A DNA stretch of 64,000 nt from Amphiscolops sp. MND2022 (lineage: Eukaryota): contig OZ076409.1 of NCBI GenBank assembly GCA_964187785.1, positions 20,462,001 to 20,526,000 on the forward strand, written 5' to 3'. Under the pieces are notes generated by a model. That model had not been told where the DNA came from, searched no databases, and saw nothing but the letters and a program-made list of their open reading frames with translations. Each line of letters begins with the position of its first letter. Positions within the stretch are counted from its first letter, which is position 1. Made by a program: the position numbers and the translations under genes. Of this stretch, positions 1 through 64,000 are shown in pieces.

Positions 1-827
1 CAGGTACCTACAGTATGGCTTCGCCTGAAATGAAACTACTTTTGGCGTATCTATCCTCAGTTTCGTGATAAATCTCCTCAAACTAGGGGAAAACTTTTCG
101 AAAAAAGCATGACTTCGTAATTTTTCGAAACGTTTTCCAAACCTAATTGTAGCTCACTTTGGTGTCCTGGATGTATGTAAATGGTTGCTGCAACTGTCTT
201 CAATTTCAAGGTATCATTTTGCAAAATTGGAAAGTGGGAAAAATTAATTTTGAGTTTCGCTTTTCCGCTGCTTGTCATGTTGTTACCCTGGTTCATTTTC
301 AACAGTTACGCTTTCCAACATAATTTCTGGTATGTCACAGTTATTTGTAAAGCTGGACGTGCTCTGGAAAATGGCGAATAGATATTCATAAATAATGCCA
401 GTGCTAATACAATGAACTTTCTTGGAAAAAGTGTACTTATGAAAAAAATCGATCGCAATGAGAAAAGAACGCTTCCAGTTGTAGAATATATGTTCCCCCA
501 TTTTGATGGACTGGGATTTTCCCCTGTTCATTCCCGATTAAAAACTTCAGTTGACCTTGGAACTACTTATCGCTACATTTTCATGGGCCCGTTTTTCTGA
601 AAAATAATGTAGCCATCTTGAAATTGATGCTCAATGCAAAGAACTGCTCCAATTTTTGTCTTTGGGTGGTCGTTCAATGTGATCCATTTATAAAAGTATC
701 CGCTATAAAATTTGCATACGTATTTCATCTTGTGTGTTACATTTGTTACCGGTCTAGACATCTGGTGTTGGGTAGTTGGTTAGCAGAGGTAGTATTTCAT
801 CTAATCTAACTCGTGTTTTATGTTCAG

Positions 828-3800
828 AATGGATCACGGACGTGAAATTGTGTGGAAGGGAGTTCGTAGTCAGTGCAGCCGAAGGTCATGCAATGTTGGC
901 ATTGAGTGCTGCTTGTTTCTACGACCTAACACGTATAACAGGACAGGATGTTTATGACATAGTGTGCAACTTATCATTGGCACATTCCATTATTACTCCA
1001 CCGTTGAATGCCGAACTTCTGGCTCTGTGGGTTCTCTGGATCGGCCTGGACCCTGAACGTTTACAGCAAGACGGAGTGGAAGCCAAAGATTTATTGGCCA
1101 ACAAAATTCTCTCGCTAGCTACCACCAAACTGTCTCGCCAGGTTAGACAATCACTTTCTACCCGCGGAAGTAATTTTTCAATTCACTACCTTGAAAATGA
1201 CCTTTAAGACTCTCAAATTCTGATCAGGTTTACAGGGATATTTTTTGTTTTGAAATCAAACAGAAAACTACAAAACGGATAACACTTAACTTGTTTTTGA
1301 CTTTTGCCATTTTCTGAAATTCATCATGCAATATACAATATCAAAAACGCTGTTCGTAAAAATTGCCTGCAACAAACCTTTGTATCTAATTCAGAATTTA
1401 CAGTTCGATTCGTTTTTTTCTCCGTGAAATTGTTCTGAAGGTATTACAACACTTTTAGGCTGTTCATTTTCAAGAAAGCATTTCCAGAAAAAGTGGTAAA
1501 TATAAAAGTCAAAGAGTGGTGTCAAGGCTACAGAGCAGATCGAGGGATGTTTATCTTCTGATCAGTAGTTAAGATACTGCGTATTAAAGTTCGAAAAATA
1601 ACCGACATAAAATTTTGATTCGGCTTCGAAACAAATACTACCCTTTTATTTCTGATCAAAATTTGAGAGACTTGTCCTCCTGAGATTTTTTTATGAAATG
1701 AAGATATTGCGCTTTGAACATTTTCGTTAGGCAAATCGAGTGTCTTGCTTAGTTTTTTGGCGCCCTAGTGTAACTTCCTATTTCGAATTGCTTTCAATTG
1801 ACGTAGTTGACTACTAAATCCGTAGAATCCTCTTTGACACTGTGACAGATACAATTGAAGTCTCTATTTGGTAGCTTCATTTTGGAACAAGGACATTTGA
1901 ACTGCCGCAATTTATTGAAAACCTATGAACAGAGACTCCGAAAATATTTGAAATTTTGTTCCGAGTAACATGTGTTTTTATATAGCAATCCAGTCATAAG
2001 TGGGATCATGTGGAAAATTTATGGCTAGCATTTTCGGTTTTATCACTGAGCTTAGTCGAACATAGCTGGAAGCTTTTGAGAACTACTTTTCTATAAGACT
2101 ACATTTTCACAGCTTTAGACCATTTTTCCAACTGAGTATGGTCGCAATTGAGTTACTCGAATAATTTTGGTTATCTGAAGAGATCATAAATTCCTATCTA
2201 ACATAACATAGTCGCGTCTTTGCTATTAGTTTCTGTGAGGTTTCCTAAATGTTGATTAAAATCATCTTCATCTTGCTAATTCTACTTATCTCGAGAACTC
2301 AAGATGACCATATTTCAATAAGTTGACCGATACTTGAGTATTGAATGACGAAATTTAATTGATTGATATAATTGTTGCAATGTTAGACTGAGTTGTTTAA
2401 TTTTGTTTGATTCTTTCAGTCATCGCCGACAGATTCAAGCAACCACGAGAACAGCTTCAGCAGACTTAGAAGTGACCCCTCTTTAATTACCAAAGTTGAC
2501 CACCATGGACAGACGCCTTTGATGCGCCATCTAGCGGCTGGAGGGAGCAACACGAAGCTTTTAATCGACCTCGGTAGTGACATAAACCTGGAAGACATGT
2601 CGGGTGCTAGTCCGTTAACAGTGGCAGTAAAGTGTGGCAATCTGGAACCGGTCAAGATCCTGTTGGAACACGGCGCTTATATCAACTACAGAGACTATGA
2701 AGGCTGGACCGCGTTACGGGCAGCTGCCTGGGAGGGCTTTTATGACATTGTATGTTTGTTGTTGTCTCACAAAGCCGATGTCGACTTGGAAGACAATGAG
2801 AATCGGACTCCTCTGAGGGCCGCTGCATGGAGAGGCTTCGTTGATGTGGCCAAGAAACTCATTGAGTATGGTGCTAATGTTAATCAGGCCGACCGTTTCG
2901 GTCAAACTCCACTCAATGCTGCTGCGTACATGGGTAATGTTGAGATCGTGGAATTGCTGCTTTGGAGTGAAGCCAGCATCAACCAAACTGACAATGACGG
3001 AAGAACTGCGCTCACCATTGCTTGTCTCTATGAACAGTGCGAAGTGGTTAGTCGCCATTTTAAGCAGTACTTTTGCATTTTGCAACCATAATTTTATTAC
3101 AATTTCATGAAATTTAAAATCTTTCTCATGATGTATAGCATTCGTTTTAAGAAAACTGCTTCCAAATTGTCTCGAGAGTGCCTTTTTCGTTTTGAATTTC
3201 TCATGTTTGTGATTCAATCGGCCGATGAAGGTTTTTCTCCTTCACAAATGCTTCGCCATTTTAATTTTGGTTCTTTGTTTCTTGAAAAATCTCATGCTCC
3301 GCATTATTTGTAAAGTAAAAAGTTTACATCCCTGTTTGTTCTTACTAGTTTCCCGAAATCTCGCTAATTTTACTTATCGAGATCTCAAAATACCCTTGAT
3401 TCAGTTGGTTTTTGAACCCGCCAGACATTTTCTGATGTAAACACTACTTTCAGTAGAAGTGAATGAAAAAATCAGCGGTTTAGCATTTATGGCGCTACAT
3501 TTCAATTCCGATACCTAATTTCACCAATGGCCCATGTTTGATGATTTTTCGAAGTTTTTTTTGAAGTTCTTGGGGGTAAAATGAATGGTTATCTAATGAA
3601 AAATACAAGCCGGGAACGGCCTAAGTCGGCGTCATATCTGACTCAATAATATTCAAGGAAAACTCATTTTTCATTTATCACACAGTGCCGAAAAATCCCG
3701 AAAGGGTTTTCCCCGAAACTCGAAAAACAGTTTTTTCTGCACTGGAAACATCAGAAAAAACTAATTTGCTTTCGAGAAAAATTGAAATTTTCCAAAAAAG

Positions 3801-6800
3801 TATGTGGTAAAAAAAGTTGCATAATGCCGAAAAACCCAAAAAGACCCTTTAGGCTCATTAAACGCTTTTTACAAACCGACAACTTCAAAAATTTTCGGAA
3901 AAAAAGTCGCATAATGCCGAAAAACCCAAAAAGAGACCCTTTAGGCTCATTAAACGCTTTTTACAAACCGACAACTTCAAAAATTTTTGGAAAAAAGTCG
4001 CATAGTGCTGAAAAAAAACCCAATGGGGGACCCTTTGGTCTACCCTCTACTTTTGGAAACATTAAAAAACTTGTGGTTTAGTGCGAGACTCGAACCCACG
4101 ATCGCCTGCTTCTGAAGGTCTGAAAATTAGTTGGCGGAGGAGTTGAACAAATAAACAGAAAAAGTGGACCGATCGCGTTGAACTGACCAAAAAAGAAAAA
4201 AATTAGCCACTGTAAGAGTCGTGCATTTTCTTCGAAAACGCCAACTAATAATAACTTTCGAAAGTAGAAGCTATCGGTCTAACCCTCGCAAGCAGTTGCT
4301 GAAGGAGACTTAAAAATAACTTCTTCCACTAAGAAAAAATTTTTCCTGCCCAATTTAAATTTAAACTTTTTAAAATGATCATCACTGTTTTAGCGTTTTC
4401 TTAGTAACGCCAAGGTAACAAACTTCGATCGGTATCTAAGAAATTCGCCTCGAACAGCTAGTAAGAAATCGCGTGTTGACTGAATGTGTGTTTACAATTC
4501 TGAGTGATTTATGTACTTGAAATTTCACTGGACCGTTTGCAGACGCAGGAATGTTACGGAACCCCGGAGAGGCCAATCTATTCGATTCAAATTAATTTTC
4601 CGTTGACGCGATCGAAATATTCGTCAGAAAATCTTTGAATATAAATGAACACGCCTCCAAGGAAAATCTTGCTGTTCCTGATGAATTTAGTTCTCATTCT
4701 CTACTGAGATTGATCGAAGGAAAAGGCCAAATTTGGTTCTCATTCTCTACTGAGATTGATCGAAGGAAAAGGCCAAAAATTCCTACCAGTCACCGGTTTC
4801 GTTGGTAATGATTTCTGGTATAGTAATAATTTTTGTTCGACGATTGCGGAGGTAGTATATGAGATGAACACAACGACAGTCGTGGCGTTTTGTTGTCAAG
4901 TTGAAACACTTTCCGGAAGGGTGCGGGATTTTGTTGTGTCTTTAGAACCTGTTCCTTATCTTAATTAGCACTGAAACCCGGCCCACTTCATAACATATGT
5001 AAAGTGATAAATTTATTAGTTTGATCGTGTTTGCAGATAAAAGCACAACTAGTTTGTCACTGTTTCTGTCAAAGATTTGAAACCGTTGGAAATCATGAAC
5101 CGTTATTCCAATATAAGGTTTCGTGGAACCCTGTTGCGAAAGTCTCTGTCGGTTTGTTTTGCTATTGAAGCGACACAGGAGAAACTGTTTTAGCACAATC
5201 TCAAGTTCTAGCAGGCATTAAAAGGCTTCATTTGCCAATAAATGGATCGATTTTAATACGTCAACATTTTGTTTCTACTGCATATTCAAAGAAAGGAATG
5301 TGTTAGTTAAACGATATTTGCTGACCCTTCTGCAATCTGATCTCGTGTTGAAATGGCGGCCAAATTTTGAAACTTAATAATTCCCAATCATAGTTACGAC
5401 GCAGACCATGTAGTTTATTGAATTTTTATTTGGTCGTCGTCTGTCAAAAAATATGGAGCAAGTAAGTTTTGCTGACTTTCTAGAAGGGTGTAGTTTGACG
5501 TTTAACCTCTTTGTGAACTTCAGTCTTTTCCTCTTCAAATCTTTGGCAGTTATTTGTTTCAATAGAAATTTTCTATTTTTTGCATTTTTGATACAAGGAG
5601 TCATTCATTCAGAACTGCGCTGAAAATACTGAAAACTTATTTTTCCCATGAATTTTATTGCTTCAGAGGTTTGACATTTGATTTGAAACTCTTGTTTCTC
5701 GGCAGACGTGAATTGTTCCATTTCGTAGGTTTTCATTCTAATTATTAGGAAGAATCAGTTCCTGAATTGCCTGAAATTCCTTCCGTTTTTGACCGAATGA
5801 TGCCGTTTTCTGGCACAATGCAATTTTTCGAAAATTAAGTCATTATCTTGTGATACAGCCAAAATGTTTACTTCAAAAAATATCAGGTCTAATTTTGATA
5901 ACTACTTCTCAAACTTAAAAAATTGCCGAGCTGGATTGACAGACTTTTTAAGTCTCGTCCATAAAATTGTGACTTAGCGATTCCTTGAGTCAAATTTGTT
6001 TCCAATAGTTGAAGTTTGTATTGAAATTGCTTTTCAACAATATATAATTATGCCGGAATTATGAATTCAATGGCGGAAATCCCAAAATATTGCCGGCCGT
6101 TTTCAGCGAAAAAAATTCTGCTAGTAATTACACAGCTAGTAATGCGTTAAAGTAAATGCTCTTTAACCTCGTTAGTGATTTCGTCCTCAGATGAGGACAG
6201 CGATTTTTTGCACAATCAATAAAAAATACGAAACGCAAAAAGCATATAGGAAAACGAAAGTTTGTCTTATCAACAATCTATTAGACTATTTGGGGCGAGT
6301 TGTTATTTGTGTCAATATAGTTTGTTTTTCGAACTACCGTCAAAAAAGTAACTGGAAAAAGTTAAAGTTTGCAAAAAAATACTTTTCAGAAAATTAGCTT
6401 TTTCTCAATAACACAGCAAGTGTTTGCTAAGTTACTGTCACACTCTAGTAACACAGTTTGCCACCAATGAAAACGCATATAGAAGTTTTTCGAGGAAGCT
6501 GCCGCTAAGGGTGCGACCGGTATTTGAAAGCCCGGCTACCAACCCCCCCCCCCCCCAAAAAAAAAAAGTGGCGCCAACTCCCAGCTTAACTAGTGTGCAT
6601 TTGAAAGCTTAGGTAAAGGGCTTTCAGGAGCAGAAAACCGTTTTGAGCTGTGGCTATTATTCGTAGAGAAATTAGGCATTTAAAAAATGTTGCCAGTTTT
6701 TTGTCAATTTATCGACTTCTTGGTGTGCTGACAATGTTAATGCTGTCTGAAAATAGATTTTATTATTTTTGATTCATGTATCTGCCGTTGGATGACGGTT

Positions 6801-9800
6801 TTTCATTTTAAACTGTTTTAGGTTAAACGTCTGTTGGCTGCTGGGGCAGATGTGAATCATCAGGATAAAGAGAAAATATCGCCCTTGATTGCCGCTGCCT
6901 ACAAAGGAAACGAAGAGGTGAGTAATTTCACTGTTGAATGCGCGTTTCTAGTAAAAAGCTGTACATAAAATTACAACGTCATTATTCATTCATGCAGGAA
7001 ACAATTCAACGCTGTAGCATTGAAATATTCCTCTAACTAATGTGCTCAACCGTCCGCTATGTCGACTGAAAAAGAAACATTTTGTGTGTAATTTTTAGTG
7101 TAGCTTTTACTTGTAACGTTTTTGCAAATGTTCATTGAGGTTCATGTTCTGTTAGGGTTTTAGCACCTTTGATCATCGAATTCGCGCTGGCCAGTGGAAT
7201 GTTTCTTAAATTTTATACAAGCGGAAGTGAAGTCTATGCTGAAGTTAAAGGGTTTCTAAGAGTTTTGGCCACGTTTCAAGCGACTGAAAAAATGCTGCAA
7301 CTTTTGTACCATGAAATATGGGCGGAAAATTTTGTTTTTCTGATCAATCACTTTGAAAAGTTGTTTTCACTAAATTGTTTTCATTTTGAAGTTCTGATTT
7401 CAAACTTTTTGACCAAACTTCATCCATTAGTTTGACGCATTTTTCACACGAGCAAAGTGGAGTACTTTTCGCGTGAGTAAAGAATGAAACAAAATGTTTT
7501 TTTTCAGACAGTGGACATTCTTCTGAACCGGGAAGATCTGGACTTGGAGCTGGTGGACAACGCGGGAAGAACGGCTCTGCTGGCTGCCGCATCTCAGGGA
7601 CACCTGCGAGTTGTTCATGCTTTGTTGTCCAGGGGCGCCGATTGTACTGCAACTGACCCTGGTAACATGCCTTACACTCTGCTACTACAATAGCTAACAT
7701 TGGATGTTCCTAGTCCATTATATACACTGTCCATTCTATGTCACCATGCTGCTCCTATCATCCAGTTTCTATAGGCTTTTATATTTAGAGACGATTTATT
7801 TTGCATCGAAAACTGCAAAGTTAGGGTCGAATTATCTAAAATAGATGCAACAGCTAAATAACCTGTTGCGGGTCCAGTAGCAAGATGTATTTTGAGTTGG
7901 ATCAAATTTTGCATCGATATTACCCACAAGGACGCCCTGAAATTCGAGTGCTTCATTCTTTAAAGTATGTTTTTATGCCCTCTAAAATGAATATAAATAG
8001 CTAAATTAAGTCTGTTGAAATACAATTCGTAGATTTTTTCCTTCCGGATTAAACAGGTAGGTATGTCGACATATTATTATTGAAAAAGAAACTGTCGTAG
8101 GTCTCTTGACTTGAATAGATATCAAGATTTTCAAACGTTGAATTTTTAGAGAACTTTCAGTTTTTGAGTGTCGAAATCAAGTTATGCAATTATTTTTAGC
8201 TCTTATTTTGGCAATGCTAGAGACTGTTGCTCTTCAATTGAAATACCAATAAAAAACAATCAGAATAGATTTTCAACACAGTTTTTGATATTGCTGGTTC
8301 TGTCAAGCAAAACGAGTATTTTCTAAATTGCGTTCCCAACTTGAAGGTTTTTCAGAGGTAGTGAAATGTTCCTTTTTCCATTTTAAAATCGAATTTTAAA
8401 TTTCGCAGGAATTCGGCAATTTTTGACGGTACGGAAACTAATAAACTGATTTTCTCGCAACGAAGTTTCGTTGTTCGAGGCGTAGTTTTGGGACTTACGA
8501 GACGTCTTGTTTGAAATGGACAAGCGTGATTTAATTGGAATATTATTATTGGCAGAGTCCAAAGAGGTCTAAGTGCTCAAACAAATAGCTTACTCTTGAC
8601 TGATCAAAATAGTTAAACATTGGAAACGTGTTGAATAAATGGTATGATGCATTGCATTGGCGGCCGTACTCAAATGAGATGTTATGCCGTGCTTGCTAGT
8701 AGTTTGCAGCTGACATGTTCAAAAGAAGTACAAATGTAAGAACTTTGTCGAGGCAAATACTTCAAATGATGCAACTCACAGAATATTCAACAGCCAAACC
8801 TTTCCCGAGCATGTAACCACATTCACCACAGTTTTAGTCCCCCACTACCATGTTTGCAAACACATTTCGGAAGTATTATTGTGATTTTATTCATGATAAA
8901 ATTCAGAAACTGAGTATGAAGGTTACATTGCAGTCCGCGAATTCAAAATGCCAATCATCAAATTAATCTTTTTTTTTCGAATGACCTGTAAACTTTTTTA
9001 ACATAAAAACCGAATATCTTGGTCACTCGTCTCATTTTGAGATATTTTTAGTGCATTTTCTGAGAGCTCATTATATTTACTCACTGATGATGAACTATAT
9101 GTCGCAATAATCTCAAGTCTGTAGTAGTCTGATATCTCTCTTGCAAACACTCCAATTTAGATACGCCATTTCTATCTTCTTTATACGTCATTGACTCAGT
9201 AGTCATTGCTGCTCTCGTGTAACCGAGTCACATGGTCATGACTAACCTTTAAACTAGTTTCACGAGACAGAAAATGATGCCATGTCACTGCAACATTCAC
9301 TACATGATTGCCCTTACGGCGTTTTTCTCGTTTTCGTAGTCACATTGGTTACACGAGAGTCTAATGTTTGCAGTTTGAACATTTTCCTTGAGTTACACTT
9401 CCATAAAAATGCAATTCATGAAACAAGGAGGTATGCAATATTGCATTGTCAATGATATTTCTCTTTAAAAACAATTGTTGAGTTATTGCTTAAAAAAGAC
9501 AGACATTGCAATGATTGAAATAATTGTAAACTATAAACACAATTATTGATCTACTATTCATCAATCCACGAAATTGGTTGGAAAAAGTTCTCGCGCTCAA
9601 GAAAACGAAAATTAAATCTCATCTTGAAGAGCAAATAAAACCGGGAGCGGGAATAACGTCTAAATGCGAAACGGGTATAACGTCTAAAGCCAAGTCATGC
9701 ACATTCCCTATGTTAAAACACTGAATTTTAGACGCTATTCCCGAAACTTTTAGACGTTATTCGAGCTACTAAAATGAAACGTTCAATTCAAAAGAAAACA

Positions 9801-12800
9801 TATATGATCATAGTTTTATATAGCCAATAGTTGTCATGTAGCGCAATAGTTGTCACGCACAATATGGAAGGAGACTGGCAGTGACGAGGGACATAGAAAT
9901 GCGCAATGTAGAAATTATTAGATATCATCATCATCAGCCATAGCAAAATGGCTGAATTTTACCCATTGTCAGATAAAAAGGTGTGGCGTTTGAGTCTGGT
10001 ATTTTTGCTTGTTTTTTTGAAACCTTTTGTTCTTGAAGTTTAACGGAAATGATGAACTGGCGTGTACGAGTTGGCTTTTCATTGAAATTCTACTTTCAAA
10101 ATGAATCCAATGTTCGAGTGCTTTGGCATCAAAACGATGTGCAAACAGGGTAACACTCAGTCATTACCCGCGGCTTCTATTAGCTAATGAATGAAGTAGC
10201 TAAAATGACAAGAAGAGGCCTTGTTTCGGCATTGTGTCCCTTCTGGAACTTTTTGTTGCCAAAATGTTCCTTTTCCAGTTGTTTGATATTTTACAATCAT
10301 GCTGAAAGATCGTGTAGTCCCGCATCTGCATTTGCTGGCTCTGTGGCATTTTTTTAATGTCTTTTTCCTCATGTTAGTTACTTTTAAGAAAAGTGCGCGA
10401 CTATCACAATGACTAGTTTTTTTGCTAGATGACGATGTATTTCAATGATTCATTTTAAACAGTTCCCCTTTGCCATTTTCGGCACTGTGCAGCTTTTTGT
10501 CGGATTTTTTCCATTATTCCAAGAGGTCCCATTTAAAACGACTCCGAACAATTTTAAAATTTCCGTCTAAATTTTTAATCAGATCAGTGATAAGCACAAA
10601 TCAATGTCGAATAGGCGGTTTCACTGTTCAAACATTTGAAAAGCTGGTGATGTAGCAGACTGTCTGTGATGGAGTTTTCGTGACTAGTTTGGTCGGTGAA
10701 ATGAGACCTTTTTGGCGTGGCTTCCAATCTGAGTGTGAAATCATTGGGAGTTTTATTGACCACAGTATACACTCCTACATTTTTCGCTTCTATTGTGTGC
10801 CGAAATTGATATTTTTGGCACAGTGAAGTTGTCGTTTGTGTTCAAGCATCCTGTTATCTGTTTGTAACTGCGTCGGTGGGAGGGCCAGCTAGAAGGAAAA
10901 CTATTTTTTTGACGTTTCCCTTTTTTCTGTATGCTAGGCTTTTTTACATACTAATCAATAAGCCAGATGAATCGACTCCTCCGCAGTGCGTTGTTACTCG
11001 TGGAATCTTGTGGCCAGTAGCAAATGGACAAATCATAGAAAGGTGCAGTATAGATGTCTACGAAAATTTATCAGTAAGTCTTGGATTTTGATGGCTTGGG
11101 GTAGTTGTGAGGATTGTAGCAATTTTAGGGGGGAGGGTGAACGCGGTTTGAATTGTCTGTCTAGCAGATTATGTTGGGGCTTTTTAGTATGTTTAGTATG
11201 TAGTCTGCGGCTAGTAGCGACATAACCAAAATTGAGCGGCTCAGCAGGTAGTTGCCCGTCATGTGGAGATGATTGAACATTTGATAATAAGATTCATCAC
11301 TGTGTGTCCCCGGTCAGCGCTGGTATTTGGAAAATACTCCTAATGCCTTTGAAATAATTTCTACATCCCTATTCCTTGCAACCATTTTCACTTGTTCCTC
11401 TCAATTCCCCCGTCGCTTCGCCTCGCAAATATTTCACCATGCCTTGTCCAAGTTACTTACCAATCACGACTACTAGAATGACCACATGCACGCCAACAGT
11501 GGCCAATTTTGTATGTGTGAAGTGTAGAATAATGTTGTGGTCTGGAAAGCCTTCAAAAGTGCTTGAGTTGATCTCAGTTGAATTACATCTACAGTTCGTA
11601 CTGCGTGCATTCAAAAAGTTGAATCAAAGTTTGCGAGAGTTTTATCATTCATTAAACGCCGTTTATCTCGCCGCTTTTATCACGCTTATACGCAGCAAAG
11701 AAATGTTTGTCTGAAATCAGTATCGAAAAATAATAATTAGTGTTTTTCATGAGCTAGAGGCCACAAAACCGAGCCGAGCGGAAAACAACAGTTCGTTAAA
11801 CATCTTTGACAACAGCGCTTTCAAATCTAACTCTTAGTAATTCCGTTTTTCGTCTTCTGGGGATAAAAGCATCTTTCTTAACAATATCTCTACACTTTTT
11901 GTCAGACTGCAATTTACAGAGATGTCATTATTGTCAACGTTTTGATCGATAGCTTTATATAAATGATCAACTTATAGCATAGGCTTTTATTTTGTTTTAC
12001 CATTACCAAGGAATCCATACTTGGTAGAGTTGTCATTCGTATTGACCGAAGATCCTCATCTTGTTTCCTCGCCTTTCATTCTGACGCCCATTTGAAGACA
12101 TTGAAGTGACCGCACTTGAACCCTGTGTAATTAAGATAATTTATTGAATTAATTGGGTCTGCGTTAATGCCCTGACATATAAGGAAGATGAGCTCTCTAC
12201 CGTGTCTGTATAACGGGGCATCACTCCTCACTTCAACCACAGTGTCTTCCATTGCAGATGGTAGGAGTGTTCTCTCTGTGGCCTGCAGCCAGGGCAACCT
12301 TGACGTCATCCGCCTCCTGCTCCAGAACTCTTACGATACAGGGTCACGTGATCATTACGGATGGACACCCATGCACATTGCTGGTCAGTAGTCAACATGA
12401 GTCATCTCATCTTGTCATTATCACTTCACCTACCACCGTATTTACTCAAATAGAAGTGGGTTTTTGAGTTTTCAAAAATAAGGAACGCGGGTTTTATTCT
12501 AACGAAAACAGAGTGCTGTGATTAAGCTATCATCCTCCGGGCGATTTTAGGCTCGATTCTTTAGGCTTTAGTTTTCTTTCTGCTCCTGAGATTTCACTTG
12601 ATGCAGCAAACAAAACTGAAAAAAAAGAGCAAATAAACATTTTTAATTGGTTGATAACGACGCTCAGGGCACAGGGGGGCAATTTCTTGATCACAGTAGT
12701 GTTTAATAAGTATCGGGTTGTTTCGACTGCCTTTCAATCAAATATATCAGTTGGGAAAACTTCTCTGAAGAGAAGGAATAATAATTGAATTGTTGATCTT

Positions 12801-15800
12801 GATCTAGCAGTTTTTGCTGATTTTCTGAGTCTTTTTATTCAATCACGCTGAATTCACTGCCCGTGGTTTGAATTCTCGCAGTTGCCACGAAATGGTATGA
12901 TAAACGACTAGTTAACCCATTTTGTAGCTTCCTATCGTCTCAAATTGTATATTTTCGTAGATTTCTTCATGTATGTTTGTTCATTCAATGTTGAAGGTGT
13001 TTTTTCAGCATTTGAGGGTCACGTTGAGGTGTGTCAGCTGTTAATGCAATCTGGACTTTCGGTCAACGACCTGGACGACGAAGAGCGCTCTCCTCTCATC
13101 TGTGCGGCCCAGGAGGGTCACCTGGACGTGGTCAACTTCCTCATCATGAACGGGGCGCGCATAGACCACATGGCAGTCATGAGTGGACAGAATGCTCTCC
13201 GCGTCGCTGCTCTCGAGGGACAGGCACAGACTGTGGAATATCTTCTCACATCAGGTGAAGCTTACTAATCCCCATTTTGCACAATCTAATAGAGATAAAC
13301 ATTTTTAATGGGCGGGCGCTTTCGTTATAGTGGTGGGTGCCTGTTTTAAGACCAGCAAACTGATAGATTTCTATAATTTATATAACTTGGAGGAACTTGC
13401 CTTGGCCTACTTGTTCCCGCCACTTGGCCTAGTGGTTTGCACGGGAGTGCCACTGTGCGACTTTCGAAAAATTTTCATTTGATCAAAATGCGTTTTGTGG
13501 GCCTAAAGGATGTCCGATTGAGTTTTTCGGCACTATTTGTTAGAGAAAAATTTGAAAATTTTTGATGTTACCAGAACAAGTTATTTTCGAGTCTCAAGCG
13601 TACCCTTTGACTATTTTTCTAAACTTTGATGAGTATAGTAGCGTAGATAGAAACTCCCTTATTCAGTGTCACTGAGATTGCATTCATCTTCGAGTTGGAG
13701 AATTGGTAAAAGTTCAAAATTTCATCTAGTCATTTTCTAATCGAATTGTTTGGACTTCGACGGCCAACGTTTTTTGTAGTCACTCAATGTAAACATTGTT
13801 TTTCAGGGTCTAACATCGATTTGCGCGACAAAGATGGTCGAACTACTTTATACGTATTGGCTCAAGAAGCCAAACTGGAGATGGCTCGTTTGTTCCTGGA
13901 ATGGAGTGCCTCGGTCGACCTCAAAGACCACGATGGGCGTTCTCCCCTGATGGTGGCCGCATGGCAAGGTCACGTGGAGATGTGTCAGTTCCTGATCCAG
14001 CACGGCGCTGACGTCAGTTGCGTGGATGTGGAGTCTCGCAGTGTGTTGCAAATGGCTGCGTGGCAGGGTCACACGAGTATAGTGCGTCTCTTGTGTGAGT
14101 CAGGGGCTGATATCAATTCCATGTGCAGTCAGGGAGCCACTGCTCTCACCATCGCTGCCCAGGAAGGACACATGGATGTGATGGAGTGCTTACTCGAGTT
14201 CGGGGCCGATCCTCTCATTCAGGTTCCACCAATGCTTTGATTCGGAAGCTTTTATGTCGTTGTATAAGTACTTCTATGTAATATGGGCATCTTTCTGTTT
14301 CGCTGCTAACCATCATTTTAGCATGTCAATGTAAAGTGTTTTCAAACTCACTATCAATTCATCTGAAATTTTACTATTTTTTCATGTGGACTTCTGTCGA
14401 AATATGTCTATAGATAGCAACTTATTCAGCTCAAATTAATTGTTAATGTACTCAATACTAGAAATAGTCCCGCAATCAATTTTTACCGGTTACTATTTTT
14501 GCGGAAACTTCATTTTCACAGAACTTTTATGAACTAAAATACTCACACGTTGACCAATGTTTGGTATTTAGATCTCGTTGAATTTTAATGCACCAATTCT
14601 GGTTTACCTTTGTGATAAAGCAGTCTATAAGGCCATGTCCTTGGTTTTGGCGCATGTAATTTGTTCGAAAGTTACATTTGAATCTCAGGAATTTAATCGG
14701 CATTTTAATCAGCTCGTAATTTGTGGTCATTCGCCATTGTTCGATAACATTAAGAGATATTCCTGGCAAGGTTTTTGTTTTCGATTTGATATCATTGTTC
14801 GAAAGCGAGGGAATTGAAACTTGTTGTTTCAAATTCGCTTGTCACCTAATTACGTTTTCCCAACCAAGTTTTTAGAAAGTTTCTGGGAGATATATTACAA
14901 GTTGTATATTTAATGCAGGATGCTCACGGGCGCAGTGCTTACAAAATGGCAATGTTGGGACGATATCCTGAAGTGAAGGAACTAATGGAACGGGCTACTA
15001 CATTTCGAACCTCTTTACAACTTGAACAGGAAACCTCTTCTGTGCCTAGTAACCGCAATTCACCAATCGGACTAACTCAACAGCAACGAAACTCATTCAA
15101 AAGTCGTGAAAACTCGCCAGTGGTTGTGCAACAAAGACGTGGGTCTATGCATTCTGTACAAAGAAACTCTTTCGGTCAAAAAACTGCCACCGCTTTCGAC
15201 CCAAACAATTTTGGCGTTCCTCAAAGGGAACCTCCGCCGCCTCCGATTTCTCTGGCACCAAGTACACCTACAGATAGCTTGAATCAAGCTGATTTCAACC
15301 GTTATCAGAAAGTGCCACCCGTTTCAAGGTGCTCCGATAGTCCTGTTCAACCTCAGATGAACTACAAACAGATGCAACCACAGAGAGCAATTGAACATCA
15401 GCCACCGTGTCATCATAAACAAGTATCAGAAAAAGTGCTGAACAACCCTCATGCAATTAACAACGTGAATAGTAATAGTAATAATAACAACATCAACATG
15501 AACACTAATTACAACATAAATAACAACTATCTTCCAGATAGAAATCGGGCATGGAGTGAGAGTCATAAAACTAATCTGAATTCGCACTCGCAGCATTCCC
15601 ATCTCAGTATGCAACCTCAAAACATACTTCCACCGCAGTCCAAAGAACCGCCATTCTTTGCCCCTGACAACGTAGGTCTTTTCCATCCTGACAACATGGT
15701 AGTCAATAACAACTTGAAGCAGAATTCTTTGAGGAGAAACCAAAGGATTTTTGTAGACCCAAGCAGTTGTCATGTACAGGAGAAGCCTCCAGCTGTGATT

Positions 15801-17033
15801 GGCCAATATCATGAAATGGCAGCGGCTCCAACGAAGGCTCCGAATGCTGTTGGTGCTCAGCCCTCTACTGGCCTTGGTAACAACCCTCAGTACATCGACC
15901 TTACAAAGCTTCAGAAGAGTATACTACTCCAGGCCAGAAAACAAGAAATAGAAGACCGTGAGCGGAAGAACAAGAAACGAAAACGTAGTCTGTTCACCAA
16001 AATTCATAATTTGTTGAAGTTCTCTAACATCAAATCAAAAACAGAGGCATCCAAAGGAAACCAAAGTGGTCAATTGAATGCAACCAGTCCATTATCAGAT
16101 GACGAAGTATCAGTCTCAGCTTTCGCAACCAACCCCAACACTCCAAATTGTGATCAACTCAACTCTGTAAACAATAGATTCACGTTTGGTTCTCCTAGAA
16201 CAGGCAGCAACGCTGACTATTACTTCCAGAAGCATCGAAGCAATCAGAACAATAACAGATCCAGTTACAAATCCACCTCATCTGATACTCCAATTTCGGA
16301 CAAAAAATCAGCCGACTATAGACGCCTTGTCGACTTGAGTCACCTCAGAACAGTTGATCCTATCACTTCTCGCTCCTTCAGAAACTATGACAGACTCGCT
16401 TCGATAAAAAGTCGCCAATTTCAACAAGCAGCAGGCAATTATGCTTCTGTAAGAATTCCAAATGGTGCTAACTCCAACATGAGGGTCGAAACTTTGAATG
16501 TTCAAAATTCTGCATCCAACCAATCTCCGGTTCTGAACACACCGAAGAAGAGTTATTATATCTCTCTGGCAGACTTGAAACGCCCACCTTCCAGACCACC
16601 TCCGCCCGTGCCACCGAAAGAAGCGCAAAACTTGTTCCAGGCCCGAGTGAGCCGTCCAACTATTCCGAACAGACTTCCAAACCAGAATGCCCACGTGTTT
16701 GAACACGTGAACGGCATGTCCAAAGTAGTTGCCCAGAACCAAGCCAATGTTCAGTCCACCCCCAAATCAGACTGTGTAGATTCTTGCTACAAGTCAGACC
16801 AGAACCAGCTGAATTCCAAAGATAATTGCGACAATGTTTCATCCGGCTTGCCTTCTTTCAACTCCTCCAACTATATCAGGAATTACATGAACCAGCGGGA
16901 GATGATGACCAGATACCAGAACAGATTGATGAATGCGCCCAAGTTGGAAACCATCCAAGAACCCAATGGAGGAACCTTAGAAGCCTTGAAGGCAGCTCGT
17001 CTGGACAGCATTCCCTCGACAGAAGATACATAA
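828..17033 (+). CDS. ANKRD50: Ankyrin repeat domain-containing protein 50-like (multi-exon, 5' end upstream of window)
   Basis: Phase-compatible GT-AG exons: 828-1141, 2420-3046, 6822-6917, 7508-7661, 12258-12383, 13009-13254, 13807-14222, 14919-17033 (TAA). The first exon (EWITDVKLCGREFVVSAAEGHAMLAL...AELLALWVLWIG) resembles the ANKRD50 pre-ankyrin segment. It is followed by many ankyrin repeats (GWTALRAAAWEG, RTPLRAAAWRG, GRSPLMVAAWQGH) and a long low-complexity tail. The cag|gtacct at position 1-9 may be the donor of the previous exon. Confidence 0.85.
3605..4248 (-). mobile_element. Helentron-associated non-autonomous element (HINE/DINE-1-like), intronic copy
   Basis: Reverse-oriented copy of the family described for 20625-21283: acaagccgggaacggcctaagtcggcg at the left end, internal tandem atgccgaaaaacccaaaa units, a tRNA T-arm-like actcgaacccac, and gaaaacgccaactaa at the right end. 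Confidence 0.6.
4560..5604 (-). pseudogene. Possible highly decayed Tc1/mariner-like transposase remnant
   Basis: Minus-strand fragments in collinear order but different frames: QITAKDLKRKRLKFTKRL...IFFD...NKNSIN, VFQLDNKTP (cf. FQQDNAP) and IDWPL (cf. DWPP). Very degenerate. Confidence 0.3.
4692..4778. repeat. Direct duplication of about 41 bp (period about 46)
   Basis: ttctcattctctactgagattgatcgaaggaaaaggccaaa occurs twice in tandem. Confidence 0.85.
9212..9359. mobile_element. Small inverted-repeat element (MITE-like)
   Basis: Perfect 13-bp inverted repeat ctctcgtgtaacc ... ggttacacgagag enclosing about 120 bp; no clear TSD. Confidence 0.4.
9642..9770. mobile_element. Small foldback-type MITE with internally repeated arms
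   Basis: ataacgtctaaa twice on the left and tttagacgct/ttatt twice inverted on the right; flanks aaataaaac / aaatgaaac resemble an imperfect 9-bp TSD. Confidence 0.45.
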
Positions 17034-19046
17034 ATATTTAATATAATCGCCGCTGCTATCAAATCCTTGATTTTCTTTCTAAAAGCTGAGAATGTTGCGA
17101 TTCACACATTAACCAGCAAGTGCCAATTGAATCAATTCTCTGCCTTTGTTATGCAAGCAACAACATATTTGCTTTGAATTATGCAATTGTTCCACTTAAT
17201 TATGTTCAATATGCAAGTTTTGTGTTCATTTTAGTTGATTTTTCTTTCGCTTTTCATCCTTGTTTTTCATTTTCTAACGATGCAGTTCAAGACTCATCGT
17301 GCACGTTCAGCCAAATCTGGTTCTTTCAAAAATTATTCAGAGATTGAAGAGAAAGTAATTATGGGAAAATGTTCGGTATATATAAACAGAGTTTCGACAT
17401 CGCTATCTTTTTGCTGATTGCTTTTTTCACGGAAAAAAAGTATTTCTTCAAACTGTTAATTGTTCGACTTCAAGAATGTTTTAAAATTGAATGATCGTTT
17501 TGCAAGAAAAGACTGGAATTTTTCATACAATATAAGGGTTACAAGGGTGAGAATTATACTTTTTGTGAAATCCATCTCCGTAAATACTCCGAAGGAATTT
17601 TGTATTTGGACTCTTAGTTGCATTTGAAAAGCTAATGAAACCGCTGAAAAATTCCTACATTACCCGCAATTCACTAAATGGCTGATTAGCGGTGTCAAAA
17701 CTCTTATAAACTGTCTTTGGCTGTTGTGCTCTGATTTAGGGATGATTCTTCTTCATTCTAATCAACGTCTTACTACACATGATGTCACTTCCACAGCTCA
17801 CCTGGAAAAATACACAAATCGCTGCCTATCATAACTAGTAGTTTTTCTCTGCAAATGAATGTTTGAAGCATTCAAATCTGGACCTCCTCAGAAACAAACA
17901 AGAGCACTATTGCGCAATTATTCTGTCTCCTATTTTCTCGTTGACGGACTTTCTTCTTTGGTGCTGTTGTCCTTCTGATCTTTCTACGAGAAAAGATGGA
18001 TTACCATCGAATCTATCCTGTCATTGGACCTCTACTATTCATTCTTCAATGGGCGTAGACCACCACATATTCTATACCACCCACCATGTTAATTAACTAT
18101 TCCAACTTTTGTATACTAACTAAAACTTTATTTTGTATCGATCGTCTTTCCAGTCATCAAACTATTTCATGTCATCAGTGTCACTTTTTGTCGCTTAACC
18201 GCAAATGCGACGCGCAAGTTCTCCCGGAAAACAATCGCACGATAACAAACAATGAATTGGTTGATATCTAAATGCTTTTAAAAACGTTTTGCCTCAAAAC
18301 TTCCGATCACTATCTAAAAAACCTATAGGTCCAATAATTTGCATTCCCTTTTTGTTCTTATAGGCTATTTCGTGCACGTTCCGGTCTCCTCATCTTGAGA
18401 TTTTCGTGTCATTATTGGCGCCAACTTCGAATGATCCCTTGCATTTCTGGTTAAATGAGGGTTGGATTTGCGGCCGAAAGAGGGTCTGGGTTTTTCTCCA
18501 GGTTTGGTTTTCCAAGGGACTAACTTCAAGATTATTACGGAAAATCAACTTTTAACAAAAAACGTTCAATCTAGAAAATTTGGAGATATCAATAAAAAAC
18601 AAAAGTAAGGCCTTGCTGTTAACAACGCTGAAAAACTTAAGGAAGGACGGTTTAAAAGCTTTGCGAGTGGTGTAAAAGTACATCACATTCAAATTGACGG
18701 GGGGTTGAATGCTTTATATATAAGACACGGCAGAGGTTAGAAACAAAATGAATTCACTGTGAAATTTGCTAGTTTCAGTGGTTTTGAAAAAAGTCACTGC
18801 TGTATTTAGCACCCTCTGAACAAAGAAAGAAACTTAAAATGTGTCTCGAAAGAATGATCAAATAGAATATTATACTGATCAAGTGAAATTGCGTTACTAT
18901 CTCACTTTTGTCGTACTTTGAATTGAAGTCAAAATAATTTGAAACAACTCACATGTTCGACCAACTGTTTTAATGTCAAAATCTTCCAGAATATTAAGGT
19001 ATCCCAAATGTGAATGAAAAGTCAAAACTGGTGCATTTCTGTTTAA

Positions 19047-19638
19047 CCCCAATCGACCTGGGCGTTTTTTAAAATTTTCGAAAAATTTTCCAAAAAAATT
19101 TCAATCATCGATATCTCCACAACTACGCGTACCAGAGGAACGAACTATAGCGCGTTTGAAAGGTCTGATATTGGGCTTTCATTTTGGTCAGGTGAGCCCC
19201 TGTCGCCACGCGCCCCTTCCTTCAGAATTTTAGTCTCTTTTTCCGGTACCGCCGATTCGCGGCAGTTCCGCACTTCGTGCGGCACGCTGCGCGGGGGCTT
19301 GTAGTAACAACAGAATATTATAGGGGTTTGTTGCACTAGGACTTGTTGTGGAAGGGTATGTGGTTGGTTTTTTCTATTGATCAAAGACTTTTGAGAAAAC
19401 AGCATTTCGTCAAAATCTGAATTTTGAGAAAATATAAGTCTTTTCTTGTGCAAAAAACCCATTTTTCTCAGCTTTGGAGATATATTCCCTTTTTCTAATG
19501 CTTGTGCCATTCAAACCAATCTAGGTACCAATTACTTGTTGAAAAAAACCGTGCTAGAGAAAATGGGCTACTGGCAAAAGGAATCAGAATTTGGAAGAAA
19601 AGGTAGGCTGCTTTAAAGCATCACTAGGTTCATTGGGG
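19047..19638. mobile_element. piggyBac-like non-autonomous element (MITE)
   Basis: TTAA|ccccaatcgacctgg ... ctaggttcattgggg|TTAA: TTAA target duplication and CCC-starting imperfect TIRs, no transposase. Confidence 0.75.
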
Positions 19639-20624
19639 TTAAACTGCCAGACTCAAGGCTAAACTTTTTGCACTTTCTTGGGTCATAAATGTTTGGGAGA
19701 ATGATCTTAACATTCAATTGACATCCTCGAAAATGAGAACTCATGTATTGTCCATACTGTTTCTCCATAAACGCAGCCGCGTCGTTTTTTCGGTCGTTTC
19801 CAATTTTTCCCGAAGTGGCACTGATGAATGATGTGAAACCATCTAACTTCACCCTACTCTACTCAGCAATTAATTTGGAACAATTCTTCCGTTGACACGC
19901 ACTTCTCGGTGAAACATTTCAATCAATTTTGTCATAACTGGTTGAGCTTCATCGTTTGCTGGAATAATCTCAATTACGATGGAGTTTGACCAGTAGTTGA
20001 TTTGGGTCCTGTTCCAGCCTAATATATTATAGCAGTCTAACTACTGAAGTTATATTTTTGTAGAAATCATAATTTATTTATACAAGAGCAGTTTACCGGT
20101 TTTTGTCGAATGTTTTTGTGCTAATTTAATTCATAATCGTGTCCGTGTTTGTTCCTGTCTCTGTACGATAGAGAAACATCTCAGGCTTTCTATTTTGCAG
20201 TAGGTTTGCGACAAACATTCAATTTTCGTGTTGTAGTTAAATTTGTAAGTCTTCAAATTTATTTTTGTGCAAATGAATTGCCAGTTAGCTAATGATTTTG
20301 GATCAGCAAAGCTTTTGAAAAAAAATTCATATACCTTTCCGTGTTTTGTTCACTTGCTCGGACAGCCTCAACTTACTCATGGAATTCATGACCAATTGAT
20401 TAAGTCCTAAATGATGTCTCATACGTTTTACAGTATTTGGTTGTCTGCTCTTTTCATGCGCATCAATGCTTGGCTTAAAGTTTGACTGTTCAGCATTGTT
20501 CATAGCCTAAAGTTGCAGTATTTAGCAAATTGGTTAAATAGTTTATCCAAATGTTTCAACTTGAGTCCATTGGTTGAACACTTTTTGGAAAATTGGTCGG
20601 CGTTTTTTTCAAACTGTCGGATTT

Positions 20625-21283
20625 TTAGTCGGCGCTTCATGAAGTGAAACGCGACTATTATAGTGGCTTTTCTTTTTTTTTCAATCCACACGAACTGACC
20701 AAAATAGTTCTACAAAATATTATTGCACCAAATTGCACTATTTGGTCTAGCGAACTGAACCAAAAAGGTTTTTCCTGTTTTCCCGCGTAACATACCATAC
20801 CCGGCGAGACCAAAGGGTCCCCCCTTCCAATTTTTTTCGGCACTGCGAGACTTTTTTTCCGGGAATTTTTTTTCCTCAAAGGGTCCCCTTCATTTTTTTT
20901 GCTGTTTTGCGACAGAATGGATGTTGGAAAATCCCAAAGGGTCCCCCCTTTCAGTTTTTTCGGCAATGTGAGATTTTTTTTCCGAAAATAAAAATTTTTC
21001 CCCCTTCAATTTTTTGATGTTTTGCGACAAAACCCCCTCAACTGCGATAAAAATGTTGACAATTTCGGAAGTGTCCCCCTTTCAGCGCGCCAGGGGCTCG
21101 CGCTAGCGGGCTCCGGCGCGCCACTCAGTCCATTTTTTTGAGTATGTAATTTTTTCGAAAAAATTTTTTTCGTAAAATTTTCGATTTTCGAGTACTGTAA
21201 AAGAGAATACTTGACACTTGGAAGTCTGTTTGCTATTTTTGAGCCTTGGATATGGCGCCGACTTGGGCCTGTCCCGGCTTGTT
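20625..21283 (+). mobile_element. Helentron-associated non-autonomous element (HINE/DINE-1-like)
   Basis: Starts TT-agtcggcgc followed by a short inverted copy (cgcgact). Central tandem ttttcggcactg/gggtcccc units. Ends with the sub-terminal inverted repeat ggcgccgact, a GC stem-loop (gggcctgtcccggc) and ttgtt. Many copies in the window. Confidence 0.65.
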
Positions 21284-21367
21284 TAAACTCAAAAGCTCCG
21301 TCCACAGAATTCAACAACATTTCTGGGCAAAAACATTCCTGGTGTCTGGTGGAAGTCTAGTAACGAT

Positions 21368-21614
21368 TGTTCACGCTAATATGACCTGAATGAACTTCAT
21401 GTTAAATACTACTTGAATTTCTTCATTTATGACTTTCTAATTACTCTATGCCACGTTGCTTAACATGTTTGACTTCAATGAATAACCAATCATATTGCAA
21501 TACGTAATTGTTCACGTGGCTTCTCATTCACTCATTTGTTTAGCAAGTCAAAGAAAACGTTTGGATTTAATTCAAACTTTCAATTTCTTTTTTTGCCACA
21601 ATCGGCTCAGAACA
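21368..21614 (+). repeat. 5' LTR of BEL/Pao element
   Basis: TGttcacgct...ggctcagaaCA; direct repeat of 28186-28432. Confidence 0.95.
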
Positions 21615-21619
21615 TTTTT

Positions 21620-21637
21620 TGGTGCCGCGACCCGGGA
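21620..21637 (+). promoter_or_regulatory. Primer binding site (tRNA-His-like)
   Basis: TGGTGCCGCGACCCGGGA 5 nt after the LTR end; resembles the complement of the tRNA-His 3' end (TGGTGCCGTGACTCGG). Confidence 0.7.
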
Positions 21638-21682
21638 AACATTCTCGGAAATTCTTCAGCAGCTCTCTCTAACTACCAATTC

Positions 21683-24600
21683 ATGGCGGAGGAGGAGTTA
21701 ACAGGCCAACAGGCACTGACAATGGCCGAACAAAAGGTTCGTCTCAGTCAACTCAAGAGAAGACGAGGCGGTCACAAATCGACTGTCACAAAACTTCTAG
21801 CTGACGCACAGGTTATTAGTCAAACCGGCTCTACAGATAGTGCCACAATCGATCGATTACAGCAAATTGTCGAACGAATTCGCCAGAAACAAAAGGACAT
21901 CGCAGCAATCAATGAGCGATTATTTGACATAATAGATTTGGTTGATCCAGATTCTATTGAGCAAGAAATAGAAGAAACTGAACGAGCGGCCGAGCTACAT
22001 GCTGAGGATTTGTGGAAGCTCGAAAAACTCATCGAAAACTTCACCAAGCCTCTCAAGCCGGTCATTCCTTTACAAACTACAAGTTTATCCAGTCAAGCTA
22101 CACCAAAGCGAGACAATGCCAAGCTCCCAAAACTAAACATACCTGACTTTGATGGTTGTTACAAGTCTTGGACTTCCTTTTGGGATCTATTTCGAACGTC
22201 TGTGGACGCGAACAAGAGTTTGAGCAGAGCTGAGAAACTCAGTTACTTAAAATCTTTCTTGAAAGGTGAACCTGCTCGGATCACTTCAGCATTACAGATT
22301 ACAGACGCCAATTATGACGTCGCATGCAAGGTACTACAGGAACGTTATAACAATGAACGATCAATTGTGAGAGCCCACACAGCAGCTTTATTGAATTATC
22401 CTGCTCTTAAGCAAGAAAGTGCAGCTGCGCTCCGCAATTTACAGTGCGAAGTCAGTGAAAATCTGTTTGCGCTTGAAGCCAAGGGATTTTTTGAAACTCG
22501 GAAGGATCCATTGGTACTCAATCTTGTAGATGACAAGCTTGATCATGAATCAAGCCGCCAGTGGGAACTCAGCCTCGAAGGGAACGACGTTCCAACTCTC
22601 GATAAGCTGCTTACTTTCATTGATCACCGAGCAAGGGCACTTGAAACTCTACCTCGGAAGGAGAAACCCAGCATTCCAGCAGCGTCACGACCCGCAGCAA
22701 GTGGCAAGCATATGAGCTACCATCAACAAGAACAGCCGTGTCCAGTGTGCAATGCGGGCGAACATCGGATTTATGGCTGTCCCAAATTTTTAGCGATGAC
22801 TGCAGAGCAAAGATACGCTGAAGTTTTGAGGTTGAAACTATGCGGGAATTGTCTGCAACCCGGTCATTTGAAAGCCAAATGTCCCAGCAAGCGCAACTGC
22901 AAAACATGTAACAGGCGTCACAATTCTCTATTACACAAAGAGAATACATCCAACACAGTGGGACATGCGCAGGTAATGCTCACTAATGATAATGTCCAAA
23001 CCATTTTGGGGACTGTTGAGATGTCTGTGCTTGGCAATGGGGGAAAATGGGTTCCAATGCGGGCCCTCTTAGATTCGGGATCCACCTATAACATGATCAC
23101 GGAGCATGGGGTCCAAAGACTTGGGTTACACCCCAAGCAAACTACGACAACAATACGAGCAGTTGGACAATGCACAGGTCCACATCTCAAAGGAGAGATC
23201 AACGTGCAATTACTGTGTAGATAATCTGCAACGGTGCTTCCCACGAATCTAGCTGTGACCAAAACGATCACTGGTCTCTTACCAGCAACTAAAGTATGTT
23301 TGCCAGAGAATCAATTAACAGGTTATAAAATGGCAGACCCTAATTTCGGAACTCCTGGTCCCATTGATCTCCTAATTGGTGCAAATCTTTATGATACAAT
23401 CGTTCTCAGTGAACGAATCAAATTGCAAAACAGACTGTTTTTGCGAAATACTCTTTGTGGTTGGATGCTTTCTGGCTCACTATCTAGTCGTGTTAAAGGT
23501 GATCTTCAACGTTCCTTTCATGTAGCTATCGACCCATCAGTTAATCAATCTTCAACTAATGATCCACTGACGAGATTTTGGGAAATTGAGGAAATCCCGA
23601 AGAAACGATTCCTAACACCGGAGGAAGAGCAGTGTGAGCAAATCTTCAAGGACACTACAAGACGGTGTGCTGATGGCAGATTCTCAGTGTCTCTTCCCTT
23701 CAATCCTGAAGCTAAACCACTCGGTGATAGTTTTCAGCATGCCCAACGGCGTTTCTTGTCTCTTGAGAGGCGCCTAGAGAAGCAACCAATACTCAAGGAG
23801 CGATACTCCAAGTTCATAAATGAATTCATTGATCTTGATCATTTAGAGATCATACCTGTGGATGAAATTGAAAAACCAGACAACGAGATGTTCTACTTGC
23901 CACACCATTGCGTTGAAAAGGAGGCCAGCACAACGACAAATTTGCGTGTGGTGTTCGACGCATCCGCCATTACCACTTCAGGCACATCTCTCAACGATAT
24001 TCTGCTTACAGGTCCTCGACTTCAAGATGATCTTTTCGAAATACTACTCAGATTTCGGTTTCATCGCATCGGTCTTACAGCGGATGTAGAAAAAATGTAC
24101 CGACAAATTGCTCTGAATTCACCTGACAAGGACTTCCATCGTATTTTGTGGCGAGAGCGAAAATCCGAATCACTCAAAACATACAGAATGACACGTGTGA
24201 CCTATGGGGTCAGATCTTCAGCGCATCACTCCACGCGGGCCCTTCAGGAGACAGCTCATGTCGAGTATGATTCTCAAACAACGGCCGTGGTTCTGCGCGA
24301 CTTTGCCGTAGACGACTTACTCACAGGACCATCTAGTCTTGAGGATGCTCTTGAGCTCAAGAACAGAATTACTACACAGCTCAAAAAGGCCGGATTTAAT
24401 CCCCGTAAATGGTCTTCAAGCAGTTCTGAATTCATGCACAGGTTGCCTGAAGCATTGCAAGAAGCACCCTCAGCTTATATTATTGAAGACAGGAATCATA
24501 GTATTAAAGTTCTAGGAATAAAATGGATTCCTCTCGACGATTACTTTTGCTTCACAACACGTGAATTTGAAGATTACAACCCTACAAAACGTCAACTGTT

Positions 24601-26871
24601 GTCAGATATCGCCAAACTTTATGATCCTTTGGGGTGGTTATCACCAGCAATAATCAAATTCAAATTGCTAATCCAGGAGACATGGTTGGCTGGAGTTGGT
24701 TGGGATGAGGCCGTCGGAGACTCAATTGCTACGAAATGGCGCAGTGCCAAAGACACATTTAGCGATCTGGCTCAAATTAAACTTAACCGTTGTGTGCTAC
24801 CTCCCGGAAAAATCTGCACTACCGAGCTGCATGTATTTTGCGACGCGTCGGAACGTGCTTATGCTGCAGTAGTCTATTCACGAATTCAAGACGATCTTGG
24901 CACCATCCGAGTTCAGCTCCTTTCGGCGAAATCCAAGGTTGCACCAATCAAAACAGTAAGCCTTCCACGGTTAGAATTGTGTGCAGCCGATCTGGGTGGT
25001 AAGCTAGTGCCAATCTGCAAAGACGCACTGGAAAAGATGGATGTTCAAATTGATTCCATCCATGGTTGGACAGATTCCACAATTGTCTTGTCTTGGTTAG
25101 CAGACTATCCATCGAATTGGTCAGCCTTCGTTGGCAATCGAGTTTCAAGCATTCAGAAGGCAATAGCCCCTGAGCAGTGGGGGCACGTGGACTCGAGCAA
25201 CAATCCTGCAGATTGCGCCTCTCGGGGTCTTCTGTCTCAAGAGTTGACAACTTTTCAGCTTTGGTGGGATGGACCAAGTTGGCTCACGACTGATAGCAAC
25301 CACTGGCCACAGCAACCTGTCGTGCCCAAAATGATGCCACCTGAACGTCGAAAAAACAAAACAGTGGCGCTGGCAGTAGCCAGTCCTCCCGCCCCAGTGA
25401 TTGATGTGGAGCGCTTCTCGCAGTGGAGAAGACTCATGGCGACGACGAAAAGAATTGTCCTTCTGACAAGTAGAATCAAATCAAACGAAGAATACTCAAA
25501 ACTGGACGAGGTAACAGCCCACTTGAAGGCCCGTAACGCACTTTTGAAGCTTCATCAGCAGCATCATTTTGCGACCGAAATCAATCAAATCATCGGGCAA
25601 AGGCAATATACTGGAAAACTCTTACCGCTCTCTCCATTCTTTGACAACGAAGATAACCTGCTCCGAGTTGGTGGCAGATTATTGCAAAGCAATTACAATG
25701 AGGACATCAAATTTCCATTTATCGTCGCGGAAGATACCCATTTTGCAACCCTATTGATAAGGGATGCCCATCAAAACACTCTGCATGGTGGACCGCAAGC
25801 AACGCTCTACAAGCTCAGACAAGAATTTTGGATCACAGGTGGAGTCAAAACAGTGGCACGTATCATCAAGCAGTGCATCACCTGTATACGCTTCAGCAAA
25901 AGCACCCACCAGCCTCAGATGGGCGACTTGCCAGCAGAGCGAATCTCCTCAACTAGAACTTTCACCAATGTCGGCCTGGACTTTGGTGGTCCAATACACA
26001 TTAAGATCAGCAAAGGCAAGCTTGAGAAGGCCTGCATTGCGCTCTTCATTTGCATGGCAACGAAGCTATACACATAGAAGTTGTATCATCACTGACAACA
26101 GCAGCTTGCGTCGCAGCATTGCGCAGGTTCGTTGCACGACGAGGGCTCCCATCAGCTATCTTTTCCGACAATGGAGCAAATTTTATTGGTGCCAGAAGTG
26201 AGCTTTCAGCGCTTCTAAACATCCTAAACGACAAGTCAGCCAATTCTCTGACTCAGTTCTCCAACGCTAAAGGCACTGCATGGCTCATGATTCCACCCAG
26301 AGCACCGCACTTTGGAGGTCTATGGGAGGCCGGCATCAAGAGTTGCAAAACGTTATTGCGCAAAATTGTTGGAGTTCAAACCTCAACCTTCGAGGAGCTT
26401 TACACTGTGCTCACTCAAGTGGAAGCTGCTCTCAATTCACGCCCCATTGGCCCCATGTCTTCAGACCCGAATGACTTGAACGTTTTGTCACCGGGACATT
26501 TCCTCATCGGATCACCACTCGATGCATGGCCAGATGCAACTGATTCAAAGGACCTAACACTTAATCCTCAACAGCGTTGGAAGTTAATGCAGCAACTTTC
26601 ACGAAGCTTTTGGACTCGATGGCAAGCCGAGTACCTTAACAACCTTCAACACAGAAGTAAATGGACAAAAGATGTGCCCATCTTCCAAGTTGGCGATCTC
26701 GTCCTAGTTAAAGAGGACAACAATCCTCCACTTGTATGGCCACGCGCACGAATCACAAGGATCTTCGCAGGCAACGATGATGTCATTAGAGTGGTTCAAT
26801 TGAGGACGGCAGCAGGAACCTACAATAGACCTGCCTCAAAATTGAGGCTTCTGAGTCCTACTGGAAACTGA
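21683..26871 (+). pseudogene. BEL/Pao gag-pol polyprotein, disrupted by one in-frame stop and one frameshift
   Basis: Gag (LPKLNIPDFDG..W.SFWDLF, DUF1759-like), three zinc knuckles (CPVC..H..C, CGNC..GH..C, CKTC..HNSLLH), protease ALLDSGS, RT (ADVEKMYRQI, FAVDDLLTG), RNase H (LHVFCDASERAYAA) and integrase (H..HGG..CITC, GLDFGG, SDNGANF, GGLWEA). In-frame TAA at 23222-23224; 1-nt deletion near 26060 (ATK-LYT instead of ATK-AIHIEVV). Confidence 0.93.
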
Positions 26872-27251
26872 AAATCGCAATCAGGAAAGTTGCTCTAAAT
26901 TTGCAACTATCATCACCTCCTAGAGCTCAAATCGAAAAAAACGCTACGTCATGACTTATCACGGACCTTATGGAAGCTCATGTATCCATTATTGAAGCCC
27001 TATAACTTACAAGCTTTATGGGCGAACACCGTTTATCATGCAATCTTGTTTTATCTTAAACAAATTTTTGTCGAATTATATTTATTACACTCTTTCAAGC
27101 CAACTACTTTGGATGATTTATTCTACTCCTGCATACATGACTGGACTACCACGAATGAAACCGAACTCAATTGGCGTAATCTTCAATTGAAGTTCATCAA
27201 ATATCACAACAACAATTCAGCAAAAATCAAATTTGATTTCAAACATACCCA

Positions 27252-28127
27252 TCACTTGCGGCCAAAGCGTTTCTTCCGAATGGGCAGGCGAGCACCCGTC
27301 CTGGGCTCTCCTCCTTGTCTGTACGAGCCCTTGCGACCACATTGCTCCTCGTCCATCCTGCACATGAACTTCTGAGCCTTCAAATTGTTCTGCTGAAGTT
27401 TGTCCTCTGGTGGTAGGCAAGTGAAGGTTATCATGGACGTCACACCCAAAGACCACACTTGATGGGCGAAGCCCCACGGGATGTACACTGTGACTCCAGG
27501 AGTCTGCTTAAACCAGATGACATCGGTGGGCATCCTGTCCTTCACTTCTTGTGCCCATTCAATCAGGGAGTAAGCAGTTTTCCTTGATTGAAGTCTCCTT
27601 CCAGCACGACGATTCTTTGCCAACCACCACAATTTTTCACCCTGTTGAAGCTGACTCATCACTGTCACTGCATTTGGACTTCCATCAAAGTGCCACCCAG
27701 TGAAGGCGCAACCAGTGCTGAAGTATAATTGGGCATCATGCATTCTGTCGGGCGGGCGAACACAACGTTGGAGCAACTCGCAATAATCCTCGTCATTTGA
27801 AGCAAGCACTGTAATTGGATAGCATTGCTTGATATATCGAGTATCAGGGTAATGCTGTGTCGATTCATTGGCAGTCCATTCAAATGCCTCACCCAACTCT
27901 GTCACAGTCCGCGCTTCCTTAGAAATTCGCTCGGCATTCTCCTCCCGGTAACGCACCACCGGACTGACGATGGCTGCGGGCTTGTTTGGGCACAATAGTA
28001 CTTCTGCGACACTCTTGCAATGAAGAACCTGATCTTCTCTCAAAGACTCGTAACTATTCCGCAAGTACTGCTCTGCTGCCTCGAGACTGTTAAACATCCA
28101 TCGATGCTGCCCCGATCTGGTATTCAT
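27252..28127 (-). CDS. JmjC-domain 2-oxoglutarate/Fe(II)-dependent dioxygenase (retrotransposon-borne, antisense)
   Basis: Intact 291-aa ORF. LYFSTGCAFTGWHFDGS (T143, H146-x-D148), QGEKLWWL (K165) and FKQTPGVTVYIPWGFAHQVWS (H222) match the JmjC HxD...H and T/K cofactor pattern. Basic C-terminus PIRKKRFGRK. Confidence 0.85.
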   Translation of the reverse strand: MNTRSGQHRWMFNSLEAAEQYLRNSYESLREDQVLHCKSVAEVLLCPNKPAAIVSPVVRYREENAERISKEARTVTELGEAFEWTANESTQHYPDTRYIKQCYPITVLASNDEDYCELLQRCVRPPDRMHDAQLYFSTGCAFTGWHFDGSPNAVTVMSQLQQGEKLWWLAKNRRAGRRLQSRKTAYSLIEWAQEVKDRMPTDVIWFKQTPGVTVYIPWGFAHQVWSLGVTSMITFTCLPPEDKLQQNNLKAQKFMCRMDEEQCGRKGSYRQGGEPRTGARLPIRKKRFGRK

Positions 28128-28185
28128 CTATCGTATCTGAAAGAAAAGGAATTTGGGATATCACGAAATCCCAAGGCCGCCGGGA

Positions 28186-28432
28186 AGTTCACGCTAATAT
28201 GACCAGAATGAACTTCATGTTAAATACTACTTGAATTTCTTCATTTATGACTTTCTAATTACTCTATGCCACGTTGCTTAACATGTTTGACTTCAATGAA
28301 TAACCAATCATATTGCAATACGTAATTGTTCACGTGGCTTCTCATTCACTCATTTGTTCAGCAAGTCAAAGAAAACGTTTGGATTTAATTCAAACTTTCA
28401 ATTTCTCTTTTTGCCACAATCGGCTCACAACA
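28186..28432 (+). repeat. 3' LTR of BEL/Pao element
   Basis: Copy of 21368-21614 (first base T>A), preceded by the PPT-like aaggccgccggga and followed by TSD ACGAT. Confidence 0.95.
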
Positions 28433-29058
28433 ACGATAACCAAATTGTGGCAATATCCACTTAGTAATAGTAGTTTTGCTGCAAACATTCAAGAAAGCTC
28501 AACGGCGAAAAAATGAAAGTTCATGCTGCTGCGTTGATCAAGATTTGACATTACCGTAATGTGACCCACACAATGTAAAGCTGTACAAGTACTAGGATTG
28601 TCCATGATTCAACATGCGAGTGGTGCGCTTTAGTTTTCAATATTTCTGAGTCAGCTGAAATATAGAAATCAGCCACACTTTTTTCCAGATTTCAATCTAC
28701 GTTTGGTCGTCAATTCTGGTAGCAGTAAGGCAGCGCTACTCCGAGTCTTTAGCTAGTTCATTCAATTCTCGTAACAGCGAAGCGAGTGAGAGTTAATTAT
28801 TCGTACGCCGAAAGCTTCGCCTGGGTTCAAAAATGAATGCGAAACGTCATATACTGTTTGTCGGTGTATGCTTTTGTTAATGCAGGTAAGTCCGAGAAGA
28901 ATCAAGGAAATCAACAAGAGTGCATTATTATTATTTCAGATATTTAAGTTATTGGTTACTGTAGCTCAAAGCGGAAGAATACTGTGCTCACAGTGGCCCA
29001 ATTTAGCAAAGAAATGCCTTAATCCCTCAACTTTTTCACACGTGATAAGCAATTGTTT

Positions 29059-32030
29059 TTAGTCGGCGTTTTCGAAGAAAAATGCGCGACTCTGACAGTG
29101 GCTAGTTTTGTCAGTTCAACGCGATCGTTCCACTTTCCCCACTGTGCACTCTTGCCATAAGTACTTAGTACTTAATTTGGAACGCATCCAAAGCCTCTAA
29201 CATGAAATAGAAAACCATTCCAAAGCAAAGGGGTTCCCGCTTTCCAGGTTTTTCGGCACTAAGAGACCCCCTTAACGGTTTGGTGAGACTTTTTTTCGAA
29301 ATTTTTTTAATGCCTCCAAAGGGTATCCCTTCAAATTTTTTGTGATATTTTGCAACAGAATGGATGTTAGAAAATCTCAAAAGGTTCCCCCTTTCACATT
29401 TTCTGGCACTGTGCGACTCTTCGAAATTCTAAGTCATTAGGTCCTCTCAATACATATCCACCAATAATTGTTTCAATACTATCCGATTTTCTTCAAAAGG
29501 TCGGTTTAAAATCAAAGCTTATATCTAATTTCTTTTTATCGAAATCCCCTCGATTTTAACTAGAAACAAAAGGTTTTGCGAGCAAAGAGGACTCCTTAGG
29601 GTTTTCGGCATTGCGACATACCGAACATATTTTGAGAACAATTTCGAAAATTTTCCCCAATTTTTCGTTTTTCAAGAGGTTGTCGGTTGAACAAAATGGT
29701 TTTTTTTACATTTTCCAGTTGGGGAACAAGTGGTTTTCGACTCTTATGCGTATCCCTTTTTTGGCACTAAAATTGATGAAATTTTAACAATAGTGTTCTT
29801 TTGCAAATTACTTTTGAACTTTGAGCGGGACGCTGACTTGGGCGTTCCCGGCTTGTTGAAACTAGACGCTTCATTTTCTGGCTCCCTCGCTGAAGTAGCC
29901 AACAAATTACAGAACTAGCCCGCAAAACCTTGGATTTATAAGTTTCCCTTTCGTTTTGCCTAATGGAGTATGTCTTCAATCGTCGCTTTATGAAATAAAA
30001 CGCGAGTACTTTTCGTCGTGTTTTTAGTCGGCGCCTTTTCCCTTAAGGAAAAAAGCCCGACTATTACAGTGGGTAGTTTTTTAGTCGGCGCCTTTTCCCT
30101 TAAGGAAAAAAGCCCGACTCTTTCAGTGAGTAGTTTTTTTTGTTTTTTTTTTCAGTTGACAATCTCACTCTGAGTGGTCCACTTTTCTTACAATTTGTTC
30201 ATCTTTCATATTTGTTCATCTTTCATATTTGTTCATCTTCCATCTTCGACCAAGCCGGAGAGCGTGGGTTCGATTTTAATGCTTCCAAAAATACAGGTGA
30301 GACCAAAGGGTCCCCCCTTTGGGTTTTTTTCGGCACTCTGCGACTTTTTTCGAAAATTTTCGAATTTTATCAAGGGGTACCCCCTTGCATTTTTTGAAGT
30401 TCTCGGTTTGTAGAAAACGTTGAATGAGCCTGAATGGCCTCTTTTTGAGTTTTTCGGCATTGTGCAACTTAAAAATACTTTTTTCGAAAAAAAAATTCAA
30501 AAGTAATTTTTTTGAAAAATTTTTTTTTCCAAAAATTTCCAGTAGCTGCTCCTTGAATATTTTTGAGCCTAAGATATGGCGCCGACTTGGGACGTTCCCG
30601 TCTTGTTTTCTTTTTCAGCTGACAATCTCACTCTGAATGGTCCACTTTTTTTACAATCTTTTGTTCATTTGTTCAACTAATTTTCTGAGAAGCAGCAGAG
30701 AATTTTCTGAGAATCGTGGGTTCGATTCTCGCACTGAACCACAAATTTTTTATGCTTCCAAAAGTAGAGGCGAGACCAAAGGATCCCCCTTTTGGTTTTT
30801 TTCGGCACTATGCGACTTTTTTTCGAAATTTTTGAATTCTATTAAAGAGTACCCCCTTGCATTTTTTTGACGTTTTCGGCTTGTAAAAACGTTTAATGAG
30901 CCTAAATGGCCTCTTTTTGAGTTTTTCGGCATTGTGCGACTTTTTAAAAAATACTTTTTTTGAAAAAAAAATCCAAATGTTTGCAATAGTTGTTCCTTGA
31001 ATATTTTTGAGCCGTAGATATAGGACGTTCCCGTCTTGTTTCCAATCCAATTTCATGCTGAATGCCAATACCCTAAATTCGACAAAATTTCTAAAAATTA
31101 GCCAATTGATCGGAAAGGTCTCCCGCTCTCATTTTCACATACTTATTCGTATTCAAAAAGAGTTTGAGTGTAATTTTTGGAGTTGTGCGACTTTTTTGGA
31201 AAGCGGGTTTTTACGGGATTTTTCGATAGAAGAAAAAAGGTTTTGAGACCAAAAGTTTCCTTGTGGGTTTTTTGACAATGTTTTCTTTCAAAAACAATTT
31301 CACGGAGTTCGAGGAAAAAGCGTTTTTAAGTTCAAAAAGTCCTTCCTGGCGGAGGTTCTTGACGCTTTGAGATACTTTGCTCTTTTTAGTCGGCGCTTCA
31401 TGAAGTGAAACGCGACTATACTAGTGACTCTTTTCAATTTTTTTTTCATTTCACACGAACTGGCCAAAATAGTTCTACCAAATTTCCACAAAATTTTAAG
31501 GTGCCAAGTTGTACCATTTGGCCCAGGGAACTGAGCCATAATAGTTGTTCCTTTTTACCATAACATGCACAACCGAACGAGACTGAAGGTTTCAGTAGTA
31601 ATTTTCAAGTCACCGAAAACTTCCAAGCAAACTTTATTTTTTCATTTTTTTGTTTCCTCAGAAGAGAGGTTTTTGCGAGGTTTTTTTCATTTTTCCTTTT
31701 CCACCAGTTTTTGCCTGGGGCTACTTGACAGCTTGAATGAAAAATACTTTTCTTTTTGGACTAGCGGTTAGTGCTGGAAAGCAGATGTACGTGTGTTCAA
31801 ATCCCACGTTGTCATTTTTTTGTGATGTTTACAAAGTCGACACCAAATGGTCACTGTTTAGGGTTTTTAGTCGGCGCTTTTATTAATAAAAGAGCCCGAC
31901 TATTACAGTCACTCGTTTTTTTTCTTTTTTTTTCAAACAGACTCTTTGCGACGATTTTTTTTGTTCAGTTTGTTCAACTAAACTAATACCTGGGAAACGC
32001 ATCTAAGCTACCGCAAAGGGCCCCCTTTCA
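29059..32030 (+). mobile_element. Cluster of tandem/nested HINE (DINE-1-like) copies
   Basis: 5' ends ttagtcggcg at about 29059, 30024, 30081, 31386 and 31867; 3' ends (gcgccgacttggg..ttcccg.cttgtt) at about 29857, 30607 and 31040; shared internal repeats. Confidence 0.6.
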
Positions 32031-32472
32031 GTTTTCACTTTTTAAACGGCCGAAAAAAGCCAAGTGTCTCAATGTCCTTTGGTCTCAATCGAAAATTTCT
32101 AGCTAAAATTGTGAAAGAATCAAAAGGGGACCACTTCAGATCTTGTACTGAATCTGTTCAAAAATTGGACCAAACTTTCATCGAAATAGATTGCACTGCC
32201 GAAAAAATCTAAAGTGGAATTTGTGGAATTGGAACTGCCATCTAAATTGTGGAATTGGAACTGAATTAATTGTAATTGGAAATTGTAGGTGCACATCTGT
32301 TGTTTATTTGGGATTTTTGCAGTTGCTGGAATAATACGAGCTCCGAAAGATCGATTATTTTTTGTCTTTGTCTCTCATCAATGCTTCCAGTTTGATAGAC
32401 GTGTCTTCTAGACTCTGATACCAAATTGTACAACTTGGTAAAATTTGCTTTGGGATATTTTCAGAGATCAAA

Positions 32473-35400
32473 ATGGTCTGGAGTCCTTTCGCCACCCCCA
32501 ACTTCGCATCAATGACTAGTCAGCGCAATGCTGCTGCTGCGTCAGCTAGTCAACCAATCAATCCTGCCCGCACATTGACCGCAGCTGCTGCAGCCCCTGC
32601 TCAAGGTTACCATTCTTTTTCATCATCTTCCATTCATCTATCCTTCCAATCGTACGGCTACAATTCATATCAATCAAAACTCACCTCACAAAATTAATCC
32701 AAATAATTTGTTAATTAGCATTAAAATGCGAAATGATTCCAAATAAATTTTCGAATGTCTAATCGCAACTAGCTATAATTTTTTTTGGAGTATAATTTGG
32801 GCATTTCTAACCTGATGACGAACCCGATATGAGTTGTCGCTTGATATGAGTTGTCCCTATGCCCCTTCCAATGTAATGAAAATCTGCACGAATGCAGCAG
32901 TCTTCAATGCCCATTTGAAAAATGAATGCAATAGCTGATTGCCATGTGCTGTGCCCAAGAAGTGTTTAGTCAGTTTTCTATAAAAACACTTGAATCAAGA
33001 GGAAGAATTCAGAAACCATTGCATGCAACATTTGTTTCATTGAGTGATCTAATGATTGGCATATTCGGCGACCGCGTGATTGTCCCAGCGATCAACTTAC
33101 CGACTGTTGAGGTAATCGATGCGATCGTCTATAATTTGATTGCGGCGCAACACTAACTCGATATGATTTCGGTGATACACAAGTTCAATCGATATCGGAC
33201 GAACAAACTTTCTAGATTTTTGTGAGAAACTTTTGAGTTCTATTGGCCCATTGTGCTTGGTCATTTTTTTGTTGGTCGCATTGTTCAACACCTGAATCTA
33301 ATAATCTTCCAAAATACTTCCGTTAAGTTTAATCTAGCACAACTCCAACTGATTTTCCATTCGTTCTTATTGCATATTTGCATAGTATGTATGAAAATGG
33401 AATTTAATTACCGAATTTTTAGTTTTCTTGAGCAAAAGGAAAGAATATAGTAGCGACTTTTTTACGACAGGTTTCACGAGTGTCATTGCACATGACGAAG
33501 TCAATGTGCATTGCAGTCCAGCTAAAGAAGTTTTTTAGTTTTTTTCCACAATAGTCAACTTGATAATGAGCGCCTTTCAGAAAAGAGCCAAAACCCCAGA
33601 GAGATTCGAACCTGCAGCCTCCCGATTGCACGGCATAAGCGTTGACCACTGTGCCATAGGGACGTTATTGAACAAAGTTGAACTGTTGAATATATACGCA
33701 TGCGATTGAATATGTACGATTTATATATATACAACGTAGAGCTATCTGTAATATATATACAACGTAGAGCTATCTTTAATATATATACAACGTAGAGCTA
33801 TCTTTAAAATAATCGATGTTTTCGTCATGTGTTGCGAAGCACCGCTTCGCCTCTGTGTAAATTTTGGATCTCACCAACCTTAATATTTTAATTTTTTGTC
33901 AAATTAAATTTTGGAACGTACGGGAACACCAAAGGTTCATATCTTCGACGTTGTTTCGGCACCGTGAGACCGTTCCGAAATTTTATTCACTGTTATTTTT
34001 AAGCATTTTCCCATTGCTCCTGGGATTCGGCTTTGCCTTCAACTAAATCTAATCGGAGTTTTTTGTGGACTTATGAGGTCTGTATATACAATTATATTTG
34101 TTAAATTGTTCGCTCACTTTTTCTTTGCCGAGCCATTGAGACCGGAAGATGTTCGATTTTTTTTCCTAAAGGCGTCTCTAAAGAGTATCTGAAAAATGCC
34201 GCCTTACCATTGCGCCTCTTGTTTGAGATTCAGTAGGTGTTTAAGGAGAAATAAGTGTATACTAGTGTTATTCGGGATACTTTTCTGGACAAGATACTTT
34301 TCTTAGATCATAACTAAATGTTCAACCGTCCAACCCGTCTACATTTTCACTCGTTAGCTTTCAATCGCCGGTCGAAGTTACTAATGATGATCTAAAAGAT
34401 GTGCAATAGACCCAAAATCTGAAGAGGACCAAATTATTGCAAAGGGTCTGCACTTTCACTTTTTGGCATTTTTATTCGAATCAAAAATCTGAATATAGGG
34501 TTTTTCAGCACCGTGCTACATCCGAAATTTATTCATTTTTTAAAAAAGTTCCCGCATCGATTTTCTTGATGTTTTCATTTAGATCAAAAGCCTCTAAATT
34601 TTTAAACCCAAATGGCCCTTCTTTCAGAAAGTTTTTTCGAGTGCGTTCCCGGTAGGTTTTTACTTATCTGACTCTTTTAGCTAGTCTAATTCTCGCAGTA
34701 GCCACGGAGCTCCTCGACAGCTTCCGACAAAAATAATTTCAAGAAGTTACCTACAAATTGAAAGTTGCATTGATTACGAAAATTGCATCAAAGTAAATCG
34801 AAGATTGGGCGTTGTTTCTGAAACACTGTGATTTGAAAGTTGACTAACGAAGTTGATCAGGGCAATTGCTATAAGGACGTGTTTGTCGGCGCATTTCTCA
34901 AGAAAATGTACCTGTCCATAACGTTACTAGTTTTTTCTCCAAACCACAATTAAATTCCTAGGGAGCCTTATTGAGTTTTCCTTATTTTCATTTGACCTAC
35001 AAAATCATAGATCAAAGTGCCCCGTCCCTCCTTTAGGTGTCCTTACAATGCTACTTTTTTGAAATTTTTATAAATCAAAAAGTGTACCTATTGGTTTTCA
35101 GGGAAAACCGTATTCTGAACCCAAAGGGTAATCATGTGAATATTTTTCGACACTGCGAGATATTGCGGTATTCTCATGAGAACAGTTTTTTAACATATCC
35201 AAACAACTTTAGCTTTTTTGAGCTTTAAGTTGTATCGACTTCAGACGCTTCCCTTCATCATATCACGTTTCGGCGTCAATTCTAATCGATCGAACTCCTA
35301 AATGTACTACAGTTACCTACTAATTTCATTGAAAAGTTCCTCTTTCGAGGAAAACGGAAATTAGACTTAGTCATCGTAAAAGACGTGTTATTTCGAACAT

Positions 35401-38400
35401 GACTTGATAGATTGGGTTGAACAATTTGGTGTTCCAAGATCACATTATTTGCAACTCTATGCTTTCTAGCACTTTGCACTTCCGTTTCACGTGAAGTATT
35501 GAGCACTTTTTTGTTCACAGTGAGAAATATGTTGAGTATATTTCTGCAATTGATTCGTTACATAATATCAATCTTCGTGAATTCTATGAAACGAGTTTCC
35601 TTGAAAATCAAAGTCGTAATGAGTTTGTTCATTGAAACCCCGAAAAGAATATAAAGATAGAGTGGAGCGCATGCACTTTTCTAATTCGGGCTAAATTTTT
35701 GAACCAAAGCAAGACCGCAAGTTCTCCTGTTTCACTTGACAAGTGACAAAAACCTTCTTTACTTGACAAGTCACAAAAACATGAAACTTCCTATCTATTT
35801 TTAGTTTCCAAATTGTTTTGAACATTTCTTTGTGAACAGTTTACAACACAATCTCATTTTCACGTTTCGCGTCTATGTGGGGTCCTGGTTCAATGCTGGT
35901 TGAAGATTTATTCATTTGAAAATCTTTCATTTGTCTTCGAGTTTTTTAATGGGTAAATCAAAATCTCGTTATTAAAATAAGTGACTGCTCTTGAAACTCG
36001 GTGTTATAGTTTTTTGGCAGATTTTACATTTTAAATCTTTTTAGGATTACCCGAACACAAAATCAAACCAAACCGTCCTTTTGATAATCTAAAATATTTT
36101 TTCCAGTGAGCTTTTTGTAACTTTTTCTTCGCGGTACGCTATAGATTTTTCGATTTCATTTTCATCAAAATTGCAATGTTGAACATAGTTTCATCGAAAG
36201 AACTGCAATCTATGTGTAGATTGCCTTGAATGTTACAAACTTATTACGACTTGATTGCTTTTGTCTAATAGAGGAGTTCAATTCCCGCTTTATTTGTGAT
36301 TATGACAAAATTTTTGACAATGCCAAAAACGGATACAAACATATTCATGAGATTCTCTTCCTTCTGTTCTATATTATTCTTCATTATTATCTCGACTCCA
36401 GATGGCGATATATCTGGTGTGCTTCACAATGAGTTTGCTTTTTAGTTAACGCTGAGTATTTACCTTGAAAGTAGAGTTGTATTGGTCTCCGGTATCCGGT
36501 CAATTATTAAATATCCGGTATCTGGTTAGCAAAAAATGGCCGGACATTTTCCTTAAAAACTGTTTAGGTTTGAAAAAAAGGTTATCAACGGCGTGGTTGA
36601 ATGATTACCGCTATCCGTTTTTGTTGCAATCCGATTGATTGCATTGCGCATTATAATGCTCCATAGCGGTTAAAAAATCCAAATTTTGTCAGTATGTCTA
36701 TCCATTGATCTGAAAAAAAGTAAAATGTACATCAGAACGAAAAAACTTTAAAAACGTATTGAAAACTATCCGGTATCCGGTGAGTTACCCGGTTACAAGC
36801 CTACTTGAAAGTTCTACGTTTCACTTACATTGAAGTTCGGTTAAATTTAATGTTATTTCACAAGGAATACCAATTGTTTTCGAACCTCGGTAGGTAGTAC
36901 AGCGCGAAGGCAAAAATGTACGATTTGTTCATAACTGTTTTTGCAATACACTTTTTTGAACAAATAATAGCTCAAAACAGTCGTTATATTACCACTCCCA
37001 AGTTTTTTTCAGTTTTTCGTTTTCGATATAATTCAAAACGGAAGCTTTTACAGCTCACCACAATTAGTTCATATGGTTTTGTGTAAAATACCAAACAAGC
37101 AGAGATGGCAGTGACCCGTTATTCAAGTTTTCGTTAAAGAGTGTATTTTGAAGAACGCGATATTTTGAAGAACGAGATCCGCTATTTTATCCACCGCTAC
37201 AGCAATCGATATCGCTATTTCATCCTTCAAAATTTCGTAAGTGACCAAGTCCTGGTTTTGGGAGAAAAGAAAAACCCTTGGGTGCATGATTAATGCGCTT
37301 TTTCCAAAAGCTACATTTTCTCGGAACAAGCGTTTTTTCTCCAAAAATACATTTTGGCATAATTGCAACACAGGGATTTTGTTGACATTTCAGGCTTCGC
37401 GATATTATCGCGCATTGGTGGGAAATACCTGCGCGTTCACAATTTTACCCGATGTCTTTTAGACCACAGGTTGATGATTTTTGATTTTTTTTCGGTATTT
37501 TTGTTTCAATTGCAACGCTTTGAGACAGAACGGTCCGGTCCCTTTCAATTTTTTTTGGCTATATGCCAAATATTTTTTCGATTTCCCCATTTTTCAAAAG
37601 GGTCCCTATTTGATTATTTTCTGACCGTCTGAGACTTTTGTGAATTGGTTTTGCAATTCTTTTAAAAGTCCTTTGCGCTTTTCGAGCCCTAAGCAAGCCG
37701 TCATGCCATCAAGCTATGCCATTCTTGACTTTCTATCTTCTTAAGATCCTTTCATCTCAAACATCTTCAGATATAACGAATTTGAAAATAACGATTATCA
37801 TTTATGAAGAATTTTGGTTGTAGATATTCTTATTCTGTAATATTTTACGTTGTTGCTAAATGTTGCGTATACATGTAAAGGTCTGTAAAGAGTATCGACT
37901 AAAAGCATTGATTTTGACAGTACGCCAAAGAGCAAATGAAGTAAAACAGCTGAGGCAAGCCAAAAAGTTTTTTTCCCAACTGACACTTTTTGTAATGATT
38001 AAAAAATCAAAGACATTTAAGTGCATTCGAGGGGTGCATATAACTCCAGAGACAAAACTTTTACATGTGATGAACCATGTTGTTACTTCATGAAAATTTA
38101 GTTACATAACTTATCAGGCGGATATTACTTGGTAAGGATTTCAATAAAAAAATTGCGATGAAACTGTTCCAGAAAACAGATCACCGAAGTTTGTATCAGG
38201 TTATATAATTTGTTACTGAAGTTTTCCAGTGAGCATAGCGTCAAACTGCAGAATCTTTTTAACTGTCAATTTTTGGTCAAAGCTCCGAATAATTCCTTGG
38301 AATGCCTCGTTTCTAATTGGCGTTTTTAGACTGCCAATTACAAATTCCAAATACGGCGGCGGAAATGCCAGTTGGCCTAGTGATGAAAGCGTTGGCTTTC

Positions 38401-40101
38401 GATGCTGCAGGATTGTGTTCGAATCCCGCTACCATCCATTTCAATTTTTCTTAAATGAAACCCTTTGGATTTTTTTCGGCGTTGTGAGATTTCTAGCTTT
38501 CCTTTAAATACCCCCTGAGCTCATTGAAAAATGCGCTGTTCGAGCCTTGAGCGTCTCTGATTTTTGAGCTGTTCTCGGCTATTAAGCTGGAAGAGCGAAT
38601 GAATGTTATTCATGTTGGAGTTATACTTGCCTAATCCCCGTCCACCTAAATTGAGGATTCGGAAATTTTTCTTATAGAATTCATATAGGTTTTTACGCGA
38701 CATATCATGTTCATTAGAATTGTTTTTTAAGGATACAGCTGCGAATTTGGCTCTGGCAAGTACTACGCTCTGTGTGGGTTAGGCGGCGTTCTGTCCTGTG
38801 GGCTGACTCACACAGCTGTCGTTCCTCTTGATTTAGTCAAATGTCGAATCCAAGTAGATGGTCAAAAATACAAAGGAATTGTTAGTGGAATGAGACTCAC
38901 AGTGGCCGAAGAAGGAGCCCGAGGTTTGTGGTCGCTTCAAGTTTTTTGCTTATAACTGCAAAAGCAATAAATAAAGTTTACCTCGCTCTTTAGCTCTCGC
39001 CCGTGGCTGGGCTCCGACCTTTATTGGCTACAGCATACAAGGACTCGGGAAGTTTGGTTTCTATGAAGTTTTCAAAAACTTTTACAATGGGTTCTTGAAC
39101 GAGGTTAGTCAAAACGTTGCTTTATGTACGGTTTCTTCTTGCGGCTTCCGTAGAATATATGTAATGATAGACATTAATATTTGTGGGAATCAACTAACTG
39201 TCAGTAAGTGAATAATGCTTTAACAGGAGCAGCAGTATCTGTACAGAATCTCTATATACCTGGCAGCCAGTGCCAGTGCTGAATTCTTCGCTGACATTGG
39301 TTTGGCTCCTTTCGAAGCCACCAAGGTGAGAATCCAAACAAAGCCCGGTTTCGTGGCCACCATGCGGGAAGGCATGCCAATCATCTACAAAGAGGGTGGT
39401 CTCAACGAATTCTTCAAGGGTCTGCCTCCTCTTTGGTGCCGACAGATCCCCTACACCATGATGAAGTTCGCCTGCTTCGAGAGGACCCTGGAAGCACTAT
39501 ACAAGCACGTCGTACCCAAGCCACGTGACGAATGCACCAAGGGAGAGCAGTTGATGGTCACATTCGCTGCTGGTTACATTGCCGGAGTCTTCTGTGCAAT
39601 CGTGTCTCACCCTGCCGATACCATGGTGTCCAAACTCAACCAATCAAAAGGAACTGGCATTGGAGCCATCTACAAACAAATCGGATTCATGGGTTTGTTT
39701 TGTCTTGTTTCGATATTCATATTGCTCTGAAAAAGTGACAAGATTTGTACACTAGTTACAGGTTCATGATTTCTTAGCAAAAACCAGAAGCTAGAGTATG
39801 CACCAAATTTCCGTGGTATGCAAAACTCCTGCTGTGTAGCATTGTTGGTTCAGTTGCAAACCATTTCATGTGCTTCAAAGATGATTTAATCAACGTTCTC
39901 TTCTCTCTTCACTTCTTAGGCATTTGATGATATTTAGGTCTGTGGAAGGGTCTGGGCGCTAGGATCATTATGATTGGTACCCTGACTGGTCTTCAGTGGT
40001 TCATCTACGACACGGTCAAGGTCGTGCTCAGACTGCCGCGACCCCCTCCCCCTCAGATGCCAGAGAGTCTGCGCAAGAAGCTGGAGGCCAAGCAGGCTTA
40101 G
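32473..40101 (+). CDS. SLC25A3: Mitochondrial phosphate carrier protein (PiC)
   Basis: Exons 32473-32605, 38732-38923, 38994-39103, 39227-39692 and 39938-40101 splice in phase. They give an Ala-rich presequence followed by YSCEFGSGKYYALCGLGGVLSCGLTHTAVVPLDLVKCRIQV...GWAPTFIGYSIQGLGKFGFYEVFK...ASASAEFFADI...PLWCRQIPYTMMKFACFE...RIIMIGTLTGLQWFIYD...LPRPPPPQMPESLRKKL. Confidence 0.95.
33592..33661 (-). repeat. tRNA-derived (SINE-like) degenerate sequence
   Basis: The minus strand reads ccctatggcacagtggtcaacgc...gcaggttcgaatctct, with A-box and B-box-like motifs, but the stems do not pair cleanly. Confidence 0.4.
33723..33806. repeat. Tandem repeat, 3 x about 28 bp
   Basis: atatatatacaacgtagagctatct(g/t)ta repeated three times. 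Confidence 0.9.
36472..36803. mobile_element. hAT-like MITE in SLC25A3 intron 1
   Basis: 8-bp TSD CTTGAAAG (36464-36471 / 36804-36811); termini TAGAGTTGTA ... TACAAGCCTA; sub-terminal atccggt repeats. Confidence 0.75.
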
Positions 40102-40351
40102 CTAACTAGAGGAAAACAACTCACATACAAGGAAAGGTCAAGCACGGAATGAAATTTAATGGCAGATTCAATCATTTGTTGTTTCGAAATAACTTTTCGT
40201 GTCCTGATAATTTTGTTGTACAAAGGGCAGTCCTTATCCATTCGAACAGTAACTCAGTATCGCATTTGGGAAAATTTAACACTTTAAATATATGACTTTT
40301 TTGTCGTTTGTCACATGAGTGTGTTTGTACTGATTCGTTTTGAAAGGTTAA

Positions 40352-40860
40352 CCCGGATTGGAGGAAGAATTTTCGGGATCCACCCAAAAATCTGGTGCTT
40401 AAACTTTAAACCGCAATATCTCCAAAACTATTCAAGTCCGACAAACGATTTATACAGCGTTCAAAAGAGGAGCATCAGGGCTTTCAAATCAATTTTTAAA
40501 CTGCGGGCTCCGGACTTTGCGCCAAAACTCTGCACGCGTCGTGTGTCTGACTGCATTTCAGCATGTTTCAAAACATGCTATGGTCACTTTGACCCAATCT
40601 TGTCCCCAGTGGTATAAAGTGGCCACAGAAGAAAACAGGAAAAACGCAAATTTTGCGCACAGTTTTTTTTGATTTTTTGGTCCCGTTTTTTTTTTGATTT
40701 TGGAGACATCAAGTCAACAATCCGTGAAAATGCGTGCAATGCTGTGTAATCAAGTCTGAAAATCTTATTCAAGAGTTTTCTTTACCATATTGTCAGCTGG
40801 TGCCTTTAGAAGTTTGCAGATGTTGAGTGGTGCAATAACGTACCACAATGCTATTCCGGG
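40352..40860. mobile_element. piggyBac-like MITE just downstream of the SLC25A3 stop
   Basis: TTAA|cccggattgg ... ctattccggg|TTAA; a related copy starts at 63871. Confidence 0.8.
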
Positions 40861-41716
40861 TTAAGTACGGAAAATAATATTGCTCTGAATCAATAAATAA
40901 ATGACTCCCTGACGGGTGACTACAGTTTCCTCTGCAAAACTTCTTCCAGCAAAATCTTCGTTCCAGTGTTTTGTGAATCTAGTGCGCTTACCAAGCATCA
41001 CGAAATCGAAGCTGCTCTTGTTGTTTTTCTACGGCTGATAGAGCAAAAGGATCATCGGATCGAAATCAGTATTAGACAACTTGATTTCAGTCGGCGCATT
41101 TTGTAAGAAATGTGCCAGACTATTACAGTGGCTATTTTTTCGTCAGATGTCAGATTATAATTGGCAGTACGGGTGCCTGATAAGAAACTAATAAGATAAT
41201 AAAAAACTCATTTTGACGTTTCATTACGTTTCATCATCAGTTACTAATTACACTTGCGATAAGCAAGTGTTATGGGAAAGTGCGGGTGCTTTTTTTCCGC
41301 GCGACAACTCTCATTTCACGCGGCAAGTCGCACATTTCACCCGTTCGTGGTCTAGTGGTAAGGTGCTTGCTTTTCAACTCAGAGGTTTCGTGTTCGAACC
41401 CGTGGGTATGTGCTTGTTTGTTTACAAGTATTCCGAAGCAGACGGTTCTCACTTTTTTCGGCACTATGAGACTTTTCGGCTTTGTGAGACTTTTTTTTCG
41501 AAATTTTTTTAATGTCCCCAAAGAGTCCTCCTTTCAATTTTTTTTTCGATATTTTGCAACAGAACGAATGGTAAAAATCCCGAAGGGTCCCTTTTTTCAG
41601 AATTTTCGGCATCATGAGACTGCCATTAAAATTTCTCATTTTTTGTCATTTTTTCGAAAATTTTTTATTAAAGACTCCAAAGATTCCCCCTTCAATTTTT
41701 TGAAATTTTGCAACAG

Positions 41717-43686
41717 TGTAAGAAAATCCAATTCGGGGCTTGGAGAGAGTTTTAACTCCAATTGGAAGCTTAGCAGAAAGAAAGGTTGTTTTAGTGAGTT
41801 AGCCAATTCTCTTGAAGTTACTGTCTATTTCTCTCTCAGGTTTGCTCTATCGGCTCGCGTCTTCCAAAAACTTCAAGTAATGGAATAATACAATTACTTC
41901 TGTATCGCAAAAATAACACTAATTAATTCAAATCATTCAAACTAACTAATATTCATCAATCAAAGGAACAATCTTCGATTCAGCCAACTACAGGTTTCTC
42001 AAAAGTCCCGGACTTGTCATGTAAATCTACTGAACTAGCGACAGCGTAATCTTCTAGAAGTGTCTCTTGTCTCCGCGAGACTCAACTTTCTTCTAGCTCT
42101 CTTACTCGGTTGAGAAGCGCGAGTGTTATTCCGAACAAGTATCTTGTCTCCGCAAGACTCAACTTAATTCCAGCTTTCTAACTCGGTTCTGTCTATTCAA
42201 GTATTTTCCAATTCCGCCTCAATTATATTTGTTCATCGCCCGCATTTTAGTTGTACCGATGTCGCTCTTTTATTTGCATGCTTTTGACTTCATGTAGTTT
42301 TATTCCTTTTATGGCATGGCAGCTCCCTAGTTATGTTTCGGCCAGACATTCTTCGCCGCCAACGACAAATAATTCAACAATAGTTGTGCAAAGTTCACAT
42401 TTCAATAATAATTCAATTCACCCGAGATACTTCTAATATCGAGACAATTGCTCAATGACCTTCAATTACATGGTTTACATGTTCTCTACACGTGTGAGGG
42501 TTACTTTTCCGTCCTTTTGGGCGCAATGCATCGCGAATCGTTCCGCCTGGCTGAATTGCATAAATTATCACTTAAAGACGCTGATTTACATGTTGTATCG
42601 CAAATTTCTCTATATGTTCCGGGGTTACATCTAAAATGACCTTGGGTCCATCGTTGACCTTGAAGTTAATTGCCCTCGTCCAGAGTTGCTACATGCCAAG
42701 TCATATCATCCTAGGGTCAATGGTCTTCGAGTTACATGATATGCGTATCGTTTGTTTACTTAAGGCGGTTACCCCCGCATGGGTTACAAATACGGTTCCT
42801 TACTTGGTAGTAATCGACTACATTCATTATTCCGGTCCGTTTGCGGTATTACAAGCCAAGGTCAAATGTCTTTTATCGGTTGGGCCCGCGCGTCCGGTCC
42901 TGCGTGCCTTAAACAAACATTACTCCGCGCGTGGTGTATCGATTAATGTATCTTTCATGTATATTACTTAGGGTTACTAGCTGAACATCTTGGGTAAGTT
43001 TCATGATCTTCGGGTCATCCGGTGGCTATTTACATAACGTTCGGTGTTTATTTACTTTGGGTCCCTACTCCTCCTACACGCGTCATAGGGTTCCGAATCA
43101 TGCGCAAACAGCTTAATATCATATGGGCTATCAATTCCATATTTTATCTGACTTATTCCGAGCTTGGCTGACGAGATTGTCGGGGGGTCGACCTAGGTCA
43201 CTTCCGCTGCTAATAGCCCGGGGCTGTGGGGTCCCGGCTCGGTTCTGTTTTCATAGATCGGTAGCCTAACAGCTCAGGTATACGTGTGCCAAATTTCAGG
43301 CCTCTACGATGAATAGTCTTTGAGGAAAACCTGACTGGGGGGGGGTTTCGATTTTGTCACACTTGGTTTTCCTGGGTGGTATCTTAGAATATTTTCGCTC
43401 TTAAGTGGGACTTAGTAAAATTCGCTCTCAGAGATTGACTCTGACTTAGCGGATTCGAGTCATTTCATCGCTGACGTCACTCGCTAACTTATTAATTTTT
43501 GCCTAAGAAGTTTCGTTTACAAAGTAAATACCTAGTTTGCCAATTAAGCCATGCTATTGTCAGCCTGTTCAGCTGTTTTCACTATTCCGGCGGTCTAAAA
43601 ACATGACTAACATAATTCCGTCTATCATATGTACTTCGCGCAAAAGCAATGGGTTTTCGTAGGCGCTAAGAACTAAAAATTCCACA
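41717..43686 (-). repeat. 3' LTR (left copy) of minus-strand LTR element
   Basis: tgtaagaaaatcc...aaaattccaca, near-identical to 47486-49453; adjacent to the PPT. Confidence 0.95.
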
Positions 43687-44374
43687 CTCTTCCCTTCTGG
43701 ACTTTTATTCTCCTGAATAAATTTAACAGTATTGTCGTTTGTTGAACCGTGGGATCTGGGTTAAACATAAACAATACAGTATGGATATATGGTGTGGATA
43801 AGGTTAGTCAAACATCAATAGCTCCGATGGTTCAAACTATCTACAATAACTATGAACTAGCCTAACATCGACATTAAAGAAGATGATGAAAAATGCAATT
43901 TAAACATATAATCAGAAAAACACCGAAGTCTCATTAAAAATAAATCTCTAAAGTAAATTTTGGGGTGGGCAACCAAGACAAAAAATCTAGTTTAGGGTTC
44001 ATAATATAGCGATGTGGGTTAAACAGGCGGGGGGTTATTACGGGCTTACAGAGGAAAAGACAGGTTTAGCACTGAGGTGAGAGTTATGAGAAAGGGGATG
44101 TGGGTTTGCCCGTGGGCACAACAATAGAGAAATGGTTGGGGTTGGCGGTTTGGGATAAACAAAGTTCAAAAGCATACTTTCAACATGTATGAAATGGAAT
44201 CAATATGTTGGGTTGGGTCCTTAAAAAAAAAGAATAGAAAGGGGCCATTCCCGAATTTCTGCGTGTGAAGTCAACTTCTTTCTAGGCAGCGAACAAAACA
44301 AAAAAACCTTGTATCTTCAACACTGTAACATCGTTCCTCCAAAAACACAAATGCTACGCCATGCAGAAATTCAG

Positions 44375-46087
44375 CTACCTTGTCGTCACCCGATAGGTCA
44401 TCTTTTCGTCGAGTATCTGCGCTGCATGTTCCTCCGCTTTCCACCTTCCGTGCTTCCTGTGACTGATCCAGCTGCAAGAATCAGCGCTTGGCACAGGCAC
44501 ATTTCGTTTCTGTTCCACGCCAGCCTCGCATTGTCCACTGTCACTGACACATCTTGGAACAGGCGTCTTCTGGGGTTCGCTTGGGGCCGGCGGGTGGCAG
44601 AACCACTTCCCTTCTGGAGTTAACATCGCCTTGCGCATCGCTTGGCCTGTATCGCCACCGTCAAGTTTCATTCTTCGTCTGTCGTAGACTTCCCTCGCAG
44701 TCCTGTGCTCGTCACCAATCGTGGGACTCTTTGATGGACGCCAATGGTCACCAGTTGAGTTCAACGCATTAAGCTGACTTTCTCTCGCTCGGTCTTGTAG
44801 TGATTTACATCTTGTTTCTCGGAGCTCACGCACCGATGTCATCTTCGTCTCATGGCGTGGATGCTTCGGACAAATCCTCGGGAGTTTCATGAACATCTCT
44901 CGTGAGGGCGTACTGAGAGACTTCCCTTCTAGAGTTTGCCCACGTTGATTGACTCGAGATACTTCGCCCGATTTTTCATTCACTTCTGAGTGGTTGTTCT
45001 CCATATCAACAATGAGAACACCCGTTTTCGCGTCTCCACTATCAGAGTTCAACAGCATCAGCTCAACTCCAGGAATACGTTTGTGTCGAATGCAACTTCG
45101 ATCACTCTGTTCAAAGATGTGAGACACCTTGCCTTCTCCCCATTTCGTGGCCTTCCAGCGGCATACGGGGAAAAGACATTGCCTGTGCTGCACCCAGTCT
45201 TCCTCACACAACAGTGACGCAGCTCGTCCCCAATTAACATACGAAGGCCAAAACGCATTATCCCATCTGTTGGAACATCTGGGTAAAACTTTCAAAGGCA
45301 AAGAAGACTTTCCACAGTCGGACAATACGTTTACTTGCACCCACAAGGCAGTCATGAACCACAGAAATGAAGTCCAAACCTTTCTCTTGAGTCTGGCAGA
45401 GCTTGCCGCCGTCAGCTTGATACCAGCGTTGCGGTCTGGCACACGCTGATATGCTGTCCTCACAACTTCAGTCCTGTGTCGCGGGTCCCATTGCAGTTCA
45501 TCATCAACAACAAAAGTCTGAACTCCGTCCGGCGGCCTTTCGGCTTCCGTCTTCTGCACATGCATCCCGTTCTGAATGTCTTGCTTCACGTATTCTAGTT
45601 TCAAACCAGCTAGCGCATCTGTGGGTTTGAAAACACACTCAATTTCTGGGATGGGACATTTCCCAATTTTGACTTCCCACGTTTCATCAGTTCTTTGCGA
45701 GAGCTCAGTTGGTACTTCCTGTATGAAAAAACATCCTTCACTGGAAATCGTAGTTCTCTCAGCACTCATTTGTTCAACATCTGCAGCTGCTGCTTCACGA
45801 TTCAGTCGAATTATTGGGCTTTCAATCAAGCCACGTTCTGACCAATTGACGTGATTGATCTGAACGTTTATCTCGACATCATACTCAACCCAAACGCGTT
45901 GAACAATTGCTTCTCCAGATCTAACGTCGAATACTGATGAAGGCTCAGCAGCTTCATTCTTCCGCATCAAAGTTTCTTGGATTGGCATCATGATTGAGGA
46001 GCACCTCTCTGGAGTCATCTTGGCTCTGTATGGTTCCACTCTGTCGACGGCCATTACTTTCATTTCTCTAGACAATGCTTCTTTCAA
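44375..46087 (-). CDS. Uncharacterised 570-codon ORF in LTR element interior, possibly heavily diverged pol-derived
   Basis: Long open frame with only faint echoes of pol motifs (EIECVFKPTDALAG; STPSREMFMKLPR; EVYDRRRMKLDGGD). No YxDD or DDE triad recognised. Confidence 0.4.
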   Translation of the reverse strand: MKEALSREMKVMAVDRVEPYRAKMTPERCSSIMMPIQETLMRKNEAAEPSSVFDVRSGEAIVQRVWVEYDVEINVQINHVNWSERGLIESPIIRLNREAAAADVEQMSAERTTISSEGCFFIQEVPTELSQRTDETWEVKIGKCPIPEIECVFKPTDALAGLKLEYVKQDIQNGMHVQKTEAERPPDGVQTFVVDDELQWDPRHRTEVVRTAYQRVPDRNAGIKLTAASSARLKRKVWTSFLWFMTALWVQVNVLSDCGKSSLPLKVLPRCSNRWDNAFWPSYVNWGRAASLLCEEDWVQHRQCLFPVCRWKATKWGEGKVSHIFEQSDRSCIRHKRIPGVELMLLNSDSGDAKTGVLIVDMENNHSEVNEKSGEVSRVNQRGQTLEGKSLSTPSREMFMKLPRICPKHPRHETKMTSVRELRETRCKSLQDRARESQLNALNSTGDHWRPSKSPTIGDEHRTAREVYDRRRMKLDGGDTGQAMRKAMLTPEGKWFCHPPAPSEPQKTPVPRCVSDSGQCEAGVEQKRNVPVPSADSCSWISHRKHGRWKAEEHAAQILDEKMTYRVTTR

Positions 46088-46613
46088 GAGAGAACTGCGA
46101 CGCTTCCAGTCATAATTTCGTTCATTTCAATGACTAGGGACTTTTGAGCGGTCAGCTGGATTCGACTCTCAAAACACACAGATGCAACCCTGATATTTCT
46201 TGAGCCTACTTGACAGACTGGTCTCAAGCTTTCAGTACCTCCATTGATCCACTCACCAAATACTGGGCCTGACATCCCGCCAAATCTTGATTCAAGCAGT
46301 GTAGGATTATCCGTCTTTTTACCGGCGAGCCTCGTTTTCTTCCCGTCTTCGATCTGTCTAAGAGCTTCTTCTAAGGTCAGTGGTTGGTACGGACAATAAC
46401 TGTCAACGTCACTATTCAGCTCGCTCCAGATCTCGTCCTTCTCATCAGACCACTCTTCATCACTGGAATAGCTGCACCATTCGCTTCGTCGAGGCTGCCT
46501 GTGCGCAGTACCTTCGTGGTCTCCAATGAGATCATCACAATCGTCATCGCTGTCTTCACCTCCCCAGTATCACGCTTTCCACGCTGATGTTGACCTCGTC
46601 ACGCGTGCAGCGT

Positions 46614-47381
46614 TTATGTGCGCAATGCTTTCTGATTTCGTTTCTTCGTTCTTACGTTGGGCAGCATTGGAACTGTCCACGTCAGCGACGCTTCTCGTCT
46701 GCTTCTCTTTCGACAAGATCGTAACTTCCTGGAGACTTCCGCTACTTTGGGCAACACTAAAGTATTCTTTGTCGGTCGGCATCCTTTCTGCTTGAGCCTG
46801 TGGCTCAGCGTGACGACGTCTAACTCGATGCATTTTGGCCCACAATCATTAAGCTGCTGTTCCAAGCAATCTTGGCGTTCCAACTCTCGAACAATCAGGG
46901 TAACTTTCGCATGATCTTTCACAACATCTAGGAGGCACTCGTCGTTCAAGCCTGACAAACAATTAATGGCCCAGTGCTCATCACTGAATGTTTTCAGAGC
47001 GAGCGTCTTGAATGCGCCTACCCTTCGTGCATAGTCTGAGATATTTTCTCCTTTCCTCTGTCGAAGCTCCAGAAGCAAACGTTTTTCAATAAGTTCAATC
47101 TGGGAAACTCCAATCACTTGCACAGTTCGGCTGAGAAGGTACGAAACACTAGGTCCCTCCAGTTCTACTTCAACAAAGAGCTTGGCTTCCAAAAATGCAT
47201 TGAACACAGCTCCCCTGAGAGATTCCGACATCATCTGACAACACGTTTCGTAGTCCCAATTTAACTGCTCGGCCGTGCTCAAGAACTTCAGCAGCCACCC
47301 TCTCCAGCTGGGGGAATTGCTACTCGGGAACTCTCCGACGTCCACTTGGTCTCTCGCAAGACCTCTTACCTCAGTCTCCAT
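46614..47381 (-). CDS. Gag-like protein of LTR element
   Basis: First ORF after the PBS; W..WL.KF...A...W and LLELRQRKGENISDYARRV resemble retrotransposon gag capsid motifs. Confidence 0.65.
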   Translation of the reverse strand: METEVRGLARDQVDVGEFPSSNSPSWRGWLLKFLSTAEQLNWDYETCCQMMSESLRGAVFNAFLEAKLFVEVELEGPSVSYLLSRTVQVIGVSQIELIEKRLLLELRQRKGENISDYARRVGAFKTLALKTFSDEHWAINCLSGLNDECLLDVVKDHAKVTLIVRELERQDCLEQQLNDCGPKCIELDVVTLSHRLKQKGCRPTKNTLVLPKVAEVSRKLRSCRKRSRREASLTWTVPMLPNVRTKKRNQKALRT

Positions 47382-47465
47382 CTCTCAGCAAGATAACTCT
47401 GTAAAATCCACTGATCTCTTCAACAGAGTCGACAAACGTCCACAGTAACATCAAAAAGAATGGGT

Positions 47466-47484
47466 AGCCCACCCAGGAGCGCTA
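47466..47484 (-). promoter_or_regulatory. Primer binding site (tRNA-Asn-like, TGG mutated to TAG)
   Basis: Plus strand agcccacccaggagcgcta resembles the 3' end of metazoan tRNA-Asn (AGCCCACCC.GGAGCG-CCA) and lies 1 nt from the LTR. Confidence 0.6.
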
Positions 47485-47485
47485 C

Positions 47486-49453
47486 TGTAAGAAAATCCAA
47501 TTCGGGGCTTGGAGAGAGTTTTAACTCCAATTGGAAGCTTAGCAGAAAGAAAGGTTGTTTTAGTGAGTTAGCCAATTCTCTTAAAGTTACTGTCTGTTTC
47601 TCTCCAGGTTTGCTCTATCGGCTCGCGTCTTCCAAAAACTTCAAGTAATGGAATAATACAATTACTTCTGTATCGCAAAAATAACACTAATTAATTCAAA
47701 TCGTTCAAACTAACTAATATTTATTAATCAAAGGAACAATCTTCGATTCAGCCAACTACAGGTTTCTCACAAGTCCCGGACTTGTCATGTAAATCTACTG
47801 AACTAGCGACAGCGTAATCTTCTAGAAGTGTCTCTTGTCTCCGCGAGACTCAACTTTCTTCTAGCTCTCTTACTCGGTTGAGGACCGCGAGTGTTATTCC
47901 GAACAAGTATCTTGTCTCCGCAAGACTCAACTTAATTCCAGCTTTCTAACTCGGTTCTGTCTATTCAAGTATTTTCCAATTCCGCCTCAATTATATTTGT
48001 TCATCGCCCGCATTTTAGTTGTACCGATGTCGCTCTTTTATTTGCATGCTTTTGACTTCATGTAGTTTTATTCCTTTTATGGCATGGCAGCTCCCTAGTT
48101 ATGTTTCGGCCAGACATTCTTCGCCGCCAACGACAAATAATTCAACAATAGTTGTGCAAAGTTCACATTTCAATAATAATTCAAGTCACCCGAGATACTT
48201 CTAATATCGAGACAATTGCTCAATGACCTTCAATTACATGGTTTACATGTTCTCTACACGTGTGAGGGTTACTTTTCCGTCCTTTTGGGCGCAATGCATC
48301 GCGAATCGTTCCGCCTGGCTGAATTGCATAAATTATCACTTAAAGACGCTGATTTACATGTTGTATCGCAAATTTCTCTATATGTTCCGGGGTTACATCT
48401 AAAATGACCTTGAGGTCCATCGTTGACCTTGAAGTTAATTGCCCTCGTCCAGAGTTGCTACATGCCAAGTCATATCATCCTATGGTCAATGGTCTTCGAG
48501 TTACATGATATGCGTATCGTTTGTTTACTTAAGGCGGTTACCCCCGCATGGGTTACAAATACGGTTCCTCACTTGGTAGTAATCGACTACATTCATTATT
48601 GCGGTCCGTTTGCGGTATTACAAGCCAAGGTCAAATGTCTTTTATCGGTTGGGCCCGCGCGTCCGGTCCTGCGTGCCTTAAACAAACATTACTCCGCGCG
48701 TGGTGTATCGATTAATGTATCTTTCATGTATATTACTTAGGGTTACTAGCTGAACATCTTGGGTAAGTTTCATGATCTTCGGGTCATCCGGTGGCTATTT
48801 ACATAACGTTCGGTGTTTATTTACTTTGGGTCCCTACTCCTCCTACACGCGTCATAGGGTTCCGAATCATGCGCAAACGGCTTAATATCATATGGGCTAT
48901 CAATTCCATATTTTATCTGACTTATTCCGAGCTTGGCTGACGAGATTGTCGGGGGGTCGACCTAGGTCACTTCCGGTGCTAATAGCCCGGGGCTGTGGGG
49001 TCCCGGCTCGGTTCTGTTTTCATAGATCGGTAGCCTAACAGCTCAGGTATACGTGTGCCAAATTTCAGGTCTCTACGATGAATAGTCTTTGAGGAAAACC
49101 TGACTGGGGGGGTTTCGATTTTGTCACACTTGGTTTTCCTGGGTGGTATCTTAGAATATTTTCGCTCTTAAGTGGGACTTAGTAAAATTCGCTCTCAGAG
49201 ATTGACTCTGACTTAGCCGATTCGAGTCATTTCATCGCTGACGTCACTCGCTAACTTATTAATTTTTGCCTAAGAAGTTTCGTTTACAAAGTAAATACCT
49301 AGTTTGCCAATTAAGCCATGCTATTGTCAGCCTGTTCAGCTGTTTTCACTATTCCGGCGGTCTAAAAACATGACTAACATAATTCCGTCTATCATATGTA
49401 CTTCGCGCAAAAGCAATGGGTTTTCGTAGGCGCTAAGAACTAAAAATTCCACA
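47486..49453 (-). repeat. 5' LTR (right copy) of minus-strand LTR element
   Basis: Direct repeat of 41717-43686, followed by TSD AACAG. Confidence 0.95.
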
Positions 49454-50471
49454 AACAGAATGGATGTTAAAAAATCTTAAAGGGTCCCCTCTTTCACAAT
49501 TTCCGGCATTGTGACATTTTTCAAAAAGGATAATTTTCGTGTTAAAATTACGTTTTCTCATGTCCGGCACGCTATATCCGATTTTTGTTGTTTTAAAAGA
49601 CCGGTGTTTTTTCTATGCGACTTTTTAAAAAAAATTGTTTCACCGAAGCCCCTCAATTTTGCCAGAAACGAAACGTTTTGCGAGAGTTAATACTCAAGAT
49701 TTTCGGCACTATGCGACTTACCGGAGATCATCAGAAATATTTTCGAAAAATTGTTTCCTCAATTTTCTGTTTTTTAAAGGTTTTTCGTTGAGAAAGATGG
49801 TTTTTTTGCTGTTTTCAGTTGGGAAGAATGGTTTTCGAGACTTATGCGTATCCTTTCGGGTATTTTTTGTCGCTGTATATTGTAAAATTGATGAAATTTT
49901 AATGTCCTTTTACCCTTGGTTCTCCTTATGATATTGCTTATTTGGTTTTCTTCAAAAGTTCGCAAGTGTTTGCGAAGCACGGCTTCGCCTCTGTGTCAAC
50001 ATCTGACATTATCAAGGATCTGAAAAACAGCAAAATCAACAAAAGTTGACAAAATAACGTTTAGCACCAAGTGTAACAAAGATGAAAAAATCTGAAAACG
50101 TGAAGCGGTATCCAGTTGGTTTGCTTGTTCAAATCACATTTATTTCTCTGACAGTCAGAGAGCATCTTTTCAAGAGACTAGAGGACTCCCCAGCAAGGTA
50201 CCACCATTTGATGTTTCACAGTGTCAGACCACGGTTTCCAGACTGATATTGACTGTTTAGCGTCCTCAAGAAGCCGTATAGTCGGGATTCTCTGCTGTTA
50301 ACCCAAGCATTTAACATAAAACATCAAAAATTTGGTTTCAACCAGCAGACGGACTCGAGTCCATTTCACCTTTTATGATTACTCGGTATCTTAGTGCTAA
50401 ACCTCTTTTTGTCAATAGTTCATTTTGCTGTTTTTCAGATCCTTGATAGTGTCAGATGTTGACGAAACGTC

Positions 50472-50944
50472 GGTTGGGCGACAATTCGTCCCAAGCGACA
50501 ATTCGTCCCAAATTCCAAAAAACGACAATTCGTCCCAAGCGTCAATTCGTCCCATTTTGAAAAGGCGACAACTCGTCCCATTTGTAAACAGCGATAATTC
50601 GTACCAAATGGTTTAATTGATCAGCTAATTACCAACCTTTTGAAGGTTGAAATGAAAGAAATCAAATCAACTACAAATGAATTCATTTAAGCACATGACA
50701 ACAATTAGAAAATGTTGCATTTTAACGTACAAGTCGTAGAATGTTAATTGTTGGTACCTGCCTCTAATTGTAATCTTTCCGGATTCATTTATACAAAGAT
50801 CTTTATTGGCAATTAAATTGGGGACAAATTGCAGTTTTAATATTTGGGACGAATTGTCGCCTTTTCAAAATTGTCGCTTGGGACGAATTGTCGCTTTTTG
50901 GAATTTGGGACGAATTGTCGCTTGGGACGAATCGTCGCTTTACG
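50472..50944. mobile_element. Foldback/MULE-like MITE with internally repetitive TIRs
   Basis: Left arm has repeated gacaattcgtccca, right arm has repeated tgggacgaattgtc; flanks cgaaacgtc / cgaaaagtc resemble a 9-bp TSD. Confidence 0.7.
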
Positions 50945-53900
50945 CGAAAAGTCGGATTGAACTTTTTTTCCAGTCTTTCTCATCAGATCACAAGACTTTC
51001 TAAATGGTCCACTTTTTGAACAGGCTTGCTCAGGGTACAGATAGCTTGGACCGCCACTTACTTAGCCTTGTGATGAGCGTGAGTGACTGGCTAGCAGGAG
51101 TCTGTGGGGTTGAAATCCCGCCCTGGCCCATTTTCTTTACGTTTAAGAGACCAAAATGTCCCCCTTTTAGTCAGTCTTGTTTTTCAAGTCTAAGGGTTTT
51201 CCACTTTGTGTTTCTTAGGGTTGTGCAACTCTTGATTTTTTGAAACATATTTTAGGTTTTTTGACGTTTTAGAACAGCGTTTTTCGCGCTCGAAGGGCTC
51301 CTTATAATTTTCGCCATGTGAGATGTCTCCAGAACTTTTTCGAAAGCTATCTTTGAGCATAACTAAAAGACTCAGCGCTTTTTAGCCTTAAGCGGGGCGC
51401 CGACTTTAGACGGTCCTGTCTTGCTAGCAATTGATGTGCTGATCAGAGAATTTCTTAGCAAGCATTTGTATCATCCACCAAGTTCCGAATTTCAATTTTA
51501 TGGCTTTTGCAAGAGTGAAACGTTCAAGCACGGGCCATTTTATTGCTGTTTATTTCTTCTCTCGGGGTTTGCTTGAACTTTGAAAATGCTTCCTGAGTTC
51601 AGTGAATGAATATTAATGTGGACATCAAAATTTTCATTCCATAAATGCGCTCCCTTCAATTCAATAAGTGTGTGAATTCTATGTAATTAAATATGCAGAA
51701 AAGGTGTAACATGGTTACCTAGGCAATGAAAAAGAAATTTTCCTGTATAATGGCGTAATTTTCTGTCCATTGTTAGTGACGAAGCGCCGATCTCAGAGGT
51801 CATTTGGGAATCTACCATCCCGTGATGTTGGTCATGGTAGCTTTTTTCTACCCTCCTGTATTTGCTTCATTTTTTGGACACTATTGCAGAACAGGAAGTA
51901 TTTTCGGTATATCGCTATTACACATTCAATTCAGTGTTGTCCAGTTTTTCGTGGGTGTTTGCTATCGAACGTCCCCATGGTCGAGTATGTTTCTCATATT
52001 TTAATTTCCTTCTAATTTTCCCACTTCCTCGAGCAGTCTATCAAAAATTGCTGAAATATTTTCGAGGTGACGTCAAGTGACGCCAGTGGTGTTCAATAAA
52101 GTATCACCTTTTGCTTGCTAACCCGTTTTTGCCTAAATTATCCATCAATCAATCGTTTAACATTACATCGTTCTGTAATGAAATATTCGATATCAAATTT
52201 CTCATTTCTAGCTGAGTTCATTTTTGCGAAATACTTGTTGAATCATCAGTGTTATTGTGAAATTGTAAGTACCGAAATTCGAGAACTTGCTTAGATCTGT
52301 TAAATGAAAATTTCAAGCATTTCTCTTAGTATGTTTTTATTGGTCTCGTCTGACTACAGCTATAACAAAAGTTGTGCACAGCATCACAAAGTGAAAAAGA
52401 TTGCAATACGTTTTTATGTAGCCATTGTCGTAAACTATTTTGCAAATTGCAGCGATTATTTTTTAACAAGCCGCTTGTCTAAATGGCATATTGATCGAGC
52501 CCTACGTACATATATACTCTTTCATACATTCTGAATATCTAGGTTGCACCTATGTACTTTCATACCAAATTGGAATGATCGAAATTGGTTCTCATTTCCA
52601 TAAGTGGGTTCTATTCAATTCTCTTCTGCATGGCCTATGTTTGCAAACACTGACACAGCTCGGGGCTTGTAGTTAGATCAGCGTAATCTGAAAAGCCTAT
52701 TTGCTCTGAATTATTTCCCTGACAACTCCCCGTAGAACTTTCGGTTGCCTGTTGTCATAAATATGGTCGCTTCTCAAACCAACTTACCAACATTGCATGT
52801 CGAGTTTATATCGATCTACATGTACCTTCGCAACGGTGCTTGCACTTTGCTATATATTGGAAGAACTTGAAGTAGTTTGTAACTGATAATAGTTAGACTC
52901 TAACAATCTGTCTCGAAGTTGGTTACTCTTATACCACGCATCAATGGTCAAATGAGACTGAATTTCTCTCGTTGTTTCTTCGTTAGGAGGGGCGGGGGTA
53001 TCGATCCTCACACCAAATTTGAATGGTGTTGTTGACTACTACTATTCTTTCACTTCAATTCACATAAAATTAGTCTTATCCGGCTGACTGTGGCGATAAA
53101 GGATCTCCACTTTCTTTGCCAAATATTCGCTGTTTTTAACTGGCCCAATTTCTTTCCTTCTTTTTCAGTTACATATGGCGTCGTCGTTGTCGTTTTTACA
53201 AGGACCTGCTACTGGATGAAAAGCGTGAATGGATTAGAGAAATCGTCAGCCTTATTTCAATTATCTTTTGTGGTCGCCGCTTGCTTCTCTTTTTGACGAT
53301 TTTATTTTCATTGAGCCTGCAACAATCAAAGTGTGTTGTGTTCGACCCATAAACCAGTTTACGTGATCTGTGAAATGTGATATACGATGGTAGTGGTAAT
53401 AAAAATTAATGTCGGACCTAAGTTAGATTTGGGCCTGTCGTTTCATTATTTAATCAAGAGAGGGATTCTCGTTTCAGAAATTAATTGAAGCTTGTTTGAG
53501 TGACCGATAAACCCTGTTTGAAGCTCTTTCGTGTGGATATAGATGTATAAAGGTTTCTCTTTATATTTTGCACAGCGTTTATGAAAGAGATATGTCTCAG
53601 AATAATATATTCTGAGTTTTATTTCGTGAAATACGTACGAATCCCAAGAATTTCTGAATGATAACCTCCGGTTAGTTAATAAAGTGAATTTCCCTGGCCT
53701 TCTAACTTACCAAAATTTCATTATTTGGTCTCCGTCGTAGATTTTTTGGGGCAGGTATTTTTGTAGAACAATAGTGGTATCTTGTAAAACGATGCCTCTA
53801 AACCAGAGTCTTCAAAAACCTTGTTGTCTTTTTCCGGGACATAAGGTTTGTCTCATCTGTGTAACGTCCTCAGGACATTACCATTAATATCATTTCTTCC

Positions 53901-53992
53901 ATGGGAGAATGGGGTCAAAAGGGTTAATAAATTGAACACAACACACTTGACTAGTACATGTAGTGCGATAGAGACCAGCAATAAAGCATAGA

Positions 53993-56900
53993 ATGCCGTT
54001 AGAAATGGAGCCCCTTTATTCGCACGTTTTGGAAGAAGGCCAATATTTTTCGTTGATTGAAAAAACACCTGATGCGGCCACTAGCCATGGCGATTACGTG
54101 GTGATGGAATCCGGCGAACCCTGGCTCGTGTTCCTGGGCTGGCTTCAGCGACTGCTTATGCAGCTACATAAACATTACCAACAAGACAGTGACTGGTAAG
54201 ACCACACAAAAAGAAACAAAAATAATGGTGCATCATGTCAACCAAAATGACAACTCACAGTTGCTTTTATTGACCAACTTTTATGCTGATTTCAGGAAAT
54301 TCGAACATGTCGCTTGAACATGACTAATTTTTATTAAGTATTTAGCTAAGAAAAATTGTAATAGCATGTTTGTTCCAATATAGAATGTTACCAAGTACGT
54401 CAGATCTTAGGAGTTGTAAGAATTCTCGTGGAGAAAACTTTCAAAGTACCAAGCACTAAATTGCCGGGCAATTTTTGAACATGGAGATTGAATAGCAAAT
54501 TTCTTGAACAATTAAGCTTCGAAAAAATCCCGAGAATCAAACTTCGTAACTAACAAATGATTAATATGCAGAACGACTAAATTCTTGTAATTCTTTTCCA
54601 AAATTGTTCCATAAATATACCTTTTGTTGGCTTGATTCTAGCTCGTGATCTTTCTTTTCTGCTTTCATTTTTCCCGAGAATTCTTTTCGAGGATGGGCTT
54701 TGCCGTGGTTTGTTGTGATTTTACATATTTCAGGAACAGTCCAGAAAACCTCAGGTTAACTCTCTGTCTTCAGAAGCAGTTTGCCGAACCTCGAAATGTT
54801 GGGTCTGTGGAGAAATTTGCACATTTTCTGTCTTATGGAAGTCATATCTGCCTAATTTTACACGTTAGTTTTCAAGTACAGTGAATCTCCCACGTAAAAA
54901 CTCGTTTATAGTTGGAGCGTATCTAAATCCCAATTGCCAATTCAATTCCGTATTAAACCAGCATATAACTCCCGGTTATGAGGATACACCATGAGTGATT
55001 GCCCTGGCTTTGATTGCCAGGCTTTTGATTGCCCTGGCACGGACCCCCACTGTTAAATAATTAATGTACTCCTGATTAATTTTCAAATGGTCAGTGCATC
55101 AAAAATTCATTCCTTGGCATCAAATAGTCTACAATCTGATTACTTTCTTTCAACTTAGATGATCCATTTTGCCTTTGCGGTACTTTTGCTTTCAATACTT
55201 GAAAGAAAAATGTATTTTCTATTTCTTTCTAATCGACTAATTGATGTTGACTGTTTTGATGTTATAGTTGGTGGATAACGATTGGATCGATCGGCATCGC
55301 ATCAACTCAACTGAACAGATCAAGAATTCTGATCTTCTGACTGGAGAAAACATTGATTTGTTCAGAAAGATCTGTGAGAAGAAACTTCACATTCCTTCCA
55401 AATCCATTCTAAACCGAGAATGTCTCCAACACCTGGAAGAGTTTGGCAAGTTGATCACGACCTTCGTTGCTATCTCAACCAGTAGTGTGTTCACCAAACG
55501 ACTGGCCGAATTAGAACTGCAGTTGCAACCCCTAGCTATCCACAAATACGAACCCTATAATTTAGTCACCTACTGTGAGCAAAGCGAATACTTCAGCAAT
55601 AGAGATTTACAGCAGCCGATGCTATTAACCAGTGTTGAGGTTAGTTTGCATATTGAATTCATGTTTTACACTGTTCCAACAAAAAATAACTTACAGGTTC
55701 TTGCAGTTTTCTGTAGAAGCGATTCGCATTTTGATATTTGAGTCATTATTCCGATGTGTTGACAAAATTGCGAAATAAGACGGCTAATTCTTTAATGATT
55801 CATCAAAAGACCATTTTCACAACGCATCTTTGCTAACAGTGACCCATGGTATGGTGCTATAATTCATAATCTACAGACTTGTAGTTTTCCAACTTGTAGC
55901 ACATTAGAAAACTTACTTTTTGATGTTTTCCAATTCAAGTACGAGACTGTTAATGCCAAGGTAAGGATATTCTAAGAGGCCTAATCATACCATTCCAGTT
56001 ATTTATAACTGACCCTATGCAGCTTGGACTGTTTTTAGTCGGCGCTTTTATTAATAAAAGAGCCCGACTATTACAGTCACTCGTTTTTTAGTCGGCGCTT
56101 TTCTTAGAAAACGCAGACTATAGCAGTGATTTTTAGTCGGCGCTTTTCGTTGAAAAACGCAGACTAGTTAGTTTTTTTAAGACCAACGAACTGACAGTTT
56201 TATCTTTATAAGCTGACTTGCACTAACACTAAATTGTGCCACACTACTTCTACCGGCACTTGGCATAGAGGTTACGGCTTTTTTGAGGTCTGCCAAGCAG
56301 AAGGACGTGGGTTCGAGTCCCGCCCTTGACCAAAAATTTTTTGTGCAGGTTTTTTTGGCTTTGACTTTTCGCAAATTTTTTTAATGTCTCTAAAGGGTCC
56401 CCCCTTCATTTTTTTCTATTTTGCAAAAGAATGGATGTTCAAAAATTCCAAAGGGCCCTCTTTTACGTTTTTCGGCACTATGCGACTTATATGAGACAAA
56501 AAATCGGATTTTTTTTCAATTTTTTCCTCACGCGGGTACTGTAAAAGAGTACTTGACACTTTGAAGTCCTTTCGATATTTTTGAGCCTTAGATATGGCGC
56601 CGACTTGGGCCGTTCCCGGCTTGTTCTTTTTGTTAAGACCAACGAAGTGACAGATTTTTATAAGCTGGCTCCCACTAACAGTAACTGCCATACTAATCTG
56701 CTACTTTTACTGGCACTTGGCATAGAGGTTATTAGGATTTTTGAGGTCTGTCAAGCAGGACGTAGGTTCGAGTCTCGCCCTTGGCGAATTTTTTCGGCTT
56801 TGTGAAACTTTTTCGATTTTTTTTCACCAAAGGGTCCCCTTCAATTTTTTGATTTTTGCAACAAAATGGATGTTGAAAAATCCCAAGGGGTCCCCCTTTT

Positions 56901-59900
56901 AGTTTTTTCGGCATTGTGACTTCGAAAAAAATTCCACCAAAGGGTCCCTCTATATATTTTTTTCGATTTTGCAACAGAAAGGATGTTCAAAAAATCGCAA
57001 AGGGTCCCCCCTTTTACATTTTTCGGCACTATGCGACTTACCGGAGACCAAAAAAATTTCGAAAAAAATTCAATATTTTCCTAACGCTGGTACTGTAGAA
57101 GAGAATACTTGGCACTTTGAAGTCCTTTTGCTATTTTGAGCCTTAGATATGGCGCCGACTTGGGCCGTTCCGGCTTGTTAGATTTTACGCTGGTTTGAGT
57201 ATCCAAACTGTTCAACAGCGAGCATCAAACAGCTCTTCTATAGAGACATATGAAGATTTTATGTCCTATATGTAGTTTTTGATCGTCTTCCAGTGAAAAT
57301 CTAGTTTTTGAATATTTTTGTGAGTATGAATTTACGAACTGTTCAATAAGAATCAGCATAGTATGAGTTGACGATTTCAGCATATTCTTGTTCGCAAAAT
57401 TTTATCAAAAAAGCATTAGATGAACCGAAAAGTGTCAAACTTCTAAGTTTTTCAAAAATTTGGTTGTTTACTGGCTAAGCCCGAGGCCTGGATGTATGCG
57501 GAAATTTTCTGCTGCTGAGCGGGCGTTGTGAACAAAAATGTCTCGTATCAGCATGACAAAATGCGATTAACATAGAGCTAAATACGGCGCACCTAGTTTA
57601 TTATACCATCTGATATGGAACTAACTCGCAAACAGTAGCTGTTTCTGGTCCTTATGCATTCTAAAGTTAGCCTAAATGGAGTTATGGCTGTAAAAAAGGG
57701 GAACAAGACGTTTCGGCACAAGACGTTTCGGCAACAAGATGGCGGAAGACGTTTCGGCAACAAAATGTTGCCGAAACGTCTTTCACCTGCTGTGAAGACG
57801 TTTCGGCACCAAAGACGTTTCGGCAACAAGAAGAATAATCTGTAGTTTTCTTTAGTATGAAACGTGCCCCATATATGTCCTCATTTCCTCTAGTGCCCCG
57901 CGGCCCCTTGGGGCCGCTTATATTCCCATCTTGCTAAGCGAAGTCGAACAGGAGCAAAGACCTAGCGGAAACGGAGATCGCGAAGCGATCGTAGTGGGAG
58001 CTGGTCTTTGCGACGGTGAGGGCGAGCGTGCATACACCGAATATGCCCCCACATTAGAAGGGGAAAGTACTGAAAATTTTGCGAGACATTCACGAAAAGT
58101 AAAAATTTATTCTTAAGAAGTCAAAAAAAGTCACAAAATGTTGCCGAAACGTCTTTCACCTGCTGTGAAGACGTTTCGGCACCAAAGACGTTTCGGCAAC
58201 AAAAAGTTGCCGAAACGTCTTCCGCCATCTTGTTGCCGAAACGTCTTGTGCCGAAACGTCCGGAACCCTAAAAAAGATGTCACTACTAAAGAGCAGATTT
58301 AAAAGCCTAACGGTGATAGTTATTTGGGAAATTTTTTCCTCATTCGGGTACTGTAGAAGAAAGTACTTTAACATTTTGAAGTCCTTTTGCTATTTTTGAG
58401 CCTTAGATATGGCGCCGACTTGGGCCGTTCCCGGCTTGTTTCTTTAAGGCAGACTCCAAGCGACGAAATTTTTCAGTTTGTTCAACTAAACGAATACCTG
58501 GGAAACGCATCTCAGGTATTGCCCCCTTTCAATTTTTACTTTTTAAACGTAACATACAAAACCGGACGAGACTAAAGGGCCCCCCTTTCAATTTTTTTGG
58601 CGCTGTGAGACTTTTCCGAAATTTTTTGTCTTCAAAGGGTCGATTCTATTGATGTTTTCATGAAAACGTCCTACGCATATTTCAAATCTGCGCTTTTTGA
58701 GCCTTAGATATAGCGCCGACTTTAGACGTTCCCGTCTTGTTAAGGGATAATCTTTGATGACCACTGTGCATCCAAGAGTGCTTATTGTTTCTAGACTAAT
58801 GTTTCCTATTCTTTACAGGACACATTAATGCCAGAAGAGTATGATTCGGTGGGCTCCTATGAGTACCCCGAGCACCTCAGTGAAAGACACGCCCGTACAG
58901 GTGCTGCCTCGGGTGACTCACCAGTGCCCATCTCTTCCCAGTCTGAACAGGAAACGAAAATCAAGAAAGCCGAAATCAAAATCGGTCACATTTTGGCTGA
59001 AATTGAAAGCACCGAAGACAATTACTCCAACCAGTTGCAGTATCTAGACAGCGTTTATAGGTTGGTACTAGTTTCATCGTAATAATGTTTCATCGAAGTT
59101 TCAACTCGCCCGAATGAAGTATACCCTCTATCCCAAAAGTGTATTTCTCAATAACATATATTTTGGTGTCAATGGATGTTTTTTGAATGTTTTGATCGTG
59201 GGTGGAGTCATATTTTTCTTGTTTCAGACATTCTTTGGTGGAGATAGGATACAGTGAACTTGTCAAAGATATATTAGATGAGACGAAAATAACTGAGCTG
59301 TCTGCAGTTACTTCATCTTTTCTCAGTGATCTGATAGCAGCTCAGGGAGACGTGGTTTTATTTGCAAAAGCTTGCATGCATCCTGAAAGAATCAACTTAT
59401 TGGTGAGATATTACACCAGCTACCTGAAGAACTACTCTAAAGCACAAGAAAAGCTAGACTTGATTTTGAGCACATTGACTCCCGAGAAGCAAAGTATTTT
59501 GAACAAAGCCGACAACCGCGCAGCCACTGGGGGAAGTAAATCTTTCGACATAAAGACTAATTTCAGACAACCTTTCCAAAGATTTTGCAGGTATCCACTT
59601 CTGTTGAACACTCTGTCGGACGCAGTGAAAAAGACTGAAGACCCGATCAAAATAGAAACAGTGGACCGAGCACTGAAAACTTGGAAACACATCACTGACC
59701 ACTTGAATCTTGTGAAGGCTGATGAAGAAATGAGCACAATCACACTGCCGAAAGTCTTGGCCCGTTCTGGAATCATAGAAGAAGTGACAACCTCAGAAAA
59801 TCATCCCACTGAGGAGAAGGTCAAGAGATCAGACAGCAGTCTCAAATCATCGGCTCCACATATTCCAGAATCATCCAAATACAACAACTACCGTCAGTAC

Positions 59901-62573
59901 AACAAGGTCGAAGAATTCGAGAAGTACGGTAGATTTATAAAAGACGAAGTACTCAATGTTGTCGTTGAATCTGGCAAGTCGAAGAAAACGCACAAGTATA
60001 ACGTTGCCTTGACCGAGTTGCAACTGATTTTCAATAAAAACACGATTCTAAACCTGAGAATGAGCAACGATATGAAGTACGAAGTCGGACAGTTTGCAAA
60101 AGCATCCAACAAGATTTCAAAACCCATCTCTAGTATCAAGTTCACTCTTGCGAAGACTTCATATATTCTGATGTTTTCCTCTGAATACAACTTCAATTCA
60201 TGGAAACAGAAGTTTGACGAAGTTTTCGACTTATGCCGCAAACAGCCTTGGAAACACAAGTCACACATGTTCGAGTATTATTCCTTCCAGGTTGAGAAAG
60301 ACCCTGTCTTTTGTTCAGCATGTGGTTTCGTTCTAAAAGGCCTCGTATGGCAAGGACATCTGTGCATCATTTGCAAGAGCACGGCGCACCCTAATTGTAG
60401 GACTGAATGCGCCGAATGCGTGAACCCCAGACTGTCAATGAGACCGACCGGAGTCGCTGGTAGGTCAGCCAGCATTGCCGTAATTGGAGGAGCCGAACGA
60501 GAAACGCTTCCTGGCCGAGCCAATTCCTTACTACACGCTTCAGGTGCAGTTACTTTAACATATATGTATTGTTGATCTAGAGTAGGTACTCTTCTCTACA
60601 GGATATCAATTTTATACGCGAAACATGTGGAATTAGTTGCGTAGCGGTATCAAGATATGTTGTATGTAGGTGCAAGAGTGATGTAAGTATTTCGTCGTTA
60701 CATTTCGCCGGCTATCTGTTTCAAATCTGCTACCGATCCAACATCGTAAAATGTTGAAACGTTAGATGCAAGATTTGGGGTAACTAAAGAACTACATCAA
60801 TTATTTCGTTAGACAATATTTTGTTCAGGTGAGCACGATAATCTAACGTTGCCGCATCGAAGGACCTCCTCAAACTACCCCACGCTGCGCAAACTCCAGA
60901 AGCAACCTTCTGGACTGCAGACACCCATAGAAGGTATTGCTTAACAACTTTCCTTTTTTCGCAATTTTTTGTCGTTTTGAATGAAATGAAACCTTTGACA
61001 GAATTCCAATAGCTTTTGAGTAAATGCCAGCTGGCGATAAATTTCGGTGTCAGGAAATTACGCCCAAGGAAATTACGCCCAAGGAAATTACGCCCAAACG
61101 GAAATTACGATAATGTAATCAGCTATGCTCACATACCCCTAAATGCAGGAGCGAAGCGACGTGCCATATGGCCATGCCTCAATGTAGCTACCTGGCGAAG
61201 GGAGGGAAGCGATACAACAAATATGCCAACTCTTCAAATAATAACCTGAAAATAATCGCTGCTATTCGCTTTGAATAGCTTAAATTCATTGGGCATAATT
61301 TCCGTTTGGGCGTAATTTCCTAGAACCATAAATTCCTGCTGTTGGAACGTTTTATAACGCTCCCGGTGTTAAGCTGATTAAAATGATTTTTTAAATCAAT
61401 TTACACTTTACTTTTTTTTCCAAAAACCCTAAAACTGCAACACGTAAGCTCATGAATCTTTCGGGTCTAGACTCGAAAAGCCCAAAGTTTTAGATTTAGT
61501 TATTGGAGCTCCCAGTCAAGCGTGCGTTCCGATGAAAATTATCTCTCAAGAGCTCAACCTCTCACTAAGCTTTTCACATACATATGCAGAATAAAAAGGA
61601 TATTTATCTTGAAATTTAATGGCGTGAGTCGTTTCAATGAAGATTTGTACGCGTATGTTTGATTTATGCAGAGCAAGGATGGTACATCGGAATGGCCAGC
61701 AAGCAAGTAACGAAAGCAAACCTGGAGCCTTTTGCCTCCACGAAGGGCAGTTTCCTCGTTCGAATGAGTGACAGAGAGCCTGGATACAGACTGGCCGTGG
61801 TCGACTCTAGTTCCCACGTCAAGCACATTCAGGTTACAGAACTGTTTTTCAAAGAAGCCTTGCATTTCTCGAAAATATCTGATGACTTATAAATTATTCC
61901 TGAATGTTTTATTGTGTCAATGGATCTTGTAGAAAGTCAGTATTTTAACTTAGTGGTCCTGAGAGTTTTTCGCCTCATTTGAAAAGTGCAATTTGGTGAC
62001 AACTTCAGTTCGAGGTCAGAGGAATTGTAAATTAATTTTTTTCCGCTCTCATCCTTCTGCGCTTAAAAGTTTCTTTGTACAAATGCTGGCTTGTTTGACA
62101 AAAATGTGAAAAACTTTCAGATCTTCGAGGACGAAAATGGGGCCTACTTTCTGGAAGAAGATCAGAAGTTCAAGTCAATCGCACAATTGATCGAATTCTA
62201 TCGCAAAACCAATCTATCAACTGTCTTCTCGGACGATATCGATGCATATCTCTCTCACCCTCTGGCTGACATCTGCTATGACCTCATCCGTGAGTACGCG
62301 GCTGCCAAGGAAGTGAACTCCTCTTTGGAAGTGTCCAACGACGTCCTTCACCCTGTGGGGGGAGCCATTCTTCTCAAAACTGTGACTGTCTCTGATGTGA
62401 ATGGTGGCGATTACGTCAACTTGAAGCAAGGACAGCTGGTCTTCATCTCTAATGAAACCGAAGATTCTTTCGAATGCACAACAGTTCTCTCCCCATCTGC
62501 TCCTGTTTTGACTGTGTCTCAAACTGATGTGAGAATCATAACGGCCTACGGCGTTTTTGGTGACGAGTCTTGA
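53993..62573 (+). CDS. VAV: Vav-family guanine nucleotide exchange factor (CH, acidic, DH, PH, C1, SH2, degenerate SH3)
   Basis: Phase-compatible exons 53993(or 54005)-54195, 54734-54863, 55268-55639, 58819-59060, 59228-60543, 60829-60933, 61672-61832 and 62121-62573. CH (EPWLVFLGWL; FAHFLSYGSHICLILH; ENIDLFRKICEKKL..FGKLITTF), DH (ILAEIESTEDNY; PFQRFCRYPLLL), C1 (HMF..CSAC..LKGLVWQGHLC..C...H..C), SH2 (WYIG..GSFLVRMS..VKHIQI..F.SI.QLIEFY). Start codon uncertain. Confidence 0.85.
56034..57179 (+). mobile_element. Tandem HINE (DINE-1-like) copies in Vav intron
   Basis: Triple ttagtcggcgc 5' ends; two 3' ends gatatggcgccgacttgggccgttcc(c)ggcttgtt at about 56625 and 57179; tRNA T-arm-like ggttcgagtc cores. 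Confidence 0.65.
57699..58268. mobile_element. Foldback/MULE-like MITE with repetitive arms
   Basis: Arms built of aagacgtttcggca / tgccgaaacgtct units; GGG...CCC termini; flanking duplication TAAAAAAG (57691-57698 / 58269-58276). Confidence 0.75.
61046..61327. mobile_element. Foldback/MULE-like MITE
   Basis: ggaaattacgccca three times on the left and gggcgtaatttcc inverted on the right; imperfect 9-bp TSD ataaatttc / ataaattcc. Confidence 0.7.
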
Positions 62574-63870
62574 CTTTAATGAATGATTTTCGAGTTAATA
62601 CCGCTTCTCTTTCTTGGCACTGATGTTAACGTCATTTAAATTATTGATACATTTTTGAAATTTTACAAAATTGATGAAAATATATTTTAGTAATTAATAG
62701 TTTTTATTTGGCGACTTTTTTTACTGCACTGGAAAAATTTTTCTAAGCTGTAACAGATATCGTGTTTTTAGGCGAGAGAACCGGAGAACATTTTTGGTCC
62801 CAACAATTTTTGTTACGGCGTGTTATGTTTTTGGGGTCATCATTTTTCAAGCAGTTTACAAATATTACCTTTTATAAAGAAACAAGACGCCCGCTAAATA
62901 CCGGGATATTTTCCGCCTTGTTAAAAAAATCAGGCGGAGGCGAGATTCGAACCCATAACCTACTGGTTGATAGTAACTGAAAGAGTCAACTAAAAGATGG
63001 AGATCGTGGAGATGATAAGTAACTGAAATGGTCAGTAACTAACTAAAATAGTCAAGTAATCAGAAGATGGAGATCATGATTTGGCAGAATTTGGAAAAAA
63101 AACATCACAGATTATGATTTTCCTCCCCCATTTTATATGGGTGGAAAATAATAAGTTGTCACGGCATTGTTTTAAACCGATTGTCACGTTTTACGTCTAT
63201 TGTCGAGTGGCAATAAACACATTGTTGACTGGTCTGACGCGTTGTTGCTCAATTTCGTTGATTTTGATCTCGTTCGTCAGCCAACTACCTTTTGATCGTT
63301 TTTTTGAGGTCTTCTCTTCTGAACGAACAATGTTTTCTTCGATTTTTAAAGAAGTATCTGGCCGTATGTAAAAACAAGCCGTGAATGGCCAAAGTCGGCA
63401 CATGTTTCAAAAAAGCAAATGTTTGAATATGCGAAGGCACAGCATAGTGAAAATGTTTATCGAATTTACAGCATCAAAAAATACACTAAGTGATACCCAT
63501 AAAACTCAAAAACCGCTTGGTGTCGCATGGTGCCGAAAGCCCTAAGCAGCCCTCCATGCTCGCAAAACGTTTCCTTTTCTAGTAAAGTCGAGGAGGCTTG
63601 GATAATAAAATTGGAAAAAAAGTCACATAGTGCCGAAAAAACGACAGTATTGAAAAACATTCGGATATAATGTGCTGGTTCGCTGAAAAAAACCAACTTT
63701 CAAAACAAAAAATAATCATTTTGGAAAATATCACAATGCAGAATATTGTAAAAGGGGAATCCAGTTTGATGCAAAGTATCAAAAACATTGAAGATGGACC
63801 CTCTGGAGACATTAAAATGTTTTCGAAAAAAAACGAAAGATTGGAAACTTGACCCTTTGGGATTCATTAA

Positions 63871-64000
63871 CCCGGAATGGAGGTGGAATTTTCTGGATCC
63901 ATCAAAAAATCGGTTGCTTAAACTTCAAACCGCAATATTTCCCAAGCTATTCAACTCCGACAAACGATTTATACAACGTTCGAAAGCGGAGCATCGGGGC
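63871..64000. mobile_element. piggyBac-like MITE, truncated by window end
   Basis: TTAA|cccggaatggagg..., homologous to the left end of 40352-40860. Confidence 0.75.

Follow-up and report, generated by a model that had tools for sequence, protein, structure and literature searches.

The locus

The window, that is, the whole stretch of 64,000 nucleotides of Amphiscolops sp. DNA that was analysed, contains an LTR retrotransposon with an additional open reading frame (ORF) on the opposite strand, close to the 3′ LTR. The features, in window coordinates, are the following.

21363..21367, no strand: left target-site duplication (TSD) ACGAT, repeated directly past the 3′ LTR at 28433-28437
21368..21614, plus strand: 5′ LTR, 247 nt, TGT..ACA, a direct repeat with 28186-28432, 98% identical
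21620..21636, plus strand: primer-binding-site-like TGGTGCCGCGACCCGGG, 5 nt past the 5′ LTR, its role suggested by this position and by the TGG start
21683..23224, plus strand: gag-protease frame (DUF1759, Asp_protease_2), closed by the in-frame stop 23222-23224
23225..26077, plus strand: pol frame (weak RVT_1, Peptidase_A17, which is Pao-type, and Integrase_H2C2), in the same frame as gag
26026..26871, plus strand: integrase C-terminal frame (DUF5641), in a frame different from that of the preceding pol frame
27117..27122, minus strand (that of the ORF): AATAAA, candidate poly(A) signal, 130 nt past the ORF stop
27252..28127, minus strand: antisense ORF of 291 aa, with a predicted JmjC-fold Fe(II)/2OG oxygenase core (about residues 9-260) and a disordered basic tail (260-291)
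28137..28151, minus strand: polypyrimidine run ending in AG, read directly, a possible 3′ splice site lying 10 nt ahead of the ATG; read on the plus strand, it is a polypurine run
28186..28432, plus strand: 3′ LTR, direct repeat of the 5′ LTR, its inner edge 58 nt from the ATG of the antisense ORF
28433..28437, no strand: right TSD ACGAT, matching the left copy

The host element is a TSD-flanked BEL/Pao retrotransposon, as had been stated in the preliminary description. It has TG..CA-ended LTRs, a short TSD, a putative primer-binding site and Pao-type gag and pol domains, with Pfam E-values of 3.9e-50 for Peptidase_A17, 7.1e-34 for DUF1759 and 2.9e-33 for DUF5641. A comparison of the two LTRs over 246 nt gives 4 mismatches, plus the first base. 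Both gag-pol lesions noted earlier were recovered, namely an in-frame stop at 23222-23224 between the frames 21482-23224 and 23225-26077, and a frame change between 26026 and 26077. The integrase stop at 26871 is indeed the end of the last pol frame.

The minus-strand ORF between this stop and the 3′ LTR runs from ATG to TGA with no internal stops, and its position and length are as originally described. All residues that had been named in it are present (T143, H146, D148, G163 and K165 of the GEK motif, and I216-P217..G219..H222), and the basic tail RKKRFGRK is located at residues 284-291. This tail is conserved across the family alignment and is predicted to be disordered in the AF2 model. 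Since the inner edge of the 3′ LTR lies so close to the ATG, this LTR is a candidate site for an antisense promoter. At the other end, the candidate poly(A) signal is weakly supported at the level of the family, with AATAAA or ATTAAA within 300 nt of 11 of 26 ORFs, compared to 0.22 of random 300-nt windows.

Predicted fold and catalytic residues

The window ORF matches the Pfam JmjC family (PF02373), its sole Pfam domain, with an E-value of 5e-4. The score of 20.9 bits falls short of the gathering cut-off of 24 bits. The relatives C7:12012850 and C12:55304416 score 32.9 and 32.2 bits against the same cut-off, and the L045 ORF scores 31.1 bits. E-values of at most 0.01 against JmjC are reached by 19 of 24 family members, the lowest being 3.6e-7 (31.1 bits). 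In the PDB, the single ORF sequence finds weak cupin matches only. For the family profile, 30 of the 36 matches at E ≤ 1 are JmjC proteins, with ceKDM7A (1.4e-6), JMJD6 (2.9e-5) and PHF8 (9e-5) as the best ones, and the T, H, D, K and H of the profile align with their counterparts in ceKDM7A and JMJD6.

The AF2 model of the ORF (pLDDT 82.8, pTM 0.79) consists of one domain, residues 9-260, followed by the disordered tail. Every Foldseek match listed for this model is a JmjC or related 2OG oxygenase (best 3.9e-8), with JMJD6 ranked first, so that structure prediction bears out the proposed fold. The highest structural Z scores belong to the KDM2/KDM7 group (14.4-13.7 over 222-233 residues), and JMJD5, FIH and UTY fall within 1 Z unit of the top. 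The closest Protein Atlas clusters are JmjC/cupin, with scores of 0.92-0.95, which we take as a lead only.

In JmjC enzymes, the C5-carboxylate of 2OG is bound by a Lys on the strand following the HxD motif and by a Thr or Ser three residues ahead of the His. Among the covering rows of a 65-row alignment, the metal triad is conserved at H146 in 58/60, at D148 in 60/60 and at H222 in 48/49, and the 2OG-binding positions are conserved at K165 in 59/60 and at T/S143 in 57/60. The cofactor pattern that had been read from the window ORF (HxD...H, Thr and Lys) is hence conserved in the family. Taken together, alignments and model show that the predicted product has a double-stranded beta-helix JmjC fold with a complete HxD...H triad and with Thr/Ser and Lys at the 2OG positions. 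As judged from its sequence, it is probably active as an Fe(II)/2OG oxygenase.

The same accessory gene could encode a JmjC-only hydroxylase similar to JMJD6, FIH, JMJD5 or TYW5. Such an enzyme would modify a protein or an RNA and would not demethylate histones; proposed substrates are a tRNA, Gag or integrase of the element itself, and restriction or splicing factors of the host. In sequence, these hydroxylases are no closer to the ORF than the demethylases are. We consider a hydroxylase, and with it these substrates, to be possible but on the unlikely side.

Evolutionary constraint

The pairwise dN/dS of six ORF pairs is 0.24-0.44, and synonymous differences are in excess in the six pairs (binomial p 1e-9 to 6e-3). 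Neutral evolution, which had been named as a way in which the initial proposal might fail, is not what is found here, as the values are below 1, which shows that the protein sequence itself matters. The constraint that these values imply is moderate only. As a pol control, an integrase piece from L024/L025 gives a clean omega of 0.38 over 157 codons; the other four pol controls are unreliable because the HSPs differ in extent.

The identity of the JmjC ORFs correlates with that of the integrases with a Spearman coefficient of 0.51, calculated for 21 non-independent pairs from 7 elements. These are 7 of 12 chosen elements, as L001, L020, L046, L023 and L026 were dropped for an integrase HSP that was short, missing or interrupted by a stop. 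The sequence comparisons thus indicate that the ORF has diverged together with its elements under purifying selection.

These data bear on the option that the ORF acts non-catalytically, either as a pseudo-enzyme bound to chromatin or to heterochromatin proteins, or through an antisense RNA that regulates the element. Both have been proposed elsewhere: fission-yeast Epe1, a putative demethylase, is described as countering silencing by a non-enzymatic route (PMC7192584), and plant antisense ORFs (aORFs) are discussed as possible RNA-level regulators (PMC7264820). However, the five cofactor-binding positions are near-invariant despite an overall identity of 20-30%, which fits catalysis and not scaffolding, and the dN/dS below 1 also speaks against this option. 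We thus judge non-catalytic action to be improbable and retain the oxygenase as the preferred reading.

Occurrence in other elements

A tblastn search of the genome with the window ORF gives at least 130 matches, and adding two other subfamily queries raises this to more than 300 match rows. Of the 130 rows listed, 57 fall in frames that stay open for 260 aa or more. Going by these matches, the JmjC ORF is not a one-off capture. In the window subfamily, all six DNA copies include the ORF region, and the ORF is open in just one of them.

The neighbourhood was sampled at 21 loci (L010-L030). A BEL/Pao-type pol end lies beside the ORF in 14 of them and a gypsy-type integrase in 3, the remaining 4 being without a call. 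In all 17 sampled loci with visible pol, the ORF is antisense and tail-to-tail with it. In some BEL/Pao families, the JmjC ORF is located within both LTRs, which are then 1.4-1.9 kb long; L042, for example, is a complete element with LTRs of 1879 nt, the TSD AGACT and one ORF per LTR. Another complete ORF-bearing element, L049/L041, has the TSD CCTGC and an RT whose best PDB match is Ty3 (E 1.5e-26). The gypsy-linked JmjC ORF is adjoined by two sense ORFs, 466 and 298 aa long, that have no Pfam or PDB sequence match. The ORF is accordingly found antisense to pol in TSD-flanked elements of both the BEL/Pao and the Ty3/gypsy-type superfamily. JmjC ORFs also occur in two more, unclassified repeat families of this genome, the L053 and L054 types.

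The 34 ORFs of a tree come from a set of 26 ORFs longer than 230 aa and 12 external sequences, from which rows under 230 aa were removed. At least two clades contain gypsy-linked ORFs and at least two contain LTR-embedded ones; the deep branches are poorly supported (46/59), and the tree carries no readable signal for the direction of transfer between the superfamilies.

Outside the genome, an exhaustive search of 1.84 billion representative proteins yields 27 relatives, in entries without name or taxon. In a word-indexed protein collection, 2 relatives are found with the single protein and 3 with the profile, and no longer or fused JmjC form appears there at E ≤ 0.001, which is weak evidence. 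A metagenome scan with the single ORF protein gives no match, and one with a 9-sequence alignment gives 3 short contigs (1.2-1.8 kb) that contain relatives and lack pol context. As for the host, a RhoGEF exon has its nearest clusters exclusively among animals, a placement that goes no finer.

The ORF being open only in the window copy of the six-copy subfamily would suit a passenger, that is, a fragment of a host JmjC gene that the window element has recently transduced and that is of no use to it. This is largely refuted and very improbable, given that the gene is found in many deeply diverged lineages and in two superfamilies, at a constant place and orientation, that the ORF is under purifying selection, and, as a weaker point, that neither longer nor fused forms appear in the word-indexed collection at E ≤ 0.001. 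That the frame is open by chance, or is the reverse strand of some other gene, as a 158-aa stop-to-stop frame overlapping the ORF on the plus strand (26899-27375) might suggest, is ruled out by homology, as the genomic and the 27 protein relatives, the profile, the fold and the conserved catalytic residues are all in the minus-strand frame. The ORF is thus very probably a real JmjC-fold accessory gene of transposable elements (TEs), conserved in LTR retrotransposons.

Proposed function

We now turn to what such a gene might do. In our reading, the product of the ORF is a JmjC-type Fe(II)/2-oxoglutarate oxygenase that stands alone, is probably active and ends in a basic tail resembling an NLS. 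An antisense promoter in the 3′ LTR/U3, or next to it, may drive independent transcription of the ORF, much as for the antisense genes of deltaretroviruses and the plant aORFs. The protein would then enter the nucleus, take repressive methyl-lysine marks off chromatin by KDM2/7-like chemistry, and so relieve, in trans, the transcriptional silencing that the host imposes on the element family. For this chain as a whole, including the demethylase and anti-silencing role, our confidence is tentative and somewhat below even. Of the interpretation in the preliminary description, the JmjC-type TE gene is supported by fold, triad and family placement, and the demethylase role against silencing stays conjectural.

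Neither Pfam nor the domain parse of the model finds any module (PHD, CXXC, F-box or similar) by which the ORF product could read marks, bind DNA or be targeted otherwise, which leaves a specificity for the element's own chromatin without explanation. The single open copy in the window subfamily and the broken gag-pol of the window copy count against the whole chain. An antisense transcript might also feed dsRNA-based silencing, which counts against an anti-silencing effect.

In its fullest form, the proposal is that an active histone demethylase, expressed in antisense from the LTRs of two superfamilies, erases small-RNA-directed repressive lysine methylation on the copies of the family. We regard this version as unlikely, although its consequences would be considerable. 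This would be the first case of an animal transposon that encodes an enzyme against silencing, and it would give the additional antisense ORFs of LTR elements a first recognisable biochemical activity. By removing histone methylation, such an enzyme would directly counter the host's main means of silencing transposon transcription. In the LTR-embedded lineages, each LTR, and perhaps a solo LTR as well, would amount to a complete demethylase gene that brings its own promoter; this form is in any case an unusual packaging of a protein-coding gene. With hundreds of diverged relatives at the same place in other retrotransposons, such elements may carry their own anti-silencing tool, and the JmjC ORFs of the further unclassified repeats suggest that mobile elements of this lineage may have taken up JmjC enzymes as a weapon repeatedly.

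The family is readily testable, as it consists of small, intronless, single-domain proteins with hundreds of natural variants that have an intact active site. Annotation pipelines that assume gag-pol(-env) alone will miss these ORFs or mislabel them as host JmjC genes.

Relation to known systems

The KDM2/KDM7 enzymes (PHF2, PHF8, KDM7/KIAA1718, ceKDM7A, KDM2A) provide both the best profile match and the best structural Z for the ORF, and the T-x2-H-x-D, K and H positions are common to the ORF family and ceKDM7A. The identity is only about 10-13%, however, and the ORF differs in lacking reader domains such as PHD and CXXC, in its size of about 290 aa, and in being intronless and carried by a retrotransposon. 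For the JmjC-only hydroxylases (JMJD6, FIH, JMJD5, TYW5), we know of no TE context.

Known transposon cargo includes chromatin readers (chromodomains, PHD), DNA methyltransferases, MBD, an AlkB RNA demethylase and plant VANC. A full-text literature search found no report of JmjC cargo in LTR retrotransposons, in agreement with the earlier statement that none is known in BEL/Pao. TE-borne factors that act on host silencing marks are described for VANC of VANDAL elements, for the DNMTs of retrotransposons in dinoflagellates and charophytes, and for the MBD of Copia elements in arthropods (PMC5735166, PMC5890265, PMC6673714). In a survey of chromatin-domain-TE fusions (bioRxiv 10.1101/2021.11.30.470311), the term JmjC occurs 0 times in the main text; this survey looks inside single gene models, and an antisense stand-alone ORF would therefore escape it. 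Unlike the ORF family, none of these factors and fusions is a JmjC enzyme.

The HTLV 3′ LTR contains an antisense promoter (PMC7264820), and its antisense gene, too, is read from the minus strand and lies at the 3′ end, beside the 3′ LTR. Homology to the JmjC ORF is not expected, and the promoter on the JmjC side is a putative one.

Closer in chemistry are Ty3/gypsy elements of Phalaenopsis, whose ORF for an AlkB-type 2OG dioxygenase (m6A RNA demethylase) has been read as a counter to host control (PMC9289625). Here, too, an Fe/2OG oxygenase is an additional ORF of an LTR retrotransposon, but it belongs to a different 2OG-oxygenase family, has an RNA substrate, and occurs in plants, in one lineage of giant elements.

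Antisense aORFs between pol and the 3′ LTR are described for maize Grande (gene23), rice RIRE2 and Silene Retand (PMC7264820). Transcription of Grande gene23 is driven by its own promoter and the protein is nuclear; according to that review, none of these aORFs has been described as clearly similar to other proteins (PMC7264820). The position, the antisense orientation and the presence in most copies are common to these aORFs (aORF-3R type) and the JmjC ORF. The JmjC ORF, on the other hand, has a recognisable fold and active site, and its hosts are animal BEL/Pao and gypsy-type elements.

Host element and protein fold

The JmjC ORF sits within a complete LTR element, the main features of which are the following.

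Features of the window element
21368-21614: 5' LTR with TGT..ACA ends
23222-23224 (+): in-frame stop in the sense frame
between 26026 and 26077 (+): frame change in the sense frame
27252-28127 (-): antisense ORF of 291 aa, ATG to TGA, uninterrupted
28186-28432: 3' LTR with TGT..ACA ends

The LTR pair has mismatches at 4 of 246 compared positions, plus the first base, the 5-bp TSD ACGAT is found on both sides of the element, and a PBS-like TGGTGCCGCGACCCGGG directly follows the 5' LTR. According to Pfam, the sense strand encodes a gag of BEL/Pao type (DUF1759, E 7e-34) and a pol with Peptidase_A17 (4e-50), Integrase_H2C2 and DUF5641 (3e-33); a sequence search with this pol gave no PDB match. 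The preliminary description of a TSD-flanked BEL/Pao host with two gag-pol lesions and an intact antisense ORF is thus reproduced in all parts. Two sequence features stand out on the ORF strand, a polypyrimidine run with a terminal AG, 10 nt before the ATG, and an AATAAA, 130 nt past the stop. The ATG and the inner edge of the 3' LTR are 58 nt apart.

Elsewhere in the window, dispersed short repeats (67-90 nt) that share the motif AAGGGTCCCCCC...TTTTTTTCGGCAC occur on both sides of the element (20813-20978, 29335-29421 and 30140-30867), some with a recurring spacing of ~465 nt, and look like a small non-autonomous repeat family. Two stop-free frames, 14850-17033 (+, 727 aa) and 44375-46126 (-, 583 aa), have no Pfam match at E<=0.001, and there are two host-gene-like exons, one with an ankyrin-repeat frame at 2411-3091 (+; Ank_2, E 4e-55) and one with a RhoGEF plus C1 frame at 59196-60575 (+). 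The RhoGEF exon has its closest protein clusters in animals, and this, together with the BEL/Pao element, marks the host as an animal.

The assignment of the protein to the JmjC fold is upheld by both profile and structure searches, although the window ORF alone stays below the Pfam JmjC cut-off of 24 (20.9 bits, E 5e-4, residues 133-232) and gives weak cupin matches as a single-sequence PDB query. It is the addition of relatives that makes the identity clear. The profile of 24 family members, with 19-53% identity to the window ORF, matches 36 PDB sequences at E<=1, 30 of which are JmjC enzymes, with ceKDM7A (1.4e-6), JMJD6 (2.9e-5) and PHF8 (9e-5) at the top and UTY, KDM7, KDM6A/B, KDM2A and NO66 ranked lower; the remaining six hits are phosphoglucose isomerases of the cupin type. 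In the profile alignments, T-x2-H-x-D, G-x-K and A-H-x-V are aligned with the equivalent motifs of ceKDM7A and JMJD6, and with Pfam JmjC, E<=0.01 is reached by 19 of the 24 members (best 3.6e-7). The AlphaFold model on the family alignment has a mean pLDDT of 82.8 and a pTM of 0.79, with pLDDT below 50 solely at residues 1-7 and 260-291. Foldseek returned 448 PDB matches for it at E<=0.001; among the matches listed, all are JmjC or related 2OG oxygenases, the best being JMJD6 (3.9e-8).

The residues named in the preliminary description are all present at their assigned positions in the window ORF. Their conservation was followed in 65 sequences aligned on the family profile, i.e. the window ORF, 26 distinct ORFs of the same genome and a set of 38 database proteins with many fragments among them. 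At least two database relatives match own-genome ORFs residue for residue in the family alignment.

Conservation of active-site positions among covering rows
T or S at 143: 57 of 60
H146: 58 of 60
D148: 60 of 60
K165: 59 of 60
H222: 48 of 49

In JmjC enzymes, these positions are the ligands of Fe(II) and of the 2-oxoglutarate C5 carboxylate. Most full-length members in the 24-member alignment also have a C-terminal basic motif resembling G-[RK]...[RK][RK][RK]-[FY], which may be a nuclear localisation signal.

A gene family in three architectures

The JmjC ORF is not a one-off but one member of a retrotransposon gene family. When the 1.07-Gb assembly (its sequences are called C1, C5 and so on) was searched in six frames with the window ORF, at least 130 matches were obtained (134 of 300 candidates scored), and 57 of the 130 lie in uninterrupted frames of 260 aa or more. 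Two other subfamily queries gave 130 and 96 rows at E<=1e-10, which by a rough tally share only ~9 and ~12 rows with the first list, so that the family exceeds 300 match rows. As to whether the ORF is a fixed part of its element, the ORF region is present in all six DNA copies of the window subfamily (87-100% identity), but the frame is open in the window copy alone. Two copies of this subfamily, C5:38280872-38287838 and C5:38298399-38305375, are 17.5 kb apart and have the same ORF lesions, which points to a segmental duplication and not to two separate insertions.

At 21 sampled loci, the ORF adjoins the C-terminus of a BEL/Pao pol in 14 cases and a gypsy-type integrase in three, while four with short flanks or a contig end were uncalled for pol type. 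ORF and pol are convergent at all 17 decided loci, as in the window.

The first architecture is that of the window, with the ORF placed after pol and before a short 3' LTR. The second is LTR-embedded: the window-ORF search contains at least 17 same-strand match pairs 6.3-7.6 kb apart, and in all four pairs inspected the ORF lies within long direct repeats around a BEL/Pao gag-pol. The best example is at C11:43.64 Mb. Its LTRs measure 1879 nt (TGT..ACA, 99.2-99.3% identity over two aligned segments), and it has the 5-bp TSD AGACT, a PBS-like site and a single gag-pol frame of 1657 aa, in which DUF1759, Peptidase_A17, rve and DUF5641 are found; a 274-aa JmjC-like frame occupies positions 354-1175 of both LTRs on the opposite strand. 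The gene has the same place relative to pol as in the window; it is the LTR that starts elsewhere, and the gene is therefore in U3 and doubled with each insertion. Dense same-strand partial JmjC-like matches, every 1-5 kb, at C9:11606246-11617419 and C10:26795356-26813149 look like tandem arrays of fragments of this subfamily.

The third architecture is of Ty3/gypsy type. The 10.8-kb element at C1:34.80 Mb has 446-nt LTRs (98.9% identical), the TSD CCTGC, and zf-CCHC gag, protease, RVT_1 (72 bits), RT_RNaseH and rve domains, with neither Peptidase_A17 nor DUF5641 found by Pfam; the best PDB match of its RT is Ty3 (E 1.5e-26). Its 300-aa JmjC-like ORF is antisense, between pol and the 3' LTR. 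Some 700 nt downstream of that LTR is a tandem repeat with a ~104-nt period and units 86-90% identical (C1:34812244-34813999, 8245-10000 of sampled stretch L041). Another gypsy-type family, at C7:12.01 Mb and two more sampled loci, has a pol 51% identical to that of this element. Its JmjC ORF (31.1 bits, above the Pfam cut-off) is placed after pol and before two sense ORFs (466 and 298 aa), the first of which is head-to-head with it at a distance of ~650 nt. This pair (2037-4296 (-) of L045, C7:12007500-12017499; also in stretches L024, L025 and L029) is in the env position, is 93-100% conserved across three copies and has no Pfam or PDB sequence match.

The Pfam search of the genome also found two other multi-copy families of short JmjC ORFs above the cut-off, one with 27 rows (207-aa open frames, ~39.8 bits) and one with 11 (206-aa frames, 29.4 bits). 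Examples are L053 (C1:6288000-6297999; ORF 4726-5346, -) and L054 (C1:26455500-26465499; ORF 4478-5095, +). Both are distant kin of the retrotransposon family (family-profile E ~7e-9) and lie in large repeats with BRCT_2-domain ORFs and tandem repeats, of which another copy shows 99% identity across more than 8.7 kb; neither a BEL nor a gypsy pol was seen near these ORFs.

Selection and descent

Neutral evolution, the alternative named in the preliminary description, does not fit the ORFs. Nei-Gojobori dN/dS is 0.24-0.44 for six ORF pairs from different copies or subfamilies, two of which have one ORF in common, with a synonymous excess in all six (binomial p 1e-9 to 6e-3). Near-identical copies have ratios of ~1 on very few differences, as expected from post-insertion decay. 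For one gypsy-type locus pair, omega is 0.38 for an integrase piece and 0.24 for the JmjC ORF; this is the one clean pol control, the remaining ones being unreliable.

Among seven BEL/Pao elements, pairs with a more similar integrase C-terminus tend to have more similar JmjC ORFs as well (Spearman 0.51, 21 non-independent pairs); the mean pairwise identity is 0.29 for the JmjC ORF and 0.55 for the integrase C-terminus. The gene thus appears to be passed on with its host element while evolving at about twice the integrase rate. In a maximum-likelihood tree of 34 ORFs, shallow clades are well supported and deep branches are long and unresolved; the gypsy-linked ORFs fall in two clades, as do the LTR-embedded ones, and exchange of the gene between element types is likely.

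Proposed function

Judged from its sequence, the ORF is a conserved, selected and probably catalytic JmjC oxygenase gene, which LTR retrotransposons carry in antisense orientation, either within the LTR or at their 3' end. Being intronless and on the opposite strand, it is not expressible from the genomic RNA and therefore needs a promoter of its own, which would drive the antisense gene. The ATG points towards the 3' LTR in the window, towards the part of the LTR near R/U5 in the embedded type, and towards a sense ORF in one gypsy type, which suggests that an antisense or divergent promoter is located there. This would be comparable to the antisense promoter in the 3' LTR of HTLV and to the own promoter of maize Grande gene23 (PMC7264820).

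The basic tail would carry the protein into the nucleus, where it would use KDM2/7-like chemistry to strip lysines of repressive methyl marks, acting in trans for all elements of the family. We tentatively regard this as the most likely activity, because the closest profile and structural matches are demethylases of H3K9, K27 and K36 me1/2, and because chromatin methylation is the chief transcriptional brake of hosts on transposons. On the other hand, the protein is without any targeting domain, and its fold matches hydroxylases as well as it does demethylases. The main alternative, a JmjC-only hydroxylase with a protein or RNA substrate, is considered somewhat less likely. A non-catalytic role is improbable, since the Fe(II)/2OG positions are retained at a family-wide identity of only 20-30%, which argues for catalysis rather than a scaffold.

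Comparison with known systems

In the full-text literature, mostly outside subscription journals and Repbase, we found no description of a JmjC gene in an LTR retrotransposon. Among the nearest precedents, orchid gypsy elements have an AlkB-type 2OG dioxygenase ORF with m6A demethylase activity (PMC9289625), enzymatic ORF3s are common to unrelated retroelements of bdelloid rotifers (PMC5408684), and DNMT and MBD captured by retrotransposons as well as VANC proteins are described (PMC5735166, PMC5890265, PMC6673714). According to PMC7264820, database similarity is not described for any of the antisense extra ORFs of plant elements. PHD and Chromo dominate a survey of chromatin-domain-TE fusions, in the main text of which 'JmjC' is absent (bioRxiv 10.1101/2021.11.30.470311). 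We therefore rate a retrotransposon gene for a candidate nuclear JmjC demethylase as belonging to a known kind, that of transposon accessory and anti-silencing cargo, with the enzyme class and the host group being new and the LTR-embedded form being unusual.
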